A stretch of DNA of 64,000 nucleotides, taken from assembly GCA_035291665.1 (NCBI GenBank), contig DATDRP010000003.1:212549-276548 (forward strand). Direction: 5' to 3'. Below the pieces are notes generated by a model. The model ran no database searches and was not told the origin of the DNA. It worked only from the letters and a program-made list of their open reading frames with translations. Source of the stretch: Patescibacteria group bacterium. Lineage in GTDB: Bacteria > Patescibacteriota > Microgenomatia > UBA8517. The position numbers were made by a program, and so were the translations under genes. Below are positions 1 to 64,000 of this stretch, one piece after another. Numbering within the stretch: the stretch's first letter is position 1; each line of letters opens with the position of its first letter.

Positions 1-171
1 CAGCGTTGGGTACCATACGATACCCGACCAGATACCGAATAGTATCTGGCTGTGCCGCAACCGTGATCCTGAGCAAAGTCGAAGGAGAGCCGGAAAACTA
101 GCGGATCGAGATATAGAGTAAAAGAGCAGGGGGGGGTCTTCCACTCTAACTTAATTCCCGAGTCAGGAAAA

Positions 172-1011
172 ATGATAACAGAAATACGTCCGGATACAGC
201 ATCGATTGCTTATTCATCGATAATCAAAAGTAAAAATCAGGCTATCGTTGAAACTGCTTCTGCCATTTCCGAATCACATCACGAAACCGACCACTATAAC
301 TATATGGTAAAGGGTGGACGTCTTTGGTCCCCAACCGGCAAATGCTTTGTTGAAGATATCACTCTTGACGGACCGGATAGAGTTCTTTTCCAAAAGCTTC
401 AGGACTGGGGAAATAATAATTCGTCAGGGATGTCCGTTTGGATCAGTCCCCCGTTGGATTCAAAACACCCATTTACAAAAATAACAACCTACGAAATCTG
501 GAGCGGAAGAATTCTCAAAATGGTTAAAATCAATTCTACCCTGGTCGATGTCGACCCTGTCGAGATCGCAAAAAATCTTTCAATGTACTCAACTGATCCT
601 CTTGATTACGAATTTTCAGAAAATTCGCTTCGGGAAAAATTATTAATTATGCTGGACACTAAAAATGCCTCAGATCTGATTGATTCCTATACAAAACAAA
701 ACGCTTCGTTCGTAAAATACAAAAACTTTATCCAGTCATCAAAATCAATTTATGAATCTCACAATGAAGATCCCATTCGGTTTGCCGAAATGCTTGAGGC
801 GCAAATGGGAAGTTTCAGACTGGGTTGTGACACTATTTCTTTGACAAAATCGGGTATCAAATCTCTAAAGATTGAAGGTACTCTCAACCAAGGCGGTGAT
901 AAATACGGTTCTCTTGAATTTTCCTGCCCGCACTGCGGATCCACAAATACAAGACCATATAACCAACTAATCAGGAATTGTCAGCATTGCGGTGAAGATG
1001 TCAGCTGTTAA
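172..1011 (+). CDS. hypothetical protein with C-terminal CxxC-x16-CxxC zinc ribbon
   Basis: Long ORF from the track. C-terminal motif CPHCG...CQHCG visible in the translation. No recognisable family. Confidence 0.5.
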   Translation: MITEIRPDTASIAYSSIIKSKNQAIVETASAISESHHETDHYNYMVKGGRLWSPTGKCFVEDITLDGPDRVLFQKLQDWGNNNSSGMSVWISPPLDSKHPFTKITTYEIWSGRILKMVKINSTLVDVDPVEIAKNLSMYSTDPLDYEFSENSLREKLLIMLDTKNASDLIDSYTKQNASFVKYKNFIQSSKSIYESHNEDPIRFAEMLEAQMGSFRLGCDTISLTKSGIKSLKIEGTLNQGGDKYGSLEFSCPHCGSTNTRPYNQLIRNCQHCGEDVSC

Positions 1012-1022
1012 TAAGGATGTGC

Positions 1023-1376
1023 TTACAGCTTTGCCTCATTAAGCTTCAATCTGGCCTTGACCAATTTTTTGATTAAAGCGAGAGGAAGTTTTTTATCCAA
1101 GGGAAACTGAATTGTCGACTTTGCAGTTTTGTAACCTTTCAATTCCTTTATATACAGTTCGATAACCGGAGGCGGGATATAAAGACCAATGTGATTATTA
1201 AAGATTGCAAAATAGGCCAACCGTCCTTTAAAGCCAAAATAAGGCATCCTGTAACTGATTTTTTCTTCCGCGTCGGGGCAAACCTTTTTTATGGTCTTGC
1301 GGAGTTCTTTAAGCTTACGTTGGACATCTTTCGGAGCATTTGATATGTATTCGTCAACTGTTCTTACCTTTTTCAT
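1023..1376 (-). CDS. DUF1801 (YdhG-like) family protein
   Basis: 117 aa. Overall size and sequence (KVRTVDEYI...MPYFGFKGR) resemble DUF1801. Confidence 0.55.
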   Translation of the reverse strand: MKKVRTVDEYISNAPKDVQRKLKELRKTIKKVCPDAEEKISYRMPYFGFKGRLAYFAIFNNHIGLYIPPPVIELYIKELKGYKTAKSTIQFPLDKKLPLALIKKLVKARLKLNEAKL

Positions 1377-1421
1377 TGGTAAATTATATCAAATGATTTA
1401 CTTACGAAATGAAATCAGAAT

Positions 1422-2147
1422 CTATCGCAAGCTTATCCAATCATAAACAAATTTCATTCCAATAATTAAAATTGCGATCAGGACCACTTTTTTGAACTTC
1501 TCTTGGGGAATCCGTTTTATAATATGCTTTCCTGTAAAGGACCCTCCAAGTGCAATAATAAATAAAAAAGGGATATACCAAAAATACTGATTACTTAAAA
1601 ATCCGCCTGCAAAATACAAAGGGATTCTTGTTATATCAACAGCAAGAGCAATGGCTGCGGCTGTAGCGATATATCTTTCTTTAGGCAGACCGAATGCTGT
1701 TAAAAAAGCCCCCCGCAAAGCCCCTCCGGTTCCGATTAAGCCTGCCAAAAAACCCGAGAGACTTCCTCCAAGAATTGCATTATAAAACGATGGGGCTATC
1801 TTTAAACCGTTTTTGAGGAGTGATATGAAAGCAAAGGCAACAAGAAATAATCCCAATATACCTTTCAGAACATCCTGAGAAACAAAGCCTATTAATAGTG
1901 CACCAATAAGAGTAAATGCGACACTGGGTATACCAAAAATAATAAGGGTTCGTTTATCCAAACCGTGCTTAAAAAAACTGATTCTTCCCAAATTGCCAAA
2001 AAAATGAAGTAATGCCACAAGTATTAATGCTGTTTTGAAATCAAGAAAAAGCAGTGCCAGAGGAAGAAAAATCGTAGACGAGCCGAATCCTGCAATGGTT
2101 CCGACAATTTCTGATATAAATGCCGCCAGGAAGAATAACAATACCAT
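1422..2147 (-). CDS. TauE/SafE (DUF81) family membrane permease
   Basis: 241 aa polytopic membrane protein with two Gly-rich half repeats (IAGFGSSTIFLP / GLIGTGGALRGAFL) typical of TauE/SafE. Confidence 0.65.
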   Translation of the reverse strand: MVLLFFLAAFISEIVGTIAGFGSSTIFLPLALLFLDFKTALILVALLHFFGNLGRISFFKHGLDKRTLIIFGIPSVAFTLIGALLIGFVSQDVLKGILGLFLVAFAFISLLKNGLKIAPSFYNAILGGSLSGFLAGLIGTGGALRGAFLTAFGLPKERYIATAAAIALAVDITRIPLYFAGGFLSNQYFWYIPFLFIIALGGSFTGKHIIKRIPQEKFKKVVLIAILIIGMKFVYDWISLR

Positions 2148-2204
2148 TATTTTAGCCTAGCACAAATTCAAGGCTAAGAGGTTACAAAGTCCCCGAATTA
2201 ATGA

Positions 2205-2879
2205 CTACTCCCCTGACAGGATACGTGTTGATTTGGTTCCCATAATAAGCCTCAAAAACCAATTGTTTAACCTGTCCTTTGTGGGATGAAATTGCTGTAG
2301 TACCCCAAAAGATGAATCAGACATCCCTTCAGCTGCACTTGTTTCCGATTGATATGCCAGTCGGGACCAGAGTTCGCAGCTTTCTTTATTTTCCGGAAGT
2401 AAAATCAAATTTTCATCAAAACAATAAGACTTGGCTTTTTTGAAAAAATCTTCAGTAATATCAATGTTGCTGTTTGCATATTTAATTGTGTTCAAATAAT
2501 AAGTAATCACTTTGATTTGGGTTGTTTGGTCCAACTGGGCAATATAACTTACGGGTTCGGACGATTGCGTCCATACATCAGAGGAATATCTGAAGGGAGA
2601 ATATAATAAATTCACGGTTGTCCCCTCTTTGACGTAAGTATTATTTTGTTTAATTATCGAATTTGCTTGAATCATATTCATGACAATTTCATTTTCAAGT
2701 GCCTCCAACATTCTTTGTTTTTGAACATTTTCCTGAATACTCACCGTAACGATATTCACAATTAAACTGAAGACTGCTCCAAATATTAATCCGCCAATAA
2801 AATTGTCTATTTTGGTTTTTTTTAATAACCTGAACGGGAAGGTAAAAACGAGAAGAACACCACTGAAAATTTTTTTCAT
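2205..2879 (-). CDS. hypothetical membrane-anchored protein
   Basis: ORF with N-terminal hydrophobic helix. No recognisable domain. Confidence 0.4.
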   Translation of the reverse strand: MKKIFSGVLLVFTFPFRLLKKTKIDNFIGGLIFGAVFSLIVNIVTVSIQENVQKQRMLEALENEIVMNMIQANSIIKQNNTYVKEGTTVNLLYSPFRYSSDVWTQSSEPVSYIAQLDQTTQIKVITYYLNTIKYANSNIDITEDFFKKAKSYCFDENLILLPENKESCELWSRLAYQSETSAAEGMSDSSFGVLQQFHPTKDRLNNWFLRLIMGTKSTRILSGE

Positions 2880-2960
2880 ATCAATATCTTAAAAAATCCA
2901 ACGGGGCAATTTGACTGGATTCTACCACTTTCTCAGAAAACTTTCAGAATTAAGATTGAA

Positions 2961-4526
2961 TTAATCTGCTTTGGGGAGCCGAACAATAAATACCGCACCT
3001 TTTGGTGTATTGTCAGTTACTGTAATACTTCCTCCATAGCGTTCAACGGTCATCCTTACAATGTACAAGCCCAACCCGGAATGGCCGGTTTCTCCATATT
3101 TGAATCCTTCGGTGAAGAGTTTGACTTTAACATCATCCGGAATCCCCTTACCTTCATCGGCAATTTTTATGTTCACAAACTTTCCCGAAACATTAACTTC
3201 AATATTGACCACATCTGATCCCGAATGCATCTGGACATTTCCGATAATGTTATCAAAAACAGAGGTTATAGCTTCGTCAGCGACAACAGACGCGGCACCG
3301 GTTGTTGTAATTTTCATTTTAGGATAATTCTCAATTACTGTTGATATTACCTTTGACACATCGACCGGTTTCAGTTCACCGCCCGCCAAAACACTATTCT
3401 CCAAATCTCTCATTTTTTTAATGAACTCCATTCCTCTTGCAACAGCAGATTGCGAATCGCCTATAAATGTCTCAACTTGTAATTTATCCTTCATATCCTG
3501 AAACATTTCCAAATTGCCCTGTATTATTGTCAGGTCATTGAGTAAATCATGTCTAAGAAGTTTATTCAGTACTTTTAAAGTTGACGTAAGTTCGCGAATT
3601 TTTATATCTCTTGCCTTCAGTTGACTTGCCATCTGGTTAAAACCTTTTGCCAACGTTCCCAATTCGTCATGATTCTCAACACTTACTTCATAATTGAAGT
3701 TGCCTGATGCTATCTCCCGGCTTCCTTTCTGAAGCTTCGTAATTGGTATGATTAAAAGTTTTTCAGCAACAAAATACCCTAACATAATTGCAAAAATCAT
3801 ACTGAGAATCAAAGATGTATAAGTAATCAATTCTACTTTCATTATTATTCCTGAGACATGTTGATGTTGATCCTCTGATGTCTGCGTATTAAATTCAACC
3901 ATCTGGGTTATTTTGCCTCCCATCTCAGTTTTTATATTTTTAATGGCGGATAGCACTTCATCAAGCTCTGCATGCTGCTCCTCGTGCGTTTCCCCTTGTT
4001 CATGCAAACGAAGTATGCTTTTCTTTAGCTGAAAAGCACGTTCAGACTTCGCTACAAGTTTGTCAAATAAAGCATCTACTTCAACCATCAATCTTGCATT
4101 TGCTTCATCAGACTTATGAATTTTGTAAATATTATTAAACCCGTGGAGTATCCATTCGCGGTAAATTATTCCACCGTCTAATCTTTTAAAATTCTCTGAA
4201 TCACTTCCTTCAATGACGGCTTGTGCAAACATCTCAAAATTAAGAACATTTTTATTAAAGTTGGCTTCTGAGTCGCGTATAATTTGAATGTCAGTGATAT
4301 CCTCTGCACGAAATGCAGCTGATAATTCTCCGGTGACTCCTTCCAAAGCAACCAAAACCTGCTGTGTTGCCAACGAGGTCGGCATTTGGTTTTCAATATG
4401 GTCTTCAAAATTCTTTGAAACGATCGACAGATTGTAAAGAAAGATAACTCCCAGAATAAGAAGAAAACCGACAAGTCCCAAAAATATGAGTGTTAGCTCA
4501 GTTTGAATTGAGCGAAGTTTTTTCAT
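2961..4526 (-). CDS. sensor histidine kinase (two TM, HAMP, HisKA, HATPase_c)
   Basis: N-terminal TM, periplasmic region, second TM. HAMP-like linker (LAKGFNQMASQL), H-box (LLRHDLLNDL), G-boxes (DEGKGIP, GLGLYIV). Confidence 0.8.
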   Translation of the reverse strand: MKKLRSIQTELTLIFLGLVGFLLILGVIFLYNLSIVSKNFEDHIENQMPTSLATQQVLVALEGVTGELSAAFRAEDITDIQIIRDSEANFNKNVLNFEMFAQAVIEGSDSENFKRLDGGIIYREWILHGFNNIYKIHKSDEANARLMVEVDALFDKLVAKSERAFQLKKSILRLHEQGETHEEQHAELDEVLSAIKNIKTEMGGKITQMVEFNTQTSEDQHQHVSGIIMKVELITYTSLILSMIFAIMLGYFVAEKLLIIPITKLQKGSREIASGNFNYEVSVENHDELGTLAKGFNQMASQLKARDIKIRELTSTLKVLNKLLRHDLLNDLTIIQGNLEMFQDMKDKLQVETFIGDSQSAVARGMEFIKKMRDLENSVLAGGELKPVDVSKVISTVIENYPKMKITTTGAASVVADEAITSVFDNIIGNVQMHSGSDVVNIEVNVSGKFVNIKIADEGKGIPDDVKVKLFTEGFKYGETGHSGLGLYIVRMTVERYGGSITVTDNTPKGAVFIVRLPKAD

Positions 4527-5173
4527 TATAATTCCCTCTCAATTGCTCGAATGTCCATTACCGCTTTAATGATTCCTACAACTTTACCCTCGGAACCGAT
4601 TACCGGGACATAAAGTGAAACCGATTCAGATTGCGCACTCTCATCATACTCGATATCCCCGTGATAGGACTTACCGACCCCGTCAGCATACGCATCGATC
4701 CACCATTTTTCATCAGCTTGATAGTAGTCGCTTGTTTTATTGGTTTGGCCTACATTTAAGCCCTTTGAATCTGTCACGAATATTTCGGGAAATCCGGGAT
4801 TCAACTCCTGGAATTCTAATAGCTCAAAGGCAACCTTATTGGTTAGATATCCATCAACAAAACCGCCCCGATTTGTTAACCAATCTTCGTCCAGCTTTTC
4901 AATCTGTTTGGTTGTTAATGTGGCGTTTTTTATAGATTGGGATAGCGTTTCGGAAACAATAACATCATTTGTAGCCAGATTTTCGATTAGGGAAAGCTTT
5001 TTACCAACGACCTTCTCAACCTCAGGAGATAGTTCATCCAAAGTCTGCTGAATAACATTTTCATTGGCTGACCTGTTGGCATTTCTGTAAAAATATAACC
5101 CGCCAGAAACAGAAGCAAGTATTAAAACCGCTAACAACAAGCCAATACGTTCAGAAACAATTTTTCTTAACAT
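4526..5173 (-). CDS. membrane-anchored periplasmic sensor-like protein (possible accessory to the kinase)
   Basis: N-terminal signal anchor. Its stop overlaps the kinase start (ATGA). Domain family not recognised. Confidence 0.45.
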   Translation of the reverse strand: MLRKIVSERIGLLLAVLILASVSGGLYFYRNANRSANENVIQQTLDELSPEVEKVVGKKLSLIENLATNDVIVSETLSQSIKNATLTTKQIEKLDEDWLTNRGGFVDGYLTNKVAFELLEFQELNPGFPEIFVTDSKGLNVGQTNKTSDYYQADEKWWIDAYADGVGKSYHGDIEYDESAQSESVSLYVPVIGSEGKVVGIIKAVMDIRAIEREL

Positions 5174-5220
5174 GGAGACTTCATATCCAGCTTAACGAAT
5201 TAATCCGACCAAAACAATAA

Positions 5221-5273
5221 CATCTTCCCCGCACCAAAGTGCGGGGTTTTCTCCCTAAGGAAGATGTTTTTTT
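5221..5273. terminator. nested hairpin with T-tract (also the minimal member of the hairpin-repeat family)
   Basis: catcttcc-CCCCGCAC-caaa-GTGCGGGG-ttttctccctaagg-aagatg followed by T7. Lies between two minus-strand genes. Confidence 0.4.
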
Positions 5274-5438
5274 GACTAAAGTCATAAGCTTTGCTTATTT
5301 GCCTCAATTCATCCCTGCAACAAATTGAAGGGTATTCTTGAGGTCGATTAATAAGATGTTCAAAAGTTCAAATAGCGAAATTTGATTGGATTCAATCACT
5401 TTCCCTAAATTTTTTTCAAGTTAATGTAAGAAGGCGGA

Positions 5439-5954
5439 TTATTTAAGTTCTGAAAGTTTGTCGACAAATTCTTTTGGATATTTTATTGCTAATAACTCTC
5501 CTGTTTCTTTAGGACTAAACCAACCAAAGTCTATATGTTCGTCACTAATTGTAATACTCTTAATATCACCAACATTACAAATATAGGAAGAAAGAATCAA
5601 TCCGACAGTGTCGGCACCGACAGGGATTCTCACATTGTTAGACAAGACCATAGTAAACGGTGAAAAACTCGAAATTGAAGTAATACCAGTTTCTTCCCTC
5701 ACTTCTCTTTTAAGAGTGTCTTCAATGTTGCTATTTTTGTGAATCCTTCCACCCGGAATGTCCCAATAGGGTTCACCGGAATACTTTTTCAGTTTTTTGG
5801 GGTTAACCTTCAAAAGAAGAATTCTACCTTCACTGTTTCTGATTATTGCTTTTATCCCTAAATGAAAAATATCCTCCATACGATTAAATTGTAACAAAAG
5901 TTTGATGTTAAATGTTGGTTTTACCAATACTGAAACTAATAAGTCATTAATCAC
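5439..5954 (-). CDS. NUDIX hydrolase
   Basis: Nudix box GGRIHKNSNIEDTLKREVREETGI (Gx5Ex7REVxEETGI). Confidence 0.75.
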   Translation of the reverse strand: MINDLLVSVLVKPTFNIKLLLQFNRMEDIFHLGIKAIIRNSEGRILLLKVNPKKLKKYSGEPYWDIPGGRIHKNSNIEDTLKREVREETGITSISSFSPFTMVLSNNVRIPVGADTVGLILSSYICNVGDIKSITISDEHIDFGWFSPKETGELLAIKYPKEFVDKLSELK

Positions 5955-5970
5955 ACCAGTTGCGATTTAG

Positions 5971-6534
5971 TTATTTACTCCTCCCAAGCCATCGATTAAA
6001 GGCGTCGTTGAAAGGTGTTACCCTTTGGACTCCAAATGACTTCCTGACAATACTTAACGACTTACCAAGTAAAAGTCTTGCTTGGAAAGCTTTAAGGTCC
6101 TGTCTATAGAGATTCTTTACCGACACTCCAATTTCGGTTGAGTTTTCCCCATCCCAATAATCTCTTGTAAACCCTTCGGGCATACATTCATCCCACGTAG
6201 CATCTACAACACTTTCGTTTCCACCCAGGCTTGCATACAAAAATAAATGGGAATCTATCGGATCTTTCAGTAAAGCTGTAATCTCTTCCGGAATCGGTAA
6301 TTCTCTCCAATTAAAGGTGGCTATACCCAAGGAAACCTTGTACCCCAAAGGTAGTAATTTAGCAGCAAGATATAAGTGTTTTCTCGTGCAGTTTCCCTTA
6401 TTTTCTACCAAAAGTTTTTTAGGGTTTCCATCAAGTCCTAAGACATAAGGAATGTTTTTAACTCTGGAAAAAACAGATTTGGCTTCATAGATTACCTCCT
6501 CCCAATCTTTACCTCCTCGAGATTCGCCTGTCAT
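5971..6534 (-). CDS. transglutaminase-like cysteine peptidase superfamily protein
   Basis: GNCTRKHLYLAAKLLPLGYKVSLGIATF matches the G-C-...-R-x-G-I-P-A-R catalytic Cys region. Downstream His (DSHLF) and Asp (VVDAT). Confidence 0.5.
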   Translation of the reverse strand: MTGESRGGKDWEEVIYEAKSVFSRVKNIPYVLGLDGNPKKLLVENKGNCTRKHLYLAAKLLPLGYKVSLGIATFNWRELPIPEEITALLKDPIDSHLFLYASLGGNESVVDATWDECMPEGFTRDYWDGENSTEIGVSVKNLYRQDLKAFQARLLLGKSLSIVRKSFGVQRVTPFNDAFNRWLGRSK

Positions 6535-6565
6535 GCGCCGTATTATATTATATATAAAGTGTTAT

Positions 6566-6678
6566 GACATCCTCCCCCGAGTCTGACTCGGGGGTTTCCC
6601 TAAGGAGGGGGACATATCTGAGTTCAATTCATCTACGTTCATGTAAACTTAACGTAGTTTTCTTGAAATCTGTTATAA
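6566..6678. repeat. structured intergenic repeat element (hairpin-repeat family, full-length copy)
   Basis: Perfect palindrome CCCCCGAGTC-T-GACTCGGGGG at 6574-6594. Outer pairing catcctcc...ggaggggga. Second hairpin ctacgtt...aacgtag. Conserved tail ttcttgaaatctgttataa. Related copies at 11443-11492, 33060-33265, 42173-42290 and 5221-5266. Confidence 0.7.
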
Positions 6679-6689
6679 TTTTGCCAAAC

Positions 6690-6989
6690 ATGCAAGAGCA
6701 AAAGATAATTGGATTAGACAATTCAGTTCTCGAAGAAATTATTAGGGGCGGAGGCGGATTTGCACGGCAAGCATTAGAAGAACTTTCGGGAAGGGCAATG
6801 GGTGGAAACCCCGATGCACGAAGCCTAGTTATGAAAATAGACAACGAAGTAAGTTCAGGTCATTTAACATTACCGACCGAAGAGGTAAAACCTGAAAACA
6901 ATACTATAAGTTTGAAAGATCGACTCAAAAGTGCATTTAACCGGCAGGGTAAATTACAGCATTTTCTACCTCCAGATAGAGATCCCTGA
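6690..6989 (+). CDS. hypothetical protein
   Basis: ORF trimmed to the internal ATG at 6690, because the upstream part of the track ORF is the repeat element. Confidence 0.35.
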   Translation: MQEQKIIGLDNSVLEEIIRGGGGFARQALEELSGRAMGGNPDARSLVMKIDNEVSSGHLTLPTEEVKPENNTISLKDRLKSAFNRQGKLQHFLPPDRDP

Positions 6990-7058
6990 AAAGCCCTTGA
7001 TTTTTGTACGTAAAAGTAGTTCGAAAAATCCTATTAACGCGATATAGTAAAATAACGT

Positions 7059-7982
7059 ATGACGCAGACGGTTCTTGACGTTGAAAATTTCCTAAAAAAG
7101 CATACCGGTGTGGCAATTTCCGGTGTTACCCCCATCGGTAAAGGCGAATGGTCTTCTGCCTACTCATATCAACAAAATGGTTTTGGTAAAGTGATTCGTT
7201 TCAGCCGCTTCGAAGAAGATTACAAAAAGGATCGGTTTGCATCAGGCCTTTCCTCCCAAAAGCTTCCCATTCCCCCGATTGAAGAAATCGGTCAGGCTTT
7301 TAACAATTCCTTTGCCATTTCACCTCGGGTCGAAGGAAAAATGATCGACGAGCTTACTCCTTTCGAAATACAAAAAGTCATACCCGCATTTCTGGAGCTA
7401 CTTGACTCTCTTCGCTCGGCTGATGTTTCAAAAACAACAGGTTTCGGAAGTTGGGACGGAAACGGACAAGGTACAAAAAAATGCTGGAATGAATTCATCT
7501 TAGGTATTGCCTCTGACAAACCCTCTAATCGAATTGCCGGATGGAAGGAAAAACTGGCCAAGAATAAAAATACCTACAAAATATATTCTTTGGCATATGA
7601 CCGGTTAACAAATCTTATTTCATACTGTCCAAACGAAAGGTATTTGGTTCACAACGATCTTCTTCATACAAATCTAATTGTGAATGACAATAAAATTGCT
7701 GCAGTAATTGACTGGGGCTGCGCTTTATACGGTGACTTCCTCTACGATCTGGCAATGTATACCTTATGGCAATTCTATTATCCATCCATGGCTAAAATTG
7801 ACTTTAAGAATAAAGCAAAAAATTACTTCAAGGACGCTGGAGCTGACCTTCGGAATTTTGATCAGCGTTTAAAGTGTTACGAATTGCACCTTGCCCTTGA
7901 TTCAATCGCCTATAACTCATTTAAAGAGAATAGGAAGAATGTGGATCTGACTATCGGTAGAATTAAAGAAATATTGGCATAG
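7059..7982 (+). CDS. aminoglycoside/choline-kinase-type phosphotransferase (APH family)
   Basis: Catalytic loop HNDLLHTNLIV (HxDxxxxN). Metal-binding IDWG...D segment. Size ~300 aa. Confidence 0.7.
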   Translation: MTQTVLDVENFLKKHTGVAISGVTPIGKGEWSSAYSYQQNGFGKVIRFSRFEEDYKKDRFASGLSSQKLPIPPIEEIGQAFNNSFAISPRVEGKMIDELTPFEIQKVIPAFLELLDSLRSADVSKTTGFGSWDGNGQGTKKCWNEFILGIASDKPSNRIAGWKEKLAKNKNTYKIYSLAYDRLTNLISYCPNERYLVHNDLLHTNLIVNDNKIAAVIDWGCALYGDFLYDLAMYTLWQFYYPSMAKIDFKNKAKNYFKDAGADLRNFDQRLKCYELHLALDSIAYNSFKENRKNVDLTIGRIKEILA

Positions 7983-8050
7983 AACTGTTATGTTCATATT
8001 TTATGGGTTAACCAAATGTTGCGTCGATTATAGTATTTAACATTGATGTT

Positions 8051-9004
8051 TTATTGATTTTCGGTATCTTTGCTTTTTACTATATTTGGATTTGGATATT
8101 TTACTTGCATTTTTGCATCCATTTCTTTAAACCCTGTAAGGTCAAAAATATGTGCTGGTCTTCCGTCAACTGAGAGGTAGTCTTTGGCAAAAAAACCCTG
8201 ATCAGATCGGCAATTTAATGGATGAGTATCTCGGTATTTTCTGGTGATGATCAAATCTCCACGATTTTTGACCCCTCTTGCCTGGTATTTAGTAAAAACA
8301 TTGTCAGGCATGGCCGCAAAATATGAGATATAGCCAATCTTTTTGACACCTTGCTCAATAATATCGGTCTGGATGGCAAGGTCAAAAGATTGATTGGCCA
8401 ATACCAAACCAATTAATTCTCCTGCTTTAACTTTGCCCTTATTCACATTAGGAGCTCTTTGAACATGCTGAAATTCGATAGAAATATTTGGATAAGCACT
8501 GGGGGCTACTCTTAGCTCCTGGTTATAAGAAACCCCCGAGTCATCAAAATCCAGAAAGCCGTCAACTGGTGTAAAAATTTTGACATCATTCTCCAGCGTG
8601 GGTGTAGGAAAATTTTCTATGCTCAACCCTTCATATTTATAGTTTGGCTGTTTATCATCATACGTACTGAAATAGTGCTTCATGCTCCGACATGTTTCCC
8701 CGCTTAGATAAGAATAATCATGACCCATCCCGGAACGGAATTTTGAGATACTATAAACTTTGTCGAGCTCTACAAAATCTGTCTGGATAAATTTTGAGGG
8801 ATTATCGGGGTCGATGGGTGGTTCTTCATCTACCGTTTTTTCAGCTTCTTGGAACTTTTCCTGTTTAAGTTGAGCAATATCTTTTACGATCCCTTTCAAG
8901 ACGAAAAGGAAAAAAATGAGGAGGGGAATCAGGATAACTATAAGTATCCACCTGTTATTTGGCTTCGATGGATTTTGTCTATTGGTAGTAGAAACATTCT
9001 TCAT
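8051..9004 (-). CDS. hypothetical membrane-anchored secreted protein (paralog family with 17248-18303 and 24763-25602)
   Basis: Start placed at the internal Met before the signal anchor (RWILIVILIPLLIFFLFVL). The track ORF extends to 9100. Confidence 0.4.
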   Translation of the reverse strand: MKNVSTTNRQNPSKPNNRWILIVILIPLLIFFLFVLKGIVKDIAQLKQEKFQEAEKTVDEEPPIDPDNPSKFIQTDFVELDKVYSISKFRSGMGHDYSYLSGETCRSMKHYFSTYDDKQPNYKYEGLSIENFPTPTLENDVKIFTPVDGFLDFDDSGVSYNQELRVAPSAYPNISIEFQHVQRAPNVNKGKVKAGELIGLVLANQSFDLAIQTDIIEQGVKKIGYISYFAAMPDNVFTKYQARGVKNRGDLIITRKYRDTHPLNCRSDQGFFAKDYLSVDGRPAHIFDLTGFKEMDAKMQVKYPNPNIVKSKDTENQ

Positions 9005-9189
9005 TAAATCAAGTATTACATACTCAGAAAGGTTGCTCAAACAATACACTCGAAGGGTGGTCAGACCCTGCCACTCTGGAAAATATGCAAAATTGAACAC
9101 ATATTTCGAGTACTATCAGGATCGCTTATTGCCCTACCCTTATGAATTTGAAAAACGAACGAGGAGGAAGGATTTATAACTATATAGGA

Positions 9190-9591
9190 TTATGTACGAT
9201 CAACATCCCCTGACAAAATTAGATTTCCGTAAGAAAAACCTTCGATTGTTGATGCGGTAGCGGCCACGAGCATTGACCATCTTTGGATTTCCGATTTTTC
9301 TGGAAATATAGTCCCCTTGGATTCCAGAATATTTTGTATTGTTGTGTCGGTTGGCGCATCAAAGTTCCATTTTTTTTCGCCTTCTTCCAGCCTGTCTACA
9401 ATCAGCTTCCTTAGTTCGGCATTTCCCAAGATATTTAGTAAAATTTCTCTGTTTTTTTCAACAGGTGAAATCCTGCTAAATTGTCTGTCTGCACAAACAA
9501 GGAGTTGTTTAAATCGTTTACCCCAATCTTTTCCATGCGATTCCGCCAAATGTTGAAGCTGTATCGGATGAGTTAAATTTTCCACGAGCAT
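9190..9591 (-). CDS. hypothetical protein
   Basis: 133-aa ORF. No family recognised. Confidence 0.35.
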   Translation of the reverse strand: MLVENLTHPIQLQHLAESHGKDWGKRFKQLLVCADRQFSRISPVEKNREILLNILGNAELRKLIVDRLEEGEKKWNFDAPTDTTIQNILESKGTIFPEKSEIQRWSMLVAATASTIEGFSYGNLILSGDVDRT

Positions 9592-9759
9592 ATTATATCA
9601 GGAGTTGAAGAATATTTTTATTGGCACAAGGATCGTAAGGTTAATATAACCACACAATTGACTTCAATTACCAATGCCTTTTCAGATTTTAGACTTGCGT
9701 TAGTCCTGAACGAAGTCGAAGGATGGCTCAAATCAGAGAAGATATTGAATAAGTATGAA

Positions 9760-10116
9760 TTATAACTGAGATGTTAGATTATAAATCGGAAATATGACGC
9801 TTATGACCATTAATCCAACTATTGTTCCGCTTAATAAGAAAGTCACAATGGCGGTGATTAAACTATAATTAAAATAAGCATCTTTATTTTGAGTGTTAGA
9901 AAAACCCTTAATACCAAAAAAGATGTTTACTGCCGAAATGGCAAGTAGAACAACTACACTTAAATAACTAGTACTTATATTTCCTGAAGTATTTGCACCA
10001 AATTCAGAGTATAACGGAGTTAATTTTGGAATAACAAAAAAAAAAGATAAAGCAAGTAGAAGAATCGGAAATCCAAAGAAAAAGTTGAGAATTCCAACTA
10101 ACTTATATTTAGTCAT
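9760..10116 (-). CDS. small integral membrane protein
   Basis: Three predicted TM helices. Confidence 0.4.
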   Translation of the reverse strand: MTKYKLVGILNFFFGFPILLLALSFFFVIPKLTPLYSEFGANTSGNISTSYLSVVVLLAISAVNIFFGIKGFSNTQNKDAYFNYSLITAIVTFLLSGTIVGLMVISVIFPIYNLTSQL

Positions 10117-10281
10117 AAAATATTAAATCAATAATAAAGCCTTGAATCTGCTTTTGGGTAAATTTAGTTCCAACTGACCCCCCGTTGACTTATTCAGTAA
10201 CCGAGAATTTGAGTTTGGATTTACTCCTTTTTCTATTGAACATTGCTGTTTCTGCATGGTTTTCTTTGGCGACAGACAAAA

Positions 10282-10593
10282 CTATTTCGATTTAGATTTT
10301 CTGCCGAGTATATGTTGCACCGAAGGGCTTATTGGTTTACCTTTACGATGAATACACCCGATCCAACAACAAGGACGTCGCATTCCTTCTTTAAGTTCCG
10401 AAACCACTCTACTTACATGGTCTTTTCTGGTTTCTTGTTTCTTGACAAAAATCGTCCAACAAATCCACTCATTTCTCGCAAGCGGTGTTAGATCCTCCCA
10501 CTCAGTAAGCGCTTTTGGGTCAGAAATTAAAGCTTCCCGTAAATCTGCTGGAACTTCATGCACTACACCAGTTGCGATTTTATTTTTAGTCAT
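10282..10593 (-). CDS. YdeI/OmpD-associated (OmdA) family protein
   Basis: LTPLARNEWICWTIFVKKQETRKDHVSRVV matches the OmdA signature (..NEWI.W....K.ETR..R..). Confidence 0.55.
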   Translation of the reverse strand: MTKNKIATGVVHEVPADLREALISDPKALTEWEDLTPLARNEWICWTIFVKKQETRKDHVSRVVSELKEGMRRPCCWIGCIHRKGKPISPSVQHILGRKSKSK

Positions 10594-10911
10594 ATTCTTA
10601 TTTTACCACTCCTTTTTCTTCTTTGGTTCCGCCTGCTAGAAAATACGAGAACCCGCCATGCTAGAATATAGGATGTATGAAGTTATCCAATAACAGCTAC
10701 ACAATTTTCTTAGGCACTAAGAATTTCACTGAGCGTTATTATAAAGACAAAAAAGGGTGGTTGAAGATTTCAGCACAAGGTAAAAAATTCCGGATGACTG
10801 CTGAGCAAGTGCTCAATCACCTGTTGCCAGCAGTTGCAGGTATTAAACCAAATCTAATACTAAAAGTAGAACATCGCGAAATGGTTAAAGAATAGAAATT
10901 TGGCAAATTGC

Positions 10912-11346
10912 TTAATCGCAGAAATTAGGCTTGAGAATTGTGTCAGGGAAACCGTATTGCTGACGTATTTTGGTGCAATCAACATTACCATTGCCATCCC
11001 AAACTACCTCCCAACCATTGCCTAAGATTGCCAACCACATACCGCCCTCACCCGGTCCACCTTGCCCAAACAAAACGCTACCCGAAGCAAATCCGGGTAT
11101 TTCCTTAACAACGGTTACTTTCACTTCAGATATTGGTTTTTGATATTTATTTGCCAAAAAGGCGGCAATCGCATGCTGGGTATCGGGATAAGGTGTGGGA
11201 GAAATAATTCCTTGGGCTACCGGGGTAGGTGTACCTGAAGGCAATGTAACCGGCATATTCGCAACCTTCTGTTTTGCAAAGAATAGATAATAGCCAAATC
11301 CTAAAACCGCAAGAACCACCAAAACAATCAAAGGTTTAAACTTCAT
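10912..11346 (-). CDS. secreted hypothetical protein
   Basis: N-terminal signal anchor (KPLIVLVVLAVLGFGYYLFF). Confidence 0.4.
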   Translation of the reverse strand: MKFKPLIVLVVLAVLGFGYYLFFAKQKVANMPVTLPSGTPTPVAQGIISPTPYPDTQHAIAAFLANKYQKPISEVKVTVVKEIPGFASGSVLFGQGGPGEGGMWLAILGNGWEVVWDGNGNVDCTKIRQQYGFPDTILKPNFCD

Positions 11347-11508
11347 TTGTATAGTGTATCAAATTTTTGGATACATTTAGTGCCAATAGGTTATAACACT
11401 GAGCTTATCGAAGTGCTCCCCCTGGTTGGCGTATTTAAGAATGACATCCTCCCCCGAGTCTGACTCGGTGGTATTCTTGAAATCTGTTATAAATGATAAA
11501 CTGAATCC

Positions 11509-11784
11509 ATGACAATACTGGCAGGCTTGGCGGCAATAACGGGTGTTTTTTTGGGTTTGGGTAGTCTTCCTCAAGCAGTTAAAATATTCCGAACAAAAAG
11601 TGCTGTAGATATTGCTCCTTTATCATATGTCATCATGGTGCTTGGGTCATTCATTTGGATTCTCTATGGATTGGAATTAAAAAGTCTACCAATCATGATC
11701 CCTAATATATTGGGCGTAATTCTTGGAACAATAATATTAATGGGTTGGTTCCTCTACGGAAAGCTACGCAAAAAAACACCTTGA
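11509..11784 (+). CDS. SemiSWEET / PQ-loop family transporter
   Basis: 91 aa, three TM helices, PQ motif (SLPQAVKIFRTKS). Confidence 0.65.
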   Translation: MTILAGLAAITGVFLGLGSLPQAVKIFRTKSAVDIAPLSYVIMVLGSFIWILYGLELKSLPIMIPNILGVILGTIILMGWFLYGKLRKKTP

Positions 11785-11793
11785 CTAAACATT

Positions 11794-12222
11794 TCAATTA
11801 TTAGGAGAATACTCAATGATCCATTCAATACCGTATTTATCTCGAAACATACCCGCATATGAGCCCCATGGACTGTCCCCGATAGATCCTTCTACTTCTC
11901 CTCCGGCTGAAAGACCATGAAATAATCTGTCCGCCTCTTCTTTACTTTCCGTGCTTACCAAAATCTTGTTTCTGTTTTCTTTCTCATTTACTCGTCCCAA
12001 AACTTCCGGGACATCATTGGCAATGAGCATTGTAGTGGTACCGATAGGTAACGCAATATACATTATTTTATCTTCCTCTTTTTCTGCTACTTGGAATTCA
12101 GCGCTGGCAATGTCTTTGAAACGTACCACTTTCGAGAATTCTCCACCGAATACCGATTTATAAAAAGTAAATGCCTCGAGAGCATTACCGTTGAAGTTAA
12201 TCCAAGGATTTAGTGTAGCCAT
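11794..12222 (-). CDS. VOC (glyoxalase/PhnB-like) family protein
   Basis: MATLNPWINFNGNALEAFTFYKSVFGG...MFRDKYGIEW is typical of PhnB/3-demethylubiquinone-9 methyltransferase-like VOC proteins. Start taken at the internal Met. Confidence 0.6.
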   Translation of the reverse strand: MATLNPWINFNGNALEAFTFYKSVFGGEFSKVVRFKDIASAEFQVAEKEEDKIMYIALPIGTTTMLIANDVPEVLGRVNEKENRNKILVSTESKEEADRLFHGLSAGGEVEGSIGDSPWGSYAGMFRDKYGIEWIIEYSPNN

Positions 12223-12470
12223 CAGTAATGATACCAAATCAAATCAATATGATAAAACGGTCTTTTTTGGCTCGAGGATCGTAACGTTAATATAACCAAT
12301 AGAATAGCACAAATTTTCAATGTTGTTGAAGATTATACCTTTGTAGCCTACTTGAGGGAAGAAATGGCGAAAGTAAACGTTTTTCACCTTCTTAAAATTC
12401 CAGACACTTTTATTGCTCTTTGTACTTTTTGGTAAGCTTGGAAAGCATTAATATTACAAATATTCGACCT

Positions 12471-13208
12471 TTATATTCTAGTTAATAACCCATAAATTAG
12501 GTCAAGGCCATATATCACAGAAGATATTTTAAGAGATTTAGTGATAAGTAAATACTTATCATCTCCAACTAACTTTATCCTCCTTATTATATTAATTACT
12601 ACGATAACTAAAGCTATCACAGCTGAAGAAATCATCAAAACTAACATAGGTGATATGACATACCAAGCAAATCCTACACTCAAATCAGAAGTTGAAGTTA
12701 AAAATTGCTTTACAAAAGAAATCGAATAACCAACAACAAACCATTTTGCGAGTTCTTTTTGAGTTTTACCCCAACTTTGATATTTGGACATTACTTCACC
12801 TTTAGGTGATAAAACTTCATAATCAAACTCTTCTTCTGTTTTTTCTAACTTTTCCGCAGCTTTTTGTGAGAAATAAACCGTTATTCCGCCAATGGGGAAA
12901 GTTATTAACCCCACTATCATTTGCCAAAAGTACATAATGAAACTTAAAAATATCAAACCGATTACCGCCACAACTATCAACCACCATCCTATCCCCAAGT
13001 TAGCTGACACCAACTGCCAGATGTAGTAGAGGGGATAAAGTATGAAATAAATTTGTATAACCCAGGTCAGTAACGTATTAATTGCATAAGGAATAGCAAA
13101 GAAGGCTTTTTTAAAAAGGACAGAAAGTGCGTAGAAAAACAAATTAAATACAAACCAGAATATTAGTAATAAAAAATATCCGATTAAGAAGTTGATAATC
13201 CCTATCAT
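12471..13208 (-). CDS. integral membrane protein
   Basis: Multiple TM helices. No family recognised. Confidence 0.4.
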   Translation of the reverse strand: MIGIINFLIGYFLLLIFWFVFNLFFYALSVLFKKAFFAIPYAINTLLTWVIQIYFILYPLYYIWQLVSANLGIGWWLIVVAVIGLIFLSFIMYFWQMIVGLITFPIGGITVYFSQKAAEKLEKTEEEFDYEVLSPKGEVMSKYQSWGKTQKELAKWFVVGYSISFVKQFLTSTSDLSVGFAWYVISPMLVLMISSAVIALVIVVINIIRRIKLVGDDKYLLITKSLKISSVIYGLDLIYGLLTRI

Positions 13209-13507
13209 AGTTTCTTTTTAATTGAATCTGATGCCACAAAAAATAGTACGGCTGAAATTAAATCGATTCCTACCCAAGTCGATTTATCTAAATACACCGG
13301 TAATATTGGATTAAAGAGAAAAGCTATTGCGCCAAAAACAAGCATCCAGCCGTTTAAACCAGATTTATTGAAACCGTATGCAATTGCAATTGAAGTAGTA
13401 AAAATTACCCAACGTAGAAAAATATAATAACCATAAGGCCAAAGGCCAGAGGGAATCGCAAGAATTAGCAAAATGCCAGAAATATATGATATCAATTTTA
13501 TATTCAT
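13205..13507 (-). CDS. small integral membrane protein
   Basis: Three TM helices. Start/stop overlap with the downstream gene (ATGA). Confidence 0.4.
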   Translation of the reverse strand: MNIKLISYISGILLILAIPSGLWPYGYYIFLRWVIFTTSIAIAYGFNKSGLNGWMLVFGAIAFLFNPILPVYLDKSTWVGIDLISAVLFFVASDSIKKKL

Positions 13508-13514
13508 ATTTTTA

Positions 13515-14495
13515 CTATTTGTTGTGATTTTTATTTATTAACTTTTCAATATCTTCTGGACTAGTTGGACCAGTTGATCCAAAACCGCTAGAATAGTACG
13601 GGAGCGTTGTTGTCGTAGTCGCTGTTCCTCCGTAATTAACGGGATAAGATGAACTACTACTTGTAGTTGTTGTATAAGTTGTAGTGGTTGGCCCCATATA
13701 GTTGATAGTGTCACTTGGACTGACAGAAGCCGTAGATATAATAGTCCCAAAAGTCATATCTGCCTGTCTAACAAATCTGTTCACTTTCTCTGTAACGTCT
13801 TTTTCTTTTTCAATCTGCTTTCTTTCAATTTTTTCTTTAGTCAAAGCTCCAATAAATTCTCCCAAGCTGGTATACAGCATAATCTTTTTCTTTGATTTAC
13901 TTTTCCATTCATTTATGAGAACCGGATGAAGCTCTTTTTTAGATTTTACTAATGATTTCCAATCGGGGTCATCCGTAATGATTGCCATATCGTCATCCAC
14001 ACAAAGGTTTATTAATGTTTCCCATTCTATTTCGTCACCTATCGGTCCTTTGCCATATGGTGGGCTACCCTTCCAACGTCTTTTTATTGCTTTTTCTATT
14101 ATTTCGTCGTTCTCATAAATATTCGAGGCGTTTTTGACAACAACATATATTTCGCTTTTCCATTTTTTTACAGAATTAAGATAGTCCTTCTTTAATTTCA
14201 AGATAACCTGTCGCCACTTATCATGAAGCCTGTCTACTTCTTCCGCAACTTTGTTATCCGCAATTGATACGGCTAGTTTTGGTTTTTTCAATGGATAAAT
14301 CTGACTTAAAGTTCCAATATAACCCAACCACACCTTGTCAATATTTCTTAATAATTCTTCTTGAGTAACTTTGGGGAATACTAGTGAAAACTTATCTTGG
14401 CTCATTAGCTCGGATAGTCTACCAAGGGAACCAAATTTCTCTTCGGAACACTCAATAAAACTTAAATATATATTGGTATCAATAAACAATCTCAT
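13515..14495 (-). CDS. PIN-like domain protein with Thr/Ser-rich low-complexity C-terminal tail
   Basis: N-terminal LFIDTNIY and internal AIITDDPDW acidic motifs typical of PIN-like (DUF4935-type) domains. C-terminal TTTTYTTTTSSSSSYP...TATTTTT tract. Confidence 0.45.
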   Translation of the reverse strand: MRLFIDTNIYLSFIECSEEKFGSLGRLSELMSQDKFSLVFPKVTQEELLRNIDKVWLGYIGTLSQIYPLKKPKLAVSIADNKVAEEVDRLHDKWRQVILKLKKDYLNSVKKWKSEIYVVVKNASNIYENDEIIEKAIKRRWKGSPPYGKGPIGDEIEWETLINLCVDDDMAIITDDPDWKSLVKSKKELHPVLINEWKSKSKKKIMLYTSLGEFIGALTKEKIERKQIEKEKDVTEKVNRFVRQADMTFGTIISTASVSPSDTINYMGPTTTTYTTTTSSSSSYPVNYGGTATTTTTLPYYSSGFGSTGPTSPEDIEKLINKNHNK

Positions 14496-14501
14496 AATAA
14501 T

Positions 14502-14870
14502 TTATTTTCTTTCTAGAACTCTGCTAAGAATCGCCTCTACTCCTTTAGTAATATTCAGAGACATAACACAAAGATGACCAAATACTCCCAAGATAAAGAT
14601 AATAAACAAAATAAAGTCGCTAAAAACTAAAGCCTCCCCTTTTAAAAGTAGTGGCAATCGAATTAATGCAAAATAATATACAATTAATCCTGCAATGAAA
14701 AAGTTAAAGGAGTCATTCCATATTTCAGCAAACTTCAATTGCCAGGGAGCGTTCTTACGAGGTTTCTTTTCATCTTTTTCAAAATCATAATAAGAATAAA
14801 TGCTTTTATATTTAATACTACCTAGAACTAAGCTAATTAAAAATATACCTACAATGATTGAATTGTTCAT
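14502..14870 (-). CDS. small integral membrane protein
   Basis: Three to four TM helices. Confidence 0.4.
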   Translation of the reverse strand: MNNSIIVGIFLISLVLGSIKYKSIYSYYDFEKDEKKPRKNAPWQLKFAEIWNDSFNFFIAGLIVYYFALIRLPLLLKGEALVFSDFILFIIFILGVFGHLCVMSLNITKGVEAILSRVLERK

Positions 14871-14911
14871 AATATTTTAACATCGAACTTGGTCAGATTA
14901 AGATAATTCAG

Positions 14912-15063
14912 CTCCTCCGGTAGGATTCCCTTCGATTACACTCAGGGTAAACTTCTCATCCTACCGAACGCTTCTACTCGCCATGCTTGCACTGAGTGAA
15001 GCGTAGTGAGCCGAAGGGCTCCCCCGGTAAGTCTACTTTTGATTACAAAAGATCTTGGCCGGT
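14912..15063. repeat. degenerate tRNA-Asn 3'-end-like direct repeats (two adjacent copies) with shared flank GCTTGCACTGAG...GCCGAAG
   Basis: ctcctccggtaggattcccttcga (14912-) and gctcccccggtaagtctacttttgattacaaaagatcttggccggt (15018-15063) resemble the genuine tRNA-Asn 3' end ctcctcggctaggatttgaacc at 18859. Confidence 0.6.
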
Positions 15064-15209
15064 TTCGCAAATTAAACTTCGTTAAATTTGCTCCCGCTAA
15101 TAAATACATTCAGGACACTTGACTATTCACAATTCCAAGACTACAAACCTCGATTTCTTCAGTCCTATCTATAATAACTTAATAAATACTAATTAGGTTA
15201 TTCAAACAG

Positions 15210-15470
15210 TTACCCTATTTTTTTAACCAAATTTACCTTATGATTAGCCCAATCAAATTCATAAGTCTTAAGTTGTTCGTCTCCTAACACCTCGGGTAAT
15301 CCCATATCAGTATCTCCATCTTTTTGGTGAATATGTGTCTCTCGTGTGACTCTACCGTCAGTCCATTTTGAGAAAACATCACTTCTTAATTTCCCGTCCA
15401 CAGCAGAAACATAAGTGTCAATGGCTTGTTCGGATATTGTGGCTTTAGGAGCTTCATTTTGCTCAGCCAT
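15210..15470 (-). CDS. hypothetical small protein
   Basis: 86-aa ORF. No family. Confidence 0.3.
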   Translation of the reverse strand: MAEQNEAPKATISEQAIDTYVSAVDGKLRSDVFSKWTDGRVTRETHIHQKDGDTDMGLPEVLGDEQLKTYEFDWANHKVNLVKKIG

Positions 15471-15650
15471 TTTTAATCACCTCCTTCAAAATTCTCATAA
15501 CTTTTCTTGCCGTATTATACCCTGTGGTCTACAAAATAGTAAAATACGAACAAAAAGTAATGAAAAAAGTAAAGAAAAATTTGTTGCAACCACCATTCAG
15601 GCAAAAAGATTTAATATCCGTCAGCTCCTTTATCGGTTTTTGTCATAAAT

Positions 15651-15980
15651 ATGATATTAAGACGGCAAATGAGGATTACACAGGATAAATATGACACGCT
15701 ACTAGATAAATATAAGAAAATTAAGGCAGATTTGTTGGTACAAATGGAACAACACAGCAGTGCTGACAAAAACTACTTTGTTAAGGCCAGTAAGTTATTG
15801 GAATTGGCTCGTAAAGCATACGAATTATTTGAAAAAGTGGATGCTTACCAAAAAAGAGAGCTTCTGTTTTACTTATTTCAGAACTCTCAAATGGACGGGG
15901 AAAAGCTCGTTCCTAGCCTCAAAATGCAATTTGATGTCATACTAGAAGCCAATAAAACAAAAGATTGGCTCCCCCGGTAG
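15651..15980 (+). CDS. hypothetical protein
   Basis: 109-aa ORF, helical and charged. No family. Confidence 0.3.
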   Translation: MILRRQMRITQDKYDTLLDKYKKIKADLLVQMEQHSSADKNYFVKASKLLELARKAYELFEKVDAYQKRELLFYLFQNSQMDGEKLVPSLKMQFDVILEANKTKDWLPR

Positions 15981-16013
15981 GTCTACTTTTGATTACAAAA
16001 GATCTTGGCCGGT
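15968..16013. repeat. 46-bp repeat copy (gctcccccggtaggtctacttttgattacaaaagatcttggccggt)
   Basis: Near-identical to 15018-15063 and 18353-18398. Contains perfect hairpin CTTTTG-atta-CAAAAG. Confidence 0.7.
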
Positions 16014-16595
16014 GGAATTTATTTCCTTTTGCCTGCCTTGAGCTTGTTTACACTGAGTTTACCGAATTGCCGAAGAGCTCTCTTATTGGGAGGAATTTAG
16101 AACTATAGCACTTCATATTTAGTTATAGATTTGAGTAAGTTTTGTACATCCACACGAGAATTATCACATTCAAGATTAATATAGCGGAATTAAATATTAG
16201 TATTACTTTGGGGGAAAACTTGGATTTTATTACAAGATAGGAATAACCGGAATAAGTTAGCAAATGAAATAAGATATTGGAAATAGTTCCCCAAGAATTA
16301 ATACTATATTCAAGTTCTCCCGATAAACAGATATTAAATGGAAAGGGAACAAATAAGTCATATTTTGGAGCACACATACAGCTTACGCACATAAAACGAA
16401 CTTCAAAAAATGAACTTATTAAGCTAAAAACTGTATAAACAACAATCTCCATTACTAGAGGTATAAAAAGAATACGTATTTGTAAGGGTGAAAGCTTCGT
16501 AATTATTTTCAATAATTCAGTATTTATTATCAGGTCAGAGAAGTCAATAAAATGGTCCAAGTTGAAATTCGCTTATTGGGAAGAATTTAGAATAT

Positions 16596-17138
16596 TTACC
16601 TCCATCTAATTTTCAGACTTTTAAAACTTTTACGGTCTTTGTGATTCCATTGACCTACCATAATATGTACATGTGGATCTGGTTTTCCCTGATTATTATT
16701 TTCAATCCATCCATTTAAACCAACTACAGCTATGGGTTGTCCTACTTCAACAAGATCTCCAACTTTTAATACAAGCTTTTCTCCTTTTTCATTTATATAT
16801 GGATCCAGATGACCCATCTCAACAAATTCGGGTCTTTCACCTTCTCCAACCCGAATATTCACATAATTCAATTTATCTTTAAAATCATCTGTTGGTCCGC
16901 ACTCGATGTTGTTCATTACAACATAGTCTACAATTCCTGAAATCGGAGCATAAACAACAGTTTTTTCAGTATCAGGGTGTGGTACAGATATATCTAAAGC
17001 ATGCTTGAAACTACCAGTGTGAGCAGAAGATGAGAGAAAAATATATTTTTGCAGTTTAACCGGTAGGTCATACTTATATTTACTGTAACCAAGGAGAGGC
17101 ATGACTTCTTTGACATTTAAGGTTTCATTTTCTGCCAT
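16596..17138 (-). CDS. M23/LytM-family peptidase domain protein
   Basis: PISGIVDYV ... VGQPIAVVGLNGW ... DPHVHIMV resembles the M23 HxH zinc site. Confidence 0.55.
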   Translation of the reverse strand: MAENETLNVKEVMPLLGYSKYKYDLPVKLQKYIFLSSSAHTGSFKHALDISVPHPDTEKTVVYAPISGIVDYVVMNNIECGPTDDFKDKLNYVNIRVGEGERPEFVEMGHLDPYINEKGEKLVLKVGDLVEVGQPIAVVGLNGWIENNNQGKPDPHVHIMVGQWNHKDRKSFKSLKIRWR

Positions 17139-17247
17139 AACTGAAGTATATCAAAAGTTCAAATCCTACTTAGCGTTGATCATTTTGATGCAGTAATTTG
17201 AAACTAAAATCACTTGCTCTCTCTAATAGACGGAGTTCGAACCTATT

Positions 17248-18303
17248 TTATTTCATTGGTGAATATTTGAAATTCACATCACGTTGTTCGGCAGGGATTT
17301 GATAACCGTCGGTTTCGAAAGGATAAGCAAGAACTCCGCTGGGAAAGGTCGCATCAGGACTATAACTTTGCCAATAGAAGAACGAGCCAGGTTGAACAAG
17401 GTGAAGATGTGTGTCTCCATTTTGAATGTTCGGATTTACTGATATGTCCGGTACAGCAAAGTAGAAGTCAGCAAAGGAGTGTGTACCAACATTACCCGGC
17501 GCCGGTACCGTGCCAGCAAATCCAATTAGTTCCCCGCGTTTTACCTTATATCCAATTAGAGCACCATATGAAGTTGCGTTACCCGTGGGTGTAACTTCAT
17601 AGTTCCCATCCCAAAATATTTGGTATCCCTGAGCTGGCGGAGCCATGAGGTCGTTACTTACCTCTTGAGTGTGTCCGGTCAATAGAGGTGAGGTTAATAA
17701 ATGATATACAGTAAAATACACTCCCGGCCAATCAGGACTTGCAGACTTGAAGAATAATTTCACATCATCGGAATGTGCAGATGTTTTCCCCGACACAATC
17801 TGAGTACTGGTATCCCGAAAGCCAACTAACACCATATCGAACGGTGCTAGTACCGGCGAACCGTCTTTATAAGCTTCAAAGCCCATACCAGGCTTATGCT
17901 GGTAAGGTTTCCAACCTGGATGGCCGCCAACCTTTGGACCCAGTGTAATCATGTCAGGGTCAGCACCCGTACCATATAACTCCGTATGGGTATTAATGCC
18001 ATTCATACTGGGTGGTGGTGAAGTTATCGCAGATGCGCTTGTTTTAGGCACGCCTTGAATAGGTATTGTAGTTGGTGTAGGGGCGGAAGTGGGGGTCAGT
18101 GTAGAGGTCGGGGTTGTGGCAACATTTTTTGTTAACAGATACACGCCTGCTCCAACAGTGATCAAAAATATGAATATGATTATGATTAAAATCAATTTCC
18201 ATTTATTTTTCGGGGTAGAAATCTTGCTAATTAATTGCTGTAAGTTGGGTTGAATTATTGGAGTTTCATTTTTAATCGATTGACTTGGGATATTTGAATC
18301 CAT
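17248..18303 (-). CDS. secreted Pro/Thr-rich M23-like protein
   Basis: TM anchor, PT-rich linker, C-terminal ELIGFAGTVPAPGNVGTHSF...THLHLV. Confidence 0.5.
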   Translation of the reverse strand: MDSNIPSQSIKNETPIIQPNLQQLISKISTPKNKWKLILIIIIFIFLITVGAGVYLLTKNVATTPTSTLTPTSAPTPTTIPIQGVPKTSASAITSPPPSMNGINTHTELYGTGADPDMITLGPKVGGHPGWKPYQHKPGMGFEAYKDGSPVLAPFDMVLVGFRDTSTQIVSGKTSAHSDDVKLFFKSASPDWPGVYFTVYHLLTSPLLTGHTQEVSNDLMAPPAQGYQIFWDGNYEVTPTGNATSYGALIGYKVKRGELIGFAGTVPAPGNVGTHSFADFYFAVPDISVNPNIQNGDTHLHLVQPGSFFYWQSYSPDATFPSGVLAYPFETDGYQIPAEQRDVNFKYSPMK

Positions 18304-18352
18304 AAATAAATCATTCCAGAAAGCAATAGGGAAGTCAATTTGAGGCTAATTT

Positions 18353-18468
18353 GCTCCCCCGGTAAGTCTACTTTTGATTACAAAAGATCTTGGCCGGTGT
18401 CGCAAATTTCTCTGCGATAAATTTACTCCCCCGGTAGGATTCCCTTCAGCTTCGTTCAGGGTAAACTC
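18353..18468. repeat. 46-bp repeat copy plus second tRNA-Asn-3'-end-like copy
   Basis: gctcccccggtaagtctacttttgattacaaaagatcttggccggt (18353-18398), then ctcccccggtaggattcccttcagc (18426-). Confidence 0.65.
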
Positions 18469-18769
18469 ACAACAGGTTCTCACCAGCCAGAAGAGCTTCA
18501 ACAAACTCAGTATATGTATTATATCCCAACTTGCCTTCTACTAACATTTGCTTCTTTGCTCTTGACCAACCTTTAATTTGTTTTTCTCTAATAGCTGCCA
18601 AATGTTCACCGGGATATTTTTCAGCATAAATAAGTTTCAAATCAGAAAATTTTTTGGTAAAAAAAGAGACCTTTGATTTATGTTGTTTTATTCTGTTTAC
18701 AATATCAGGGGTTATACCAATATAAAAAGTTTTTTGGTCGCAAAGAAGCATATAAACATACCATGACAC
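18467..18769 (-). CDS. GIY-YIG nuclease family protein (UPF0213/YhbQ-like)
   Basis: WYVYMLLCDQKTFYIGITPDIVNRIKQH matches the GIY-x10-YIG motif. ~100 aa. Confidence 0.7.
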   Translation of the reverse strand: MSWYVYMLLCDQKTFYIGITPDIVNRIKQHKSKVSFFTKKFSDLKLIYAEKYPGEHLAAIREKQIKGWSRAKKQMLVEGKLGYNTYTEFVEALLAGENLL

Positions 18770-18859
18770 TTATTCTTTTCCATAAAATAACCTGCACTGA
18801 GCCCTTCAGTTTCATTCAGGACTGTGCAACTGGTGCTTGCACTGAGCTTGCCGAAGTGC

Positions 18860-18930
18860 TCCTCGGCTAGGATTTGAACCTAGAACCTTCTCGTTAACAG
18901 CGAGCCGCTCTACCGTTGAGCTACCGAGGA
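18860..18930 (-). tRNA. tRNA-Asn (anticodon GTT)
   Basis: Manual fold of the reverse complement: acceptor tcctcgg/ccgagga, D arm gctc-aacggta-gagc, anticodon loop cuGUUaa, T arm ctagg-ttcaaat-cctag. Confidence 0.75.
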
Positions 18931-19085
18931 ATGTTTGAAATCGCATGCTATTATATCAACTGCCTCTGTTCTTTTCCATATAATATCATCCAAATTATGC
19001 AGCATTAACATTCGTTGGGGTCGTTTTTGAAAATCCGACATATGAAAATAATTTACTAACTTATAATTATAGGATATAATAATGT

Positions 19086-19703
19086 ATGCCAGAAAGAATA
19101 AAAGTTAACGGTTATACATCAAAATACCAAAGATCGATTCGCCTGATTAACGGATCCGAAAATGAAGGGTGTTGGGACCTTATGAAGGGTGGTGCTTTTA
19201 ATTTGTATTACTCCCAACCCGACAAACAATGGCTCAAGGTTCCTCAGGGTGGTGATTATGAATATAGAATATGTCGATCCCTACCTCCTCAACACGACGC
19301 CCTTGAATTGGCTGGGCTGAATGCGGAAAAAGATATGACAAGAATAGTTCATGTTTACCCCGGAAATACAAAATCCCTGTTAATGCCGCATTTGGGAGAT
19401 ACGATAGAATCAACATTAAAAGATATTTCCAATCATCCCGATAAAGATAAGTGGATTGATATCGTAAGCGAAATATATTATTACGCGTGGTTACAAGCTC
19501 AAGCTTTGCTTATCAATGGTGGGTGGTGGTTTGACGACCCAAATCCCGGAAATATAATACGCCATAAAACAAAACAACCTGTATTAATTGATTTTTCAAA
19601 CAACAAAATTCGATCATCTGCAAATGCGTTTTCCCAAAACGAACTTGAGAAAAAATTCCTAAAACAAATGAAGAAAAACGGATTGCGCGGGTGGTGGGAT
19701 TAA
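19086..19703 (+). CDS. small atypical protein-kinase-like protein (Kdo/RIO/lipopolysaccharide-kinase-like catalytic loop)
   Basis: WFDDPNPGNIIRH...PVLIDF resembles the HxDxxxxN ... IDF motifs of Kdo/RIO-type kinases. Confidence 0.45.
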   Translation: MPERIKVNGYTSKYQRSIRLINGSENEGCWDLMKGGAFNLYYSQPDKQWLKVPQGGDYEYRICRSLPPQHDALELAGLNAEKDMTRIVHVYPGNTKSLLMPHLGDTIESTLKDISNHPDKDKWIDIVSEIYYYAWLQAQALLINGGWWFDDPNPGNIIRHKTKQPVLIDFSNNKIRSSANAFSQNELEKKFLKQMKKNGLRGWWD

Positions 19704-21595
19704 TTTTTTTCAAAATATCTTTCAAACCAAAGTTCCAAATTAAGAAGCGTCCACAGCTTGGGACCATAATCATTTTTTACTGAATGCGTCATCAGCATAT
19801 TTTTTACGTATTTAGTATCAAAAAGTTCTCTTCTTAGTGCGTTTTTGGAAAGAAGTATGTGTTTTGCATACTTACCCAAATCACCGGTAAACCACTTGTC
19901 CAATGGAATACTGAAACCCATTTTCTTCCGGTAAAGATTTTCGTCGGGTACCAACCCCCGAAGAGCCTTTTTCAAAATATATTTGCTTTCTCCTCCCGGT
20001 GAAAGCTTAAGGTTAAAAGGAATTTTTGAAGCCAGATCCACTACTTCCCTGTCAAGAAAGGGAGACCTTACTTCCAACCCAACACTCATACTAGCCATAT
20101 CAACCTTGACCAACAAATCGTCCGGCAAATAGGTTGTAAGATCAAAATACAAAGCTTGGTCACAGAGGTCTTTTGCCCCGCTTTCTGTAAAACTTTTCCT
20201 TATAACCTCAAGCGAATCCTCATATTTTGTAAGCGATGAAAAATTATATGATAATAACTTTTCTTTATCAGAAGGCAAAAAGTAGAAATTATAAGACATC
20301 AGTTTGTAGGCAAAATCAGTATCTAATTTATGAAGAAAATTTTCCGCTCTTTTTATTCTTGGGGAATTCGAAAAATTTTTTAATCTTTCCGTTAGAGACA
20401 ACCCCAGCGGCGATATCCAATGTCTTTGGTTATTAAGAAGGGCATCCCTTCTTAACCTCCAATAACGATCATACCCGGCAAAGTTTTCATCCCCGCCGTC
20501 ACCGTTAAGAATAACCTTGACGTGTTTTCTCGCTAGCTTACTTACCATGCAGGTGATAACGTTGCTGGCGTCAGCAAAAGGTTCTTCATAGGTTTCAACT
20601 AACTCCGGCAAACTCTCAACTGATTCGGGTTCTGCAATAAGCACAGTGTGTTCAGTTTTATATTTTTTAGCGATAATATCGGCATATTTTGATTCATCAT
20701 ATTTCTTAACACGCGATCCGATAGTGAAGGTTTTTATTGGCTTAACCGAATTTCTTGCCATCATCGCAACAACCGCACTGGAATCGACACCTCCCGACAA
20801 AAATGCTCCAATTGGCACATCGGCTATCATCCGAAGTTTGACTGATTCTTCAAATGTTTCCTGAAACTTCCTGATCCACTCCCCCTCAGTCATCTGTAAT
20901 TTCTCCGAAAAATCAGGTTTCCAATATCTTCTTTTTAGAAGAGATTCTTTTTTAAGGTCCACAAACAAATAGTGACCCGGTTCAAGTTTATAAATATCTT
21001 CAAATCCGGTAAAAGGCGCCGGAATATAACCGAAGGTGAGATAGTTATTGATAGCGATAAAATCGGGTTTAGCGTGAATTTCTTTTTGAGTTAGCAGCGC
21101 CTTCAGCTCAGATGCAAAACAAAATATATTCCCATCAAAATAATATTTAAGAGGTTTTTTCCCCATCCTGTCTCTTGCGAGAAAGAGTGTTTCTTTGACT
21201 TGGTCGTAAATTGCAAAAGCAAAAAATCCCCTCAGAAATTCAAGACATTTAGTGCCATGCTTTGCATAAAGGGTAAGAAGTACTTCCGTATCGGTTTTTG
21301 ATTTAAAACGGGTTCCTTTTTTTATTAAATCTGATCTTAATTTCTGGTAATTATAAATTTCGCCATTGAAAACAATCACAAAACGGTTCTTGTAAATCAT
21401 GGGCTGATGCCCATTTGATGACAAATCTATTATCGATAAACGCCTGTGACCAAGTCCGACTTTATGGTTTGCCGATATATAAATACCGCTATCGTCAGGT
21501 CCGCGATGGGAAACCTTCTCACTCATGGAATTAATTTCCGATGGGATAACTTTTTTCCCCAGTCCAAGGACACATTTTCCGACAATGCCGCACAT
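19700..21595 (-). CDS. asnB: asparagine synthase (glutamine-hydrolysing)
   Basis: N-terminal MCGIVG nucleophile. GATase-2 domain. PP-loop SGGVDSS in the synthetase domain. Confidence 0.9.
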   Translation of the reverse strand: MCGIVGKCVLGLGKKVIPSEINSMSEKVSHRGPDDSGIYISANHKVGLGHRRLSIIDLSSNGHQPMIYKNRFVIVFNGEIYNYQKLRSDLIKKGTRFKSKTDTEVLLTLYAKHGTKCLEFLRGFFAFAIYDQVKETLFLARDRMGKKPLKYYFDGNIFCFASELKALLTQKEIHAKPDFIAINNYLTFGYIPAPFTGFEDIYKLEPGHYLFVDLKKESLLKRRYWKPDFSEKLQMTEGEWIRKFQETFEESVKLRMIADVPIGAFLSGGVDSSAVVAMMARNSVKPIKTFTIGSRVKKYDESKYADIIAKKYKTEHTVLIAEPESVESLPELVETYEEPFADASNVITCMVSKLARKHVKVILNGDGGDENFAGYDRYWRLRRDALLNNQRHWISPLGLSLTERLKNFSNSPRIKRAENFLHKLDTDFAYKLMSYNFYFLPSDKEKLLSYNFSSLTKYEDSLEVIRKSFTESGAKDLCDQALYFDLTTYLPDDLLVKVDMASMSVGLEVRSPFLDREVVDLASKIPFNLKLSPGGESKYILKKALRGLVPDENLYRKKMGFSIPLDKWFTGDLGKYAKHILLSKNALRRELFDTKYVKNMLMTHSVKNDYGPKLWTLLNLELWFERYFEKN

Positions 21596-21799
21596 AAGTA
21601 TTTCAGTAGTAGTTACCCTCGAGTATTTTATGAAGAGGAGGAACCTTTAATGAGCTCTCTATGAGATTATAGTAATTTTTGATTATCTTTCAAGAAGTTG
21701 GTTTTCGAACTTGGTTTCTTAAAATTTGTTCTCAGCGAAGAGAAAGTAAAAAAATGACTATTGACAGCAAATTTTATTTATAACTACTATGAAATAAGG

Positions 21800-22801
21800 A
21801 TGAATAAATTTAACAACATTGCAATAAGCCTTACTTTAATCCTAATTTCTTCATTGTTTATTTATTCGTTCATCAAATTTCCAAAAGTTGCATCTTCAGT
21901 CGGAAGCGGTGTTGTTATTAACGAAATTGCATGGAGCGGGACAACTGCCGATACCAACGATGAATGGATTGAGTTGTTCAACAACTCAGGAACAGAAGTT
22001 GATTTAACAGGCTGGACTCTGAATGCTACTGACGGGACACCGAGTATAACTCTTTCCGGAACGATCCCCACAGGGGGATATTTTTTACTTGAAAGAACTG
22101 ACGACAACGCGGTTAAAGATGTTGCTGCAAATCAGTTTTTTACGGGTGCACTCGGAAACGGGGGTGAGGTTCTCGAACTCAGAAATGCAAGCGCCGAACT
22201 CGAAGATTCGGCCAATGCTAACGGAGATGTTTGGCCGGCGGGATCAATAACTCCCATCCGGTCAATGGAAAGAGTTGATCCGCTTCTTCCCGACACAGAT
22301 GGGAACTGGGCAACTAATGATGGGCTGACAATTAATGGAAGCGATTCAGCAGACGGACCGATTCTTGGAACCCCCAAGGATCAAAATAGCATTATCGGAG
22401 CAACCCCAACACCGACCACCCAACCCAGTCCGACTGATGTACCCACACCTACCGATGAACCAACTCCGACTCTGGAGCCCACACCCACCAGCGAACCAAC
22501 ACCAACCGAAGTACCGACCTCAACTCCGGTCCCTACTGTTGAACCTACTGCAGTACCAACCGAGATTCCGACACCCACTCCCACAGAGGAACCCTCACCA
22601 ACGGGAGAACCGTCGGTAACTCCGACAGAAATTCCAACACCGACCGAGTCGCCTTCCCCCACTCCGGAACCAACGCCCGTTAGCGGAATCTTTTGGACAA
22701 TCGGATTCGGAAGCAACAAAACCACCTGCAGACCGGTCTACCAAACTTTCCACTTCGGATTCATGCATTTCAGAATCTTCACAATATCCTGCTCGAGATA
22801 G
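21800..22801 (+). CDS. lamin-tail-domain (LTD) secreted protein with long Pro/Thr linker
   Basis: VINEIAWSGT...DEWIELFN LTD signature. ~90-aa (E/T)PTPT repeat. Non-descript C-terminus, possible frameshift. Confidence 0.55.
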   Translation: MNKFNNIAISLTLILISSLFIYSFIKFPKVASSVGSGVVINEIAWSGTTADTNDEWIELFNNSGTEVDLTGWTLNATDGTPSITLSGTIPTGGYFLLERTDDNAVKDVAANQFFTGALGNGGEVLELRNASAELEDSANANGDVWPAGSITPIRSMERVDPLLPDTDGNWATNDGLTINGSDSADGPILGTPKDQNSIIGATPTPTTQPSPTDVPTPTDEPTPTLEPTPTSEPTPTEVPTSTPVPTVEPTAVPTEIPTPTPTEEPSPTGEPSVTPTEIPTPTESPSPTPEPTPVSGIFWTIGFGSNKTTCRPVYQTFHFGFMHFRIFTISCSR

Positions 22802-22975
22802 ACTCTCCTTAACATCTCAATCTATTGAATGAGTAAGTAATTCTAATTACAGAGTCTTCAAGTAATTACGGAGCAAAATATAACTACATTTCTCCCTTAT
22901 CAGAAAAGTTCCAGACAAATATTATGTTAGAATAATCTGCTTCCCAAAACTATTTATGAAAAGAGTTTTCAATTT

Positions 22976-24745
22976 ATGAAAAATATATTCAAAATAATAA
23001 AACTGTCCAAACCGCAGCATAAATTAATCGCGGTTGCCTGCGTTCTGATTACAATCCAGGCTGTTTTACAGCAAGCAACCCCGGTTACTCTCAAGTATGT
23101 TGTTGATGAGTTGTCAAAGCAGATCAGCGCGGGTAACGGTAATTTCCAAAAATTAACCCAGCTTTTCGCTATCATTCTTTCAATTAATATCGCAATTGTT
23201 GTTATTAATGCTGTCGGACAGCGGTTGGGAGACTTCATTGCTTCCCGATTGGGGCGACATCTGACCGAAATTTACTACCGGAAAATCTTTACCCTACCCC
23301 AACTTTATTTTGATTCGGAAGTTTCGGGAAAAATTGTCAACCAGCTTAACCGGGGAATAATTTCCATCAGAGAGTTTGTCGGTACGATGACGAACTTTAT
23401 TATGCCGGCAATGCTGCAGGCAATTTTCGGAATAGCCGTCCTTGCATATTTTGACCTGGGAATAGCCCTTTTGGCGCTTTCGGTTTTCCCTGTTTATATC
23501 GCGATTTCAAGCTATTCAACAAAAAAATGGGGTGATATCCAAAAAGAAAAAAATATCCATGAAGATACAACACGCGGCCGTATCCAGGAAGTCATTTCAA
23601 ATATAAAACTCGTCAAAACTTATAACACTCAGTCCCGCGAATGGAATTTTGTTTCCGATGAATACGGTGAAATCAACAGACTTTACGACAGGCAGTCAAC
23701 TTTGTATCACATCCTTAATTTCTTACGGGAATTCGGCTTAGAGATTTCCTTCGTTATTATTTTATACGTAATATTCAAAAAAACCTTCATGGGTGAAGTA
23801 ACTCTTGGGGAAATGATCCTCATCATCCAAATTCTTAACCAACTCCGCTGGCCGCTTTTTGGCATGAGCTACATACTGGAACAGATTCAAAGGGCAGAGG
23901 CCGACTCCAAAGAGTTTTTTGAAGTTCTGGATCTGAAAGGCAGTGAAGTTTTTCATACCAAAAAACTTCCGAGGTTGATAAAAAATCCTGAAATCAGTCT
24001 TGAGAATGTCAGCTTTTCCTACGAAGAAGGTTCTCCGGTTTTGTCCGACGTAAGTCTTAGTCTGGGTAATCATGAAACTGTAGCTTTTGTGGGACATTCG
24101 GGTGCAGGAAAAACCACGCTCGTAAATCTCATTCTGAAACTTTATAACCCCACGAACGGCAAGCTTATGCTTTCCGGGAAAGACTACAAAAAAGTCCAGC
24201 ATGCTTGGATCCGGGATCATATTGCACTCGTTTTTCAAGAAAACGAACTTTTCTCTTCCACCATCAGGGAAAATGTCTCATATGGAAAACCCGATGCTAC
24301 CGATAAACAGATAATAAGCGCACTTAAAAAAGCAAATGCCTATGATTTTGTTTTCAATTTTAAAGCAGGGTTGGACGCAAAAATAGGCGAACGCGGAGTG
24401 AAATTGTCAGGCGGACAAAAACAAAGGATTCAAATTGCCCGGGCAATACTCCATGACAAACCGATACTTATTTTGGATGAAGCAACCAGCAGTCTTGATT
24501 CAAAATCGGAAAAACTTGTCCAGGACGCCTTGGGAAACTTAATCAAAAACAGGCTTGTTATTGTCATCGCACACCGTTTCTCAACCATCCAAAACGCCGA
24601 CCGGATTGTTGTTCTTGATGGTGGAACTGTTGCAGATATCGGAAAACCCCAGGAATTAGCCAGACGTAAAGGAATTTACTCGGAACTTTTGCAGTACCAA
24701 ATCGAAGGAAACAAAAAACTATTGAGTGAGTATGAACTGAATTGA
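22976..24745 (+). CDS. ABC transporter permease/ATP-binding fusion (MsbA-like exporter)
   Basis: Six-TM N-domain. Walker A GHSGAGKTT. ABC signature LSGGQKQR. Walker B ILILDEATS. H-loop IAHR. Confidence 0.85.
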   Translation: MKNIFKIIKLSKPQHKLIAVACVLITIQAVLQQATPVTLKYVVDELSKQISAGNGNFQKLTQLFAIILSINIAIVVINAVGQRLGDFIASRLGRHLTEIYYRKIFTLPQLYFDSEVSGKIVNQLNRGIISIREFVGTMTNFIMPAMLQAIFGIAVLAYFDLGIALLALSVFPVYIAISSYSTKKWGDIQKEKNIHEDTTRGRIQEVISNIKLVKTYNTQSREWNFVSDEYGEINRLYDRQSTLYHILNFLREFGLEISFVIILYVIFKKTFMGEVTLGEMILIIQILNQLRWPLFGMSYILEQIQRAEADSKEFFEVLDLKGSEVFHTKKLPRLIKNPEISLENVSFSYEEGSPVLSDVSLSLGNHETVAFVGHSGAGKTTLVNLILKLYNPTNGKLMLSGKDYKKVQHAWIRDHIALVFQENELFSSTIRENVSYGKPDATDKQIISALKKANAYDFVFNFKAGLDAKIGERGVKLSGGQKQRIQIARAILHDKPILILDEATSSLDSKSEKLVQDALGNLIKNRLVIVIAHRFSTIQNADRIVVLDGGTVADIGKPQELARRKGIYSELLQYQIEGNKKLLSEYELN

Positions 24746-24762
24746 TTTGTTACACTTAAATA

Positions 24763-25602
24763 ATGTCCAAAGGAATAGCGACCTTACTTGTACTTCTTTT
24801 GATCCCAGTCATCCTTGTCGTGTTATTTCTTTTATTCACAAAGGGTTCACCCTCTCCTCTCGGGAATAAAACATCATTAATGAATTCTGTTAATAAAGCC
24901 AAAAACGATCTGGCAAAGGTATCTCCTATGGCTTTGTGGGATTTTGAGTACGAAACAAAGACCTGGAAATCGGTAGGCTCTCCCCCAACATGTCCCGATC
25001 CTTTTACATTTCCGGCTCCTGCCGATTTGAGCCTTGCAAGCGGAATTCTATACCCGGGTCAAATAAGAGGCGGAGACTACAAACCCCATGGCGGAGCAAG
25101 ATTTGACAATCTACCAAATAATGAACTTAATGTTTACTCTCCTTTTGATGGCAAACTATATCAAGCTGCAAGACATTTGGAATCCGGAGAAATGCAGTAT
25201 TCACTTTATTTTATAAACGACTGCGGAATGATGTACAAACTCGACCATCTTCGGAAACTAACCGACAAATTTGAGAGGCTATTGGAACCCATCCCCACAG
25301 GCGCCGAGGGCGATTCAAGAACAACGATGATAAATCCGGCTGTTTTCATATCCAAAGGTGAGCTCGTGGCCACCGAAGTCGGAATCATAAAAACCAAAAA
25401 TGTATTTTTTGATTTTGGAGTCTATGATTTACGGCAAAGAAACGGAGTTGATTACAGCGGCAAAGATTACTTCAATATTGAACAATACGGGATGCATGGT
25501 GTTTGCTGGATGGATTATTTGCAGGAACCGGATAAATCGTTATCGTATAGTCTCCCCGGCGCCGACGGACAAAGTGGTAAAAAGAGTGATTATTGCAAAT
25601 AG
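24763..25602 (+). CDS. secreted hypothetical protein (paralog of 8051/17248 family)
   Basis: Signal anchor. Motif GGDYKPHGGARFDN...SPFDGKLY shared with the M23-like paralogs. Confidence 0.4.
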   Translation: MSKGIATLLVLLLIPVILVVLFLLFTKGSPSPLGNKTSLMNSVNKAKNDLAKVSPMALWDFEYETKTWKSVGSPPTCPDPFTFPAPADLSLASGILYPGQIRGGDYKPHGGARFDNLPNNELNVYSPFDGKLYQAARHLESGEMQYSLYFINDCGMMYKLDHLRKLTDKFERLLEPIPTGAEGDSRTTMINPAVFISKGELVATEVGIIKTKNVFFDFGVYDLRQRNGVDYSGKDYFNIEQYGMHGVCWMDYLQEPDKSLSYSLPGADGQSGKKSDYCK

Positions 25603-26143
25603 CAAGAGAGGTATTAGAAAAAGTTAAAAATTAAACTGAAGCTATGCGTCTCTCTATTTTTTTCACTTTAGTTTGTAATTTATCAAAATCTTCAACTGTG
25701 GGAGAGTCGTCTTCCAAATTAGCCAACTGCAAACCTATCTTATCCAAACGATTTGTCAGTTTTGTATCGACCTTATCAATCTTTTCATCGACATTTTTTA
25801 ATGTCTTTACGAATTTTTGTTTGGCCGTCAAGAATAGCTTGGAGAACTTTATTGTCTGACATAACTACACTATGCCATAAGAAATTATCTTTTAAAGACT
25901 CATTTTATGCAAAATTATTAATAAGCAGAAACCCCTTCCCCGCGCTCAGATGTCACATTATAATTTCATAAATGAAATGGCGTGACTTATGCTGTAGAAA
26001 TTACATTTCAGTCCTATTTCAAAATATTATTTTGTATGCAGCAATGGACAAGGCAGAAAAATTACCACAGGAACCTTGAATACAGTTGAGGGAATATCGG
26101 AAGCGAGTTGTGTAAATTAGATTTTTGATATACTGCCTTTGAA

Positions 26144-26779
26144 GTGTCTAAAACCCTTTTCCAATATTACGAACAATTGCTTGATGAATATGGTGACCCA
26201 ATAATCTATTGGCCTCAGTGGTGCGCTAAAACCAAATCAATTGCGGAAAGAGAACAGATTATTATTGGTATGATTTTGGTTCAGAGAACCAGTTGGCACA
26301 ACGCCAACATTGCTCTTAAAAATCTAAAAAAAGAAAACTTTCTATCTGTTAAAAAAATAGCAAAACTTAAAACACTGGAAAGGCTAACCCAACTTATTCG
26401 TTCAGCTGGTTTTTATCACTCCAAACCTAAGCGCATATTTGATGTTTGTACTTTCGTAACCAATCAAGGCGGAGTAAGAGGTCTTATGAACAAAAATAAA
26501 GTTGACGTCCGTCAGCAGCTTCTAACTATCAAGGGTGTGGGTCAGGAGACTGCCGATACAATTCTACTTTATGCATTGGATAAGCCGGTTTTTATTATTG
26601 ACGACTATACCCGACGCTGGACTGAAAAAGAAGGTTTGACTAAAGAAAAAGACTATATCATGTTACAAAAGTTTTTCCAGAGCAATTTGAAACTCAACAT
26701 AGAAACCTATCGGAATTTTCATACCCTTATTATTGTTTCTCAAAGGGGCAAAGAGAAGTCAATGATGGAGATAGTGTAG
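26144..26779 (+). CDS. HhH-GPD superfamily base-excision DNA glycosylase (endonuclease III-like)
   Basis: Helix-hairpin-helix IKGVGQETADTILLYAL followed by the catalytic Asp region FIIDDYTRRW. Confidence 0.65.
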   Translation: MSKTLFQYYEQLLDEYGDPIIYWPQWCAKTKSIAEREQIIIGMILVQRTSWHNANIALKNLKKENFLSVKKIAKLKTLERLTQLIRSAGFYHSKPKRIFDVCTFVTNQGGVRGLMNKNKVDVRQQLLTIKGVGQETADTILLYALDKPVFIIDDYTRRWTEKEGLTKEKDYIMLQKFFQSNLKLNIETYRNFHTLIIVSQRGKEKSMMEIV

Positions 26780-26892
26780 TTAAATGCTAAAAAAGCGCTA
26801 TACAGCAATGAGCAAGTTTGAAAAAATTTTCTGAGCCCAAATAAGCTTGTTATTTAGCAGTCGTAATGTTATATTGCTTGTGAATAAAAAAT

Positions 26893-27654
26893 ATGAGCGA
26901 TCTATCGGAATTTGAAGAAAAATACTTCATAGACGGGCAAAGATACAACTGTCCTTTTTGTAATGTGCGCGGTGCTAAATACACTGTTGTGGATGATGCA
27001 GAATATAACAAAAACGATAGTGAAATTATTTATTGCTATATTGTGGAGTGCGACCTTTGTAATAAAAGGTCAATACATCTTTCTACCTGGCGATGGAGCA
27101 CCGGTAGTACCAGGGGGAGGCTTACTAACCCCTTCGCTTACAGACCTGAAGGTTTAAGTTATGAGAAACATAAAGATTACAAAAAAGTCGAGCCTAGGCT
27201 TGATCTATTTTTCTTTTATCATTTCCCTACAGGCTTTTTTACGATTAACGAGCTTATTCCTAAGAAAATTAGAGAATTGGTATCAGAAGCGGATGGGTGC
27301 AAGGAAATGAACTTTATGACTGGCGCTTCTGGTTCTTTAAGAAGAGCTATTTACAAGTTCCTCAGGAAAGAGGGTGCTCAAGGAAAACATTACGAGGATA
27401 AAATCAAATGGCTCAAGCAAAAGTATACTGGCGTAGATGAAGAATATTTTGATGCTTTAGCAAATATTAAAGATATGAGCGACGACGATTTACATGAGGA
27501 AGATTGGGAACCTTGGAAAAGTTCAGAATTTAACTACTTGGTTAGCTGTTTTAAAGAGGTACTGGAAGAAATTTATGTGAAACCGTATAAAAGAAGCAAA
27601 ACCCTCAGTCGAATAATAGCGATGAAGTCAGGTAGGAAAAAAATGAAAGAATAA
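26893..27654 (+). CDS. zinc-ribbon protein with DUF4145-like C-terminal domain
   Basis: N-terminal CPFC-x25-CDLC. C-terminal helical region (LRRAIYKFL...DALANIKDMSDDDLHE) resembles DUF4145. Confidence 0.4.
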   Translation: MSDLSEFEEKYFIDGQRYNCPFCNVRGAKYTVVDDAEYNKNDSEIIYCYIVECDLCNKRSIHLSTWRWSTGSTRGRLTNPFAYRPEGLSYEKHKDYKKVEPRLDLFFFYHFPTGFFTINELIPKKIRELVSEADGCKEMNFMTGASGSLRRAIYKFLRKEGAQGKHYEDKIKWLKQKYTGVDEEYFDALANIKDMSDDDLHEEDWEPWKSSEFNYLVSCFKEVLEEIYVKPYKRSKTLSRIIAMKSGRKKMKE

Positions 27655-27657
27655 AGA

Positions 27658-28104
27658 ATGAACTTTTATGTAAATATTGCTATAAGTGCAGGAATCGGGA
27701 CTGCTTTGGTAGAAATAGTTACAAAACTATTTTTGGAACACTTTTTAAAGGAAGAGTTCTACAAGTTTAAAATTCGTTTTACTGACAAGAGAGATTGTGC
27801 TAATGAACTTTTGAATCTTGTCAGCTTTGAAAACTCCGGCAAGTGGATTACAGAAAAATCCTTAATGTATTCCAAAGCATATTCGCTTGCTGATCGTCTT
27901 GATTCCTTGGGAGAACATAAATTCGCGAAAAAAGTAACTGCTTATGTCACCAAGACTTGTATTATGCTTGACCTGTTATCTGGACTATTGGGCAAAAACA
28001 TTGATGCCCAGAGAGAAGAAAGAATAAAGCACTATTTAAAAACAGCGACTGACGTTGCACATATACGTCAAGAATTAACAGAAATAGCTAGAAAATTAAA
28101 ATAG
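27658..28104 (+). CDS. small membrane-anchored helical protein
   Basis: N-terminal TM. Translationally coupled to the upstream gene (3-nt gap). Confidence 0.35.
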   Translation: MNFYVNIAISAGIGTALVEIVTKLFLEHFLKEEFYKFKIRFTDKRDCANELLNLVSFENSGKWITEKSLMYSKAYSLADRLDSLGEHKFAKKVTAYVTKTCIMLDLLSGLLGKNIDAQREERIKHYLKTATDVAHIRQELTEIARKLK

Positions 28105-28185
28105 AAAAAATGGGTTATCAGAATCCGACTTGATTAAGTAAGCGCTTCGGTAACTTTCTCTTCCAATCCTGTATAATCCAATAGT

Positions 28186-29067
28186 ATGAATGTAGATTTT
28201 GTACGTTTCAAAGCAAGCGATAACGTAGAGCTAAGGGGTTGGTTTAGCGATGGTGGGAGCGACAAAGCAGTTATTCATGTCCACGGAATGTCCGGAAACG
28301 GTTATGAAAATTATTTTCTTGATAATCTGAGGGAGATGTACAACAGTAATGGTTTTGCGTTTTTCTCAATTGATACCCGCGGGAGTGGAATTTATAATTC
28401 ATTTTTTCTTGGAGGTGATCAAAGTAAATGGGGTGAAGGCACAAAACCCGGCGGCAGTTGTTTTGAGATTTTCGAAGAAAGCGTTAACGACATTCAAGGA
28501 GCAATTGATTACCTTAAAACTCTTGGTAAAACAAAGTTTATTTTGCAAGGTCACTCTTTGGGAGGAAGCAAGGTTGTTAACTATATTGTTAATAAAGGTA
28601 ATCCTGAAGTAATCGCCTCGATTTTACTTGCTCCTACAGATATGTCAGGCTGGGCCGCCACAGATCCAAACCACAAGAAATATTTGCTGAAAGCCAAAAA
28701 ACTTATTGCCGAAAATAAAGGAAAAGAACTTGTAAGTGCTGAGTGCTGGTTGGATAAAACCCCCCTCTCCGCTCAAACCTATCCAACTATTTGTGAAGCA
28801 GGAAGGGCTGTTGATATTTACGGAAATAAAGGTATTGCACCTTTGGGAAAGGTTAAAATTCCAAACTTGATTGTATACGGTGATAACGATATTGGAATCC
28901 TAAAAATTGATGGTTCTACAGCTAAATGGAAAGATAGGGTTGGAAAAATTAAACACAAAAATACACAAATATCCGTAATTTCCGGTGCTTCACACAGTTT
29001 TAAGGGATACGAAGAGAAGTTGTCGCAAATAATTCAAAAATATCTAAAAGGCACGAATAAATCTTGA
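28186..29067 (+). CDS. alpha/beta hydrolase fold protein
   Basis: Nucleophile elbow GHSLGG. HG oxyanion motif (VHGMSGNG). Confidence 0.65.
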   Translation: MNVDFVRFKASDNVELRGWFSDGGSDKAVIHVHGMSGNGYENYFLDNLREMYNSNGFAFFSIDTRGSGIYNSFFLGGDQSKWGEGTKPGGSCFEIFEESVNDIQGAIDYLKTLGKTKFILQGHSLGGSKVVNYIVNKGNPEVIASILLAPTDMSGWAATDPNHKKYLLKAKKLIAENKGKELVSAECWLDKTPLSAQTYPTICEAGRAVDIYGNKGIAPLGKVKIPNLIVYGDNDIGILKIDGSTAKWKDRVGKIKHKNTQISVISGASHSFKGYEEKLSQIIQKYLKGTNKS

Positions 29068-29093
29068 CTTGACTAAGTGGGTTAACCGTCAAC

Positions 29094-29915
29094 TTACTGT
29101 TGGGCCCAGATGACAAATGTGAAGAGCTTATTTCCCAAACCCAAGTCGCGCTCAAATAATGCAACATTGCCGTTATCGCGAATTGATCTTCCCCATTCGC
29201 TTTGATTTTCAAAGTCCTGGTTTTTTGCGGCTTCGGAAATTATCGAGCCCAGAGGTAACTTTTGCGAACTACCCGCAAGCGACGTAAAACTATCAAGGTG
29301 CGCATATATCAATGACAGCTCGTCATAATCATGCTGGTTCGGGTGCTCATTACTAGGGGGACCGTCCGGATCACTTGTGTAATCCATACAGCTGCCCAAG
29401 TTGGGGTTGTCAAAATTTTCATCCTGATGGTCAAGTCCAAATGTGTGGGCAACCTCCTGGCACATTACCAGTCTCTTCCATTGGGGGGTGTTGTAGGTGA
29501 CAGAACTAAAATAAGTATCATTTACTTTAGCTGTACCTTGGGTAATGTGACTGCCGCTCGCCCAAATTTGGGCTATTCCCAGCCAGCCATTACTGCCATA
29601 ACGGTAATTACAAACCTCTACGCGTCCGCTTGTCGGACGACATCGGCGCGGGTTTTGGAAACCTGCAACAATTTGCGTATTAAGTACCGACGATACACTC
29701 CAGTCGGTTGAAGCTGTAGCAAGATAGGGATCCCAGGAGGATGATAGATTATCAGCAAGCGTCAAATTAAAGGGATTGGAAGTACGTGCCCAGTGATAAC
29801 CCCCCCATGAATGGCTGGCCAAAATCCCGGGCGGTAAAAAAGTTAATGTAACTAAGGTAAACACCATTAACAAAACCCCTGTTATTGTAATTTGTTTCAA
29901 CGGTAATGAGCGCAT
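29094..29915 (-). CDS. secreted zincin-like protein with degenerate active site (HTFGLDH instead of HExxH)
   Basis: Signal peptide. EVAHTFGLDHQDE resembles a metzincin HExxHxxGxxH with Glu replaced by Thr. Confidence 0.4.
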   Translation of the reverse strand: MRSLPLKQITITGVLLMVFTLVTLTFLPPGILASHSWGGYHWARTSNPFNLTLADNLSSSWDPYLATASTDWSVSSVLNTQIVAGFQNPRRCRPTSGRVEVCNYRYGSNGWLGIAQIWASGSHITQGTAKVNDTYFSSVTYNTPQWKRLVMCQEVAHTFGLDHQDENFDNPNLGSCMDYTSDPDGPPSNEHPNQHDYDELSLIYAHLDSFTSLAGSSQKLPLGSIISEAAKNQDFENQSEWGRSIRDNGNVALFERDLGLGNKLFTFVIWAQQ

Positions 29916-30169
29916 ATTTGTCTTTATATAACTATTAACATAATTTATTATTATATCTGTAATCCAGATTACTTATTTGTCAATAATCAGGGTATTACAA
30001 TATTTAAATATCATGAAAAAAATGTATCCCGTAGTTCATTTTGAAATGCCTCACAATAATCTGAAAACCGGCTTATCATGTATAAACCCATTTAAATAAT
30101 TGACGCCTGTTATTGTTAGAAGCGTTACATATTAAAGCGTCCTATAAAAGTTATAATTTGATTCACGGT

Positions 30170-30568
30170 ATGACTAACAGGGTGGTCCACTTCGAAATAC
30201 AAGCAGATAATCCCAAACGTGCTATAAAGTTTTACGAATATGTTTTTGGTTGGGAATTTCCATTATGGATGAAAAAACCGCTTTATTACGGAGTCATGAC
30301 AGCTTCAGTGGAAAGCAAAACCCAAGGCATTAACGGCGGACTTTTGAAACGACCCGCAAAAACTTCTCCAGCCAGGTACGGGACCAATGCGTTCGTCTGC
30401 ACAATACAAGTTGCGGACTTTGATAAAACCGCAAAAAAAATCCTCAAAATGGGGGGAAGGGTTGCTCTTCCTAAGCACGCAATCGCCGGGATTGCCTGGC
30501 AGGGATACTTTTTGGATACTGAAGGAAACACCTTTGGGATTCACCAACCGGATACGGATGCGAAATAA
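30170..30568 (+). CDS. VOC/glyoxalase family protein
   Basis: VHFEIQADNPKRAIKFYEYVFGWEF ... FLDTEGNTFGIHQ is typical of glyoxalase/bleomycin-resistance fold proteins. Confidence 0.6.
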   Translation: MTNRVVHFEIQADNPKRAIKFYEYVFGWEFPLWMKKPLYYGVMTASVESKTQGINGGLLKRPAKTSPARYGTNAFVCTIQVADFDKTAKKILKMGGRVALPKHAIAGIAWQGYFLDTEGNTFGIHQPDTDAK

Positions 30569-30623
30569 TCAATATGCATAAGATTGATATAAAAGGGCTT
30601 GAAAAGGCCTATTCAGGAAGGGC

Positions 30624-30806
30624 GTGAAACCTTTTACCCCGGAAGCCAAATACCAAAGAGTGAATATGATTCCCCCCCGAAATGTAAGATCAAGTGCAAA
30701 TGAAAATCAACCGTGTCCACAATGCGGATTTCCGATCGGGGTTATTGCCGGAAGTAAAAACGCAATCTGTAATAACTGCGGATTCAAAGATCCCTGCTGT
30801 GAATAG
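30624..30806 (+). CDS. small zinc-ribbon protein
   Basis: CPQCG...CNNCG in 60 aa. Confidence 0.3.
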   Translation: MKPFTPEAKYQRVNMIPPRNVRSSANENQPCPQCGFPIGVIAGSKNAICNNCGFKDPCCE

Positions 30807-30877
30807 TCCTACACTTTGCCGCTCCTTTCAATGGAGAAGTCAAACCAATCGCTTCAAAAAATCGATATAATCTGGTT

Positions 30878-32209
30878 ATGGTAAAGCATTCGCCGATTAT
30901 TATTGTTTTTATTCTTGCCTTGATTTTACGCTTTGTATTATCCCCCACAGTCTTCCATGTTGATATTTTCAGTAACGCCGGCTGGGGAGAATGGATACAC
31001 GATAACGGTCCATTGGGCTTTTATCAAAATTCGAAATGGATATATTCATGGCCTACACAGCCACCACTTGTCAATCTTACTTACGGGTTTTCAAAAGAAG
31101 TATATGTACAAATACTTGAAATATTAAGGCAATCCGCAAATATAATCGTCAAATATCATCTCGCCCCCGGACACATGATATGGTGGTTTAATTTTGTTAT
31201 TTGGTTTGATAATCCGGTAAGTACGGAAATCTGGTATCCGTTGGGGTATCTTGTTTCAATAAAAGCATTTGCTATTATTGCGGACATTCTCATCGCAGGA
31301 GTAATCTATTGGTTTGCTAAAAAACAAAATCGCAGTCCGTTTCTTTGGACATCAGTCTATCTTTTCATGCCTTTCAGCTGGTATATATCGGGTTTGTGGG
31401 GCCAATACGATCAATTGGCATATCTTTTCGTATTAGCTTCTTTCATCGGCCTTGTCAGATTTCCGATTATCTCCCCCCTTCTTTTGGCACTTAGTATCTC
31501 CCTAAAGCCAACTTCGGCCATTTTTATACCTTTATTTATTTGGTTTTATTGGAAAAGAAGACCCGGTATATTGACATTTGTTGTGGGAATTGTGTCCGCC
31601 ATCCTGGTAACCTATTTCACCTTGACTGCGTTCACAACTGACAATGTGTTTGTGTTTATCAAGGAAGTTCTTATTCCAAAAATAATCTTTAAATCCGATT
31701 TCCGGGCAACAACAGGTGCATACAATTTATGGTATTTTATCTTCGGAGAAACTCCGACAAGTCACGATAAAAGTGTTTTATTTGTTCCTGCAAAAGTTTG
31801 GGGACTATTATTATATGCATTTATAAACGTCAAGACATTCTTACTGGTAAAAAAGCCCGACTACAAAAACATTTTGGCGGCGATGTTCGTGGTCGGAGCC
31901 GGAAGTTTTATTTCCTTGACAAACCAGCTTGAAAGATATTACTTTGCGGGGGTAGTAAGCGGACTTTTTGTTGTGATTGCGTATCCCAAACTATTCAAAT
32001 ATTGGATCCTTTTGGCAATTATATTTTGTCTAAATCTTTACAAATCCTGGCAGTATCCGGATCTACCGTTCCTTAAAAACCTGCTTTTTGAAAACAACTA
32101 TCTTATGGGGAGATTGATTTCGCTTGCAAATGTTATATTGTACTTTAAAATGTCAAAAGCGATACTTAATGATTCCCGGATATCAAAAAGGCTACTTCCT
32201 AAATACTAA
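30878..32209 (+). CDS. GT-C-type polytopic membrane protein (putative glycosyltransferase, DUF2029/PMT-like)
   Basis: About 11 TM helices and an aromatic-rich composition. One of four such genes flanking dnaG-rpoD. Confidence 0.5.
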   Translation: MVKHSPIIIVFILALILRFVLSPTVFHVDIFSNAGWGEWIHDNGPLGFYQNSKWIYSWPTQPPLVNLTYGFSKEVYVQILEILRQSANIIVKYHLAPGHMIWWFNFVIWFDNPVSTEIWYPLGYLVSIKAFAIIADILIAGVIYWFAKKQNRSPFLWTSVYLFMPFSWYISGLWGQYDQLAYLFVLASFIGLVRFPIISPLLLALSISLKPTSAIFIPLFIWFYWKRRPGILTFVVGIVSAILVTYFTLTAFTTDNVFVFIKEVLIPKIIFKSDFRATTGAYNLWYFIFGETPTSHDKSVLFVPAKVWGLLLYAFINVKTFLLVKKPDYKNILAAMFVVGAGSFISLTNQLERYYFAGVVSGLFVVIAYPKLFKYWILLAIIFCLNLYKSWQYPDLPFLKNLLFENNYLMGRLISLANVILYFKMSKAILNDSRISKRLLPKY

Positions 32210-33010
32210 AACCGTATTCCAAAAATAACGTCTTAAAAATGGTAAATTGTCAACAATGAAGTCGTCTATCTTTTTAAGAAAAGTAAACACACCCCCTACC
32301 CTTCCCGAATCTTTCAAAATGTATTTCCAGTACCTGACTTCATTTGGGTTTTTCCTTTCAAATAAAAAATACCATAAAAAAATAAAAAGGGTAGTCAGAT
32401 GAAACTCCCTATGTTCAAATCTGGAAAACTTAAGATTTCGGAAGGATAAAACCAAATCGTAAGTTAGTGGTGTTTCGTAATCGGTCCGCACCTTTTTCGC
32501 TATCGTTCTATAGATATTAATAATCGGGTTATGGGCAAGCGGTTCGATAAATGCAGCCGTTCCTCCGGGCCTTAAAATCCGATAAACTTCAGCCAGCGCT
32601 TTTTTGGGATCAACATGATGCAAAAGGCCATTCCCGAAAACAATATCAAACGATTTGTCGTTGTAAGGAAGCTTATCCGCATTAACTACTCCGGCAAGTA
32701 TCAATCTTGTGAAACCATTGATCTTAGCCAGTTTTTTGACCAGTTTTATCATTTCCGGTGAAATATCTCCCGCCGTAACGCGGGCTTTTTTACTCGCAAA
32801 ATACAGGGAAGCATCCCCCATACCGCAACCAATATCCAGGATCTTTTTCCCGGTAACAGGCGATAACTTGGAATATGCGAACACATTCTCCGAAGATGTT
32901 ACGGATTCAAATGAAGCTTTATAATCAACCTCTTTCGGGATTATTAATTTTGCCCAGCGGTCATGGAAATCCGCTTCATATTGGTATCTTTTTTTTGAAC
33001 TTTTGCTCAT
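32192..33010 (-). CDS. class I SAM-dependent methyltransferase
   Basis: Motif I ILDIGCGMGDAS. Motif post-I. ILRPGG. Confidence 0.75.
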   Translation of the reverse strand: MSKSSKKRYQYEADFHDRWAKLIIPKEVDYKASFESVTSSENVFAYSKLSPVTGKKILDIGCGMGDASLYFASKKARVTAGDISPEMIKLVKKLAKINGFTRLILAGVVNADKLPYNDKSFDIVFGNGLLHHVDPKKALAEVYRILRPGGTAAFIEPLAHNPIINIYRTIAKKVRTDYETPLTYDLVLSFRNLKFSRFEHREFHLTTLFIFLWYFLFERKNPNEVRYWKYILKDSGRVGGVFTFLKKIDDFIVDNLPFLRRYFWNTVLVFRK

Positions 33011-33059
33011 ATTTTTAAGTAGTCTATTCTCTCATAGCCAGGGTTATATTAGAAGCAGC

Positions 33060-33265
33060 TTAAAAGAATTGATCCCCGGAGTCAGATTTGGGGATTTTCT
33101 TGAACATTGATGTGAAACCTCCCCGCCCTCTCGCTATCACTTTCAGGCGGGGTATCCTTTCGGATCCGTCTAAACGAGGTTACATTCTTAATTCAATTCA
33201 TCCCCATCCTTCGGCAATTGCCTTCAGATGGGGTATTCTTGAAATACGTATAAAATAATACGGAC
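33060..33265. repeat. diverged double copy of the hairpin-repeat family
   Basis: Shares ttcttgaa, ttcaattcatcc and catcc...gggg modules. Variable hairpins ccccgccctctcgctatcactttcaggcgggg and catccccatccttcggcaattgccttcagatgggg. Confidence 0.55.
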
Positions 33266-33266
33266 C

Positions 33267-34409
33267 ATGGAAAAACTGTCTAATTTATTCAAAAACAGAA
33301 TTGTATTAATTTTGTTCCTTTTCGTTATCAGCAGGACCTTGCTGACTATATTCGGTGTCGATTCACGAAATTTACCGCAATTTAAGAGTAATCCTTGGTA
33401 CGAATGGAAAAATTCTGATATCCCAGCGCTTGACATATGGAGCGTTTGGGATAGCTCTTGGTATCTGGATATTGCAAGAAACGGCTATAGCCCGGAACCT
33501 AAAACTGACATCCCTAAGTCTTGCTGCGGTCAGGCAAATTACGCATTCTATCCGCTTTATCCGTACAGCATAAGATTCTTGGCAATATTATTTAAGAATC
33601 ATTACCTTATCGGTTTGGCGGTTTCAAACATTTGTCTTTTAATTGCCTCATACTTTCTCCACAAGCTGGTATCAAAGCAATATAGCCGGGGGGTTGCCGA
33701 TGGGACATTAATATTTTTATATCTTTTTCCCACTGCTTTTGTGTTTTCCGGATTTTTTTCAGAATCAATGTTTTTGATGCTATTGATTCTTAGTTTTTAC
33801 TTTGCTGATAAGAACAAGTGGTTCCTGTCGGGGTTCTTTGGATTTTTGATGTCTTTAACCAGGTCGATCGGAGTTTTTGTCTCGATAGCTCTTTTGTGGG
33901 AATATCTCCGGCAAAGAGGATTTAATTATAAAAAATTGGATAAAAACTTCTTCTCATTCTTATTTTATCCCTTGGGTCCGATATTAATGATGTTTATTAT
34001 GTACCGTTTAACCGGCGATTTCCTGGCACACATCCACCTGGAACATTCTTCATGGGGAGTAAATTTTACCAATCCCTTTCAAACACTTTTTTCCACTTTA
34101 TTTATGAAAACCAACATCAGCATTATAAGCCTTTACACTTTTTGGCTGTTTGTGCTTTTGGCATTTAACTTGAAGGCTATAAAATTCAGTTATTTTATCC
34201 TAAGCATGATACTTCTGACTGCTCCACTTACAATCGGAGATGTCGGTATGGTCAGCATGCTTCGCTATTCGATTGTCGTCTTTCCCATCCCGTTGATTTT
34301 GGCATTGAAAATAAAATCAAATCTAATAACAGCCGCTCTGGTACTCATTTTGGCAATACTTCAATTAACTTTTATGGGTTTCTGGAGTAATGGCTTATTT
34401 ATAATCTGA
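33267..34409 (+). CDS. GT-C-type polytopic membrane protein
   Basis: About 10 TM helices. No soluble domain. Confidence 0.45.
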   Translation: MEKLSNLFKNRIVLILFLFVISRTLLTIFGVDSRNLPQFKSNPWYEWKNSDIPALDIWSVWDSSWYLDIARNGYSPEPKTDIPKSCCGQANYAFYPLYPYSIRFLAILFKNHYLIGLAVSNICLLIASYFLHKLVSKQYSRGVADGTLIFLYLFPTAFVFSGFFSESMFLMLLILSFYFADKNKWFLSGFFGFLMSLTRSIGVFVSIALLWEYLRQRGFNYKKLDKNFFSFLFYPLGPILMMFIMYRLTGDFLAHIHLEHSSWGVNFTNPFQTLFSTLFMKTNISIISLYTFWLFVLLAFNLKAIKFSYFILSMILLTAPLTIGDVGMVSMLRYSIVVFPIPLILALKIKSNLITAALVLILAILQLTFMGFWSNGLFII

Positions 34410-35533
34410 AAAAGTAATTTGAAAGTTAAAACGGTAAGTACGATTCCGAATATCCAGTTTGCATTAATCAATCCGGATAGCGGTCCAAAGTATAAAACGG
34501 CTCTAACCAAACTACTGTTCAGAACCGTCCTTGCTCTTAGATAAGAAAAAGCAATCGGAATAACGCTTAAAATAAGATCATGAGACAGAAGATGCGGTAA
34601 AAAGATCATTGTTGAGAGGATTGCCAGGGAATACTTCGTTTCCAAATATTCTTCCGGCTTTGACTTATGAAAAAAATAAAGACTAGTCAAATATAATAAA
34701 ATGTTCACCGCCATATAAACCAAGTTTTTGGTTTCTGATAATCCGAATATTATTTGTTGAAGAGGATACAAACTAAACATCTGATAGAAACGGCTTCCAA
34801 AATCGGCACTTTCGGTCAATCGTAAAAATCCTAAATAATCGGTTAAAAGTCCGGTTCCCCCTATTGAAAAGTTCACAATAAAAGCTAATGAGAGACTTAA
34901 TAAAACTCCTTGAGTAAAAGATTTCTTATTGCTAGAAATCAAAAAGATGTAGGGTAAAAAAATTAACAGCTGTGGCTTTATCGATAGTACTCCCAGTAAA
35001 AGCCCTGCAACAAATGCCTTTTGTTTCTTAATTAAATAGTAAATAGCTGCAAAAATAAAAAGGAAAACAGGTGTCATCTGACCCAAAAAAAGTGCATTTA
35101 TAACCGGCCAGAAAAAAAATAAAGGTATGAGAGTTCCCCACTGTAACCGTGGTTGAATTTCTTTTAGCAGATATAAAGACGCTGTAATTAAAACTAGATT
35201 TATTAATTGAACGATAAAAAAAGAAAAATTAAGCGGGATTCGTGTGAAGGGAAGATATAAATAGGATACAAGCGGAGGATTTCGGAATGGCAATAAGAAT
35301 TTTTTATTTGTTAACCCAGTAAGCGCTTTTTGATATGAAAACTGTGTCTCGGAATCATAAAGTAAGTTACTTTTGCCCGCAGAGATTATTTTTGCTCCCG
35401 TAACAAAACTCACAAGATCGGAGCCTTTTATGAAATTCCCGTCAGTATATGGAAGAAGGATAAAAATTGATATTGATACCGCATAAAATACAAATAAAAG
35501 GAGCTTTAAGGGTCTGAGGAGATTTTTTTTCAT
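34361..35533 (-). CDS. GT-C-type polytopic membrane protein (DUF2029/GT87-like)
   Basis: About 11 TM helices. Confidence 0.45.
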   Translation of the reverse strand: MKKNLLRPLKLLLFVFYAVSISIFILLPYTDGNFIKGSDLVSFVTGAKIISAGKSNLLYDSETQFSYQKALTGLTNKKFLLPFRNPPLVSYLYLPFTRIPLNFSFFIVQLINLVLITASLYLLKEIQPRLQWGTLIPLFFFWPVINALFLGQMTPVFLFIFAAIYYLIKKQKAFVAGLLLGVLSIKPQLLIFLPYIFLISSNKKSFTQGVLLSLSLAFIVNFSIGGTGLLTDYLGFLRLTESADFGSRFYQMFSLYPLQQIIFGLSETKNLVYMAVNILLYLTSLYFFHKSKPEEYLETKYSLAILSTMIFLPHLLSHDLILSVIPIAFSYLRARTVLNSSLVRAVLYFGPLSGLINANWIFGIVLTVLTFKLLFQIINKPLLQKPIKVN

Positions 35534-35580
35534 CCCGGTAATCTACAAATGTCACATTATTAATTTTTCATACTGTTCCC

Positions 35581-36660
35581 TTACTCTAAATAGTCCTGAA
35601 GTTTCTTTCTTCTACTGGGGTGTTTAAGTTTACGAAGAGCTTTGGCCTCGATCTGACGTATTCGTTCACGCGTTACTCCGAATACTTTACCCACTTCTTC
35701 GAGTGTCATCGATTTCGTCCCTTCAAGTCCAAAGCGTAATCTCAAGACTTTCGCCTCTCTGTCGGAGAGGGTTTTCAAAACTTCTTCAAGATGGTCCTTC
35801 AAAAGCTGTTTTGAAGCTGCGTCGACCGGCGATAGCTGACTTTCATCGGGTATGAAGTCACCCAAAAAGCTTTCCTTGTCTTCCCCAACAGGTGCTTCCA
35901 GAGATGTTACTTCCTGGGCTATCTTAAAAATCTCACGTACGCGATCCGGTTCCAACTCGACTTCTTCAGCTATCTCTTCAGCCGTCGGTTCACGGCCTAA
36001 CTCTTGCATCAAACGCCTTGATGTCCGATATAATTTGTTAATCGTTTCAACCATGTGTACCGGTATACGGATCGTTCTCGCCTGATCTGCAATCGCTCTG
36101 GTTATTGCCTGGCGGATCCACCAAGTGGCATAGGTTGAAAACTTGAAGCCCTTTCTCCAATCATATTTCTCAACTGCTCTTATGAGCCCCTGATTTCCCT
36201 CCTGAATAAGATCCAGTAGCGATAAACCCCGACCGATGTATTTTTTTGCAATTGAAACAACCAGCCGGAGATTCGACTCGGTCAATTTATCTTTTGCAAA
36301 CTTATCTCCTTTTTCAAACTTTTTTGCCAGCTCAATCTCGTCTTCAGCTGTCAAAAGATTCACTTTCCCAATTTCCCGGAGATATTGCCTGACGGGGTCG
36401 GTTGATTCAGCTCCACCAAGCTTTGTAAGGATTTCTATTTCGCGTTCAAGTTTCTCTTTTGCTTTTTCTTCACTTTCATCCTCTTCGGCCTCGACCGACT
36501 CAAAAACATCAACCCCTTCTGAGATTAATCTGTCATATAAATCGTCAAGTTCGGAAATGCGATCTTCCGCATCGTTGAAGACATCCAAAATCTCATCCTG
36601 GGTAAGAAATCCCTGCTCGCGGGCGTGTTTAATAAGACTTGTTACTTCATTTCTCAGCAT
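35581..36660 (-). CDS. rpoD: RNA polymerase sigma factor RpoD (sigma-70, short form)
   Basis: Region 2 [18 protein letters not shown]. RpoD box. Region 4 HTH. Acidic N-terminus. Confidence 0.9.
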
Positions 36661-36890
36661 AATGTTGTTTGAGGAAACTTTTTTGTATTATACCTAAAAT
36701 TGGCAGTTTTGTAACTTTTTGGCTACAAAAAATCCCAAAAAAAATCAATTTAAATATGCCTGAAACAACGTAAAAAGTTGTGGTTTATGTAGTATTAAGA
36801 TTTTTTACTACAATGGTTTTCGGCAATACGGAAGAAGTATATATCTATTTAATGCTTACGGCAACCTCAACTATATAGTTTTCAAAAAAC

Positions 36891-38684
36891 TTAACGGTTT
36901 TCAGATTCGAGCCTGCGTTTTTTTTCAATTACCTGACCGAAACGGACTTTCATTTTCCGAAGCATATCTATATTTTTCTCTTTTTGATATTGTTTCATTT
37001 TTACAATGAGATCCGACTGCTGACTTCTTAGATCAATCAGCTCAATCTGGGTTTTGGAATCCTGATATTCTGCCTCGACCTGGACCGGAGTGTAACTGTC
37101 ATAATCAATAGAATATTTGAGGATTATTTCAGAAAACTGAAGTTTAATTTCTTCCGGAAGCCCCTGTACAAATACCTCAAGAGAAAACTTCTTAAGATTT
37201 TTATGGTTATTTATGAAGATACTGATTGCTTTTTTCAATACAGGCTTTGTAATGTATTCAAAAAAATCATTATCAATATACTTTTTCGGGTCCGATAAAA
37301 ATACCAAAGCTGTGAGATTTTCTTCAAGCATTGTGCGCCTATCTTTTTTGGCCTCCCCTCCCGGACCTTTGAGAGTCTCGCGTTTACTTGGTTTAGCTTT
37401 AGTTTTTTCCACCTGAGCAAAAACTGATTCGTATGGGATACCAATCTTCCCGGCAACAATATTGATATATTTTGCTTTTGTTATTTCATCTTCTATAGAT
37501 GAAAGCATCGGTACAAGCTCCCGAGAAATGTCCGAAACCCCCTCGCCTGAGCTCAAATCATACCTCTCAATCGTACTATTGATAATAAAATCATAAACGG
37601 GAACTGCATTTTTAAGCGCTTTTTTTAATGCATCGGGATCCGATCTGGCCATCTCATCAGGGTCCTTATATTTTCCTAATCTTGCGACCCGGATTTTCAT
37701 TCCCTGCACCTGCGCGATTTCAATTCCGCGGCGGGCTGCTTTGTTTCCGGCAAAGTCGGTGTCCAGTGCAAAAACCAGATTTTTCGTAAATCTGGAAATA
37801 AGCCTTACTTGGTTTTCAGTTAAGGCCGACCCTTTAATGGCGACTATGTTTTTTATCCCTTCCTGCCAAGGCGAAATTGTATCTATCTCTCCTTCAACGA
37901 TCACGCAACGATTCTCCTTTTTGATTTCACCTTTGTTAATATCAAGCGCATATAAAATATCCGATTTGTGATAAATGGGGGTTTCCGGAGTATTAATATA
38001 TTTGGCTAAATCGGAACTTGCTCCTGGAAGCGTTCTTCCTGAAAACCCGACAACATTCCCCCGATGGTCCTTCAGCGGAAAAACCACCCTTCCAAAAAAC
38101 CGGTCGAAGACCGTGTTCCCTCTCCGATAGGCAAGGCCGCAAAGTTCAAGATCTTTCGGACTTATTCTTTTTTTCCTGACAAAAAAGGACTCAAAAATTT
38201 TCGGATCGGTAGGAGAGTATCCCAGCTCAAATGTCTCAAGTGTTTTAACTTTCAGACCTCTTTCGGATAAAAGATAATTCAATGCAGCCTTTCCGCTTCG
38301 ATGCTTTGTCAAAAGGTATTGATAATATTTTTTTGCCAGTTCATTTATTTCAAGACAGGTCTTACGCTCCCGGTCGTATGAGGTGTTTCTTGGTTTAAGT
38401 TCAACGCCTACTTTTTCCGCCAGATACTGAAGCGCTTCGGAAAAATCCATCCCTTCGTATTTTTCCAAAAAGCTGATTACATCACCTGACTCGCCGCAGC
38501 CAAAACATTTATATATCCCCAGTTCGGGTGATACCATAAATGAAGGTGTTTTTTCGTTGTGGAATGGACAGTTCGCCTTGAAATTTCGTCCCGCTTTTTT
38601 CAGATCTACACGCTCTCCGATAATCTGAACAATATCGGCTTTTTGCTTTACCTCTTCAACATCATTCCCCATACTTTTGCCCAA
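36891..38684 (-). CDS. dnaG: DNA primase
   Basis: CHC2 zinc finger CPFHNEKTPSF...CFGC. TOPRIM acidic residues (VIVEGEID, LDTDFAG). Confidence 0.9.
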   Translation of the reverse strand: MGKSMGNDVEEVKQKADIVQIIGERVDLKKAGRNFKANCPFHNEKTPSFMVSPELGIYKCFGCGESGDVISFLEKYEGMDFSEALQYLAEKVGVELKPRNTSYDRERKTCLEINELAKKYYQYLLTKHRSGKAALNYLLSERGLKVKTLETFELGYSPTDPKIFESFFVRKKRISPKDLELCGLAYRRGNTVFDRFFGRVVFPLKDHRGNVVGFSGRTLPGASSDLAKYINTPETPIYHKSDILYALDINKGEIKKENRCVIVEGEIDTISPWQEGIKNIVAIKGSALTENQVRLISRFTKNLVFALDTDFAGNKAARRGIEIAQVQGMKIRVARLGKYKDPDEMARSDPDALKKALKNAVPVYDFIINSTIERYDLSSGEGVSDISRELVPMLSSIEDEITKAKYINIVAGKIGIPYESVFAQVEKTKAKPSKRETLKGPGGEAKKDRRTMLEENLTALVFLSDPKKYIDNDFFEYITKPVLKKAISIFINNHKNLKKFSLEVFVQGLPEEIKLQFSEIILKYSIDYDSYTPVQVEAEYQDSKTQIELIDLRSQQSDLIVKMKQYQKEKNIDMLRKMKVRFGQVIEKKRRLESENR

Positions 38685-38721
38685 TTATATACCCCTCCCC
38701 TTTGAAAAGGAGAGTGAAGCA

Positions 38722-40389
38722 CTAGATTCTTTCGAGTCCGGGTTTTTTGTAAATTTGAGCTTCTTTGTCTTCATGCACCAACACCCAGCCTGATTTTTTT
38801 AAGGAGTCAATAAAATTGAACTTTTGTTCATCCGCCTTCACTAACTTTCTCACAACTTTTTCGATGTAATTCAAAGATGTCTCTTCTTCTTTCGGCCATA
38901 AGACAGTATCTATACCGTACTTTTCCGACACTTCGGAAAAATTAAGTTTTCCATCTTTAATTGCATTATAATCATCAAACGCGGAAGACGACTCATGATT
39001 ATTTGGCGGATTAAATCTCCAGCTCGGCATTCTTCCGTCTACAAAAACTCTTTTTTGAGGCAACTGCCAAATAAGATAACCTCCCCAGCCATAGCTGGAA
39101 AATATTTCACCACCGGGTAAATTATTTTTTAATATTGCTACAGCCTCAACCGGATAGTACCCCCCTTCGTCAGTCGGTAGCAATACTCTCCAAACGGAAA
39201 AAATTGATTGGAATAAAAATATGCCAACTGCGATCACTAAAAAATATTTATAGACGACCCAGAAACGGGCTTTTACAAAAGTCTTTTTAGAATAATCTTC
39301 ATACAATTCTCTGATCAAATCGGCTGAAATCGGTAGAGAATATAATACCCAAAAAGGGAAATTTCTGCGGCTGGAAAGTGCAAATAGAAAAATTATAAAA
39401 AATAAAATGAGTTTTTCTATTGCTAAGGATTTTCTTTTCAAAAAGACCGTTATCGAAACAATCGCCAAATAAAAAGCCACCGATAGATCAAAATAAGTAA
39501 GAGACGGAAGCCACTCTGCTATTTTGAAACGTAAGCTTGAATCGGAAATTGAGGAATAGACTTCTTTCACACTCCCTATTCCATATGGGTTTACCAATAT
39601 GACGCCTGTTGAAAGGATCAGAATAAATAAATTTGTTAAATTCTTTTTGTTTAATAGCTTTCGTCCTGATGAAAAATCTCTGACAAATTCAATAAAGATG
39701 GTGTAGTAAAGAACAAATAGTCCAAGTGCGTACCCGCCGTGAAGATTTGCCCACAAAAGAAAGGTGAGAGGTAGAAAATATTTATACTTCTCAAAGATCG
39801 CTTTTGAAGACGTCAGATATAAAACTCCCGAAAACATGAGCCATGTCGCAATCTGGGCCCGGATTGAAAAGAATGGAAGTAATATTGCCAATGCCAAAAT
39901 AACTAACGGGTGTCCGAAAAGCCACAATCCGGAAGTCGGACGAATTGAAAATTTTCTCAACCGAAGCGGATTCCCGGTTCTGAAAGCGATAATTATAGCT
40001 GCAACGAGAGCTGTTACCGTAACAACTGTAAGAAGTGTTTTTCCAAAAACCGGGTAGGTTAAGCCGATAAAAAGACTTACAAGCCAAGCATGATCAACAA
40101 ACGGATAGCTTGGCATGGTATATGAAAAAGGATCCGTAAAAGTGAAGCCGTTATTTAATATATACTGTCCGTTTCGCAACCTCCAGCCAAAATCCGGATC
40201 CAAAAATATTTGAGCCTTGGTAACAAAAGTCAGAACAATAAAAATTACAAAAAGAAAGTATATCGGTTTTTGATATTTTACAAAAAAACTCACCAACGAC
40301 TCATTGAATCTGGTGATTTCTTTCCCTACCGAAGAGTTGACCGAAAATATTTTCCCGATAATTCTGGGTATGGAATACATAAGTTTCAT
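38722..40389 (-). CDS. GT-C-type polytopic membrane protein
   Basis: More than 10 TM helices plus a C-terminal soluble domain. Confidence 0.45.
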   Translation of the reverse strand: MKLMYSIPRIIGKIFSVNSSVGKEITRFNESLVSFFVKYQKPIYFLFVIFIVLTFVTKAQIFLDPDFGWRLRNGQYILNNGFTFTDPFSYTMPSYPFVDHAWLVSLFIGLTYPVFGKTLLTVVTVTALVAAIIIAFRTGNPLRLRKFSIRPTSGLWLFGHPLVILALAILLPFFSIRAQIATWLMFSGVLYLTSSKAIFEKYKYFLPLTFLLWANLHGGYALGLFVLYYTIFIEFVRDFSSGRKLLNKKNLTNLFILILSTGVILVNPYGIGSVKEVYSSISDSSLRFKIAEWLPSLTYFDLSVAFYLAIVSITVFLKRKSLAIEKLILFFIIFLFALSSRRNFPFWVLYSLPISADLIRELYEDYSKKTFVKARFWVVYKYFLVIAVGIFLFQSIFSVWRVLLPTDEGGYYPVEAVAILKNNLPGGEIFSSYGWGGYLIWQLPQKRVFVDGRMPSWRFNPPNNHESSSAFDDYNAIKDGKLNFSEVSEKYGIDTVLWPKEEETSLNYIEKVVRKLVKADEQKFNFIDSLKKSGWVLVHEDKEAQIYKKPGLERI

Positions 40390-40497
40390 TTTACTATGGA
40401 TTTAATGATGCCCCAAATTGTGATATATATTCAATTTCATACCCCAACCTGCACTCAGCGGTGGAATATTTCTCTTCACAACAGGTAAAATACAATA

Positions 40498-42039
40498 ATG
40501 TCTCAGAGTAAAAAATCTTATTTTCTGCAAATTCTTGCCGTTGCGGCAATATCGCTTTTTGTGGTTCTCCCTACTCTTATCGGGGTATTTCACAAAATCC
40601 CAGGGAAAACTTTTACCGGCAACACGTTCTATTTTGACCCTTGGGATGTGAATGTTTATGTATCCGCCGTCAACTACTCGCAAAAATTCGGGTTTGACTT
40701 TGAAAATATGTACACCACAGAAAATTTTCCGAACAGAGTAAATTTATATCCTTTATATAGCCTGACCGGAACGCTTTTCAAAAATATAAATCCATTTCTG
40801 GTGTATTACCTACTGATTATTTCCGCAATTTATGTTTTCGTTCTTGTTGTAGGTAAAACCATAAAATTTGTAATTCCTGTTCCTTTAAATAGATTTTATT
40901 TTATTATTTTACTGTCCTTGTCGGGTGGTTTTGGATGGCTATTGTTTGGCAATATTCCGTCGGCGGACATCACCACAACGCCTTTTACTTTTCTAAACAT
41001 GCTTCAAAGGCCGCATGCAACCGCCGCAATATCTTTCTATATCGCCTCTTTGATAAGCTTCTATCGGTTTTCCCAAACCAAGGCAAAGAAATATTTAACT
41101 TTATCGATCATATCTCTTTTTGTATTTGCAATATTTTATCCATATCTTTTGTTAAGCTTTTACGCAACGATTTTTATATACAGTTTGTTTTTATATCATA
41201 CGGAAAAAAACACTCTCGGAATAAAAACCGTTTTGAAAATTTTCTTCTTAACGCTTATTCCTGCCGCTATCTACTCTTTATATATTCTGAAAGGATCTCA
41301 ATTTAAAGGAGTTCTGAGTCCTAACCTGCCAACACCGCAGATTCTATATATTTTCCTCGGCCATGGTGTTTTTTTAACGGGATTAATATACCAGATCTTC
41401 AACAAAAAAAGGTCAAATCTTTCAACTTTTCTTATCATCTGGTATCTTTCGGGGATACTTCTTTCTTATGCGCCAATCTCCTTCTCGAGATATTATTTGA
41501 GTTCGCTTTTTTTCCCTATAACTCTATTACTATACATTTCCAAAAAAGATTTATTAAAGATGATCAAAAGTATCCATCTTCGAACAACGTTGGTTGTTAT
41601 ATTTATATTTTTCGGGACGCTCACCAGTTGGGTAATTCTTTTCGTCAGAATCCTGGCTGTATCGATGTCCAGCAGATGGGCTTACCTTGATGAGTCTTAT
41701 TTTGATATTTTCAAATTTCTCAATAGAAATTCCCCGTCAGGATCCGGAGTAATGGTTACCTACCCTATATCAAACTTTATTCCGGTCTACACCTACAATA
41801 AAGTCTATCTCGGACACGGTGCGCAAACTTTTAACGCAGTTGAGAAAGATGCGTTGCAGAAAAGATTTTACGATCTGACCATTTCAGAAGATGGGTTAAA
41901 TTCAATTATAAAAAGCAATGTTCGTTACGCAGTTGTTGAAAACAATTCGGTTGATATGTATCTGAACCTTAATTCCCAAACAACAAAAATCGGAAGTGTG
42001 TATCAAAGCGGGAACTATACTTTATTGGAATTCAGATAA
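40498..42039 (+). CDS. GT-C-type polytopic membrane protein (DUF2079-like)
   Basis: More than 10 TM helices plus a C-terminal soluble domain. Confidence 0.45.
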   Translation: MSQSKKSYFLQILAVAAISLFVVLPTLIGVFHKIPGKTFTGNTFYFDPWDVNVYVSAVNYSQKFGFDFENMYTTENFPNRVNLYPLYSLTGTLFKNINPFLVYYLLIISAIYVFVLVVGKTIKFVIPVPLNRFYFIILLSLSGGFGWLLFGNIPSADITTTPFTFLNMLQRPHATAAISFYIASLISFYRFSQTKAKKYLTLSIISLFVFAIFYPYLLLSFYATIFIYSLFLYHTEKNTLGIKTVLKIFFLTLIPAAIYSLYILKGSQFKGVLSPNLPTPQILYIFLGHGVFLTGLIYQIFNKKRSNLSTFLIIWYLSGILLSYAPISFSRYYLSSLFFPITLLLYISKKDLLKMIKSIHLRTTLVVIFIFFGTLTSWVILFVRILAVSMSSRWAYLDESYFDIFKFLNRNSPSGSGVMVTYPISNFIPVYTYNKVYLGHGAQTFNAVEKDALQKRFYDLTISEDGLNSIIKSNVRYAVVENNSVDMYLNLNSQTTKIGSVYQSGNYTLLEFR

Positions 42040-42040
42040 A

Positions 42041-42115
42041 ATGCGCAATCGAAAACCCTACCTCAACGCGAGTGCAACGAGCGGAGCGTCAAACGCACCA
42101 ACCGAGTTTGACTAT
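42041..42115. repeat. 75-bp direct repeat, copy 1 (copy 2 at 43026-43100)
   Basis: atgcgcaatcgaaaaccctacctcaacgcgagtgcaacgagcggagcgtcaaacgcaccaaccgagtttgact vs atgcgtaatcgaaaaacctgcctcaacgcgagtgcaacgaccagagcgtcaaacgcaccagccgagtttgactcgg. Confidence 0.8.
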
Positions 42116-42172
42116 ATAGTGTTTAGTTGAATTTATTGAAACTTATTATTAAACAATTTACTATTCTAATGG

Positions 42173-42290
42173 CATCCTCCCCCGAGTCAAACTCGGGGGT
42201 TTCCTCAAGAGGAGGATGACATATCAGAGTTCAATTCACCCTCAGATTGAAAGTCCGGGGTTCTCTTGAACGCTGTTATAGAATTTACTA
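42173..42290. repeat. hairpin-repeat family, full-length copy
   Basis: catcctcc-CCCCGAGTC-aaa-CTCGGGGG-tttcctcaagaggaggatg, acatatcagagttcaattca, hairpin ccctcagattgaaagtccgggg, ttctcttgaacgctgttata. Confidence 0.7.
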
Positions 42291-42905
42291 CTAACTCATC
42301 TTTACTTCTAATAAGGGTTTTCCGTTATCGTCTAGGACCTTTAATATTCCTGTTTGTGTATCCAAGCTGACATCCTTGCCTTCTCCACTACTAAATACTT
42401 TGACATTTTTTATCCCTTTCTTTTTCAAGTATTCAGCTATAGCTTTATTCCAACTTTCTCGATCTCCTTCCAATTCTTGCACGTATGGATCTAAACTGCT
42501 TGTGTCACCTAAGACATAAGGTAGGGCACTTTTGGATAGGTCTGGGACTGCTTCCAATAATTGATCTATAAGTTCTTCATGTCTGTTTCCCCATAAATCC
42601 ACAGCATTTATATGGATAACAGCTCCATTTTTACCAGCATTTTCATACATAGCGATAACTCTACAGGCACCACCCCATGCCTCTAATACAGGACCATCCC
42701 TACCTATAACAAAGGTATCTGCTTTTGCGTAAAGACGGCCATTTTCTCGACTGTGTCCTTCTTGCGTTTTGCCATCTTGTAGAAATGCGGACTCCCCCCT
42801 ATTACGGTTTATTCTCCTTACAGTTTTTTCCTCTGAGTGTGTTTCCATAAGTATTTTAGTTCTAACTTCCTCAATTGTGCGGTGAGGGAGGGTCTCCTTC
42901 GTCAA
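42291..42905 (-). CDS. hypothetical protein (cassette gene between 75-bp direct repeats)
   Basis: 204-aa ORF with a GC-richer, hydrophilic composition unlike its neighbours. No family recognised. Confidence 0.45.
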   Translation of the reverse strand: MTKETLPHRTIEEVRTKILMETHSEEKTVRRINRNRGESAFLQDGKTQEGHSRENGRLYAKADTFVIGRDGPVLEAWGGACRVIAMYENAGKNGAVIHINAVDLWGNRHEELIDQLLEAVPDLSKSALPYVLGDTSSLDPYVQELEGDRESWNKAIAEYLKKKGIKNVKVFSSGEGKDVSLDTQTGILKVLDDNGKPLLEVKMS

Positions 42906-42981
42906 GACTTCGAAGACTAAGGATTCTCAAGTTTTAGTATTCTAATCAAAGCAGCCTGCCGTCCCGTAGCATTGGCGTAGG

Positions 42982-43004
42982 GCGGTGAGGGAGGGATTCG
43001 AACG
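42982..43004 (-). other. partial duplicate of tRNA-Ser(GGA) 3' end (att-like)
   Basis: ggcggtgagggagggattcgaac is identical to the 3' end of the tRNA at 43102-43125. Confidence 0.7.
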
Positions 43005-43025
43005 CACAATTTGCAACACCTTACA

Positions 43026-43100
43026 ATGCGTAATCGAAAAACCTGCCTCAACGCGAGTGCAACGACCAGAGCGTCAAACGCACCAGCCGAGTTTGACTCG
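43026..43100. repeat. 75-bp direct repeat, copy 2
   Basis: See copy 1. Abuts the tRNA-Ser 3' end. Confidence 0.8.
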
Positions 43101-43101
43101 G

Positions 43102-43188
43102 CGGTGAGGGAGGGATTCGAACCCTCGATGGCGTTGCCGCCATACACGCTTTCCAAGCGAGCCGATTAAACCGCTCTCGCACCTCACC
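43102..43188 (-). tRNA. tRNA-Ser (anticodon GGA), class II with long variable arm
   Basis: Reverse complement: acceptor ggtgagg/cctcacc, anticodon loop uuGGAaa, variable stem atggcg-gcaa-cgccat, T arm gaggg-ttcgaat-ccctc. 87 nt. Confidence 0.7.
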
Positions 43189-43429
43189 TCAAATCAATCT
43201 GTATTTTATCACGACTTTATAGTCAAAATACTTCAGTTTGCATAATATAAATAAAATTTTTGAATATATAATCTCTAACATAAAAATGTCAGCCAAAAGT
43301 TGATCCGCCTCTGGAGGACAAATTCAAGTTAGAGGAGTATATTCGAAATTATTATTCTTGTAGGGCTGGGTACCCAGAAAACGGAAGTTTATCGTATATA
43401 AAACGCTTAACGTTTTTGAAGCAAAAAAA

Positions 43430-43915
43430 CTAATATTCTGTTTGCTCAGCTTGTTCATCTTCTGCAAATCTTAATTTCCCTTTTCTTTCTTTGAACCAGC
43501 TTTTAAACATCTTACCGGCATCCCGCAGTATTTGGACTTCTCTTTTAAGGTTCAATTTTTTGGAGGCTTTTGTATTCTCGAGCCACTCCGATTCGGAAAA
43601 CCCAATACTTTCTCCGGAATCCGCACGGTGCAGCATAAGATAGAAAATCTGCTTTTGATTGATTACTTTATCTCCCTTTTTAACGGTAGAATTAATTCTT
43701 CCAACCTCTTCCAGAACTTTTGCCCGCATACTACCCTGTTCACCCATGGTTCGAATGACTGCACGGACTGAAGATTCAGTCTTTCGTACCACGACTTTCG
43801 GAAGTTCCCAGCCGTTATTTTCAGCATTTTTTACGATTAACCATAAAAACTTTCCGTTAAGAACCTTAACAACGACCGCGCCTCCAATAAGCAGAATGTT
43901 TTTAAACATATTCAA
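43430..43915 (-). CDS. hypothetical protein (weakly NUDIX-like)
   Basis: 161-aa ORF. GWELPKVVVRKTESSVRAVIRTMGEQG loosely recalls a Nudix box but does not satisfy it. Confidence 0.35.
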   Translation of the reverse strand: MNMFKNILLIGGAVVVKVLNGKFLWLIVKNAENNGWELPKVVVRKTESSVRAVIRTMGEQGSMRAKVLEEVGRINSTVKKGDKVINQKQIFYLMLHRADSGESIGFSESEWLENTKASKKLNLKREVQILRDAGKMFKSWFKERKGKLRFAEDEQAEQTEY

Positions 43916-44009
43916 ATGTGTATTATATCAGGTTTTGGAAAAATCGTATTTGTAAGAAGCTCAATTCATCACACACAACAAATCCTGGCTCGGAATCGAA
44001 AGAAGAGAG

Positions 44010-44094
44010 CGGAGGTGGTGAGATTCGAACTCACGAGACCCTTGCGAGTCGAGGTTTAGCAAACCTCTGCCATAGGCCACTAGGCGACACCTCC
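44010..44094 (-). tRNA. tRNA-Ser (anticodon GCT)
   Basis: Reverse complement: acceptor ggaggtg/cacctcc, anticodon stem gaggt/acctc with loop uuGCUaa, long variable arm, T arm gtgag-ttcgaat-ctcac. Confidence 0.75.
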
Positions 44095-44161
44095 AGATTC
44101 AATCATAGTATACAGCTAACAGATCTTTTCAGCGAAATAAAAAGTATTATATAATGGATAA

Positions 44162-44713
44162 ATGCCCGAAAGTAATTCTTCACAATCAAAAGACAAAAGT
44201 CCCCGTAGCGGAAGTGTTAACGACGGTCGAATTGAACCTGAAAAGGATCTATATTCCTGGAACGCAGCCTCTCGTCCGTACAAAAAAAGAGATCGCGATT
44301 TTTGGATCACAACAGTATTGATAACGGGAATTTCGGGGATGATACTTTTGTTTGTGGAGGGATTCATGCCCGTAATTTTGATAATTTCGATTATATTTTT
44401 GTATTACATCTTAAACTCCGTTGAACCGGAAATGATTCAGTTTAAAATTACCAACAGGGGAGTCAAAATGGCCGATAAACTTAACGCATACGATGAATTG
44501 GGACGGTATTGGTTCTCCAAGAGGTACAATAATGAAATAATTGTATTTGAAGCGTATACAATCGGTGGAAGGCTTGAAATGGTAATAAACCCAACCGACA
44601 AAGAAAAAATTAAAAAAGCACTCTCGAAATATTTAACTTTTGAAGAGGTTCCGGCTTCAAAGCTTGACCAGGCGACGGAATGGTTTTCCAAAAAGCTTCC
44701 CGGAAACTCTTGA
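44162..44713 (+). CDS. hypothetical membrane protein
   Basis: Two central TM helices. No family. Confidence 0.4.
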   Translation: MPESNSSQSKDKSPRSGSVNDGRIEPEKDLYSWNAASRPYKKRDRDFWITTVLITGISGMILLFVEGFMPVILIISIIFLYYILNSVEPEMIQFKITNRGVKMADKLNAYDELGRYWFSKRYNNEIIVFEAYTIGGRLEMVINPTDKEKIKKALSKYLTFEEVPASKLDQATEWFSKKLPGNS

Positions 44714-44765
44714 AAGCAGGATTTTCGCACTTCAAACTGGTAAAATATCAATGACTTAGCTTTTG

Positions 44766-44837
44766 GCCCCTGTAGCTCAACGGATAGAGCAGCAGTTTGC
44801 GGAACTGTAGATATCAGTTCAATTCTGATCAGGGGCA
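44766..44837 (+). tRNA. tRNA-Arg (anticodon read as GCG)
   Basis: Acceptor gcccctg/caggggc, D arm gctc-aacggata-gagc, anticodon stem gcagt/actgt with loop uuGCGga, T arm atcag-ttcaatt-ctgat. Confidence 0.7.
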
Positions 44838-44875
44838 CTTTATTAGAAATTAGTTATTAGTGTTAAGTTAAACAA

Positions 44876-44965
44876 GGAGGTGTGCCAGAGCGGACGATCG
44901 GGCTTGTTTCGAAAACAAGTATCTCATGTTTAATGGGATCAGAGGTTCGAATCCTCTCACCTCCG
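44876..44965 (+). tRNA. tRNA-Ser (anticodon CGA)
   Basis: Acceptor ggaggtg/cacctcc, anticodon stem cttgt/acaag with loop uuCGAaa, long variable arm, T arm agagg-ttcgaat-cctct. Confidence 0.75.
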
Positions 44966-45024
44966 CTCTCTTCGCTCACTTCGGTGTAAGGGTTCGATAT
45001 TGCGAATCAAGGATTAAAACTGTG

Positions 45025-45047
45025 CAAGGCGAATCTTCTCACATCCG
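45025..45047 (+). repeat. degenerate copy of tRNA-Ser(CGA) 3' end (second copy at 46181-46204)
   Basis: aaggcgaatcttctcacatccg and aaggcgaatcttctcacctccgcc vs the tRNA 3' end ttcgaatcctctcacctccg. Confidence 0.65.
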
Positions 45048-45281
45048 CAGATTGGAACAATTCTCGGGTTTTAAGAGTATGTCATACGACTGTTGAGTGA
45101 AGCTCCAAACAAGCTTTTTGTCCTTAACCATCACGCTCTAACCGACTTTTTCAACCGCTTTGCGTTTTGATATTAAATCACCACTTAAAATCAATTCCCG
45201 AGCTTGGAAAGCCGTAGTTATAAAATCTTCGGCTAGTTCCAACCAATAACGTTGAACATAACCCGTCATCAGTTTTTGAGC

Positions 45282-46133
45282 CTACCTTAAACCCTCTACG
45301 AAGCGTCTATCACCATAATATCGTGCATATGTGGCAAGGCAAAGCCTCGCATAGTCAAAATATGAGGTTTGCCTTTGGAAACCCGTTGGATAGCCATTAG
45401 CTCTTACAAGGTTCATTCCGGCAGCCCAAGCGTTTCTTTCATGAAATAAGTGAATTGTTTTGTCTACTCCATGACTTCGTGCTTCTAGACGAGTGAGTGC
45501 ATATCTTGTTGCTTCAAAAGGTGGTTGTTGTTCCCGAATACCGTACGGGAGTGCGTGGGCTAATTCGTTACCATAGGTTTGCACCATTGCAACAGGTGGT
45601 AAATCCCTTCCCTTTAGTGATATGGCGGCTTTAAGTAATCGCGTATCAAGGTCGTTGTGGAATATCAATACATGACCTAACTCATGATAAGTGGCGGACA
45701 TTCTAGTCATGTTTTCCTTTAACTCATCTACTTGTAGGCCAATGACGTAAAATGGATACTCTCTTCCACTCATGAGCGGGTCATGCGCATAAAACCCGTT
45801 TGTTGTACCAGTAAATAAAACCGGTTTTCCCTTTGAAGTTGTAAGTGATAAGTTAGATTTTCTAATATTACCTTTTTTCCTAACTTGTTCTAATTTTCCC
45901 GTATAAACCTGAATATGGCTAGACATGCCAAATCGTTCGGGCATGTTATACGTTCCAACTTGAGAAAAGGTAAGCCTTGCGTTTGGCCAGACAATTTGTG
46001 CCGGGAGCGGTATATGAGCAGCTTGGTCAATATCAATTTCCGTAAAGCTACTTTCAATCCCACCTTCAATTCGTGCCTCTTGTGGACGGGGTCTTTCATA
46101 ACCACTAGTACCGCTCTCAATTCCCATAATCAC
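45282..46133 (-). CDS. putative HExxH zinc metallopeptidase (cassette gene)
   Basis: YHELGHVLIFHND motif. Bounded by the two tRNA-3'-end-like repeats. Confidence 0.5.
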   Translation of the reverse strand: MIMGIESGTSGYERPRPQEARIEGGIESSFTEIDIDQAAHIPLPAQIVWPNARLTFSQVGTYNMPERFGMSSHIQVYTGKLEQVRKKGNIRKSNLSLTTSKGKPVLFTGTTNGFYAHDPLMSGREYPFYVIGLQVDELKENMTRMSATYHELGHVLIFHNDLDTRLLKAAISLKGRDLPPVAMVQTYGNELAHALPYGIREQQPPFEATRYALTRLEARSHGVDKTIHLFHERNAWAAGMNLVRANGYPTGFQRQTSYFDYARLCLATYARYYGDRRFVEGLR

Positions 46134-46180
46134 ATATTATACTATAAGCTATAATTAAATTAAATGATTTTATGCTTTGT

Positions 46181-46204
46181 AAGGCGAATCTTCTCACCTC
46201 CGCC
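46181..46204 (+). repeat. degenerate copy of tRNA-Ser(CGA) 3' end, distal
   Basis: aaggcgaatcttctcacctccgcc, followed by the GACTCAGACTCGG palindrome-like motif. Confidence 0.65.
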
Positions 46205-46254
46205 GACTCAGACTCGGCTGGGACATTTGAAGTTTTTGTTCAGAGTGGCACAAT

Positions 46255-46935
46255 TTACGCAGCAACGGTCAATCCCCAAACTGTTTTAATACCATTTTCT
46301 TTCAGAACTTTAGCGCATTCTGAAATTGTTGAACCGGTTGTCAGGACATCATCAAATATAATTACAGGTTTTTTGTCATTCGCAAGTTTTTTGTATTTCA
46401 TATTGAATCCAAATGCACCCTTAATGTTGTGAACGCGTTCTTTCCCTTTTAATTCCGCCTGATGCTTGCCTGCCTTTTTACGAAGCAGTACATCCGGAAG
46501 CAGTTTCCATCCGAATTCCAAACTAATCGCTTTGCAAAGCTCGAGGGACTGATTATAGCCTCTCCAGTTATACCGGGAGCGGTTAAGAGGTACAACTGTA
46601 ATGTATGCTTTCTGACCCCGAAAAAGTTTCGTTCGAAGAATTGCTAGGCAATATTTCTTTCCCAACTCTTGCGAAACTTCTCTTACAAAATTATATTTCA
46701 GCCTGAGGAGTGCACTTCTTACAGCCCCATCATAACTCCAGGGGGAATAGGCAAACTCGGGAGAATGATTTGTTATGCACTTTGCATGTGTTAACCCATC
46801 AATTGATTTTTTCTTACATCTGAGGCAAAAAAGCTTTGCGGGTGGAACTTTTGACAAACATCGTGCACATAAATAATTACCTTTTATACCGCATTCAAGG
46901 CAGTTCGTAGGAAAAAGTATATCAAACACACCCAT
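46255..46935 (-). CDS. comF: ComF family protein (phosphoribosyltransferase-type, competence)
   Basis: N-terminal double CxxC zinc finger. C-terminal PRTase motif VIIFDDVLTTGSTI. Confidence 0.75.
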   Translation of the reverse strand: MGVFDILFPTNCLECGIKGNYLCARCLSKVPPAKLFCLRCKKKSIDGLTHAKCITNHSPEFAYSPWSYDGAVRSALLRLKYNFVREVSQELGKKYCLAILRTKLFRGQKAYITVVPLNRSRYNWRGYNQSLELCKAISLEFGWKLLPDVLLRKKAGKHQAELKGKERVHNIKGAFGFNMKYKKLANDKKPVIIFDDVLTTGSTISECAKVLKENGIKTVWGLTVAA

Positions 46936-47091
46936 TCATTTATAATAGAATATATCAAGGAGACAATGATATTGAGATATTTGGATACTAAAACAATTAC
47001 TAATTAATCTAATTTCTAATCAAATCCCAAACCCGAATGTCAAATGACAAAGAAACAATTCAGCAATTTAACAATATAACAATTTACTTAT

Positions 47092-47523
47092 ATGGTAATT
47101 TATAACAAAAAAGCAAAATTTAACTATAAACTGTTTGAAACTTTTGAGGCAGGGATAGTCCTTTCCGGCTCAGAAGCCAAGTCAATTCGGACACATCGGA
47201 TCGATTTGTCCAATTCGTATGCAAAAATCATACAAAATGAAGTCTTTTTGATTAATGCAAATGTCCCGATACCCGGAAAGAAGGATTACGATTCAACGAG
47301 AACCCGAAAATTGCTTCTTCATACACGCGAAATTACGTCAATACAATCGAAGATCAAGGCTAATAAATTGACTCTGGTACCAGTTAAATTGTATAATACT
47401 GGACATCTTTTTAAGCTTCAGCTTGCGTTAGCTAAGGCTAAACGTAAGTTTGAAAAGAAAGATAGTATCAAAAAAAAGGATATTGAGAGGGAAATTTCCT
47501 CTCAGTATAAGAGTTCAGTCTAA
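47092..47523 (+). CDS. smpB: SsrA-binding protein SmpB
   Basis: NKKAKFNYKLFETFEAGIVLSGSEAKSIR is the canonical SmpB N-terminus. Located immediately upstream of the tmRNA. Confidence 0.9.
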   Translation: MVIYNKKAKFNYKLFETFEAGIVLSGSEAKSIRTHRIDLSNSYAKIIQNEVFLINANVPIPGKKDYDSTRTRKLLLHTREITSIQSKIKANKLTLVPVKLYNTGHLFKLQLALAKAKRKFEKKDSIKKKDIEREISSQYKSSV

Positions 47524-47576
47524 GCCTAAGGTGTGTAAAATTTCCTTAGACTTATACCTAAACTTAGACTTTTTTT

Positions 47577-47974
47577 GGGGACGACCGGTTTCGACGGGAA
47601 AGCACCTTAAAAAACTGCAAGCCGAGTTTAATTCACACTCGCTAATAATGGATTAACAAATAAACGCTGATAACGAAAGTTACAGTCCAGAAGCAATAGC
47701 TTCAACTTTGCTCGGTACTAACCAAGCCAATTGGGCATTTGCTTAAACACTGGTGTCGTTTGAAAGGTTCTCAATCGTTTCAAAACGGCATAAACCTATT
47801 GAGATAAGCCAACAGCCGTTGACTGCAAGCTGTAGGTCGAAAAATATTCAGTCTTACTTGAAAGAAGGTCGTTAGTAATCTAACTTTCAAGAAAATATAA
47901 AAATACTAACTAAGCTTGTAAGAAAAGTTTTTTATTTACTTTTTCGGACGAGGGTTCGATTCCCTCCGTCTCCA
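47577..47974 (+). ncRNA. ssrA: tmRNA (ssrA)
   Basis: 5' GGGGACGACCGGTTTCGACGGG. 3' GGACGAGGGTTCGATTCCCTCCGTCTCCA paired with the 5' end. Internal tag ORF ...ANWAFA-stop. Confidence 0.9.
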
Positions 47975-47983
47975 CATATAAAA

Positions 47984-48012
47984 ATCCAGGTATTGCTACC
48001 TGGATTTTTTTA
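47984..48012 (+). terminator. rho-independent terminator of ssrA
   Basis: ATCCAGGTA-ttgc-TACCTGGAT followed by T7. Confidence 0.75.
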
Positions 48013-48128
48013 TGCTGAAAACCAAAGGAGGGATGAGAATTTATTCGCTCACTAGATTTGCGGCTTTGAAATCTTTAGATGAAAAATAAAGCAAACCTAG
48101 TGATATGAAATTTGTCTGAATTTCATAT

Positions 48129-48146
48129 TCCCTCCGTCTCCACCAA
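48129..48146 (+). repeat. duplicate of tmRNA 3' end (ttccctccgtctccacca)
   Basis: 18-nt identity with 47960-47976. This copy carries a full CCA. Confidence 0.7.
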
Positions 48147-48239
48147 GTCGAACTTGGTTTCGCCGAGTCAAAGCGAAAGCAAGGTTGACGCAGGTAGTCG
48201 AGTTTGACTCGACACCTTCTTTTTGTATATATTTTGTTC

Positions 48240-48524
48240 ATGAACAAAACGTCAGACGTTTTGTTAAAATTCTACGTTTATACACTTCTCTCACTAAAGG
48301 ATAAAAAATTTTATACTGGTTACACTACCGACTTGAAAATTCGGCTTACTCAACATTCAAAAGGTTTGGTCAAGTCCACAAAGTTAAGAAGGCCTTTCAA
48401 ACTAATTCATTACGAATATTTTATAAACGAGGAAGATGCAATGTCCCGAGAGCGCTTTCTAAAAAGTGGTTTTGGAAGAAAACAATTAAAAAACGCATTA
48501 AAGAGAACTTTGAGAAATATTTAA
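48240..48524 (+). CDS. GIY-YIG nuclease family protein (UPF0213-like)
   Basis: FYVYTLLSLKDKKFYTGYTTDLKIRLTQH matches the GIY-YIG motif. Start taken at the internal Met. Confidence 0.65.
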   Translation: MNKTSDVLLKFYVYTLLSLKDKKFYTGYTTDLKIRLTQHSKGLVKSTKLRRPFKLIHYEYFINEEDAMSRERFLKSGFGRKQLKNALKRTLRNI

Positions 48525-48559
48525 AATCCAGTTCCGGATTTGCTTTCAGAAACAAACAC

Positions 48560-50425
48560 TTAATTTAGTCCAAACTCCCACAGCTTTTCGGGGGTCATTA
48601 CCAAAACCTTATCATCGACAACCAAGATAGCATTTGCATCGGAAAATACATCGCTTTCGTAATATTTTTGATAATTCCCCTCTTTGTCAAATACGACAAT
48701 TCTTTTTAGGTTGGGTACAAGAATATATAACTCATTTAGATTTTCGTCCGTATATATGCTTTTCCCATCAGCTATTTCAAACGGTACACCTTTAGGTGTA
48801 AAAGATATATCATTTCCCAGGCTGAAACGTCGTATTTTACCGCTACCTTTCAAAACCCAAATACTTCCGTCAAATGCCCATGAGACCGAGTCGCCAATAT
48901 CAGAACTTTCAGCCGTAAGCCACGCCGATCCGGACGAAAAACCCGACTCCGTACCTGCATATTTCGTAATTGATCCTTTACTTTTACTTAAGAAGTACAA
49001 GTTTGAAGCAAAGGAATACAATAACCCGTCGTCAAAATCCGCATCAACCACCCTTTTTAAGGACCCTCCGCTCTCCGAATATATACCATCATTTTTTAGT
49101 AAATATACATTTCCGAGGCTTGAAGATATTCTTTTTGAACCCTCAACAGCATCTGACCCCAAGAAACTTAACGATTTCTTACTCTCAAAAACTATCGAAA
49201 CCACTTTTTTCGATTCAGACGACAAAACATAAATTGTTCCGTCAGATATGGTTATATCGCTTCCCTTGAACCCATCCGACAGGAGTGTTAAGTCCAAATA
49301 AAGCTGGGGATTAACCATATACTCCCCCAAAACCTTACCCTGAGAATTTTTAATATTCGCAGATAATTCTGTCAGTTTTGAGTCGTCAATTCCCCGGGAG
49401 GTGAGAGATTCTGTGATACTTCTTGACTCAATAAACATGTCCCTTGCCCTATTCGGATCAAGCGCTATCAACTTCTGCGATTCATCATATAAAGAAACTG
49501 CTTTAATAAGATCTGATTCATACGAGCTTTTATATTCTGAGTCCTGCTTTTTCTTAAGACCAAAGACAACGCTTACTCCCAATAAAGTAAGAAGAATCAA
49601 ACCAAGAAAAAGCGTACTTTTCTTTCTACTCCCACCGGCGACATCTTCCTCAAAACGGGATTTTACAATTATTCTTTTTACGGGGATAAGGCCTTTTAGT
49701 CTTTCCAAAAAATTAATTTTCGGATATTCCGGTTGAGTGGCTTCTTCATCAACAACCTCTTGAGATGCGTCCTGGGTATCAAGCTCTTCAAGTGTTTTTT
49801 GAAGTTTGCCGGTAAATTCTATTACCAAAACACCTTTCTTCCCCGAACTTCCGTCATTTGAAACCATGGGGGCAAGAACTTCAAGGGCGTCTTTTAGACC
49901 ATACCCCAGCGCGTTTTTCAATTCGGAATTTTTTATCCCTGACATGAAGCCGTTTGTTGAGAGAATCAGGAAATCTTTGTCTTTTGCGTAGCCGTTTGCA
50001 GAAATCACTTTTTCGCCAAAACTGTCAAGAATTCTGACCAGATAGTTATCCCTCAGAAGGATAACTTTTGTACCGTTAGTGCAAACGGCATAAATATTAT
50101 TTCCGACTACAGAAACGGCGGCGATTTCAAAATGGAGCAGGAATTTTTCAAATTCATCATAAATTTTGACAACCGCATCCCGTAAAGCGTTAAGGGGTTC
50201 TTTATCAATATTTCCAAAATATTCCTCCTGCAGCCTCTGAAGACATTCTCTTCCCAACTTGGCGCTTTCTATATCAATATTGTCCTTGCTGGCGCTGAAA
50301 AGAACATGAATTTTTCCCCTTTTAATCTGCTTTTCAGGAGTGGCAGGGAAAAAATCATACGCCTGTGTCCATCCGGAACCGTCGGGGTTACCGGTAAGCT
50401 TTACGCAGTTTGTTCCCAAATCCAT
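48560..50425 (-). CDS. membrane protein with N-terminal cytoplasmic degenerate PP2C-like domain and large extracytoplasmic beta-rich domain
   Basis: AAVSVVGNNIYAVCTNGTKVILLRDN resembles PPM motif 3-4 without the GDSR metal ligand. Single TM near residue 265. Confidence 0.4.
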   Translation of the reverse strand: MDLGTNCVKLTGNPDGSGWTQAYDFFPATPEKQIKRGKIHVLFSASKDNIDIESAKLGRECLQRLQEEYFGNIDKEPLNALRDAVVKIYDEFEKFLLHFEIAAVSVVGNNIYAVCTNGTKVILLRDNYLVRILDSFGEKVISANGYAKDKDFLILSTNGFMSGIKNSELKNALGYGLKDALEVLAPMVSNDGSSGKKGVLVIEFTGKLQKTLEELDTQDASQEVVDEEATQPEYPKINFLERLKGLIPVKRIIVKSRFEEDVAGGSRKKSTLFLGLILLTLLGVSVVFGLKKKQDSEYKSSYESDLIKAVSLYDESQKLIALDPNRARDMFIESRSITESLTSRGIDDSKLTELSANIKNSQGKVLGEYMVNPQLYLDLTLLSDGFKGSDITISDGTIYVLSSESKKVVSIVFESKKSLSFLGSDAVEGSKRISSSLGNVYLLKNDGIYSESGGSLKRVVDADFDDGLLYSFASNLYFLSKSKGSITKYAGTESGFSSGSAWLTAESSDIGDSVSWAFDGSIWVLKGSGKIRRFSLGNDISFTPKGVPFEIADGKSIYTDENLNELYILVPNLKRIVVFDKEGNYQKYYESDVFSDANAILVVDDKVLVMTPEKLWEFGLN

Positions 50426-50503
50426 TTTTTAATATTTTAAAACGAAAAAAGTTTATCAGTTAAATATTCGGTAACTTCAAATGCTAAAACCTTTAACGGT
50501 GTT

Positions 50504-50728
50504 TCACATTATTATCGAATAAATAAAAACCAAAATTGCTGTAAACAAATGAAGGGCAGCAGCAATTCTTAATGGTTTCTCAAAATTCACTTCAAGAGTT
50601 TGAGTCATAATATTAACCTGCTTCAAAACCACAAATGCAAAAACAACATACAAAGCCATACCAACAATAGCTGCAATTTTCAGGATAATAAATCCTGTTG
50701 ATTCAAGCTGCGGTATTTCAAAGGGCAT
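50504..50728 (-). CDS. small two-TM membrane protein
   Basis: 74 aa. Start overlaps the upstream gene stop. Confidence 0.3.
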   Translation of the reverse strand: MPFEIPQLESTGFIILKIAAIVGMALYVVFAFVVLKQVNIMTQTLEVNFEKPLRIAAALHLFTAILVFIYSIIM

Positions 50729-51501
50729 TATCTTACCCTCCCTTCCAATTTTTCTACTTCTTCCTCAATACGAAGCTCTCTCAGAACTTTAGCAACTTTG
50801 TCCGGAAACGGAACCGCTTCGAATTCTATCTCTGGAACTTCTGAAGCAGTCTGGACTAGAACATCGCCATAATTAAACATCGTCCTTATTCCTCCGCCAA
50901 GCTGGACTGTAACGTCCTGGATTTGGTCAATATTAGCATCTGTCATTTTTCTGTAAATTAAATTGTAAAAATCTACATCAAAAATCCGCTCATCAGTAAT
51001 TATATTTACGGAAAAAAACCAATCTAAAAATTTTTCAAACATATAAGCAAAGACTAATAAATACCATGCCATAACAGCGAAAACCTGATAACTCGCAGGG
51101 ATACTTTCAAAAGGCGGAAGGATAGTAAAGAACGACGGAGCTATTATCAAAAAGAATGATGCTATTACCCATTTAATATTTGTTATTGCATGTCTTCGTA
51201 ATATTAAAACTATTCTTTCCTGGGGATCTTTGTTAACAAAATCAGCACGCGTCGGAAAATAAATATACGACGCCAATGGATTTGAAGTGTATCCGGGCAG
51301 TTTCTCGGCAGCTTCTTTTGTAAGCGGATATTCCAAAGCGCCTGCTTTTTCGGCAACTTTATTTTTCTTGATGCCATCAAGTATTTCCGGAAGTTTCTTT
51401 TCCGATACCAAGTTGCTCTTTACTTTAGCTTCTGCATTCTCAATGCTTCCGGGCTCCGGATTTTTCGCGATGGTATCTTTTGATATAAATAAATCGGGCA
51501 T
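50728..51501 (-). CDS. membrane protein with bPH_2 (DUF304, YdbT-like) domain
   Basis: Two TM helices. C-terminal DERIFDVDFYNLIYRKMTDANIDQIQDV...GDVLVQT pattern. Confidence 0.5.
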   Translation of the reverse strand: MPDLFISKDTIAKNPEPGSIENAEAKVKSNLVSEKKLPEILDGIKKNKVAEKAGALEYPLTKEAAEKLPGYTSNPLASYIYFPTRADFVNKDPQERIVLILRRHAITNIKWVIASFFLIIAPSFFTILPPFESIPASYQVFAVMAWYLLVFAYMFEKFLDWFFSVNIITDERIFDVDFYNLIYRKMTDANIDQIQDVTVQLGGGIRTMFNYGDVLVQTASEVPEIEFEAVPFPDKVAKVLRELRIEEEVEKLEGRVR

Positions 51502-51664
51502 AACTTAGTTACTAGAGAAAAGTAAAAAGTGCATAGTCAGTTTGAGTTCAATACTTACTGGATTATAACATTTGCGAGTGTAAATGTTTAAGCGGGGGTG
51601 CTTTTATATTTTACAAACTTATTACTTTTCTCTTTTCACTTATCTCATTGTACTAAGTACTAAA

Positions 51665-53458
51665 TTACAGTTTCTCTAAATTATAAAGCGAGCTTTTTAA
51701 CCCGACATAACCGGGCGCCCGAAGATTGAAAGCTTTTTTAAATTCATCTCCGGGAATATTAATGCTTCCTTTGTTTGTCGAAAATATTACAGTTTGAGTT
51801 GATCCTGAATTGGAATAAACAACACTTATAGATGAAGCACTAGTAAATCCGCCGATCCCGGCAAGATCACTCAAGGAGTAGGGATTACCACCCCAGCAGC
51901 TGGTATCAACCGGACTTATCCTTGAAACATCTCCCCCGCCTTTATTTAAGACACTCCAGGCGTTTATTATGTCTGCAGTTTGTTCACTCGTCAGCCACGG
52001 GTTTACCTTACCGCAAGTCGCGCCTGAACGGGATTTGTACCAGCCTTTGTAAAACCAAGGGGATCCGGAAATTTTTTCATAGGCTGAATTTGGCCAATTA
52101 CCGTCTTTGGCATCTTTTATCCCTGTCCATCCCCATTGGGATATGGTAAATCCTCCCGCAGTAGATGCGTAATAAGTCTTTGCCGGAGTTCCCCCGACAG
52201 TCAAAACCCAACCTCGGGTATCGCGTACTGCCTGTGCCCATTTACCCGATTTTAGCTGTGGCTTATACACCTGACAGCTTTCGGTTGTACAAATACTTCC
52301 GGCTCCGTTATTGGTGTACGAAAGTGCGTAAGTCCTGGCGGCAACCGCCTGCGCTTTGAGAGCTTCGTACCCGCCATTATCCCCCCACTTTTCGGGGACC
52401 TCATAAATTCCAAGGAGGTAATTTTCCTCAAAAGAAACCCTTCCGATGCCGGTCACTCCGATGGTTGCCGGAACGGGATAATTTTTATTAAGTGTTGCAC
52501 CCTGAAAATAATCCGATAAAATTTGTTCTGCCGATTGACCTGATTTTGATCTTCCGTACGCGCCGTATTGGCTCATGCCTGTTCTATGGGGCGCACCAAA
52601 TGAAAACGCAGCAAACGCCGGGCGGTATCCGGGGTCGCAAAAATTTGCAGAGCCGGGCGGACCGGAACAGGGTTCAAGCGTTTCAGGAGTATCTCCGACC
52701 GAGGTTTGGAAGCCTCCCTCCTTTTGGGCAATCAGGGCTTGCTGTTTGGAAGACAGAGTAGCCAAATAGCTTTCTGTTTTTTCAACCTCCACTGATAGGA
52801 ATGCTGCTCTTTCTGAAACGTTTTTCTTAACAGATGCAAGCAATGTCTGGTTTTTTTCCAGACTTTCCTTATCGCTTTTCAGTTTTACCAGATCTGCCGC
52901 ATATTTCTCCATCGTTTTTATGTCCTCACCCGTTGCTTTTTTACGAAGATTAATTTCTCTGAAGGCGTTGCTGGCATTGGCGGCAGTAATAAAAGCCTGA
53001 AATTCATCGTAAAAGCGGATAAAAATATAGTGATTTTTTGTTTTTTCTTCGAATATTCTTTGCGCGTACGCAAGATCGCCTTCCCGCTCTTTAATGTTTT
53101 GTTCTGTAACTTTCAACTGCGCTGAAAGAGCTGCAATCTTTTTTTCTAAAGAAGATATCTGGATTCTTAAATCAGCCAACTCTTGTTTGTTATATTCGTG
53201 GGCGGGTTTAAGAGCGTCGATCTCTTTCTGAAGTTTGTCCAAACAAAAATCAATATCACCTATACTTGGAGCATCGCAGTTCGGTTCGGCAGTCACATAC
53301 CGAAGCTTTGCTCCCAGAAGGAAAAAGGGGGAGATAATAATTAAGAAGGTTACCAGCAAAAATAATTTACTCCCAAGTGGAGGTTGGGGCTTTCCGGAAA
53401 TCATAGTAAAATAATATTTATCCATGAAATACTTCATTAAAATTATATCAGGAGTCAT
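51665..53458 (-). CDS. SpoIID/LytB-domain protein with N-terminal signal anchor and coiled coil
   Basis: GMSQYGAYG motif plus Trp/Gly-rich C-terminal half. The start may be the internal Met near 53404, as it overlaps the divergent gene. Confidence 0.55.
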   Translation of the reverse strand: MTPDIILMKYFMDKYYFTMISGKPQPPLGSKLFLLVTFLIIISPFFLLGAKLRYVTAEPNCDAPSIGDIDFCLDKLQKEIDALKPAHEYNKQELADLRIQISSLEKKIAALSAQLKVTEQNIKEREGDLAYAQRIFEEKTKNHYIFIRFYDEFQAFITAANASNAFREINLRKKATGEDIKTMEKYAADLVKLKSDKESLEKNQTLLASVKKNVSERAAFLSVEVEKTESYLATLSSKQQALIAQKEGGFQTSVGDTPETLEPCSGPPGSANFCDPGYRPAFAAFSFGAPHRTGMSQYGAYGRSKSGQSAEQILSDYFQGATLNKNYPVPATIGVTGIGRVSFEENYLLGIYEVPEKWGDNGGYEALKAQAVAARTYALSYTNNGAGSICTTESCQVYKPQLKSGKWAQAVRDTRGWVLTVGGTPAKTYYASTAGGFTISQWGWTGIKDAKDGNWPNSAYEKISGSPWFYKGWYKSRSGATCGKVNPWLTSEQTADIINAWSVLNKGGGDVSRISPVDTSCWGGNPYSLSDLAGIGGFTSASSISVVYSNSGSTQTVIFSTNKGSINIPGDEFKKAFNLRAPGYVGLKSSLYNLEKL

Positions 53459-55100
53459 AAAGACAAAGCTATTTAAAATTTTACTTCCTATCTTTATAAG
53501 CGGATTTTATATTTTCCTGAACCCGAAGATTCTTGATGCACAAACCAGCTTTTCCTACACATCGTTTACCCACAGGTCTCAGTTGAATACCGATCAAATA
53601 AACGCCTGTGTTACAAATGACCATGCCTATTTTACTGCACAGGGAATTTCCAGCGGGAGGTATATTTACGTACTTTTCCGACAAACCGGAGGAGATTATT
53701 ATCCAATCCTTCCTGATTTTACTATTAACACTAACGGTTCCGATTATACTTGGGACCAAAGATTTGATTTTATAACCGCAGGTTTTCCTCAGGGGTTATG
53801 CGCAACGGCTTCTGCATACGATGTCCCGACCGGCACCTACCAAGTACGGCTATATGACTATACAAGCTGGTTCAATTTCATAAATAGCGGCACTCCGACA
53901 ACCAATTATGGCGTAAGCAGTTCCTACGGTGGAATCTTGTACATTTCAACTCCCACCCTCCCAACCGCAGTACCGACAGCGGGTCCGACCGCCACACCGC
54001 CTCCATCATGTTCTTTGGCATATTGCTCCCAAGACACAGCAAGATGTACAGAGTCAATATGTGTAGGGTGTCCTTTTTGCGGATGTCCTGATAATCTGTT
54101 ATCGTCCAATGAAGAAAAATTTGCTTTCTGTTCGAGTGCATCAGTGGTTCCCCCAAGCGGACCGGGAAATACCAGTTTCACCTTTGAAGGAAGAAATTGT
54201 GTAAATATCGGAAGCGCTTCATATTACCGGATGAGTATCTATGATGGTAACGGTTTAATAAACTCTTCAACCCCCCAGATTTATGCCGTTGATGCCGATT
54301 CTGACGGGCAAATGGATGATGTTCGGGCTTCAATAGCTCTTGCAACTTTTCAGAATCCGGGAACTTTCTATGCAAAATTGTTTGCTCCCTACACAGACAT
54401 TTCCGGAAATCCGTTTGTTGGTGCCCAGTGTGCTCCTTTCGGGGTAACCAGCCCTGTTGCGTCCTCCACCTGCTGTAACATTGATCCTTCATCTAATCCT
54501 GCAGCCTTTTGCGGTCCTCCTTTGGGATGTACCAATGTCGGATCAAACGATCCCAGTCTTTGTCCCGCATCCTGTCCGCCGGAACGTTTTTACTGCACAA
54601 GCGAAGTCTGGGTTTGTATGAATCGTAACGCCTGTAGCGGATTTTTTACAGGTAATGCGGGAACATGTCGTTTTGCAAGATGTCCGGAAAATATGGTTTT
54701 TGATGGGTTTAACCCTCCGACGAATAACGATTGTCCGGTATTGTTTGCCTGCTGTACTGATCCGCAACCTGCAATAACAAGAGCGCTTCTTAATACCGGC
54801 TGTACGACAACAGACGGTCAGCAAGGTATAAATACGGCTGTTGGTTGTATCGCAACCACAACTAATATTCAATTCTTAACTTTTGTACTTCCTTGGGCAT
54901 TGGGTGTTGCAGGCGGAACTTCATTCATTTTATTTATTGTATCAGCAGTTATGTTTTCAACGTCCGCGGGAGATCCCCAAAGAATTAAATCCGCAAAACA
55001 ACTCTTCTGGTCAGCGTTAACCGGACTTATAATGATCATTTTTTCCGTTTATTTACTTAATTTGATAGGTCTTCAGATTCTCCGACTCCCGGGAATATAA
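53424..55100 (+). CDS. large Cys-rich secreted protein with C-terminal TrbC/VirB2-type (T4SS) pilin domain
   Basis: Signal peptide, about 40 Cys, YQVRLY module. C-terminus ...FVLPWALGVAGGTSFILFIV-SAGDPQRIKSAK-...TM2 is homologous to the small pilins downstream. Confidence 0.6.
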   Translation: MKYFIKIISGVIKTKLFKILLPIFISGFYIFLNPKILDAQTSFSYTSFTHRSQLNTDQINACVTNDHAYFTAQGISSGRYIYVLFRQTGGDYYPILPDFTINTNGSDYTWDQRFDFITAGFPQGLCATASAYDVPTGTYQVRLYDYTSWFNFINSGTPTTNYGVSSSYGGILYISTPTLPTAVPTAGPTATPPPSCSLAYCSQDTARCTESICVGCPFCGCPDNLLSSNEEKFAFCSSASVVPPSGPGNTSFTFEGRNCVNIGSASYYRMSIYDGNGLINSSTPQIYAVDADSDGQMDDVRASIALATFQNPGTFYAKLFAPYTDISGNPFVGAQCAPFGVTSPVASSTCCNIDPSSNPAAFCGPPLGCTNVGSNDPSLCPASCPPERFYCTSEVWVCMNRNACSGFFTGNAGTCRFARCPENMVFDGFNPPTNNDCPVLFACCTDPQPAITRALLNTGCTTTDGQQGINTAVGCIATTTNIQFLTFVLPWALGVAGGTSFILFIVSAVMFSTSAGDPQRIKSAKQLFWSALTGLIMIIFSVYLLNLIGLQILRLPGI

Positions 55101-55148
55101 TTGGCCTGAAATATTCTTGGATGCTGATATAAGATATAATAAATTGAC

Positions 55149-56588
55149 ATGAAAGCGATTGTAAAAAATCTTCTATTTTTAGCTTTGACAATATTTTTTT
55201 TTATCGCTTCGGATGAACTTACAATTGCGCAGGAATACGGGACTTACAGTTGTACCTATATTCCGACAAGTCCTTCCTGTTCCGGCAACCCAGCCAGTTG
55301 TACAACCTATGGCTGCCGATTCCCAACGGATGACAGTACGGCTGGTTGCGGCCAATTTAACGGCGATGCCGTGCAGTGTTCTTCATCCACTTTCGCCTGC
55401 GACTTCTGTCCGATTATGACTCATTCCCCGATGCAAATAAGTGATTGTTCCCAGGGAGTAAGGTTTCAGGCATTGCTTCTTAATGACACCATGTCCTATA
55501 CCATTAGGCTTTACAATCTTGGCAACGGCCGTTTATACGATGTACCCCAAGCGTCAATTGTGTCTCAATCTTCATATGACCAAACTTTATATTTTGATGT
55601 AACCGATATTAATGACGAAAACCTTGTGCTTTGTAATAATTCTCAAACCAGTGCAAGAATCCCGTCGGGTTTCTACCAAGTTAGGTTGTATACACAGGGG
55701 ACTTCTTATTACCGCGTCAGTAATGCCGGAAGTCTTTACTTTGTCCAACCTGTAATCACACCCCAACCCGGGACCTGTTCCTGTAACCAAAACGGTACAG
55801 CGTGTACGGTAAATTCAAGCCCCACCTGCAACTCAGGCTACTTACCCTCCTGCTTCTATGGGGGAACATTTTGCGGATGTAATTGTGTTACCCCCACTCC
55901 GGGGGGATCAGGGCTTCCCTGTCCTGTAACAACGCCCGGCATCCAATGCTGCGCTTCTTCATCCGCCTGTTCCTCTCCCGCCGGTACGGTGTTAACTCAG
56001 TATTCATGTGCGACCGGTGTCTGCTGCCAGGGTGCATGTACGGCAGTTGCTCCGACTGTCGCCATTCCTCCCGAATTCGCCGCATGCGATACGACCTGTT
56101 CAGCAAATCCGGAACCATACACGATAGGAAATTGTTCCCGAACCGGAGGTAATCCGGACACTTCAAAATGCCAGCGTCCGGTTTCAAATCCGGGATATGA
56201 CTGTAATATCAACGGGGTAACCTATGACTGCTTTTGCTGTTCGGAGCTTCTTTCGTCATCTACTGCAGCACTCACCCCAAGACCATCTCTTCCTGCCACT
56301 TGTGCTAACAACGGAATAGATACTGCAATCGGATGTTTGCCTGTGGGGAACCGCCAGCTATTCTTGCAATTTATTCTTCGCTGGGCACTGGGAATCTCGG
56401 GTGGAACTGCTCTTGTCATGATTGCCTATTCCGGAATTTTAATCATGACAGCACAGGGCGATAAGCAAAGACTTCAAACCGGCAAGGAATTTTTGACAGC
56501 ATCGGTGGCAGGCATAATGATGATTATTTTTTCGGCGTATTTATTGCAGCTTATCGGTGTAACCATATTCCGGCTGCCAGGAATATAA
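55149..56588 (+). CDS. large Cys-rich secreted protein with C-terminal TrbC/VirB2-type pilin domain (paralog)
   Basis: Same architecture. C-terminal 85 aa nearly collinear with the previous gene (…ILRWALGISGGTALVMIAYSGILIMTAQGDKQR…RLPGI). Confidence 0.6.
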   Translation: MKAIVKNLLFLALTIFFFIASDELTIAQEYGTYSCTYIPTSPSCSGNPASCTTYGCRFPTDDSTAGCGQFNGDAVQCSSSTFACDFCPIMTHSPMQISDCSQGVRFQALLLNDTMSYTIRLYNLGNGRLYDVPQASIVSQSSYDQTLYFDVTDINDENLVLCNNSQTSARIPSGFYQVRLYTQGTSYYRVSNAGSLYFVQPVITPQPGTCSCNQNGTACTVNSSPTCNSGYLPSCFYGGTFCGCNCVTPTPGGSGLPCPVTTPGIQCCASSSACSSPAGTVLTQYSCATGVCCQGACTAVAPTVAIPPEFAACDTTCSANPEPYTIGNCSRTGGNPDTSKCQRPVSNPGYDCNINGVTYDCFCCSELLSSSTAALTPRPSLPATCANNGIDTAIGCLPVGNRQLFLQFILRWALGISGGTALVMIAYSGILIMTAQGDKQRLQTGKEFLTASVAGIMMIIFSAYLLQLIGVTIFRLPGI

Positions 56589-56632
56589 GTAAGCCGTTTA
56601 TATCCTGCCATAAAAAATATAGAATAATAACA

Positions 56633-57211
56633 ATGAAGAAAAGTCTATTTACACTCTTACTCATCGCCTTCGTGGGTTACTTCATGATCCTTAAACCTGA
56701 TATTGCCAGCGCTCAGGGGTACGGTACCTGCACCTGGAACGGTCCGGAATTCGGCGGCTACTGTCAAGTGGGCTCGGTAAATTGCGATCCTAACTGTTTC
56801 GCACCGGCAAGTGCATGCGTCGGAATCCAGTTCAGTTCCTGTCCCGGCGCAACATTCGTCTGCGGCAACTGCTTTGTCCCACCAACAAGCGCACCGCCGC
56901 CTCCCAGCAACCTGGACTTTAATAGCTTGTATAGCGCAATTGGTTTTCGATTCGGCGGTTCAACGGTTGGCAACATTATCAGTGTTGCCAACACATATCT
57001 CTTTCCGATTGCTGGCTTAATACTTCTTTTATATCTGATATACGGAGGGTTAAATTTAATGCTGTCTGGCGGAGATCCGAAAAAAGCGGCTGCAGCAAAA
57101 TCAATTATCTCAACTGCAATTATGGGAATAATTATTATCTTTGCAGCTTACTGGATTGTTCAGTTGGTTGGAAGAATACTTGGTCTTACACAAATTTCAC
57201 TTACTTTTTAA
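56633..57211 (+). CDS. Cys-containing TrbC/VirB2-type pilin-like protein
   Basis: Signal peptide, 12 Cys in a short N-domain, then TM1-GGLNLMLSGGDPKKAAAAKS-TM2. Confidence 0.6.
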   Translation: MKKSLFTLLLIAFVGYFMILKPDIASAQGYGTCTWNGPEFGGYCQVGSVNCDPNCFAPASACVGIQFSSCPGATFVCGNCFVPPTSAPPPPSNLDFNSLYSAIGFRFGGSTVGNIISVANTYLFPIAGLILLLYLIYGGLNLMLSGGDPKKAAAAKSIISTAIMGIIIIFAAYWIVQLVGRILGLTQISLTF

Positions 57212-57214
57212 ATT

Positions 57215-57541
57215 ATGAATAAACTTGCACTTGTTGATATCGGAAGCGTTTTTGGAAGCCCGTTCGGAAGAGACAGGGGTTTTGCCGATTTTGTGTCGGT
57301 TGTTCTTTTTAATGTTATTGCATTGGCATCCGTACTTTTATTGATATTAATAATTTACGGTTCAATTACAATCATAGCCGGAGCCGGGAGCGGCAATAAA
57401 GAAGATGTTGGTAAAGGAAGGAAAGCTGTCACTTCAGCGCTCGTCGGCTTTTTGATTATTTTCGTTTCTTATTGGATAATATATTTATTGCAAAGAATTT
57501 TGGGTTTTAATATATTGCAGCCTTTTCAACCGCTACCATGA
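57215..57541 (+). CDS. TrbC/VirB2-type (T4SS) pilin-like protein
   Basis: TM1-loop(AGAGSGNKEDVGKGRKA)-TM2. 4-nt gap from the previous gene. Confidence 0.6.
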   Translation: MNKLALVDIGSVFGSPFGRDRGFADFVSVVLFNVIALASVLLLILIIYGSITIIAGAGSGNKEDVGKGRKAVTSALVGFLIIFVSYWIIYLLQRILGFNILQPFQPLP

Positions 57542-57894
57542 ATAACCTGCTCGCTCAGTTCGGAAGAGTTAACCCCCCGCCGGGAGTAAGCTCTTGGATT
57601 GCAAATGCCGGTGGAAATTCGGAAACGGGGTTGCAGCGTTTTGTTTCAGCAATTATCCAAACATTAATTGCCGGCGCCGGAATATACGCTCTTATCAATC
57701 TGGTAATGGCCGGATATTCTTTTATGTCTGCCGGCGGTAATCCGGAAAAAATTGCACAATCCTGGGGAAAAATCTGGCAGACACTCCTTGGACTTCTGGT
57801 TGCTGCAGGGGCGTTTGTTCTTGCCGGAGTATTCGGCCAGATTATATTCGGTAATCCCCGCGCGCTAATACAAATACAAATTTTTACACCGTAA
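57538..57894 (+). CDS. TrbC/VirB2-type pilin-like protein
   Basis: TM1-SAGGNPEKIAQSW-TM2. Overlaps the previous stop. Confidence 0.6.
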   Translation: MNNLLAQFGRVNPPPGVSSWIANAGGNSETGLQRFVSAIIQTLIAGAGIYALINLVMAGYSFMSAGGNPEKIAQSWGKIWQTLLGLLVAAGAFVLAGVFGQIIFGNPRALIQIQIFTP

Positions 57895-58260
57895 ATGAAA
57901 AACATACTTGCTCAAAATCCGCGAAATATTGGAGGAGAGATAAACGGTCTGGGTTCATACGGAACACCGGGGAACTCATCACCCGGACTGTTTGCAACCA
58001 TTCTCTCCCGAATAATCGGGCTTTTAACGATCGTTGCCGGAATATTTTTTATTTTTCTTCTTATTTCGGGGGGCATCGCCTGGATGTCGGCAGGAGGAGA
58101 TAAGGGAAAACTGGCGAGTGCCAGAACCAGCATGGTTAACGGAGCCGTTGGACTTGCTGTTGTTGTTGCCGGAATCTTTATCGTCCAAATCATTGGAAAC
58201 ATTATCGGAGTCGGAAATTTTCTTGATCCGGTTAACTTAATACAAAGGATAACCCCCTAA
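57895..58260 (+). CDS. TrbC/VirB2-type pilin-like protein
   Basis: TM1-GGIAWMSAGGDKGKLASAR-TM2. Confidence 0.6.
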   Translation: MKNILAQNPRNIGGEINGLGSYGTPGNSSPGLFATILSRIIGLLTIVAGIFFIFLLISGGIAWMSAGGDKGKLASARTSMVNGAVGLAVVVAGIFIVQIIGNIIGVGNFLDPVNLIQRITP

Positions 58261-58303
58261 CCCCACCCCTTGACAAGAATTTTGCATGGCCGGATAATAT
58301 TAA

Positions 58304-58642
58304 TTGGATATGAGAAATTTATTGGCTCAAGGTTATGTGGTTAATTTGGATCCTCCCAACCAATTTCAAAATCTTGAAAATATTGATTTTGGATCACTCG
58401 TAACCATCGCGATTGCGTTTGTCATGATCGTTGCCGCCATTGCATTCTTCTTTATCCTGATCTTGGGTGGAATCAAATGGATCACCTCCGGTGGGGATAA
58501 AGGTAGAACTGAAGCTGCCCGCAGTCAGATTACAGCTGCACTTATTGGTCTTGTAATCGTATTTGCTTCCTGGGCAATCCTAAATATTGTGGAAAACTTC
58601 TTCCAGGTTAATTTGAGAAGCTTTAATCTCAACCTGTTTTAA
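58304..58642 (+). CDS. TrbC/VirB2-type pilin-like protein
   Basis: TM1-GGIKWITSGGDKGRTEAARSQ-TM2. Confidence 0.65.
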   Translation: MDMRNLLAQGYVVNLDPPNQFQNLENIDFGSLVTIAIAFVMIVAAIAFFFILILGGIKWITSGGDKGRTEAARSQITAALIGLVIVFASWAILNIVENFFQVNLRSFNLNLF

Positions 58643-58714
58643 ATCTTAAAAAGCATAAATTACTTTGAGATTTTTAGAACTTATTTCTAAAAACCGAAAG
58701 GGGGTGGAAAAAAG

Positions 58715-59041
58715 ATGAATCTATTAGCACAAGACACAGTCGTACTTAATGCTCCGGCAGGTTTTGAAAACCTTGAAAACATTTCGTTCGGAGGATTAGT
58801 GGGACTTGCTATTTCGTTCGTTCTGATTATTGCCGCAATCGCTTTCTTCTTTATGTTGGTCCTAGGTGGAATCAAGTGGATTACCTCAGGAGGAGACAAG
58901 GGAAAGACAGAAGCAGCCAGAAACCAGATTACAGCCGGATTGGTTGGTTTGGTTATCGTCTTTGCTGCGTGGGCAATATTGACTCTAATTGAAAGCTTCT
59001 TTGGTGTAAGTTTGAGGACATTTACAATTCCTGGAACTTAA
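58715..59041 (+). CDS. TrbC/VirB2-type pilin-like protein (close paralog of 58304)
   Basis: TM1-GGIKWITSGGDKGKTEAARNQ-TM2. Confidence 0.65.
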   Translation: MNLLAQDTVVLNAPAGFENLENISFGGLVGLAISFVLIIAAIAFFFMLVLGGIKWITSGGDKGKTEAARNQITAGLVGLVIVFAAWAILTLIESFFGVSLRTFTIPGT

Positions 59042-59067
59042 AGAAACATGCAAGGAAGAATCAATTA

Positions 59068-59097
59068 AAAAGCGGTCTTTTGTAAGGCCGCTTTTTA
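59068..59097 (+). terminator. rho-independent terminator
   Basis: AAGCGGTC-ttttgtaa-GGCCGCTT followed by TTTTTATT. Confidence 0.55.
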
Positions 59098-59198
59098 TTG
59101 TCTTGAGCATTGATAAACAAATCTTCTTAAACTAGAATTTATATGGTAGTAAAAAGAGATAAGGGCAAAGTTAAAAGTATTTAAAAAAAGGAAAATTT

Positions 59199-59528
59199 AT
59201 GAAACTCGCACAACTTATTAATCCAGTTCCCGGTGTCCATACCACAGATAATGGAATTGCAACAATAAAGGGTTTTGAATGGATTTTTAACAACATTGTC
59301 TTTTCCATCATCGCATTTGCCGGGATCGCTCTTTTTGTCATGCTTCTTGTGGGAGGATTTAAGTATCTGACGTCCGCAGGAAACCCTGAAAGCGTAGCTG
59401 CAGCTCAAAAAACTTTAACTTATGCACTAATCGGAATGGTCCTTGTTGCATTATCGTTTTTGATATTATTTCTTATTCAGACCTTTACGGGTGCGAATGT
59501 CACCGTATTCAACGTGACGGTTCCTTGA
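59199..59528 (+). CDS. TrbC/VirB2-type pilin-like protein
   Basis: TM1-GGFKYLTSAGNPESVAAAQK-TM2. Confidence 0.6.
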   Translation: MKLAQLINPVPGVHTTDNGIATIKGFEWIFNNIVFSIIAFAGIALFVMLLVGGFKYLTSAGNPESVAAAQKTLTYALIGMVLVALSFLILFLIQTFTGANVTVFNVTVP

Positions 59529-59613
59529 GGAAATTTGTCATGATGCCACTTTATCCCCCGAGTCTAACTCGATAGACACCTTGAACATATGATAAAATTT
59601 GTAAACAATACAT

Positions 59614-62600
59614 ATGACAAAAAAATTGTTCGCAATTGTCTTTTCATTCTTATTTTTAGCAAAGAGCTATTCAATAATTTCGGCGCAAACTCCAACAACT
59701 CTTGATTGTACAAACGGATTCCAAACGCTTTTCCCCGATCAAACAAGCGCAATAACCTACAAAGAAGTGACCCTCACTTCCCCCAGAAGAATGGTTGTCC
59801 ATATTGTCAAAGCCAACATCAATAGCGGGGATCTTGATTTTACAACAACGCCGCGAAAATATTTGGGATCAACTACTTCGACTTTTTTAACCGGCGTCGA
59901 CGCAGCGGTTGCCATAAACGGAAGCGGTTTTTTTGAGTCCGACCCGGAAGATCCGACCGGATTTAATTCATATCAGGGAGACCGATACTCATCCGATTCG
60001 GGATTGGGAATTTTGGGTTTTTTCATCTCCGAAGACAACGTTCCATCATTCACCTATTCAATCCCATCACCCTTGTGGGATGCATTAAGCGGCGTCAACC
60101 TTCTTGTGAGCAACAATAATATTTATGATCGATTAATAAGCTGCCCCCTTCAAAGCTGCACCCCTTCCGGCTGTGACACATCATACTGCACAGTTGCTCC
60201 CAGAACCGCACTTGGATTAAACGATGATAATATAATAATTATCGTCGTAGACGGCCGGTTGCCGGGTTACAGTGAAGGAGCAAGACTTGATGAGCTGGCG
60301 ACGATAATGCGAAGGTGTGAAGCGACAAATGCCGTAAACATGGATGGCGGAGGTTCTTCAACACTAGCCGCATCGGGCTTAAATTATACAGGTAATCAGA
60401 TTTTAAACCGCCCGAGCGACGGAACGGAAAGAACCGTTTCGAACCATTTCGGAATCTGTATTGGATCGTGTTCTGATATCAGCAGCAACCCGATTCTTAT
60501 ACTTCCTGAAGGGGAAGCCAGACCAAGATATCAGGCTGGTGCGGAGTATCCATTCCCATGTAACAGAAGCGCCCCTGATAATAGCATTCCTTTCTCCGAT
60601 GATGAATTTCATTCCTTAAGACCCTATCAGGCAAGTCCCTGCAATCCAAATAAGGAAGATCTTGCGCTTTTTTGCGGAAATGACTTGTTTGTCGGAGACA
60701 ATGTCACAATCATAAAAACCAATTATGAACCCCCCACTATTCCTGCTTACTCTGTAAACGGATCCCCCGCTTCACCCAATGTACCTTCCGATCCTTACAG
60801 CAATGCATGCTTTATCTGCGGAGATAGCGGCTATTGTCAAAGAACGCTGAATGTATATTGCGACAGCTCAGCCGATCAGTGCGACCCCAATATAACAAAC
60901 TCCTGCAGCCGGTGCATTAATAACGGCGACGGAACGGAAAGCTGCTCATTTGTTATTTCTTCATCAAAGCAAATAGCGGTGGATCTCTTTGGAGCGGAAC
61001 TGCCGATTATGGGTTACACCGAGCCCTCAGTGGGAAACACTAATGGACCGAAAGTGATAAACAGCCAAAACAAAACCGACGAAACCATGGATCACGCAAC
61101 AAAGATGAATGAATATGTCAGCTGGTACTTGAACGGTGTTATCGGAAGAGCCGAATATGATTTTCCCGACCCTACCCCCGACTGCGTCGGGGAATCATCA
61201 GACAAACCCGGCTGGTGTGAACCGTTGGTCCTCGGAAGTAATTACTGTATGACAAAAAGTTCAGTTCCTCTGGTTGGAGCAACCCCCAACTTCGATCATA
61301 TTGCCGATGGAAAGGATACCTGTTCTTCGGGAGAATATTGCTGCGTCAGCCAGTCAACTTCTGACAGTGGCAAAATTCCTGACCGGGAAATAACCAGTAA
61401 TTATTCCGGTCCGGTAAAAAAACTTCTTCCTTTTACTATCCAAAACATAGAAAGGATCGCTGAGATCAATGACGGTTTTGCTTCAAAAAATCTTGATACT
61501 CGTATCCGACATGATCAGTACGTAGGCTGCCACTTCGGTGGAATGTTTAATGTCAAAATTCCCTTTACAAGTACGTATGTTGATTTTTCGATTCTGGCAA
61601 TTCCAACACAATGTTACGGAGGCGGTTTTGTGGATTATATCAGAGACGAACTGCACCTGAGTGAATTCGCACCAAACAATCTTCCACCCGTTGAAGAAGA
61701 TTACCAGGGAAGGCCGTTTATTGAATTCCAAAAGGATTACAGGGAGTGGAAGGGCGACTGGTGTTATCCTTTGACGATCAATATTCCGATATTCGGTACT
61801 TTTCAATTCCTTTTGTGCTTTAACAATCCATTCAGTCCGGATATCTTTTCAAACCTTTTCAGCTTTACTCCGTTCACGTCAACCGAAGACCGACTGGGGG
61901 ATGTCAGGGTCAGGTCGGTTGGAATAGTTCCGATCGGATCCAACCTGCGGTTGATTTCCTACAGACTCAGGAACGTTAAAAATGCGGACCTCTTCTTTGC
62001 CCACATGGAAGAAGACACTCAGCTTTCTGCAAATCTTCAGGATACATTCATTTATAAAGACGCCGATCGCGATGATATCGGTTCGTCCTCATTTGTACCC
62101 TATGAACCATATTGCAGCTATCGCCGGGTCATTACTAATCCCGGAGACGATCTTTTTGCCGGAGAAATCTCAGCCGATGTTGACTATACGGTTGCTCTGA
62201 CCTGTCCCTTTTTTATCTGGGGAGATGGACAGAATGCTGATTACGGCAACCTTTGCCGGAACCTGAATAATGCGGAGTGTGTAAGAGCAATTCCCGCGGA
62301 TGCCACTTGGTGTGATGTAAGTTATGGGCAATTCGACTGCATCGGAGGACAAATTTGCGGTGTGAATTGCCAATCGGTGGTTGGAGTAGACGAATCAAAT
62401 TGCGAGTCCGCAGCAGCACTGGATTTTCCCAGTTTACCGTATGTTAATTCGGAGAACCCGGGTTGTGTACCGGAAAGCTTTGATGGTATATGCGAGGAGG
62501 TCAGCGATTATCCCAGTAGATCTCCTTATAGTATTCCCTACCCATACTGCAGAAGCGGATTTAAGTGTGTTTTCAATAAAAATACCTGTACGAGAAGCGA

Positions 62601-63546
62601 CCAGCAACCAACGACTACTCAAGCCTGTTATGGGCAAACACTGGTTGGCATAAGACTTCAGACCCGTACCCCTCTTGCGGATAAAGTCTGGGCAAGACTC
62701 GTTGCAGGATCAACCAGCGTTTTCAGGAAAATGTTTCCCAAAGTCGGAGAAGAAGGTGCCCCCATTGAAGGCATAGAAGATATCCCAACAGCAACAAACG
62801 TTACATATCAAAATCTTTCCGGAGGTCTTTTGTTTGCCGGTAACCCAGGAGATCAAAGACCGGGAAGCGCTGCCCAGCTTTACTTCCCCCATATCGGAGC
62901 TCTCCGGGAATATTTTCTCGGCGGGATCCAAACAATGCTGCGTCCTTATGAATACAAAGACACATTGATAAGCTCAACCTTGGAAGGAAGAACTCCAACT
63001 TATGTTTCCTCTGACTGCGGAGGCATTTCCGACGATCAGGTACCAGAACAATATTTGGGGGCGCTTAAGGAAGAATTCATCGCCTACTGTAATAAATTCG
63101 CCGGGGGAAACTTGGGTGAAGCCTGCTATAACGATATGGTCGTCAAATCCATAGCAGCCAATGTCAATCCGGCTTTCACCATGTCTATTTGGATAAACGA
63201 GTCTGCCTGCAGCAACTATACCTTCGGGGATATCGTCAATGATTTCGGAACGATGCTTGCACCAAGTAAAAATTACGAAGAGCAGCTTGATGCTTTCCTT
63301 GATAAAAGTACTGTTTACTGGACACACACTTCAAACTGCTACCAAAATTCATGGTTTTTGAGTTACATGCACGCATTTTTGTCATTCTTCAAAGCAGGAG
63401 ACACGGACGGAGACTGCCGGCCGAATAGTACCGCCGATGCGGAAAGATATTACAATGCAATAAAAGGAGTTTGGTATTCACTTATAGATATGGTAGACCC
63501 TACCTGTTATTTGCCGGATAATCCTGCGGATATGAGTTGTCCGTAG
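59614..63546 (+). CDS. 1310-aa Cys-rich secreted protein with N-terminal phosphodiester glycosidase (NAGPA/DUF2233-like) domain
   Basis: Signal peptide. AVAINGSGFF and NAVNMDGGGSSTL motifs characteristic of the phosphodiester glycosidase family. More than 60 Cys in the remainder. Confidence 0.6.
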   Translation: MTKKLFAIVFSFLFLAKSYSIISAQTPTTLDCTNGFQTLFPDQTSAITYKEVTLTSPRRMVVHIVKANINSGDLDFTTTPRKYLGSTTSTFLTGVDAAVAINGSGFFESDPEDPTGFNSYQGDRYSSDSGLGILGFFISEDNVPSFTYSIPSPLWDALSGVNLLVSNNNIYDRLISCPLQSCTPSGCDTSYCTVAPRTALGLNDDNIIIIVVDGRLPGYSEGARLDELATIMRRCEATNAVNMDGGGSSTLAASGLNYTGNQILNRPSDGTERTVSNHFGICIGSCSDISSNPILILPEGEARPRYQAGAEYPFPCNRSAPDNSIPFSDDEFHSLRPYQASPCNPNKEDLALFCGNDLFVGDNVTIIKTNYEPPTIPAYSVNGSPASPNVPSDPYSNACFICGDSGYCQRTLNVYCDSSADQCDPNITNSCSRCINNGDGTESCSFVISSSKQIAVDLFGAELPIMGYTEPSVGNTNGPKVINSQNKTDETMDHATKMNEYVSWYLNGVIGRAEYDFPDPTPDCVGESSDKPGWCEPLVLGSNYCMTKSSVPLVGATPNFDHIADGKDTCSSGEYCCVSQSTSDSGKIPDREITSNYSGPVKKLLPFTIQNIERIAEINDGFASKNLDTRIRHDQYVGCHFGGMFNVKIPFTSTYVDFSILAIPTQCYGGGFVDYIRDELHLSEFAPNNLPPVEEDYQGRPFIEFQKDYREWKGDWCYPLTINIPIFGTFQFLLCFNNPFSPDIFSNLFSFTPFTSTEDRLGDVRVRSVGIVPIGSNLRLISYRLRNVKNADLFFAHMEEDTQLSANLQDTFIYKDADRDDIGSSSFVPYEPYCSYRRVITNPGDDLFAGEISADVDYTVALTCPFFIWGDGQNADYGNLCRNLNNAECVRAIPADATWCDVSYGQFDCIGGQICGVNCQSVVGVDESNCESAAALDFPSLPYVNSENPGCVPESFDGICEEVSDYPSRSPYSIPYPYCRSGFKCVFNKNTCTRSDQQPTTTQACYGQTLVGIRLQTRTPLADKVWARLVAGSTSVFRKMFPKVGEEGAPIEGIEDIPTATNVTYQNLSGGLLFAGNPGDQRPGSAAQLYFPHIGALREYFLGGIQTMLRPYEYKDTLISSTLEGRTPTYVSSDCGGISDDQVPEQYLGALKEEFIAYCNKFAGGNLGEACYNDMVVKSIAANVNPAFTMSIWINESACSNYTFGDIVNDFGTMLAPSKNYEEQLDAFLDKSTVYWTHTSNCYQNSWFLSYMHAFLSFFKAGDTDGDCRPNSTADAERYYNAIKGVWYSLIDMVDPTCYLPDNPADMSCP

Positions 63547-63611
63547 CTAAGATTTCGGCTAATCTTACAAAATCAAACTTGTAGTAACGGTAAAAATATT
63601 ACATAATCAAA

Positions 63612-64000
63612 ATGATGTTAAGAAAAATAATTGCTTCATTATTATTAATTGTATTCTTGCTGACCCAAACTCTGTCATACGCCTCCGCCCAGGAAACTTA
63701 TCCCTGGTATTCGCAAAGCTATAAACAATGGTTTGTAAAAGTTTATGATCAGGACGTGTCTCCTCCGCAGGAAATCTTCGGTGAAAGGTATACTGCCGCC
63801 CAGGTTTCGTGGGTAATTTATTCGCTTATCGCTTTTGTTCAGCAGGGTGTATACAGGCTGATGGCGTGTATTTGGCAAGGGGGGGCTGGTCAAATCGGAT
63901 CCTGCTTATATCAAAATCTTCCTTTTCCGCCTGTAAGCGAGAATCTTGAAACTCCACAAAAAAGCGTTCTGGCAACACTATTCCCCGAAGAAAGACAGCT
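63612..64000 (+). CDS. secreted hypothetical protein (3' partial, runs off window)
   Basis: ATG at 63612 followed by a signal peptide (IIASLLLIVFLLTQTLSYASAQ). No stop before the window end. Confidence 0.35.
   Translation, partial: MMLRKIIASLLLIVFLLTQTLSYASAQETYPWYSQSYKQWFVKVYDQDVSPPQEIFGERYTAAQVSWVIYSLIAFVQQGVYRLMACIWQGGAGQIGSCLYQNLPFPPVSENLETPQKSVLATLFPEERQ

Follow-up and report, generated by a model that had tools for sequence, protein, structure and literature searches.

A dispersed two-palindrome repeat of Woesebacteria, probably mobile, with a conserved fold

Introduction

What keeps the hairpins of a bacterial repeat paired when their sequences differ from copy to copy? The question is raised by a 64,000-nucleotide stretch of DNA (here called the window), a chromosome segment of about 38% G+C from the Woesebacteria (Microgenomates/CPR). 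Among its genes are five for tRNAs and one for tmRNA, and the gene content is typical of the CPR (T4SS_pilin, DUF5657, and 23S_rRNA_IVP in the Pfam annotations). A preliminary description of this DNA had noted short conserved modules enclosing hairpins of unrelated sequence and had offered three candidates, namely a REP- or MITE-like element, a family of small RNAs, or protein-binding sites. The reading favored here, with moderate confidence, is that the repeat is a non-coding, probably mobile, MITE/REP-like element of Woesebacteria and other Microgenomates, with terminator-like hairpins and an outward-facing promoter. Literature searches turned up no account of a structured repeat dispersed through genomes of the CPR/Patescibacteria. 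This two-palindrome repeat of Microgenomates is best read as new.

The repeat family in the window

The dispersed family of two-hairpin repeats, each about 111 bases long, is real. The sequences noted in the preliminary description at 5221-5266, 6566-6678, 11443-11492, 33060-33265, and 42173-42290 are all present as described. A covariance model (R1), a step that it had proposed, was built from 16 copies and used to score the window and the loci of relatives; it finds the window copies all on the + strand. The members comprise two full copies, one split, one diverged, one internally deleted, and one decayed short form. The first full copy lies at 6564-6679 (+; 92.9 bits with R1; fold z-score -3.3), its first palindrome (P1) at 6564-6619 with an apical hairpin at 6574-6594 and its second (P2) at 6615-6676 with an apical hairpin at 6632-6658, both on the + strand. 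The other, at 42169-42282 (+; 102.1 bits), occupies a convergent intergenic space between a 513-aa gene (+) and a 204-aa gene (-). The two match at 86% over 66 nt (6568-6631 against 42173-42238, E about 5e-10).

Several members turned out to differ in extent or make-up from the first account. The copy given as 5221-5266 is real, but it has a second module at 5291-5354; it is a split copy spanning 5217-5354 (+; 38.1 bits for 5217-5288 and 30.9 bits for 5291-5354). Its P1 (5217-5266, +) has the base ATAACATCTTCC/GGAAGATGTT and the hairpin CCCCGCAC/GTGCGGGG, and after a spacer of about 25 nt comes its P2 (5291-5354, +), with the base CCTCAA/TTGAGG. This copy is antisense relative to both neighboring genes. 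The copy at 11443 is also a member, but an internal-deletion form (11441-11493, +), in which TATTCTTGAAATCTGTTATAAA is joined to the 5' strand of P1 and hairpin 1; a SWEET/PQ-loop gene (Pfam) lies 3' of it, with its ATG at 11509. Both of its parts are identical to the first full copy, 6564-6591 to 11441-11468 (28/28) and 6660-6678 to 11474-11492 (19/19).

The span 33060-33265 belongs to the family as well, but it is not a single copy. It begins with an older remnant of the 3' half of a P2 (33064-33116, +; a CCCC..GGGG hairpin plus ATTTTCTTGAACATTGATGT, aligned in repeat family D3) and continues with a diverged full copy at about 33112-33256 (+; 28.4 bits for 33152-33254). The latter has a P1-like part with an apical loop of 18 nt (33112-33186, +) and a P2 reading CAATTCA-CCCCATC..GATGGGG-TATTCTTGAAATACGTATAAAAT (33190-33256, +), and the ATG of a GT-C glycosyltransferase gene lies downstream at 33267. 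The diverged copy starts straight after the TGnTAT-like box of the remnant and is probably nested in it, at the same relative insertion position.

Of the small fragments reported earlier, the one at 59553 is a decayed short form (59545-59598, +) made up of CCCCCGAGTCTAACTCGATAG and CCTTGAACATATGATAAAAT, the latter a TGnTAAAAT box. It is aligned in family D3, falls under the R1 threshold, and lies 5' of a 1310-aa gene with its ATG at 59614. The remaining fragments, at 43089, 46203, and 48200, are not called by the model. Those at 43086-43102 (the palindrome GCCGAGTTTGACTCGGC, with no strand assigned, abutting the 3' end of a tRNA-Ser gene) and 48199-48215 have the palindrome core GAGTYNRACTC only, and 46203-46219 is a looser palindrome, GACTCAGACTC, outside that pattern. 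The core itself occurs six times in the window, against 0.12 expected.

A coding role for the element was considered and rejected. A frame that starts with the ATG at 6564 runs into the 99-aa gene in that copy alone, and a stop interrupts the same frame in the 11441 copy and in the consensus of the Woesebacteria genome GWA1_39_21.

Two separable palindromes

Alignment of copies from several genomes resolves the element, 110-116 nt long, into two adjacent imperfect palindromes. P1 runs ATGACATCCTCC - apical hairpin - G(G)TTTCC..AA - GGAGGATGACAT (in a shorter notation its end is GTTTCC..AAGGAGGATGACAT), and P2 runs ATATCAGAGTTCAA - TTCA - apical hairpin - TTTTC - TTGAACGCTGTTAT, followed by AA(A/T). 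In both, the basal stems are conserved in sequence, and the apical hairpins are variable but paired. The bases of P1 and P2 are unlike each other, their apical stems are unrelated within one copy, and the feet of the palindromes are ATGACAT (P1) and ATATCAG (P2). Stops in most frames, as read from the sequence, mark the element as non-coding.

The two palindromes can be separated. Besides the spacer in the 5217 copy, an insert of 30-50 nt lies between them at loci L112, L124, and L003:5098, and the copy at L046 is without the P1 apical hairpin. Other Microgenomates carry P2 alone, in the frame GAGTTCAATTCA-TCC...TTCTTGAA with a -10-like box 5-8 nt further on, and this arrangement is recurrent in several Microgenomates lineages. 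A crude scan for a hairpin followed by TTCTTGAA and a -10 box gave a count no better than shuffles.

T-runs follow the hairpins on the + strand only (TTTCC after the P1 hairpin and TTTTCTT after the P2 hairpin). At the level of sequence, the P1 and P2 hairpins have the GC-rich stem-loop and U-run of an intrinsic terminator, and a simple terminator scan flags hairpin 1 of the copies at 5227 and 11454. The hairpins would be expected to terminate transcription.

Selection on the fold

That selection acts on the secondary structure of the element is strongly supported, as the preliminary description had proposed from the hairpins of the window. In an alignment of 25 distinct copies from many metagenomes, the enclosed hairpins differ and yet remain compensated. 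Standard pairs fill 95.9% of the stem cells, compared to 38.5-49.3% in slid controls, the alignment having been fitted to the covariance model in a way that favors pairing. Double compensatory changes are present in 17 of the 33 pairs, and none of 500 shuffles reaches the observed covariation values on any measure. Apical stems have been replaced wholesale and are still paired, for example CCCCACCC/GGGTGGGG, CCACGGGC/GCCCGTGG, CTCCGGAC/GTCCGGAG, and TCTACGTT/AACGTAGT. The base of P1 covaries too (CATCCTCC/GGAGGATG, CATTCTCC/GGAGAATG, CGTCCTCC/GGAGGACG, and ACATCTTCC/GGAAGATGT). The base of P2 is invariant in the 25-copy set, partly owing to how the copies were collected, and is compensated in diverged copies (CCTCAA/TTGAGG at 5291-5354; GTTCAA/TTGAAC changed to GTTCGA/TCGAAA at L054). 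Folding points the same way: in the two full window copies, each strand gives a better fold than shuffled sequence does (z from -2.6 to -3.8), and the + strand of the split 5217 copy and of the diverged 33112 copy reaches -4.8 and -3.5.

Strong covariation is also what one would look for in multicopy genes for a small RNA of about 105 nt, acting in trans or as a protein scaffold, with P1 as a 5' stem-loop, ACAUAUCAGAG as a single-stranded stretch, and P2 as a rho-independent terminator. The architecture is sRNA-like, and the U-run on one strand is a hint of an RNA-level role. About half of the copies, moreover, lie 12-75 nt from the start of a divergent gene, where a bidirectional -10 box could drive them. 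The stems themselves speak differently, since their mismatches include 14 G-U and 15 A-C, so wobble pairs show no selection on one RNA strand; these equal counts fit a DNA-level or strand-neutral constraint and neither support nor exclude a role of the RNA. The supposedly single-stranded stretch is mostly paired with the 3' end (ATATCAG/CTGTTAT). No conserved promoter stands upstream at a fixed distance: the 5' flanks differ beyond T-W-A-T, and a reading of them by eye gives a plausible -10 box for only some half of the copies. Rfam 15 yields no match at the gathering score, the best at E up to 10 having 17 bits against a 75-bit threshold. Also, truncated, split, and in-ORF copies exist, and relatives have the orthologous site without the element. 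A small RNA is, on this evidence, very unlikely.

Distribution and gene context

A 20-mer from the repeat finds relatives only in Candidatus Woesebacteria assemblies and in one contig filed under another phylum, and the named proteins on further element loci belong to Woesebacteria or the Microgenomates group. GWA1_39_21 has at least seven copies, nearly identical even in their apical stems; from one genome to another, the hairpins differ, with compensation. When the window is compared with all fetched Woesebacteria loci, the element is the sole alignable DNA, save for matches of 53 and 450 nt outside the copies. This is what a repeat looks like when it multiplies within lineages and its master copy has to keep its fold. 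Viral contigs contain no copies: the P2 pattern has 12 chance matches there, all lacking the TCC-hairpin, and the P1/P2 junction has none.

Gene context was assigned for 37 copies with a simple ORF caller. Each of the four arrangements occurs (divergent, convergent, and co-directional in either sense), with some excess of copies antisense to their neighbors. The preliminary description had most copies immediately 5' of plus-strand gene starts. This holds for 6564, 11441, 33152, and 59553, but it fails for 5217 and 42169 and for most copies elsewhere. In the window, three copies and the decayed short form have a + strand ATG 10-16 nt beyond them; elsewhere, copies more commonly neighbor a divergent gene whose start lies 12-75 nt from the 5' end of the element. 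One copy (L054) makes up 37 in-frame codons of an ORF for a PMT_2 glycosyltransferase. The range of arrangements, this in-frame copy, and the existence of decayed, deleted, and nested copies make a context typical of a selfish repeat. Of the three candidates first offered, the REP/MITE-like element is favored by the near-identical copies in one genome, the compensated hairpins between genomes, the empty sites described below, and the occurrence in all contexts.

The third candidate, protein-binding sites, deserves a closer look here, since every window copy is on one strand and the locally C-rich strand holds 28 of the 37 copies. Such sites would be fixed in place, and a structure-specific DNA protein would bind or recombine them, as with attC or with origin and nick sites read as folded single strands. 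The resemblance to integron attC is clear in the conserved basal stems or outer boxes, the internal loop (TTCA/TTTTC) as an unpaired central spacer, the variable terminal stem that is kept paired, and the homogeneity within a genome. The consensus boxes differ, however, and GTTATAA and TTATAAC, compared by eye, do not fit the attC R''/R' boxes (RYYYAAC / GTTRRRY). No integrase is nearby in the Pfam annotations of the window, and the copies there are spaced 1-22 kb apart with tRNA, tmRNA, and housekeeping genes between, which is no cassette array. The strand bias is confounded with gene orientation: GC skew in the window follows the coding strand, which is G-rich, so a replication bias is inseparable from an antisense-to-genes bias in the figure of 28/37. 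Fixed sites of this kind are very unlikely.

Transposase, integrase, and HUH/Y1 genes are absent both from the window (Pfam) and from beside the copies in the fetched loci. A shared enzyme suggested by clustering of the flanking proteins was rejected, as the single cluster is mostly an artifact of translating the element. NUDIX and methyltransferase genes adjoin copies in the window and in L003; conservation of these neighbors by position was rejected as well, at 25-31% identity only.

Promoters of the host

An SD-like motif precedes only 3 of the 65 window ORFs. For 38 of the 65, a -10-like hexamer is present no more than 45 nt from the start, most commonly ending 4-8 nt before the ATG. From the scarcity of SD motifs and the closeness of these hexamers to the ATG, we infer that the majority of this genome's mRNAs are leaderless or close to it, which would place -10 boxes at the gene starts (4-10 nt before the ATG). 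TGnTAnAAT boxes stand 11-20 nt upstream of four window tRNA genes, and one canonical promoter, TTGAAA-16-TATAAT, was found in the window. A sigma-70 -35/-10 scan gave matches at no more than chance level; the RpoD gene of the window is at 35581-36660.

The 3' end of the element, together with the next bases, reads TGTTATAA(A/T), matching the extended -10 consensus of the host. At L016, 11 nt separate a tRNA-Arg gene from the end of the equivalent box 3' of a solo P2. The TTGAAC of the element was tried as a -35 and rejected, because a distance of 5-6 nt to the box is too close.

Empty sites and the rebuilt -10 box

The 6564 copy offers a direct comparison with relatives. A 187-aa protein encoded divergently from it has homologues at 50-64% identity. 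In L133/L134, L135, and L136, these adjoin orthologues of the 99-aa gene (51-54% and 39% identity); in L138, the neighbor is a 71-aa gene with a weak match to the 99-aa gene (41% over 29 aa); in L132, the small gene is apparently lost or degraded, and the promoter region is kept, with the box as TGTTATAAA. Five related genomes have the promoter region free of the element, and four keep the divergent small gene beside it. The R1 model finds no matches at these loci.

The empty sites leave 37-53 nt between the two start codons and read CAT..ATTATA..TGYTATAAT-N9-10-ATG, with an intact box 9-10 nt before the ATG. The individual sequences are CATgcgcgtattatattaaaagTGTTATAATtcggcaaatATG (L135), ..aaaaaaTGTTATAATtcgccaaatATG (L134), ..aaataTGCTATAATctcgcaaaatATG (L136), ..aaaggTGCTATAATactcaaaatATG (L138), and ..aaaagTGTTATAAAtcaccaaat (L132). 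The filled site of the window reads ..AAAGTGTTAT[GACATCC..ATCTGTTAT]AATTTTGCCAAACATG around the box and, in a longer view, ..taaagTGTTAT[GACATCC...GAAATCTGTTAT]AATtttgccaaacATG. The extra 111 nt in the window are exactly the element, inside the extended -10 box, and can be placed at 6566-6676 or, equally, at 6560-6670. At the 3' junction, TGTTAT from the element and AAT from the flank recreate the TGYTATAAT box; this rebuilt extended box, TGTTATAAT, lies at 6671-6679 (+), and the ATG of the gene is at 6690. In the protein identity matrix, the window is not nested among the empty-site genomes, so a single gain in the window lineage would be simpler than repeated precise losses, judged from one empty-site comparison and with precise loss between the TGTTAT repeats possible in principle. 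A second comparison, through a 380-aa gene, was dropped, its only matches being GT-C paralogues at 44% or less.

The same junction is seen in other copies. Among 24 copies, the 5' flank has T in 15/24, W in 22/24, A in 23/24, and T in 24/24 at positions -4 to -1, and the 3' flank has A in 23/24, A in 23/24, and W in 20/24 at +1 to +3; further out, the flanks are unrelated. Joined, the ends give TWAT^AAW, a -10-like word. The final tetranucleotide of the 5' flank is TAAT in nine of these copies, TTAT in seven, AAAT in four, CAAT in two, and another word in two. The full TGTTAT is present at the 5' junction in at least three copies (6564, L003a/L020, and L072:2966). The near-invariant AT and AA could belong to the element and not to the target.

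Terminal inverted repeats with target-site duplications, which the preliminary description had named as the sign of plain MITE decay, are not what the ends reveal. Long terminal inverted repeats are absent, the ends pairing ATGACA/TGTTAT at 5/6 only, and the direct repeats at the ends of 25 copies include no duplication of fixed length, with most copies sharing AT only. The suggestive cases among these 25, of 11 nt at L061 and 9 nt at 42169, follow no rule. For the 6 nt repeated at the 6564 site (TGTTAT), either a duplication or microhomology may be the source.

A model of insertion

As a MITE/REP-like element, the repeat would land in A/T-rich, -10-like sequence, with a 5' flank ending ...T-W-A-T and a 3' flank beginning A-A-W.... 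Its own 3' end, TTGAAC-NC-TGTTAT, would then join the flanking AAW to form TGTTATAAW, the extended -10 consensus of the host, and its two GC-rich hairpins on the top strand, each followed by a T-run, would be terminator-like. Since the -10 boxes of the mostly leaderless genes lie 4-10 nt before the ATG, a copy in such a box would leave the downstream gene a working-type box, with the hairpins between the box and the upstream DNA. The rebuilt box probably fires. Copies were presumably moved in trans, by an enzyme reading folded and probably single-stranded DNA. The bias toward gene starts in the window would then follow from insertion into the -10 boxes of a largely leaderless genome and not from a role in leader RNA.

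One could consider instead that the host itself selects the repeat as an intergenic cassette of terminator and promoter, kept because intergenic space is tiny and spread or homogenized by recombination or gene conversion. The GC-rich hairpins followed by TTTCC and TTTTCTT on one strand only, the terminator-like hairpin 1 of the 5227 and 11454 copies, and a 3' end equal to the organism's own -10 consensus all suit this idea. So do the copies that abut gene starts (three in the window, the decayed short form, L007a, and L074) or, at L016, a tRNA gene, and the solo P2 with its downstream -10-like box that recurs across several Microgenomates lineages. However, in about two thirds of the copies, the upstream gene is on the opposite strand, which leaves no transcript to terminate, and several copies point at a convergent gene from its 3' side, where a promoter would give antisense RNA only. 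The same gene pair runs without the element in five relatives, and one copy is inside an ORF. Nor is the hairpin a general terminator of this genome: perfect GC-rich hairpins with a stem of at least 7 bp number nine in the 64 kb, six of the nine are the repeat family or its GAGTC palindrome, and such hairpins are otherwise nearly absent from the intergenic regions of the window. A host-selected cassette is therefore unlikely, though it retains some plausibility.

A more novel reading is decidedly doubtful. In it, P1 and P2 would be the ends of an undescribed Microgenomates transposition system that reads folded single-stranded DNA, targets -10 boxes, inserts between TAT and AAT, and restores the box with its own end. 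It is at the -10 box that RNA polymerase melts the promoter into single strands. If this reading were true, the element would be a parasite that homes on promoters, suited to a genome both leaderless and ultra-compact, and its enzyme would be a new target-specific DNA inserter.

Comparison with known repeats

Correia elements carry 26-bp terminal inverted repeats and a TA duplication. These elements of Neisseria (CREE/NEMIS) are about 100-150 nt long, non-coding, dispersed, and often just 5' of genes; their ends and the target form sigma-70 -10 boxes able to drive neighbors, and their transcripts fold into long hairpins (PMC10969869). The repeat described here is like them in size, dispersal, position upstream of genes, and the -10 box formed by end and target. 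It is unlike them in having no long terminal inverted repeat or consistent target-site duplication, in its two different palindromes with compensated apical stems, and in its CPR lineage.

The REP/REPIN sequences (with RAYT, an IS200/IS605-like Y1 enzyme) and PATEs are likewise extragenic imperfect palindromes, homogeneous within a genome and different between genomes, in which hairpin structure counts for more than sequence, with no target-site duplication, no classical terminal inverted repeat, and a possible strand bias. As in PATEs, the element has subterminal hairpins at both ends and neither long terminal inverted repeats nor a consistent duplication. REPs begin with a conserved 5' GTAG-type tetranucleotide and accompany a RAYT gene that they flank, and in IS608-type elements the left and right hairpins are alike. 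An IS200/IS605 derivative would insert 3' of one fixed tetra- or pentanucleotide, and one TnpA would bind both of its hairpins. The feet of the present element are not GTAG-like, and Y1_Tnp is absent among the annotated window genes; the bases of P1 and P2 differ, and the target motif is a loose T-W-A-T and not one fixed word. As for MITEs, which are under about 500 bp, the element is small, non-coding, and multicopy (at least five copies in 64 kb) and has empty sites, but inverted repeats spanning its ends are lacking, those present being internal to P1 and to P2. It would work like a Correia element or a REP. Taken strictly, it does not qualify as a classical MITE, REP/RAYT, an IS200/IS605 derivative, or attC.

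SPRITE is terminator-like, and Rickettsia palindromic elements (RPE) are able to sit in frame inside genes. Both, as well as BOX and RUP, are known repeat families, SPRITE, BOX, and RUP being those of Streptococcus pneumoniae (PMC10969869). The element resembles all of these as a small modular repeat, its in-frame copy at L054 being RPE-like, but it has no sequence relation to them and differs in rebuilding a promoter box and in the design of two adjacent palindromes with conserved bases and variable tips. In a TIGR array, edge and loop repeats of 8-12 nt alternate in tandem, with spacers of 9 nt, and a Tas gene with a Nop domain lies alongside (PMC12045711). This identity was rejected, as the copies are dispersed single units and the Pfam annotations of the window include no Nop-domain family.

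Implications

The element is a clean, testable case of a structured dispersed repeat in the CPR/Patescibacteria. Its strong covariation most likely reflects propagation at the DNA level and not a functional RNA, which calls for caution in the discovery of RNA motifs from metagenomes. Where genes are leaderless, an inserted element could do no harm if it restores the -10 box that it disrupts, and this bears on the reuse and movement of promoters between genes. The conserved bases of P1 and P2 offer a handle for fishing out the protein that recognizes them. On the practical side, the repeat could be used as a marker for strain tracking and may break assemblies in Woesebacteria bins. The window's genome itself is detected in Rifle groundwater metagenomes.

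Gene starts and hairpin cores

The arrangement of gene starts in the window suggests that mRNAs of this Woesebacteria lineage are predominantly leaderless. Shine-Dalgarno motifs precede only 3 of the 65 open reading frames (ORFs) in the window, and the genome is nearly without them, while −10-like hexamers, frequently TGn-extended, most commonly end 4–8 nt 5′ of the ATG of these ORFs. At window positions 53370–53412, a CCCAA..TTGGG hairpin is followed by CTTTCCGGAAATCATAGTAAAAT, with an ATG 10 nt beyond. This arrangement resembles the 3′ half of the solo P2 units (the second palindrome of the P1-P2 element without the first) found in other Microgenomates (TTCTTGAAATCATAGTAAAAT).

The palindrome GAGTC-N-GACTC, which comprises two GANTC sites, is a recurring hairpin core in the window (6579, 11456, 42184, 43089, 48200, and 59560). 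It also arises independently in the apical hairpin of either P1 or P2 in copies from other lineages (loci L095 and L121). Such recurrence may mean that something favors this particular stem, for example its use as a methylation or restriction site.

Palindromic units inside genes

In three Woesebacteria genomes (L017, positions 3930–4040; L022; and L119), a solo P2 lies 18–25 nt inside the same gene, whose product begins MSNIFYDHL. The first codons of this gene are duplicated on either side of the unit, and the duplication leaves a 19-codon upstream ORF that keeps the original ribosome-binding context. At L054 (9872–9981), a full P1-P2 copy supplies 37 in-frame codons, which run antisense to the top strand of the element; the copy's host is a 492-aa stop-to-stop reading frame for a PMT_2-type membrane glycosyltransferase. 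This copy recalls the Rickettsia palindromic elements.

Neighboring RNA genes and other repeats

The full P1-P2 copy at 42169 lies, together with a 204-aa gene, in a 985-bp piece flanked by a 77-nt direct repeat whose units share 91% identity (42037–42113 and 43022–43098) and by a tRNA-Ser 3′ fragment present in duplicate (42981–43010 and 43100–43129). The bracketed piece looks like a scar of integration or duplication at tRNA-Ser. At the tmRNA gene (ssrA), the final 16 nt (TTCCCTCCGTCTCCAC; 47960–47976) are repeated 168 nt further downstream (48128–48143), and this repeat is followed by a GAGTTTGACTC hairpin and then by a 94-aa GIY-YIG gene (48240–48524). The region downstream of ssrA is likely the remnant of an element integrated there.

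A second repeat family (GCTCCCCCGGTAAGTCTACTTTTGATTACAAAAGATCTTGGCCGGT...), unrelated to the P1-P2 element, has intergenic copies near tRNA-Asn (14902–15095, 15968–16045, and 18353–18467) that are 71–91% identical. The Woesebacteria genome GWA1_39_21 contains two more kinds of repeat, one a hairpin (CTACCACGGACTAAAGTCCGTGGTTTCAGCAGATGAATTCAATAA) and the other an AT-rich palindrome (ATTATTTTACAAAAATAAT), which frequently adjoin the P1-P2 element (L003, 5880–5990 and 3866–3910; L004, 7340–7440). The intergenic DNA of this genome is a mosaic of hairpin modules.

A typical P1-P2 copy also occurs on a 106-kb contig (CAYYLO010000001.1) filed under an uncultured Gammaproteobacteria metagenome-assembled genome; the contig was probably mis-binned or the bin mislabelled.

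Follow-up and report, generated by a model that had tools for sequence, protein, structure and literature searches.

The repeated copies of the 3' end of a tRNA-Asn gene in a candidate-phyla-radiation bacterium are insertion footprints, and the one next to the tRNA comes from a compact GIY-YIG nuclease element of which we found no published description. In many candidate-phyla-radiation bacteria this element sits directly after a tRNA gene, followed by a duplicate of that tRNA's last 18 bases or so. We analysed a 64,000-nucleotide stretch of a Patescibacteria group bacterium (GCA_035291665.1, contig DATDRP010000003.1, positions 212,549 to 276,548), hereafter the window. Loci compared from other genomes are denoted by L and a number.

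An array of tRNA-Asn 3' end copies

A sequence-only reading of the window had described degenerate direct copies of the tRNA-Asn 3' end at 14912, 15018, 15968, 18353 and 18426, three of them forming a near-identical 46-bp unit with a hairpin, and had interpreted them as att-like footprints of successive integration events, while noting that no integrase remains. The observation itself is confirmed. As tRNA-Asn(gtt) lies on the minus strand, downstream corresponds to lower coordinates, and all copies are in one orientation.

The 46-nt unit occurs three times, at 15018, 15968 and 18353, with 0-1 mismatches, while no shuffled sequence produced a match and no other copy exists in the 64-kb window. 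Two of these copies extend to 78 nt at 91 % identity. The motif tgcactgag...gccgaagNgctc, previously taken as the flank of the tRNA, recurs at 14985, 16046 and 18835, each time abutting a tRNA-3'-like end, and corresponds to the conserved left end of the element described below. We found additional tRNA-3'-like copies at 17216-17243, 16077-16103, 16569-16592 and 11415-11441, so that the array spans about 7.5 kb rather than 4 kb. Other tRNAs and the tmRNA in the window also carry downstream copies of their own 3' ends.

To address whether the repeats are dispersed irrespective of tRNA-Asn, which would have refuted the earlier interpretation, we searched the window and found them only in this array. 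In another genome (L022), the 46-nt unit again lies 3.4 and 4.3 kb downstream of a tRNA-Asn in the same orientation. The features of the array are listed in the table.

Features of the tRNA-Asn array (window coordinates; LE, left end; RE, right end)
Coordinates	Strand	Feature	Support
18858..18930	-	Intact tRNA-Asn(gtt), last base C74 at 18858; promoter-like site at 18950-18978	ARAGORN; Rfam tRNA, 68.2 bits; promoter scan
18835..18857	-	LE of the GIY-YIG element, ACTTCGGCAAGCTCAGTGCAAGC, starting directly after C74	22/22 match to the core found upstream of the GIY ORF in other loci
18791..18820	-	Extra hairpin-like insert (CCTGAATGAAACTGAAGGG) plus a repeated half of LE, between LE and the start codon	Same insert in L010
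18467..18769	-	GIY-YIG nuclease ORF, 100 aa, GTG start, minimal Slx1-like/UPF0213 type; C-terminal coding region (18491-18517) is an inverted LE-like copy	Pfam PF01541, 1.9e-16; profile match to PDB 1zg2, 2.8e-11; alignment with invariant Y, G, R, H, E
18443..18466	-	RE, GTTTACCCTGAACGAAGCTGAAGG, the inverted repeat of LE	LE/RE similarity over 27 loci
18425..18442	-	Degenerate copy of tRNA bases 57-74 (GAATCCTACCGGGGGAGT, 13/18 identical) at the position of the target-site duplication	Exact counterparts in 37 other loci
18353..18424	-	72-nt miniature insert (U78): variable hairpin, 46-nt core with CTTTTG-taat-CAAAAG, 18-nt tRNA-3'-like tail	Absent at the homologous junction in L012
17216..18352	-	Single-gene cassette: conserved leader, 351-aa membrane-anchored protein (17248-18303), 3' tRNA-like site GGTTCGAACTCCGTCTATTAGAGAGAGC (17216-17243)	Same leader and a 3' site in L105, L106 and L108/L109; leader shared by L012; protein homologs at 79-88 % identity
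16569..17215	-	Cassette with a 180-aa protein (16596-17138; weak sub-threshold M23 hit), ending in site TTCTAAATTCTTCCCAATAAGCGA (16569-16592); promoter region holds an inverted 12-mer of the tRNA T-loop (17157-17168)	Repeat and profile searches
16077..16568	-	Cassette with a 145-aa hydrophobic ORF (16123-16560), ending in a 92 %-identical copy of the previous site (16077-16103)	Repeat search (family D8)
15968..16076	-	ORF-less derivative: degenerate LE (16046-16076), spacer, 46-nt core (15986-16012), 18-nt tRNA-3'-like tail (15968-15985)	Repeat search
15018..15095	-	Second copy of the 78-nt miniature insert	91 % identical to the unit at 18353-18430
14929..15017	-	Internally deleted, MITE-like GIY element: LE with a loop insertion (14985-15017), remnant of the end of the GIY ORF including GGATGAGAAG (14952-14961), RE (14929-14951)	Comparison with the stop regions of full elements
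14911..14928	-	Copy of tRNA bases 57-74 (GAATCCTACCGGAGGAGC, 15/18 identical) flanking the deleted element	Alignment to the tRNA
11397..11441	-	Most distal relic found: tRNA-3'-like site (11415-11441) followed by a truncated LE (11397-11414), ACTTCGATAAGCTCAGTG + TTATAACC	Same truncated form in L062

The GIY-YIG assignment made earlier is solid, whereas the M23-like label given to two of the proteins is only weakly supported. The 180-aa protein hits Peptidase_M23 below the curated cut-off (E 6.4e-4, 20.3 bits against 28.7). The 351-aa protein has no Pfam hit of its own, seven of 29 of its homologs give weak M23 hits (best E 8.9e-4), and its AlphaFold model was unusable with a mean pLDDT of 49.5. 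No recombinase domain was found in any ORF between 10.9 and 18.9 kb.

A GIY-YIG unit bounded by inverted repeats at eight tRNA types

The earlier interpretation is partly supported: successive insertion at the tRNA-Asn 3' end is upheld, but the GIY-YIG gene is not cargo of a decayed integrase island. It is the single gene of a self-contained unit of about 430 bp with the order tRNA C74, LE, GIY ORF, RE and copy of tRNA bases 57-74.

To examine this unit beyond the window, we compared 80 other species-level genomes encoding relatives of the protein. Of these, 40 have a tRNA ending 42-104 nt upstream on the same strand and abutting the same left end, with the types Gln 11, Glu 10, Asn 8, Ser 4, His 3, Tyr 2, Arg 1 and Lys 1. 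Four more have a tRNA-Asn interrupted by a group I intron. In 37 of the 40, an exact repeat of 16 nt or more of that genome's own tRNA 3' end lies at or just after the GIY stop (35 of 16-20 nt with a mode of 18, and two of 43 nt). It starts 15-18 nt before the last tRNA base (17 nt in 24 of the 37) and ends at the last tRNA base +/-1-2 nt. The sequence of this repeat differs between genomes, so it is made from the recipient and not carried by the element.

LE is 22/22 identical in 33 of the 80 loci and within 2 mismatches in 59 of 80, even though the proteins are only 50-80 % identical. LE compared with the reverse complement of RE scores 15.6 of 24, against 10.1 +/- 1.2 for shuffles, with 26 of 27 pairs exceeding the mean plus 2 sd. 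Terminal inverted repeats plus a target duplication of about 18 bp are hallmarks of transposons.

Tandem elements were also found: L088 has two copies 100 % identical over 324 bp and L044 has a full copy plus a truncated one, although tandem identical copies could also arise by unequal recombination between the 18-bp repeats. A relative with the orthologous neighbour gene (L103) has a tRNA-Asn with no LE element after it, and L012 lacks the 72-nt miniature insert at a precisely homologous junction. The only promoter-like site upstream of the GIY gene is that of the tRNA, with no terminator between them.

Interpretation and rival explanations

Taken together, we favor, with fairly good confidence, an insertion array that has grown from the 3' end of tRNA-Asn. 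The sequence comparisons establish the anatomy: next to the tRNA sits an intact member of a compact family of mobile elements, 292-414 bp in other genomes (median about 362 bp), each with a conserved 23-bp left end, one minimal GIY-YIG gene of about 95-100 aa and an inverted-repeat right end. The element lies directly after C74, always in the tRNA's orientation, and is followed by a duplicate of bases about 57-74, from the T-loop to C74, which leaves the tRNA intact. Further out lie ORF-less derivatives, one an internally deleted copy and the others miniature units containing the 46-bp repeat, the derivative repeat clusters being at 14929-15017 and 15986-16076, together with single-gene cassettes ending in 24-28-nt sites that mimic a tRNA 3' end. 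How the element moves and is expressed is, on the other hand, our inference. We hypothesize that the nuclease recognises the conserved T-arm DNA of tRNA genes and that insertion goes through nicks staggered by about 18 bp, one in the T-loop on one strand and one after C74 on the other, with gap repair creating the duplication. The gene would have no promoter of its own, being transcribed from the tRNA promoter and its mRNA released by tRNA 3' processing. Each new insertion would push older material outward, where it decays, producing the serial degenerate copies. The gene cassettes were probably added by a separate recombinase acting in trans at the same site, an inference that fits the earlier integration idea in spirit.

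Precedents exist for such targeting. T4 SegB, a GIY-YIG homing endonuclease, recognises the T-psi-C stem-loop motif of tRNA genes (PMC2330249), and casposons insert at a tRNA 3' end with a 15-bp duplication and need the T-psi-C segment (PMC5137440). Several points weigh against this explanation. In the window the flanking duplicate matches the present tRNA at only 13 of 18 bases, so the target-duplication argument rests on relatives and not on this copy, and no empty and filled allele pair was found within one species. GIY-YIG enzymes are known as nucleases, not strand-transfer enzymes, and the protein has no DNA-binding domain beyond the core of about 95 aa. GIY proteins cluster partly by tRNA type (25 of 41 nearest neighbours share the type), and much of the spread may therefore be within one tRNA type. 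Finally, the miniature 46-bp units lack recognisable LE/RE ends and their link to the GIY element rests on position and architecture only.

An alternative explanation, which we consider unlikely, is that integrase-bearing islands integrated one after another into tRNA-Asn, each bringing its own copy of the tRNA 3' end, and later lost their integrases, leaving the GIY-YIG gene and the others as cargo. Serial partial tRNA copies pushed outward from the tRNA are what this model predicts, as described for tycheposons (bioRxiv 10.1101/2020.12.28.424599). In L011 a large serine recombinase gene overlaps the tRNA-Asn 3' end and an island lies between the tRNA and the GIY unit. Many loci have hybrid-looking sites before LE that share only the last 6-9 nt with the tRNA end, and the 351-aa gene behaves as a cassette with its own site. 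Besides the absence of a detectable recombinase domain between 10.9 and 18.9 kb, this model does not explain a unit of about 360 bp with inverted terminal repeats and a single nuclease gene at eight tRNA types, nor the exact copies of the local tRNA end, since an element-borne att site would have one fixed sequence.

Equally unlikely is a free-standing homing endonuclease gene that cuts tRNA genes lacking it and spreads only by double-strand-break repair from an occupied allele, with the repeats as by-products. The GIY-YIG domain, the SegB precedent in a tRNA cluster and the partial clustering by tRNA type are consistent with this view, and the resemblance of the window's duplicate to tRNA-Asn ends of other species such as L078 and L074 could reflect co-conversion of donor flanks. 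Homing, however, creates neither target duplications nor terminal inverted repeats, both of which are present with fixed geometry. It also needs homology on both sides, while the right flanks are unrelated between species, and the protein lacks the DNA-binding domains of I-TevI and Seg enzymes.

Least likely, the repeats would be functional RNA or DNA signals, such as tRNA-like processing or terminator modules reused between genes and kept similar by selection or gene conversion; the units do contain hairpins, one tRNA-like 12-mer lies in a promoter region, LE is far more conserved than neutral DNA and the GIY gene appears to depend on tRNA read-through, but predicted folds are no better than shuffles for most units (z between -0.9 and +0.8), there is no Rfam match, and neither the occurrence at eight tRNA types with locally matching duplicates nor the tandem identical and internally deleted copies are explained.

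Relation to described systems

Casposons such as that of Aciduliprofundum boonei (PMC5137440) share terminal inverted repeats, a fixed-length target duplication at the 3' end of a tRNA gene (15 bp there, about 18 bp here), a target including the T-psi-C region and mini-elements flanked by the repeats. They are large, encode a Cas1 integrase and a PolB polymerase, and their duplication overlaps the tRNA by only 5 bp, while the element here is about 0.36-0.43 kb, encodes only a GIY-YIG nuclease of about 100 aa and duplicates tRNA bases 57-74. SegB and other free-standing GIY-YIG homing endonuclease genes (PMC2330249) likewise lie among or next to tRNA genes. SegB, however, is a phage protein that spreads by homing with no inverted repeats and no target duplication, whereas the protein here is of the minimal Slx1-like type and lies in cellular CPR genomes, bounded by inverted repeats and a duplication.

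Tycheposons and other tRNA-seeded genomic islands (bioRxiv 10.1101/2020.12.28.424599) show repeated integration at the tRNA-proximal end, older elements pushed outward and scattered partial tRNA copies and degenerate remnants, with tmRNA also a target. They carry tyrosine or serine recombinases and an element-borne att site specific to one tRNA, while here no recombinase was found in the array and the proximal unit makes its duplicate from the recipient tRNA. Among eukaryotic elements, Dada DNA transposons insert specifically in tRNA and snRNA genes (PMC3706591) and Penelope-like retroelements use a GIY-YIG endonuclease for chromosomal integration (PMC8557442). Dada uses a DDE-type transposase and Penelope-like elements need a reverse transcriptase, neither of which is encoded here.

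By profile match the protein belongs to the same family as the bacterial Slx1-like/UPF0213 proteins (PDB 1zg2, 1ywl; PMC1564403), which are also single-domain minimal GIY-YIG proteins. The 2006 survey of this family treats it as conserved and vertically inherited, cites an earlier prediction that its prokaryotic members act in double-strand-break repair, and mentions no tRNA linkage or mobility. Here, by contrast, a large subfamily is bounded by inverted repeats and inserted in tRNA genes.

Repeats downstream of tRNA-Asn and the bounded GIY-YIG unit

The sequence-only reading had proposed that tRNA-Asn is followed by serial copies of its own 3' end, and this observation is real. The tRNA lies on the minus strand, so its downstream side runs to lower coordinates. 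All copies share the orientation of the tRNA, and the array spans about 7.5 kb. The 46-nt unit occurs at 15018, 15968 and 18353 with 0-1 mismatches, no shuffle produced a match, and there is no other copy in the 64-kb window. Two of these copies share 78 nt at 91 % identity. The motif that had been taken for the flank of the tRNA recurs at 14985, 16046 and 18835, each time abutting a tRNA-3'-like end. Coordinates of all features are collected in the table.

Coordinates of features in the window and in loci from other genomes (L numbers); LE, left end; RE, right end
Feature	Locus	Coordinates	Strand	Remarks
tRNA-Asn(gtt)	window	18858-18930	-	ends at C74 (18858)
LE	window	18857-18835	-	ACTTCGGCAAGCTCAGTGCAAGC
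Small extra hairpin	window		-	between LE and the GIY-YIG ORF
GIY-YIG ORF	window	18769-18467	-	100 aa; Pfam 1.9e-16
RE	window	18466-18443	-	GTTTACCCTGAACGAAGCTGAAGG; an inverted LE
Copy of tRNA bases 57-74	window	18442-18425	-	GAATCCTACCGGGGGAGT; degenerate, 13/18 identical
72-78-nt unit	window	18424-18353	-	variable hairpin, then 46-nt core and tail
351-aa gene	window	17248-18303	-	no Pfam domain
tRNA-3'-like copy	window	17216-17243	-	
tRNA-3'-like copy	window	16569-16592	-	
tRNA-3'-like copy	window	16077-16103	-	
Hybrid derivative	window	16076-15968	-	degenerate LE, spacer, 46-nt core, 18-nt tRNA-like tail
72-78-nt unit	window	15095-15018	-	variable hairpin, then the same 46-nt core and tail
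Internally deleted element	window	15017-14929	-	LE with loop insertion, 33 nt including the end of the GIY ORF (GGATGAGAAG), RE
Copy of tRNA bases 57-74	window	14911-14928	-	15/18 identical
Most distal tRNA-3'-like copy	window	11415-11441	-	followed by a truncated flank motif
tRNA-Ser(gga)	window	43100-43188	-	
Copy of tRNA-Ser(gga) 3' end	window	42981-43003		exact, 23 nt
Copy of tRNA-Ser(gga) 3' end	window	42878-42897		degenerate; preceded by an RE-like hairpin
tRNA-Ser(cga)	window	44876-44966	+	
Copy of tRNA-Ser(cga) 3' end	window	45029-45048		3 mismatches of 20
283-aa ORF	window	45282-46133	-	no Pfam hit
Copy of tRNA-Ser(cga) 3' end	window	46184-46203		2 mismatches of 20
tmRNA	window	47577-47975		
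Copy of tmRNA 3' end	window	48127-48143		exact, 17 nt
Second GIY-YIG gene	window	48204-48524	+	different subfamily; Pfam 5.3e-15
Extended -10-like motif	window	17145-17154, 18950-18959, 26125-26134, 46916-46925 and others		TTGATATA(A/C)T
Local G+C peak	window	22000-22800		0.49-0.55 against about 0.37 background
Region with GIY-YIG gene inserted 5' of tRNA-Asn	L103	9395-9800		gene of 97 aa; tRNA bases 1-20 (TCCCCGGTAGCTCAGTGGTA) duplicated upstream of it
Group I intron in tRNA-Asn	L028	5686-5878		
Group I intron in tRNA-Asn	L029	5687-5894		
Group I intron in tRNA-Asn	L032	5434-5628		
Group I intron in tRNA-Asn	L066	5488-5866		
Region with large serine recombinase ORF	L011	581-2164		ORF of 516 aa; overlaps the tRNA-Asn 3' end on the opposite strand
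Region with large serine recombinase ORF	L010	928-2513		

In this Patescibacteria (CPR) metagenome-assembled genome the GIY-YIG gene is the core of a bounded unit. The C-terminal coding segment of its protein (consensus CTEFAEALL) is a further inverted LE-like copy. The residues Y10, G12, R20, H24 and E56 are invariant in 25 homologs, so the conserved Tyr, Gly, Arg and Glu of the catalytic domain are all present, and only this domain matches. The protein matches solved UPF0213 proteins over the whole domain (PDB 1zg2 at E 2.8e-11 over profile positions 5-96; 1ywl at 5.8e-8), and its closest solved relatives are single-domain proteins of 96-107 aa. The protein belongs to the minimal Slx1-like/UPF0213 GIY-YIG family.

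The only promoter-like site upstream of the ORF is that of the tRNA, and there is no terminator between them. A recurrent extended -10-like motif sits a few bases upstream of start codons and upstream of the tRNA, which suggests short-leader or leaderless transcripts in this organism. The tRNA genes in the window (18858, 43100, 44838 and 44966) appear to encode C74 but not the full CCA end, and the duplicates attributed to the GIY element include that C.

The same unit at tRNA genes in other genomes

The protein has hundreds of relatives at 60-89 % identity in CPR lineages. To examine their surroundings, 80 loci from different species genomes were collected with a profile of the protein. In 40 of these a tRNA gene ends 42-104 nt upstream on the same strand, the types being Gln 11, Glu 10, Asn 8, Ser 4, His 3, Tyr 2, Arg 1 and Lys 1. 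Four more loci (L028, L029, L032 and L066) have a tRNA-Asn that ARAGORN missed, because a group I intron (Rfam RF00028, 61-87 bits) interrupts it just upstream of the 3' exon that abuts the GIY element. These introns explain some of the apparently missing tRNAs. In the window, a group I intron carrying the GIY gene was rejected because the tRNA is uninterrupted and the ORF lies after C74.

In most of the 40 loci the last tRNA base is followed immediately by ACTTCGG, while in a few LE begins one or two bases further in, overlapping the terminal bases of the tRNA. In 37 of the 40, an exact repeat of 16 nt or more of that genome's own tRNA 3' end lies at or just after the stop codon (35 of 16-20 nt, mode 18; two of 43 nt). 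The repeat starts 15-18 nt before the last tRNA base (17 nt in 24 of the 37) and ends at the last tRNA base +/-1-2 nt, which by tRNA numbering runs from about G57 of the T-loop to C74. We estimate that a chance exact 16-mer in these small search spaces is of order 1e-5 per locus. From C74 to the duplicate the element measures 292-414 bp, with a median of about 362.

LE is 22/22 identical in 33 loci and within 2 mismatches in 59, and is thus much more conserved than the protein. LE and reverse-complemented RE score 15.6 of 24, against 10.1 +/- 1.2 for shuffles. Of 27 pairs 26 exceed the shuffled mean plus 2 sd, and the best pairs match at 19-20 of 24.

The duplicated sequence differs between genomes and tRNA types and matches the local tRNA. 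It is therefore generated from the recipient, as in a target-site duplication, and not carried as a fixed att site. In the window itself the match is only 13/18, so this copy is old, or its flanks were exchanged. Related proteins that are 78 % identical, at the loci L038 and L062, sit at tRNA-Asn genes whose 3' ends differ at four positions, and each has an exact local duplicate, which is hard to reconcile with one ancient vertical insertion. Tandem elements also occur: two copies in locus L088 are 100 % identical over 324 bp, and locus L044 has a full copy plus a truncated copy. No pair of filled and empty sites was found within a species, in a comparison that did not include whole genomes.

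Derivatives, gene cassettes and related sites

Further out in the array, the internally deleted element keeps both ends, has no ORF and is followed by a 15/18 copy of bases 57-74, as in a MITE; the target copy upstream of it is masked by a later insert. At the junction homologous to the tRNA-proximal 72-nt unit, locus L012 from another genome goes straight from the duplicate into the leader of the 351-aa gene, and the unit is therefore a clean insertion. An exact scan for the 46-nt core found nothing in species genomes and three metagenome contigs, which come from other organisms and share only the unit. The core occurs at about 90-94 % identity in otherwise unrelated contigs, and in one of the comparison loci, L022, two copies lie 3.4 and 4.3 kb downstream of a tRNA-Asn in the same orientation.

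The protein-coding genes between these relics look like single-gene cassettes, each ending in a 24-28-nt site that mimics a tRNA 3' end (GGTTC(G/T)AA...GAGC). The 351-aa gene has the same leader (AATTAGCCTCAnATTGACTTCC...ATG) in the window and in L012. Among other loci that carry this gene, L105 and L108/L109 have that leader and also a 3' site of this kind, while L106 has the 3' site but a different upstream region. The gene lies next to tRNA-Asn in L105 and L106, whereas in L108/L109 it lies between two such sites with no tRNA nearby. It appears to travel as a single-gene cassette of ~1.15 kb. The 145-aa ORF is flanked by two 92 %-identical copies of such a site. Homologs of the PIN-domain and 122-aa proteins lie just downstream of GIY units at other tRNAs. 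A scan of the 42 full-length GIY loci (12 kb or longer) for long GTTC[TG]AA...GAGC sites found only two in the orientation of the tRNA and one on the opposite strand, all downstream of the GIY gene. That cassette system is therefore lineage-restricted.

The 351-aa protein belongs to a family of more than 400 proteins with no Pfam domain, of which at least 120 are 49-100 % identical to it. Source names include Woesebacteria, Magasanikbacteria and Azambacteria MAGs, and also MAGs labelled Dehalococcoidales, Bacteroidetes and Planctomycetota. The M23-like label given to two of the genes on sequence alone is weak. The predicted structure of the 351-aa protein reached a mean pLDDT of only 49.5, a profile comparison with lysostaphin aligned only 22 columns, and the 351-aa and 180-aa proteins are not detectably related to each other.

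Copies of 3' ends are also found at other RNA genes in the window. The copies after tRNA-Ser(gga) are separated by spacers of about 100-120 bp with no ORF, and those after tRNA-Ser(cga) enclose the 283-aa ORF. The second GIY-YIG gene lies right after the copy of the tmRNA 3' end, and a 151-bp insert with a terminator-like hairpin separates the tmRNA from that copy; no right-hand duplicate was seen. The local G+C peak lies inside the gene for a protein with a lamin-tail (LTD) domain.

Interpretation and comparison with known systems

What the analysis establishes is a set of bounded units with inverted ends, a fixed insertion point and orientation, a locally derived duplication of ~18 bp, an intact tRNA upstream of the element, and ORF-less derivatives. 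Beyond this we infer that the nuclease recognises the conserved T-arm DNA, that insertion proceeds through nicks staggered by about 18 bp followed by gap repair, that expression depends on the tRNA promoter and on tRNA 3' processing, and that arrays grow at the tRNA-proximal end. Both element termini carry CTTCGG, which resembles the TTCGA of the T-loop; this fits one enzyme acting on both the ends and the target, but it is only a resemblance. Any role of the protein in DNA joining would be an inference, since GIY-YIG enzymes are known as nucleases. The only ORF of the element is a GIY-YIG nuclease, and no transposase of a known class (DDE, HUH, serine/tyrosine recombinase, Cas1) is encoded.

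The general idea that the repeats record successive integration at the tRNA stands: they are insertion footprints, but the agent for the tRNA-proximal unit is a compact GIY-YIG element rather than a lost integrase island. Direct repeats of the tRNA 3' segment, as at the distal boundary of such an island, are present at 18425, 18353, 15968, 15018, 14911 and 11415, but no recombinase Pfam domain was found in ORFs between 10.9 and 18.9 kb. In L103, a relative whose neighbour gene is 61 % identical, different genes follow tRNA-Asn, no LE element follows it, and a different GIY-YIG gene is inserted on its 5' side at the orthologous site; L012 lacks the 72-nt insert, and no relative close enough for a clean empty site was found. 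In L011, a locus with an older GIY element, a large serine recombinase gene overlaps the tRNA-Asn 3' end and about 3.9 kb of small genes separates the tRNA from that element. In many loci without an adjacent tRNA, LE is preceded by a site that shares only its last 6-9 nt with the tRNA-type duplicate, which is what a later recombinase-mediated insertion between the tRNA and LE would leave.

Homing by double-strand-break repair may contribute to spread within one tRNA type, since 25 of 41 nearest neighbours share the tRNA type. Homing does not explain the duplications or the inverted ends, and the protein lacks a separate DNA-binding domain of the kind attached to the catalytic domain in I-TevI/Seg enzymes. 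An integron-type array was also considered, but no integron integrase was found and, judged by eye only, the sites do not fit attC core motifs. LE was not found in viral contigs, so there is no support for a phage vector. Reading the repeats as a structured RNA family was dropped, because Rfam gave nothing in the region except the tRNA at gathering and at permissive thresholds, and predicted folds of the 46-nt, 78-nt and LE/RE units were mostly no better than shuffles.

The 2006 survey of the GIY-YIG superfamily treats the Slx1 family as conserved and vertically inherited, cites an earlier prediction that the prokaryotic members act in double-strand-break repair, and does not mention tRNA linkage (PMC1564403). 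The GIY-YIG homing endonuclease SegB of T4 recognises the T-psi-C motif of tRNA genes (PMC2330249) and has neither inverted repeats nor a duplication. Casposons have inverted repeats and a 15-bp duplication at a tRNA 3' end, with a T-psi-C requirement (PMC5137440); they use Cas1, and no Cas1 integrase or PolB domain was found in the region. Tycheposons show the same outward growth of tRNA-seeded islands and carry recombinases. Full-text literature searches, which included the LE sequence and its translated forms but did not extend to subscription journals, found no description of a GIY-YIG element with inverted ends and a target duplication in tRNA genes. We file the feature with tRNA-targeting mobile DNA, with a substantial chance that it represents a new element class.

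It is quite possible, though tentative, that minimal Slx1-like GIY-YIG proteins, long filed as stand-alone repair nucleases, are in a large subfamily the mobility enzyme of an unrecognised class of prokaryotic mobile element. Such a class would be defined by ~360-bp units with 23-bp inverted ends, specific insertion into tRNA (and probably tmRNA) genes after C74, duplication of bases 57-74, expression from the tRNA promoter, and miniature non-autonomous derivatives. Sister families would insert at the tRNA 5' side, as in L103. Together with single-gene cassettes carrying tRNA-3'-mimic sites, they would build integron-like cassette arrays at tRNA genes in CPR bacteria.

If the inference holds, it adds a mobile-element type whose only protein is a GIY-YIG nuclease of ~100 aa, which would be one of the smallest autonomous elements known and would have a built-in way to insert into essential single-copy tRNA genes without harming them. 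A tiny nuclease with a fixed, conserved DNA target and an 18-bp staggered footprint would be directly testable in vitro. The finding would reassign a widespread protein family now regarded as of unknown function or as acting in repair (UPF0213/Slx1-like). It would explain why small GIY-YIG genes and odd partial tRNA copies sit beside tRNA and tmRNA genes in CPR genomes, and would account for assembly breaks at such sites. It would also point to tRNA 3' ends as growth points for variable gene arrays in these reduced genomes.

Follow-up and report, generated by a model that had tools for sequence, protein, structure and literature searches.

A probable ~1-kb remnant of inserted DNA beside a tRNA-Ser gene in a Woesebacteria-like patescibacterium carries one gene, for a CheD-like cysteine hydrolase

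How did a single gene come to lie between two direct repeats immediately beside a tRNA-Ser gene of an ultra-small groundwater bacterium? The locus sits in a 64-kb window (the whole stretch of DNA analysed, 64,000 nucleotides) from a Woesebacteria-like Patescibacteria MAG, and is anchored by an intact tRNA-Ser(GGA) gene on the minus strand (43100-43188; called by ARAGORN, and scored at 50.4 bits by the Rfam tRNA model) that forms one boundary of the segment. An earlier sequence-only reading had seen here the geometry of a small element captured at a tRNA gene, with one novel cargo gene. We judge the locus to be a decayed tRNA-linked islet, a known kind of genomic islet with mildly novel cargo: probably a ~1-kb remnant of inserted DNA adjoining the tRNA-Ser gene, probably immobile and holding one gene.

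The direct repeats, first described as 75 bp long and ~92% identical, are real, and by our measurement extend over 77 nt at 42037-42113 (copy 1) and 43022-43098 (copy 2), with 70 of 77 positions identical (91%). Both were delimited on the minus strand by repeat search and alignment, copy 2 being aligned with copy 1 and with a relative, L012. Copy 2 is the trailer that follows directly on the 3' end of the tRNA, and it ends one base short of the CC end of tRNA-Ser(GGA). Its first ~35 nt, termed h, hold a hairpin (CCGAGTCAAACTCGG) formed together with the terminal CC of the tRNA, and are followed by a segment termed A (TCGTTGCACTCGCGTTGAGGCAGGTTTTTCGA...). Copy 1 has the same h and A parts, and is cut exactly at the would-be tRNA end on one side and at the stop codon of a 513-aa gene on the other, its start coinciding with the TAA of that gene. 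We interpret copy 1 either as the native tRNA trailer or as a second copy of an element-borne trailer. Between the two copies lie a dispersed hairpin repeat and an ORF of 185-204 aa, referred to below as ORF204.

The repeat does not belong to a widespread family. Each of two conserved cores of the repeat occurs exactly twice in the window, where chance expectation is 0.01 and 0.27, and a search with a 19/20-nt core of metagenome, viral and genome contig collections gave a single true relative, L012, among the metagenome contigs. Nine other metagenome matches were chance matches in high-GC DNA, the one viral match (L022), on a contig equal in length to that of the chance metagenome match L010, was presumed to be that same chance match, and the core was not found in the genome contig collection. 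In L012 the 20-nt core is identical at all 20 positions and lies beside a tRNA-Ser(UGA) whose 3'-end copy is in turn followed by the first 15 nt of the core. L012 is the most distant of the relatives (DnaG 47%), and the core is missing from four closer relatives whose locus holds tRNA-Ser genes. Because the core recurs beside tRNA-Ser(UGA) in the most distant relative, we assign it to att-associated sequence.

A lone ORF flanked by direct repeats that are as long as attC sites (60-140 nt in integron gene cassettes) also brings to mind an integron-type cassette, whereby the 77-nt repeats would be attC sites around a promoterless ORF, and a GTCAAAC...GTTTGAC inverted pair inside the repeat adds to the resemblance. 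This explanation is effectively refuted: the repeat lacks attC secondary structure and folds no better than shuffled sequence (z between -1.0 and +0.6 as single-stranded DNA, and between -2.0 and +0.85 as RNA), and the inverted pair is internal rather than terminal, where an attC site has its R''/L'' and L'/R' boxes. With two repeat copies in 64 kb there is no array, no IntI-like ORF lies nearby, and one of the copies is simply the trailer of a tRNA.

We consider it very improbable that the repeat and the tRNA-end copies described below are functional RNA or DNA signals that were never mobile, whether for processing of the tRNA 3' trailer, as a terminator or as a gene for a small peptide. An h-like hairpin does follow three tRNA-Ser ends or end copies (including a 3'-end copy of tRNA-Ser(CGA)), copy 2 plus the end of the tRNA gives a moderately good fold (z = -2.0), and both copies begin with ATG and keep a 25-codon frame open. 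Against this, neither gathering thresholds nor a cut-off of E <= 5 gave the repeat an Rfam match, a search for terminator-like sites was negative, copy 1 does not fold, and most relatives are without the sequence. A peptide gene was rejected, since within the frame the copies differ by five non-synonymous changes versus one synonymous change; the seventh difference lies just upstream of the ATG, outside the putative reading frame.

Stacked copies of a tRNA 3' end that start in the T-loop are a classic signature of site-specific integration. The reported 23-nt duplicate of the tRNA-Ser(GGA) 3' end proved exact, and sits, shifted by one base from its first placement, at 42981-43003 on the minus strand, where it runs from the T-loop to the CC end as an att-core-like fragment. 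A further copy of CCCTCCCTCACCGC, overlooked in the earlier reading, lies on the same strand at 42879-42892; it comprises 14 nt of the acceptor 3' strand and precedes the cargo gene's ATG by 31-44 nt. The tRNA 3' strand is therefore present in three copies within 310 bp, and CCCTCCCTCACCGC occurs three times in the window versus not once in 100 shuffles. The longer copies run from the T-loop to the 3' end of the gene, as expected of att identity blocks. An alignment of seven scars resolved the sequences between these copies, both on the minus strand. Spacer X (43004-43021), which joins repeat copy 2 to the first 3'-end copy, carries a 'type-1 scar end' motif (..TTGCAAATTGTGCGTT|CGAATC) common to scars at other tRNA-Ser genes. 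The second scar segment (42893-42980), between the 23-nt and 14-nt copies, has a start (CTACGCCAATGCTACGGGACGG) and an end (CGAAGTCTTGACGAAGGAGA) that resemble scars downstream of tRNA-Ser(CGA) and tRNA-Ser(GGA) in the relative L021; its end, core and flank match positions 6975-7005 of L021 over 31 nt (87%). What follows the 14-nt copy, ACAATTGAGG, is similar to the flanking sequence found in L021 and L018 behind the tRNA or behind its copy.

The proposed geometry of a small element at a tRNA thus survives only in part. Lineage-specific DNA does lie 3' of tRNA-Ser(GGA), with 3'-end copies stacked upon one another. On the other hand, the tRNA copies bracket only ~95 and 207 bp and leave ORF204 outside; what brackets ORF204 is the 77-nt trailer repeat, and no tRNA fragment stands ahead of repeat copy 1. 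Likewise no integrase is present within 7 kb, the composition is not foreign and no polymorphism was seen.

Relatives with a syntenic locus were compared next to these features. The nearest relatives recovered by DnaG search are only ~53% identical, and the syntenic ones about 50%, a distance too great for a clean empty site between the 77-nt repeats and for dating or delimiting the insertion. ORF204 and the 513-aa gene are both absent from the loci of L012, L017, L018, L021 and L025-L027, relatives that are ~50% identical in DnaG. A 102-aa ORF after the tRNA in L018 was tried as a truncated ORF204 and was rejected by a profile search of the six-frame ORFs of all relatives. The interval from tRNA-Ser(GGA) to DnaG holds other genes in five of the six syntenic relatives, while in L012 the tRNA directly abuts dnaG. 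In four of them (L017, L018, L021 and L027) the interval contains a ~400-aa membrane-protein gene that is absent from the window, and the 408-aa version in L027 matches Pfam GT87. In the window the corresponding place is taken by the 513-aa gene (40498-42039, plus strand), which encodes a polytopic membrane protein, is convergent with the cargo gene, and is lineage-specific: it has no homologue in the relatives, and a genome contig search with the protein was empty. As it occupies the interval of the relatives' ~400-aa gene, the 513-aa gene may belong to the same variable segment. Two other origins for it, as an inverted copy of the ~400-aa gene or as a paralogue of a 555-aa gene, were rejected for want of any similarity.

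Are such tRNA-end copies peculiar to this locus? Both tRNA-Ser and tmRNA genes are classic integrase targets, and four of the nine genomes carry, on the downstream side of such genes, short copies of the gene's own T-loop-to-3' end: in the window at tRNA-Ser(CGA) (+68 and +1219 nt) and at tmRNA (+154), in L021 at all three tRNA-Ser genes, in L028 at tRNA-Ser(GGA), tRNA-Ser(GCT) and tmRNA, and in L012 at tRNA-Ser(UGA). These recurrent own-gene copies look like scars of site-specific integration. The spacers between copies form sequence families common to several loci and genomes. L017, L018, L026 and L027 lack 3'-end copies and so present clean, empty sites, and none were found at tRNA-Arg genes in the genomes compared. 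The window itself holds a second single-gene islet, in which tRNA-Ser(CGA) is followed by a scar, a 3'-end copy (45030-45048), a 283-aa gene, another copy (46185-46203) and an h-like trailer hairpin. The 283-aa gene lies inside the two tRNA 3'-end copies and is lineage-specific, being absent from the relatives; in L017, tRNA-Ser(CGA) directly abuts a ComF-like gene.

Our preferred explanation, which we hold tentatively and with somewhat less than even confidence, is that 42037-43099 is the eroded remnant of at least one small integrative element that entered the 3' end of tRNA-Ser(GGA) site-specifically. In each integration the tRNA segment from the T-loop to the 3' end would have been exchanged for a copy brought in by the element, the older copy being displaced downstream, and successive events would have left the 23-nt and 14-nt tRNA fragments, separated by short scar sequences. 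The att region of the element would have comprised the tRNA 3' end plus about 77 nt of tRNA trailer (h and A), and because att included the trailer, the trailer would now be present twice, at 43022-43098 by the intact tRNA and at 42037-42113 at the far end. Between the trailers one cargo gene would have survived, that for a cysteine hydrolase of the CheD/NTAN1/CNF1 fold. The repeats, the tRNA fragments, the lack of the gene at the relatives' loci, and the fold with its catalytic dyad are shown; we infer the recombination mechanism, the order of events and the enzyme activity, and also that ORF204 would lie inside the integrated DNA rather than just beyond it.

The neighbourhood would since have lost its recombinase gene, and the islet would have become fixed among the organisms sampled. 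No integrase or recombinase turned up when all ORFs of 110 aa or more from 35.5 to 47.5 kb were scanned with Pfam. The sequence-only reading had looked to presence/absence polymorphism between the repeats, and none was seen: the 9-10 public contigs, from several samples, that carry the flanking genes, ORF204 or the 513-aa protein all show the same arrangement and are 100% identical, with no empty-site allele and no circular junction among them. With no recombinase gene left nearby and the islet fixed among the sampled organisms, it has probably ceased to be mobile. That elements should repeatedly be reduced to scars of 40-150 nt is not explained by simple integrase biology, and this counts as a point against the preferred explanation.

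The same features can be read as local rearrangement only, an account that we regard as unlikely though of some weight. Here ORF204 would be a lineage-specific gene on the native tRNA flank, the tRNA fragments would be small independent scars upstream of it, and the second 77-nt copy would have arisen when the trailer underwent gene conversion or was duplicated ectopically or segmentally, and would not mark the junction of an inserted element. The third tRNA fragment and both its flanks match a tRNA-end copy in L021 (the 31-nt, 87% match given above), and the flank after that fragment resembles the native flank of L018; because of these resemblances the ancestral tRNA end could be placed immediately upstream of ORF204, with the ORF on the ancestral flank. 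Moreover, the 35-nt h part is present in both 77-nt copies and missing from L012, from which it would follow that the duplication happened within this lineage. Native composition and the lack of a recombinase and of polymorphism also agree with this account. However, the flank similarity amounts to only about 10-17 nt, and copy 1 begins within 1-2 nt of the tRNA-end position in copy 2, a precision that suits site-specific events better than random duplication. In addition, ORF204 is absent from all relatives' loci, and the gene of the tRNA-Ser(CGA) islet is clearly inside two 3'-end copies with the same h-like trailer at the end.

A third, quite improbable reading takes the scars as complete miniature non-autonomous mobile inserts of 40-150 nt, occasionally with one gene, that enter tRNA-Ser and tmRNA genes between the T-loop and the 3' end and duplicate 14-34 nt of the target site; the ORF204 unit would then be one such insert with cargo, or two of them joined into a composite. 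The downstream copies match their own host gene, yet the same start and end motifs are found in inserts at different genes, and since own-gene copies would otherwise need many element variants, each with a different tRNA end, target duplication would be the simpler explanation. Furthermore, the insert is short in at least 10 cases from four genomes, copies of the core motif CCTGAGCGAAGTCGAAGG are scattered at places without a tRNA gene as well, and a compensatory change in the motif (CCC..GGG versus TGG..CCA) suggests a conserved hairpin. We know of no prokaryotic transposition mechanism that yields 14-34-nt duplications always ending at the 3' end of a gene, and the reading is weakened by this lack of a fitting mechanism. 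No terminal inverted repeats (including at the ends of the 985-bp unit here) and no transposase were found, insertion polymorphism was not observed, and a copy that ends at the gene end is the exact prediction of tRNA ends borne on attP. The copies are also widely variable in length, the duplicated segments here measuring 14-77 nt, unlike the fixed short target-site duplication of MITE or IS elements.

What, then, does the islet carry? ORF204 is encoded on the minus strand at 42291-42848. The 204-aa frame first reported is real when read from a TTG at 42905, and the annotated, homologue-supported start is the ATG at 42848, which gives a protein of 185 aa. Downstream of the gene are two strong hairpins (42169-42275; fold z-scores -3.1 and -4.2). 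The first of these (42169-42238) confirms the hairpin-family repeat noted earlier: it belongs to a dispersed repeat family (TGACATCCTCCCCCGAGTCWRACTCGGGGG...) and matches 6564-6631 (87% over 70 nt) as well as 11440-11476. The gene had been called atypical, richer in both GC and Gly. Its GC content is not raised (0.400 versus 0.394 +/- 0.037 for 45 window ORFs) and its GC3 is lower (0.296 versus 0.365), while the Gly content is indeed somewhat high (9.7% versus 6.7 +/- 2.0%). The composition of ORF204 is thus not foreign, its GC content being typical of the genome.

Profile and structure searches with the protein, proposed at the outset, returned a CheD/NTAN1/CNF1-like fold. The predicted structure has a pLDDT of 93.6, and the top Foldseek match in the PDB is CheD (E 1e-6, TM 0.59/0.69), followed by NTAN1, YfiH and CNFy, with no other significant matches. 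The ORF204 family is rare, with 43 representatives in 1.8 billion, and a profile search of a protein database gave only 4 proteins. Across 27 family sequences C62 and H79 are the only invariant columns, and the family profile matches CheD (PDB 2f9z) at E = 5e-4 with this Cys and His aligned. The spacing of 17 between them is that found in both CheD (C27/H44) and NTAN1 (C75/H92) (PMC7022378). [quoted passage not shown]

ORF204 and CheD (PF03975) share their fold, their invariant Cys and His with the same spacing, and a similar size (about 160-185 aa), but are only ~17% identical in sequence. The Pfam CheD model matches one of the 27 members at E = 0.22, short of the curated threshold, and NCBIfam CheD models match three of the 27 at about 1e-5, the window protein not among them. 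An N-terminal beta-hairpin region with the conserved motif DGETAYF...YA.ADTF sets the family apart from CheD, and in contrast to the usual CheD setting (CheC, MCP receptors) no chemotaxis genes were noticed among the scanned window ORFs. Thr21 of CheD aligns with Ala57 of ORF204, next to Glu56, in the profile alignment only, and a Ser/Thr third triad residue, which in the superfamily orients the His unless a backbone carbonyl does so, is not evident there. We describe ORF204 as a previously unclassified CheD-like cysteine hydrolase, whose family is a rare branch of the CheD/NTAN1/CNF1 deamidase fold that carries no annotation.

Given the invariant Cys-x17-His and the confident CheD/NTAN1/CNF1-like fold prediction, ORF204 is probably a protein amidohydrolase. 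Its most likely activity would be side-chain deamidation of Gln or Asn in a protein substrate, Cys62 serving as the putative nucleophile and His79 as the putative general base. Family members occur both as stand-alone proteins and as C-terminal domains of long low-complexity proteins, which makes ORF204 a candidate protein-modifying enzyme or effector; the domain partners in the long members were not informative. A defence, phage or plasmid origin of ORF204 was rejected after PADLOC, PHROGs and tblastn searches of plasmids and phages found nothing and a BFVD search gave only giant-virus CheD-like proteins. Remote homologues elsewhere have no flanking repeats, and one of them, P0045, closes a DUF87 / Replic_Relax / HTH_17 gene block that adjoins a tRNA-Leu accompanied by tRNA-like fragments.

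Islands associated with tRNA and tmRNA genes, together with their decayed remnants, derive from elements with a tyrosine integrase in which attP includes the target gene's 3' end, and tandem accretion and CIME-like remnants are part of their known repertoire. They are reportedly treated by Williams in NAR in 2002 and in the literature on Streptococcus ICEs and CIMEs. The locus shares with them an intact tRNA at one end, T-loop-to-3'-end copies stacked downstream as in tandem accretion, lineage-specific content missing in relatives, and the same target classes (tRNA-Ser and tmRNA). It differs in that the islet is tiny (about 1 kb, one gene), has no integrase and is of native composition, in that the gene is bracketed by tRNA trailer and not by tRNA fragments, and in that the scars measure only 40-150 nt and come from shared sequence families.

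Although we give it little credence, Woesebacteria-like CPR genomes may host sub-kilobase, recombinase-less mobile units that insert at the T-loop-to-3' end of tRNA-Ser and tmRNA genes, duplicating 14-34 nt so that the gene stays intact, with conserved arm motifs and an occasional single cargo gene. If true, the cargo here would be a CheD-like deamidase and an HExxH protein, and the units would amount to an integron-cassette-like gene-shuffling system anchored on tRNA genes. Current ideas are not overturned by our data, and the locus stands as a well-documented example rather than a new principle. Gene acquisition in CPR/Patescibacteria, whose genomes are tiny, is little understood, and this locus, its tRNA-Ser(CGA) twin and the scars in three other genomes point to the 3' ends of tRNA-Ser and tmRNA genes as sites at which very small fragments of foreign DNA have repeatedly entered genomes of this lineage.

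The tRNA-Ser(GGA) locus, read in minus-strand order, opens with the tRNA gene (43188 to 43100) and continues through copy 2 of a 77-nt repeat (43098 to 43022), an 18-nt spacer, an exact 23-nt copy of the T-loop-to-CC end of the tRNA (43003 to 42981), an 88-nt segment and a third, 14-nt copy, this one of the acceptor 3' strand (42892 to 42879). Following a 30-nt gap are ORF204 (42848 to 42291; 185 aa from this ATG, 204 aa from a TTG start further upstream), two strong hairpins (42275 to 42169), repeat copy 1 (42113 to 42037) and, last, the stop codon of a 513-aa gene that converges on ORF204. The sequence CCCTCCCTCACCGC has three copies in the window versus none in 100 shuffles. The direct repeats of about 75 bp described in the sequence-only reading are thus real, at 77 nt and 70/77 identical, and its 23-nt tRNA duplicate is an exact copy placed one base off (the correct span is 42981-43003). 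The claim of atypical ORF composition stands only for a somewhat high glycine content, as the GC fraction is 0.400 against a window mean of 0.394 +/- 0.037. A hairpin-family repeat does lie beside the ORF: the first downstream hairpin (42169-42238) belongs to a dispersed family (TGACATCCTCCCCCGAGTCWRACTCGGGGGTTTCC..GGAGG..) with further copies at 6564-6631 and 11440-11476, whose core is also seen at 46203, 48198 and 59558. Public short-read contigs break within this hairpin repeat, and short Logan contigs stop in it (42212) and within the tRNA (43128/43129) rather than at either 77-nt repeat. A 14-nt near-repeat (TTTACTATTCTAAT and TTTAGTATTCTAAT, 42157-42170 and 42933-42946), which flanks ORF204 and its hairpins inside the 77-nt pair, may be due to chance.

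A hypothetical protein encoded on a 606-kb contig of a Patescibacteria MAG has exactly the sequence of the ORF204 product. For DnaG of the window (36891-38684), relatives among 5.8 billion proteins do not exceed 53% identity, and the best matches are from Woesebacteria/Microgenomates. Seven relatives' loci were obtained through their DnaG genes and an eighth (L012) by a DNA-pattern scan, and in 6 of the 8 a tRNA-Ser cluster lies beside dnaG. The order in L017, L018 and L021 is SmpB, tmRNA, a ComF-like gene, tRNA-Ser(CGA)/tRNA-Arg, a 183-aa gene, tRNA-Ser(GCU), NUDIX and tRNA-Ser(GGA), followed by a ~400-aa membrane-protein gene, a homologue of the window's 555-aa gene, DnaG and sigma-70; L012, L026 and L027 hold the same gene set, partly rearranged. 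The L029 locus begins ~0.9 kb upstream of dnaG, and the 21.8 kb covered in L025 (Woesebacteria RIFCSPLOWO2_01_FULL_39_23) contain no tRNA gene. Where other relatives have the tRNA-Ser cluster, L025 has a region (1267-7056) with a series of small ORFs and a gene for a large serine recombinase of 502 aa. The ~400-aa gene (Pfam GT87 in L027), which in four relatives separates tRNA-Ser(GGA) from the 555-aa gene, is absent from the window, which instead carries ORF204 and, on the opposite strand, the 513-aa gene (40498-42039). No relative's locus encodes a homologue of either, which makes the interval 40.4-43.1 kb lineage-specific. The 513-aa product is a polytopic membrane protein with no Pfam match and no homologue in the species-representative genome collection. 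The presence/absence polymorphism proposed earlier as a check was not seen: the 9-10 public contigs that encode ORF204 or the 513-aa protein show no difference in arrangement or sequence, and there is no empty-site allele among them.

The last 15 nt of each tRNA or tmRNA gene were searched by script over the 15 kb downstream of that gene. In the window, copies lie at +105 and +208 of tRNA-Ser(GGA), at +68 and +1219 of tRNA-Ser(CGA) and at +154 of tmRNA; in the relatives they lie at +43 to +98 of all three tRNA-Ser genes of L021, at +64 to +69 of tRNA-Ser(GGA), tRNA-Ser(GCT) and tmRNA of L028, and at +65 of tRNA-Ser(UGA) of L012 (34 nt). No copy was found within this range for tRNA-Arg genes in the genomes probed, nor for any tRNA or tmRNA gene in L017, L018, L026 and L027. 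The alignment shows each copy running from the T-loop (..CGAATC..) to the 3' end of the gene. The spacers between gene and copy, hereafter scars, form two sequence families common to different tRNA genes and to several genomes: type 1 ends AAGGAWTT..TGTGCAWGG directly before the copy, and type 2 contains GGGATGAGAAGTTTA-CCC-TGAGCGAAGTCGAA-GGG-AATCC, where a compensatory TGG..CCA variant suggests, from sequence, a conserved hairpin. In L021 (sites 4925-5012, 6179-6289, 6942-6998) and L028, almost all tRNA-Ser genes, together with one tmRNA gene, are followed 40-100 nt downstream by a 15-19-nt copy of their own 3' end, with spacers homologous between loci. A more novel alternative, in which each 40-150-nt insert is a miniature mobile unit in its own right and produces long duplications of its target, appears improbable. 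The main rival to the islet reading given below, itself rather unlikely, accepts the scars, takes the second 77-nt copy to be a local duplication and assigns ORF204 to the ancestral flank, given the similarity of the third tRNA fragment and its surroundings to those of L021 and L018.

In the 77-nt repeat, the opening ~35 nt ('h') and the terminal CC of the tRNA together make up a hairpin, CCGAGTCAAACTCGG, which is related to the dispersed hairpin family's core. Segment 'A' (TCGTTGCACTCGCGTTGAGG), which follows 'h', has a 20/20 match directly after tRNA-Ser(UGA) in L012, the most distant relative (DnaG 47%, sigma-70 86%), and its first 15 nt recur there after the tRNA's 3'-end copy; 'A' is absent after tRNA-Ser(GGA) in L017, L018 and L021, and a profile of both parts found no copy in L025-L027. 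Because 'h' is in both window copies and not in L012, the duplication is assigned to the window's lineage. That the repeats belong to a widespread family, a possibility raised with the original observation, was rejected: both conserved cores occur exactly twice in the 64 kb, and the 20-mer of 'A' does not occur in 185,579 species-representative genomes, while its single viral-contig match is apparently the chance match also seen as L010. A conserved peptide was likewise rejected (5 non-synonymous versus 1 synonymous changes). A structured RNA was rejected after RNA-family, folding and terminator checks, and a functional-RNA reading of the locus is essentially excluded, as is an integron, an attC site having been rejected after a folding check. 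Judged by its sequence, the repeat is a putative tRNA-trailer or att-associated sequence travelling with integration scars. We tentatively regard the locus as a decayed tRNA-linked islet, a reading that falls a little short of probable, with the order of events deduced from anatomy alone. Serial site-specific integrations at the tRNA-Ser(GGA) 3' end would have left the stacked tRNA-end copies and scars; the trailer would have been part of an element-borne att region and hence present twice, once at each end of the inserted DNA; and one cargo gene, ORF204, would have been left after loss of the recombinase.

The tRNA-Ser(CGA) locus of the window (44876-46240) is a second single-gene islet, a twin with the same architecture. 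The tRNA (44876-44966) is followed by a 63-nt type-1 scar, a first 19-nt end copy (45030-45048; 17/19 identical), a 283-aa ORF on the opposite strand with an HExxH motif (HELGH; 45282-46133), a type-1 end motif, a second end copy (46185-46203; 18/19) and an h-like trailer (46203-46240; 23/29 identical to 'h'). The ORF has no Pfam match and no homologue in the relatives, and in L017 tRNA-Ser(CGA) directly abuts the ComF-like gene. Directly after the tmRNA (47577-47975), the segment 47976-48143 comprises a terminator-like hairpin, a stretch with the start of the type-2 motif, GGGATGAGAATTTA, and, at 48127-48143, the last 17 nt of the tmRNA repeated exactly; in L028 a comparable copy lies 69 nt beyond the tmRNA. 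Two dispersed type-2 copies on the minus strand (14919-14968 and 18433-18482), ~3.9 and 0.4 kb downstream of tRNA-Asn (18858-18930), both end like the 3' end of that tRNA (AATCCTACCGGAGGAGC versus AATCCTAGCCGAGGAGC). Between them lie ORFs without a Pfam match as well as one that is M23-peptidase-like, and this interval is a possible further islet.

The profile and structure searches suggested for the 204-aa protein returned a CheD/NTAN1/YfiH/CNFy-like fold. An exhaustive HMMER search found 43 cluster representatives of its family among 1.84 billion, mostly of ~170-220 aa, though some form the C-terminal domain of longer proteins (300-1089 aa) whose N-termini are of low complexity; no model exists in Pfam, PHROGs or PADLOC. 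P0022, a 739-aa multi-PAS-repeat protein, was omitted from the family alignment; five separate stretches of it match ORF204 residues 63-130 (E 8e-13 overall), which may be spurious or hint at a common beta-sheet motif. Two remote homologues, neither flanked by repeats, were examined in context: P0041 lies 3' of an SdpI-like membrane-protein gene, and P0045 is the last gene of a DUF87/Replic_Relax/HTH_17 block beside a tRNA-Leu with tRNA-like fragments. The region 3' of P0045 (8649-9115 of its contig, from an unrelated high-GC genome), with tRNA-Leu(TAG) and two tRNA-Leu-like partial copies (8855-8921 and 9049-9115; 73% alike), may be another integration hot spot.

Within the 27-sequence alignment Cys62 and His79 are the only invariant residues, and the family profile matches T. 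maritima CheD (2f9z; E = 5e-4) with both aligned; NCBIfam CheD models match three members at ~1e-5. The confident AlphaFold model (pLDDT 93.6, pTM 0.90) retrieved CheD (E 1e-6, TM 0.59/0.69), NTAN1, YfiH and CNFy with Foldseek. These are CNF1/YfiH-like cysteine hydrolases, whose Cys/His/(Ser/Thr) triad deamidates Gln or Asn (PMC7022378), and the Cys-His spacing of 17 given there for CheD (C27/H44) and NTAN1 (C75/H92) is shared by ORF204. As the protein does not reach the CheD family threshold, it represents a new family of the CNF1/YfiH-like superfamily rather than CheD itself, and its predicted activity is most likely protein or peptide deamidation.
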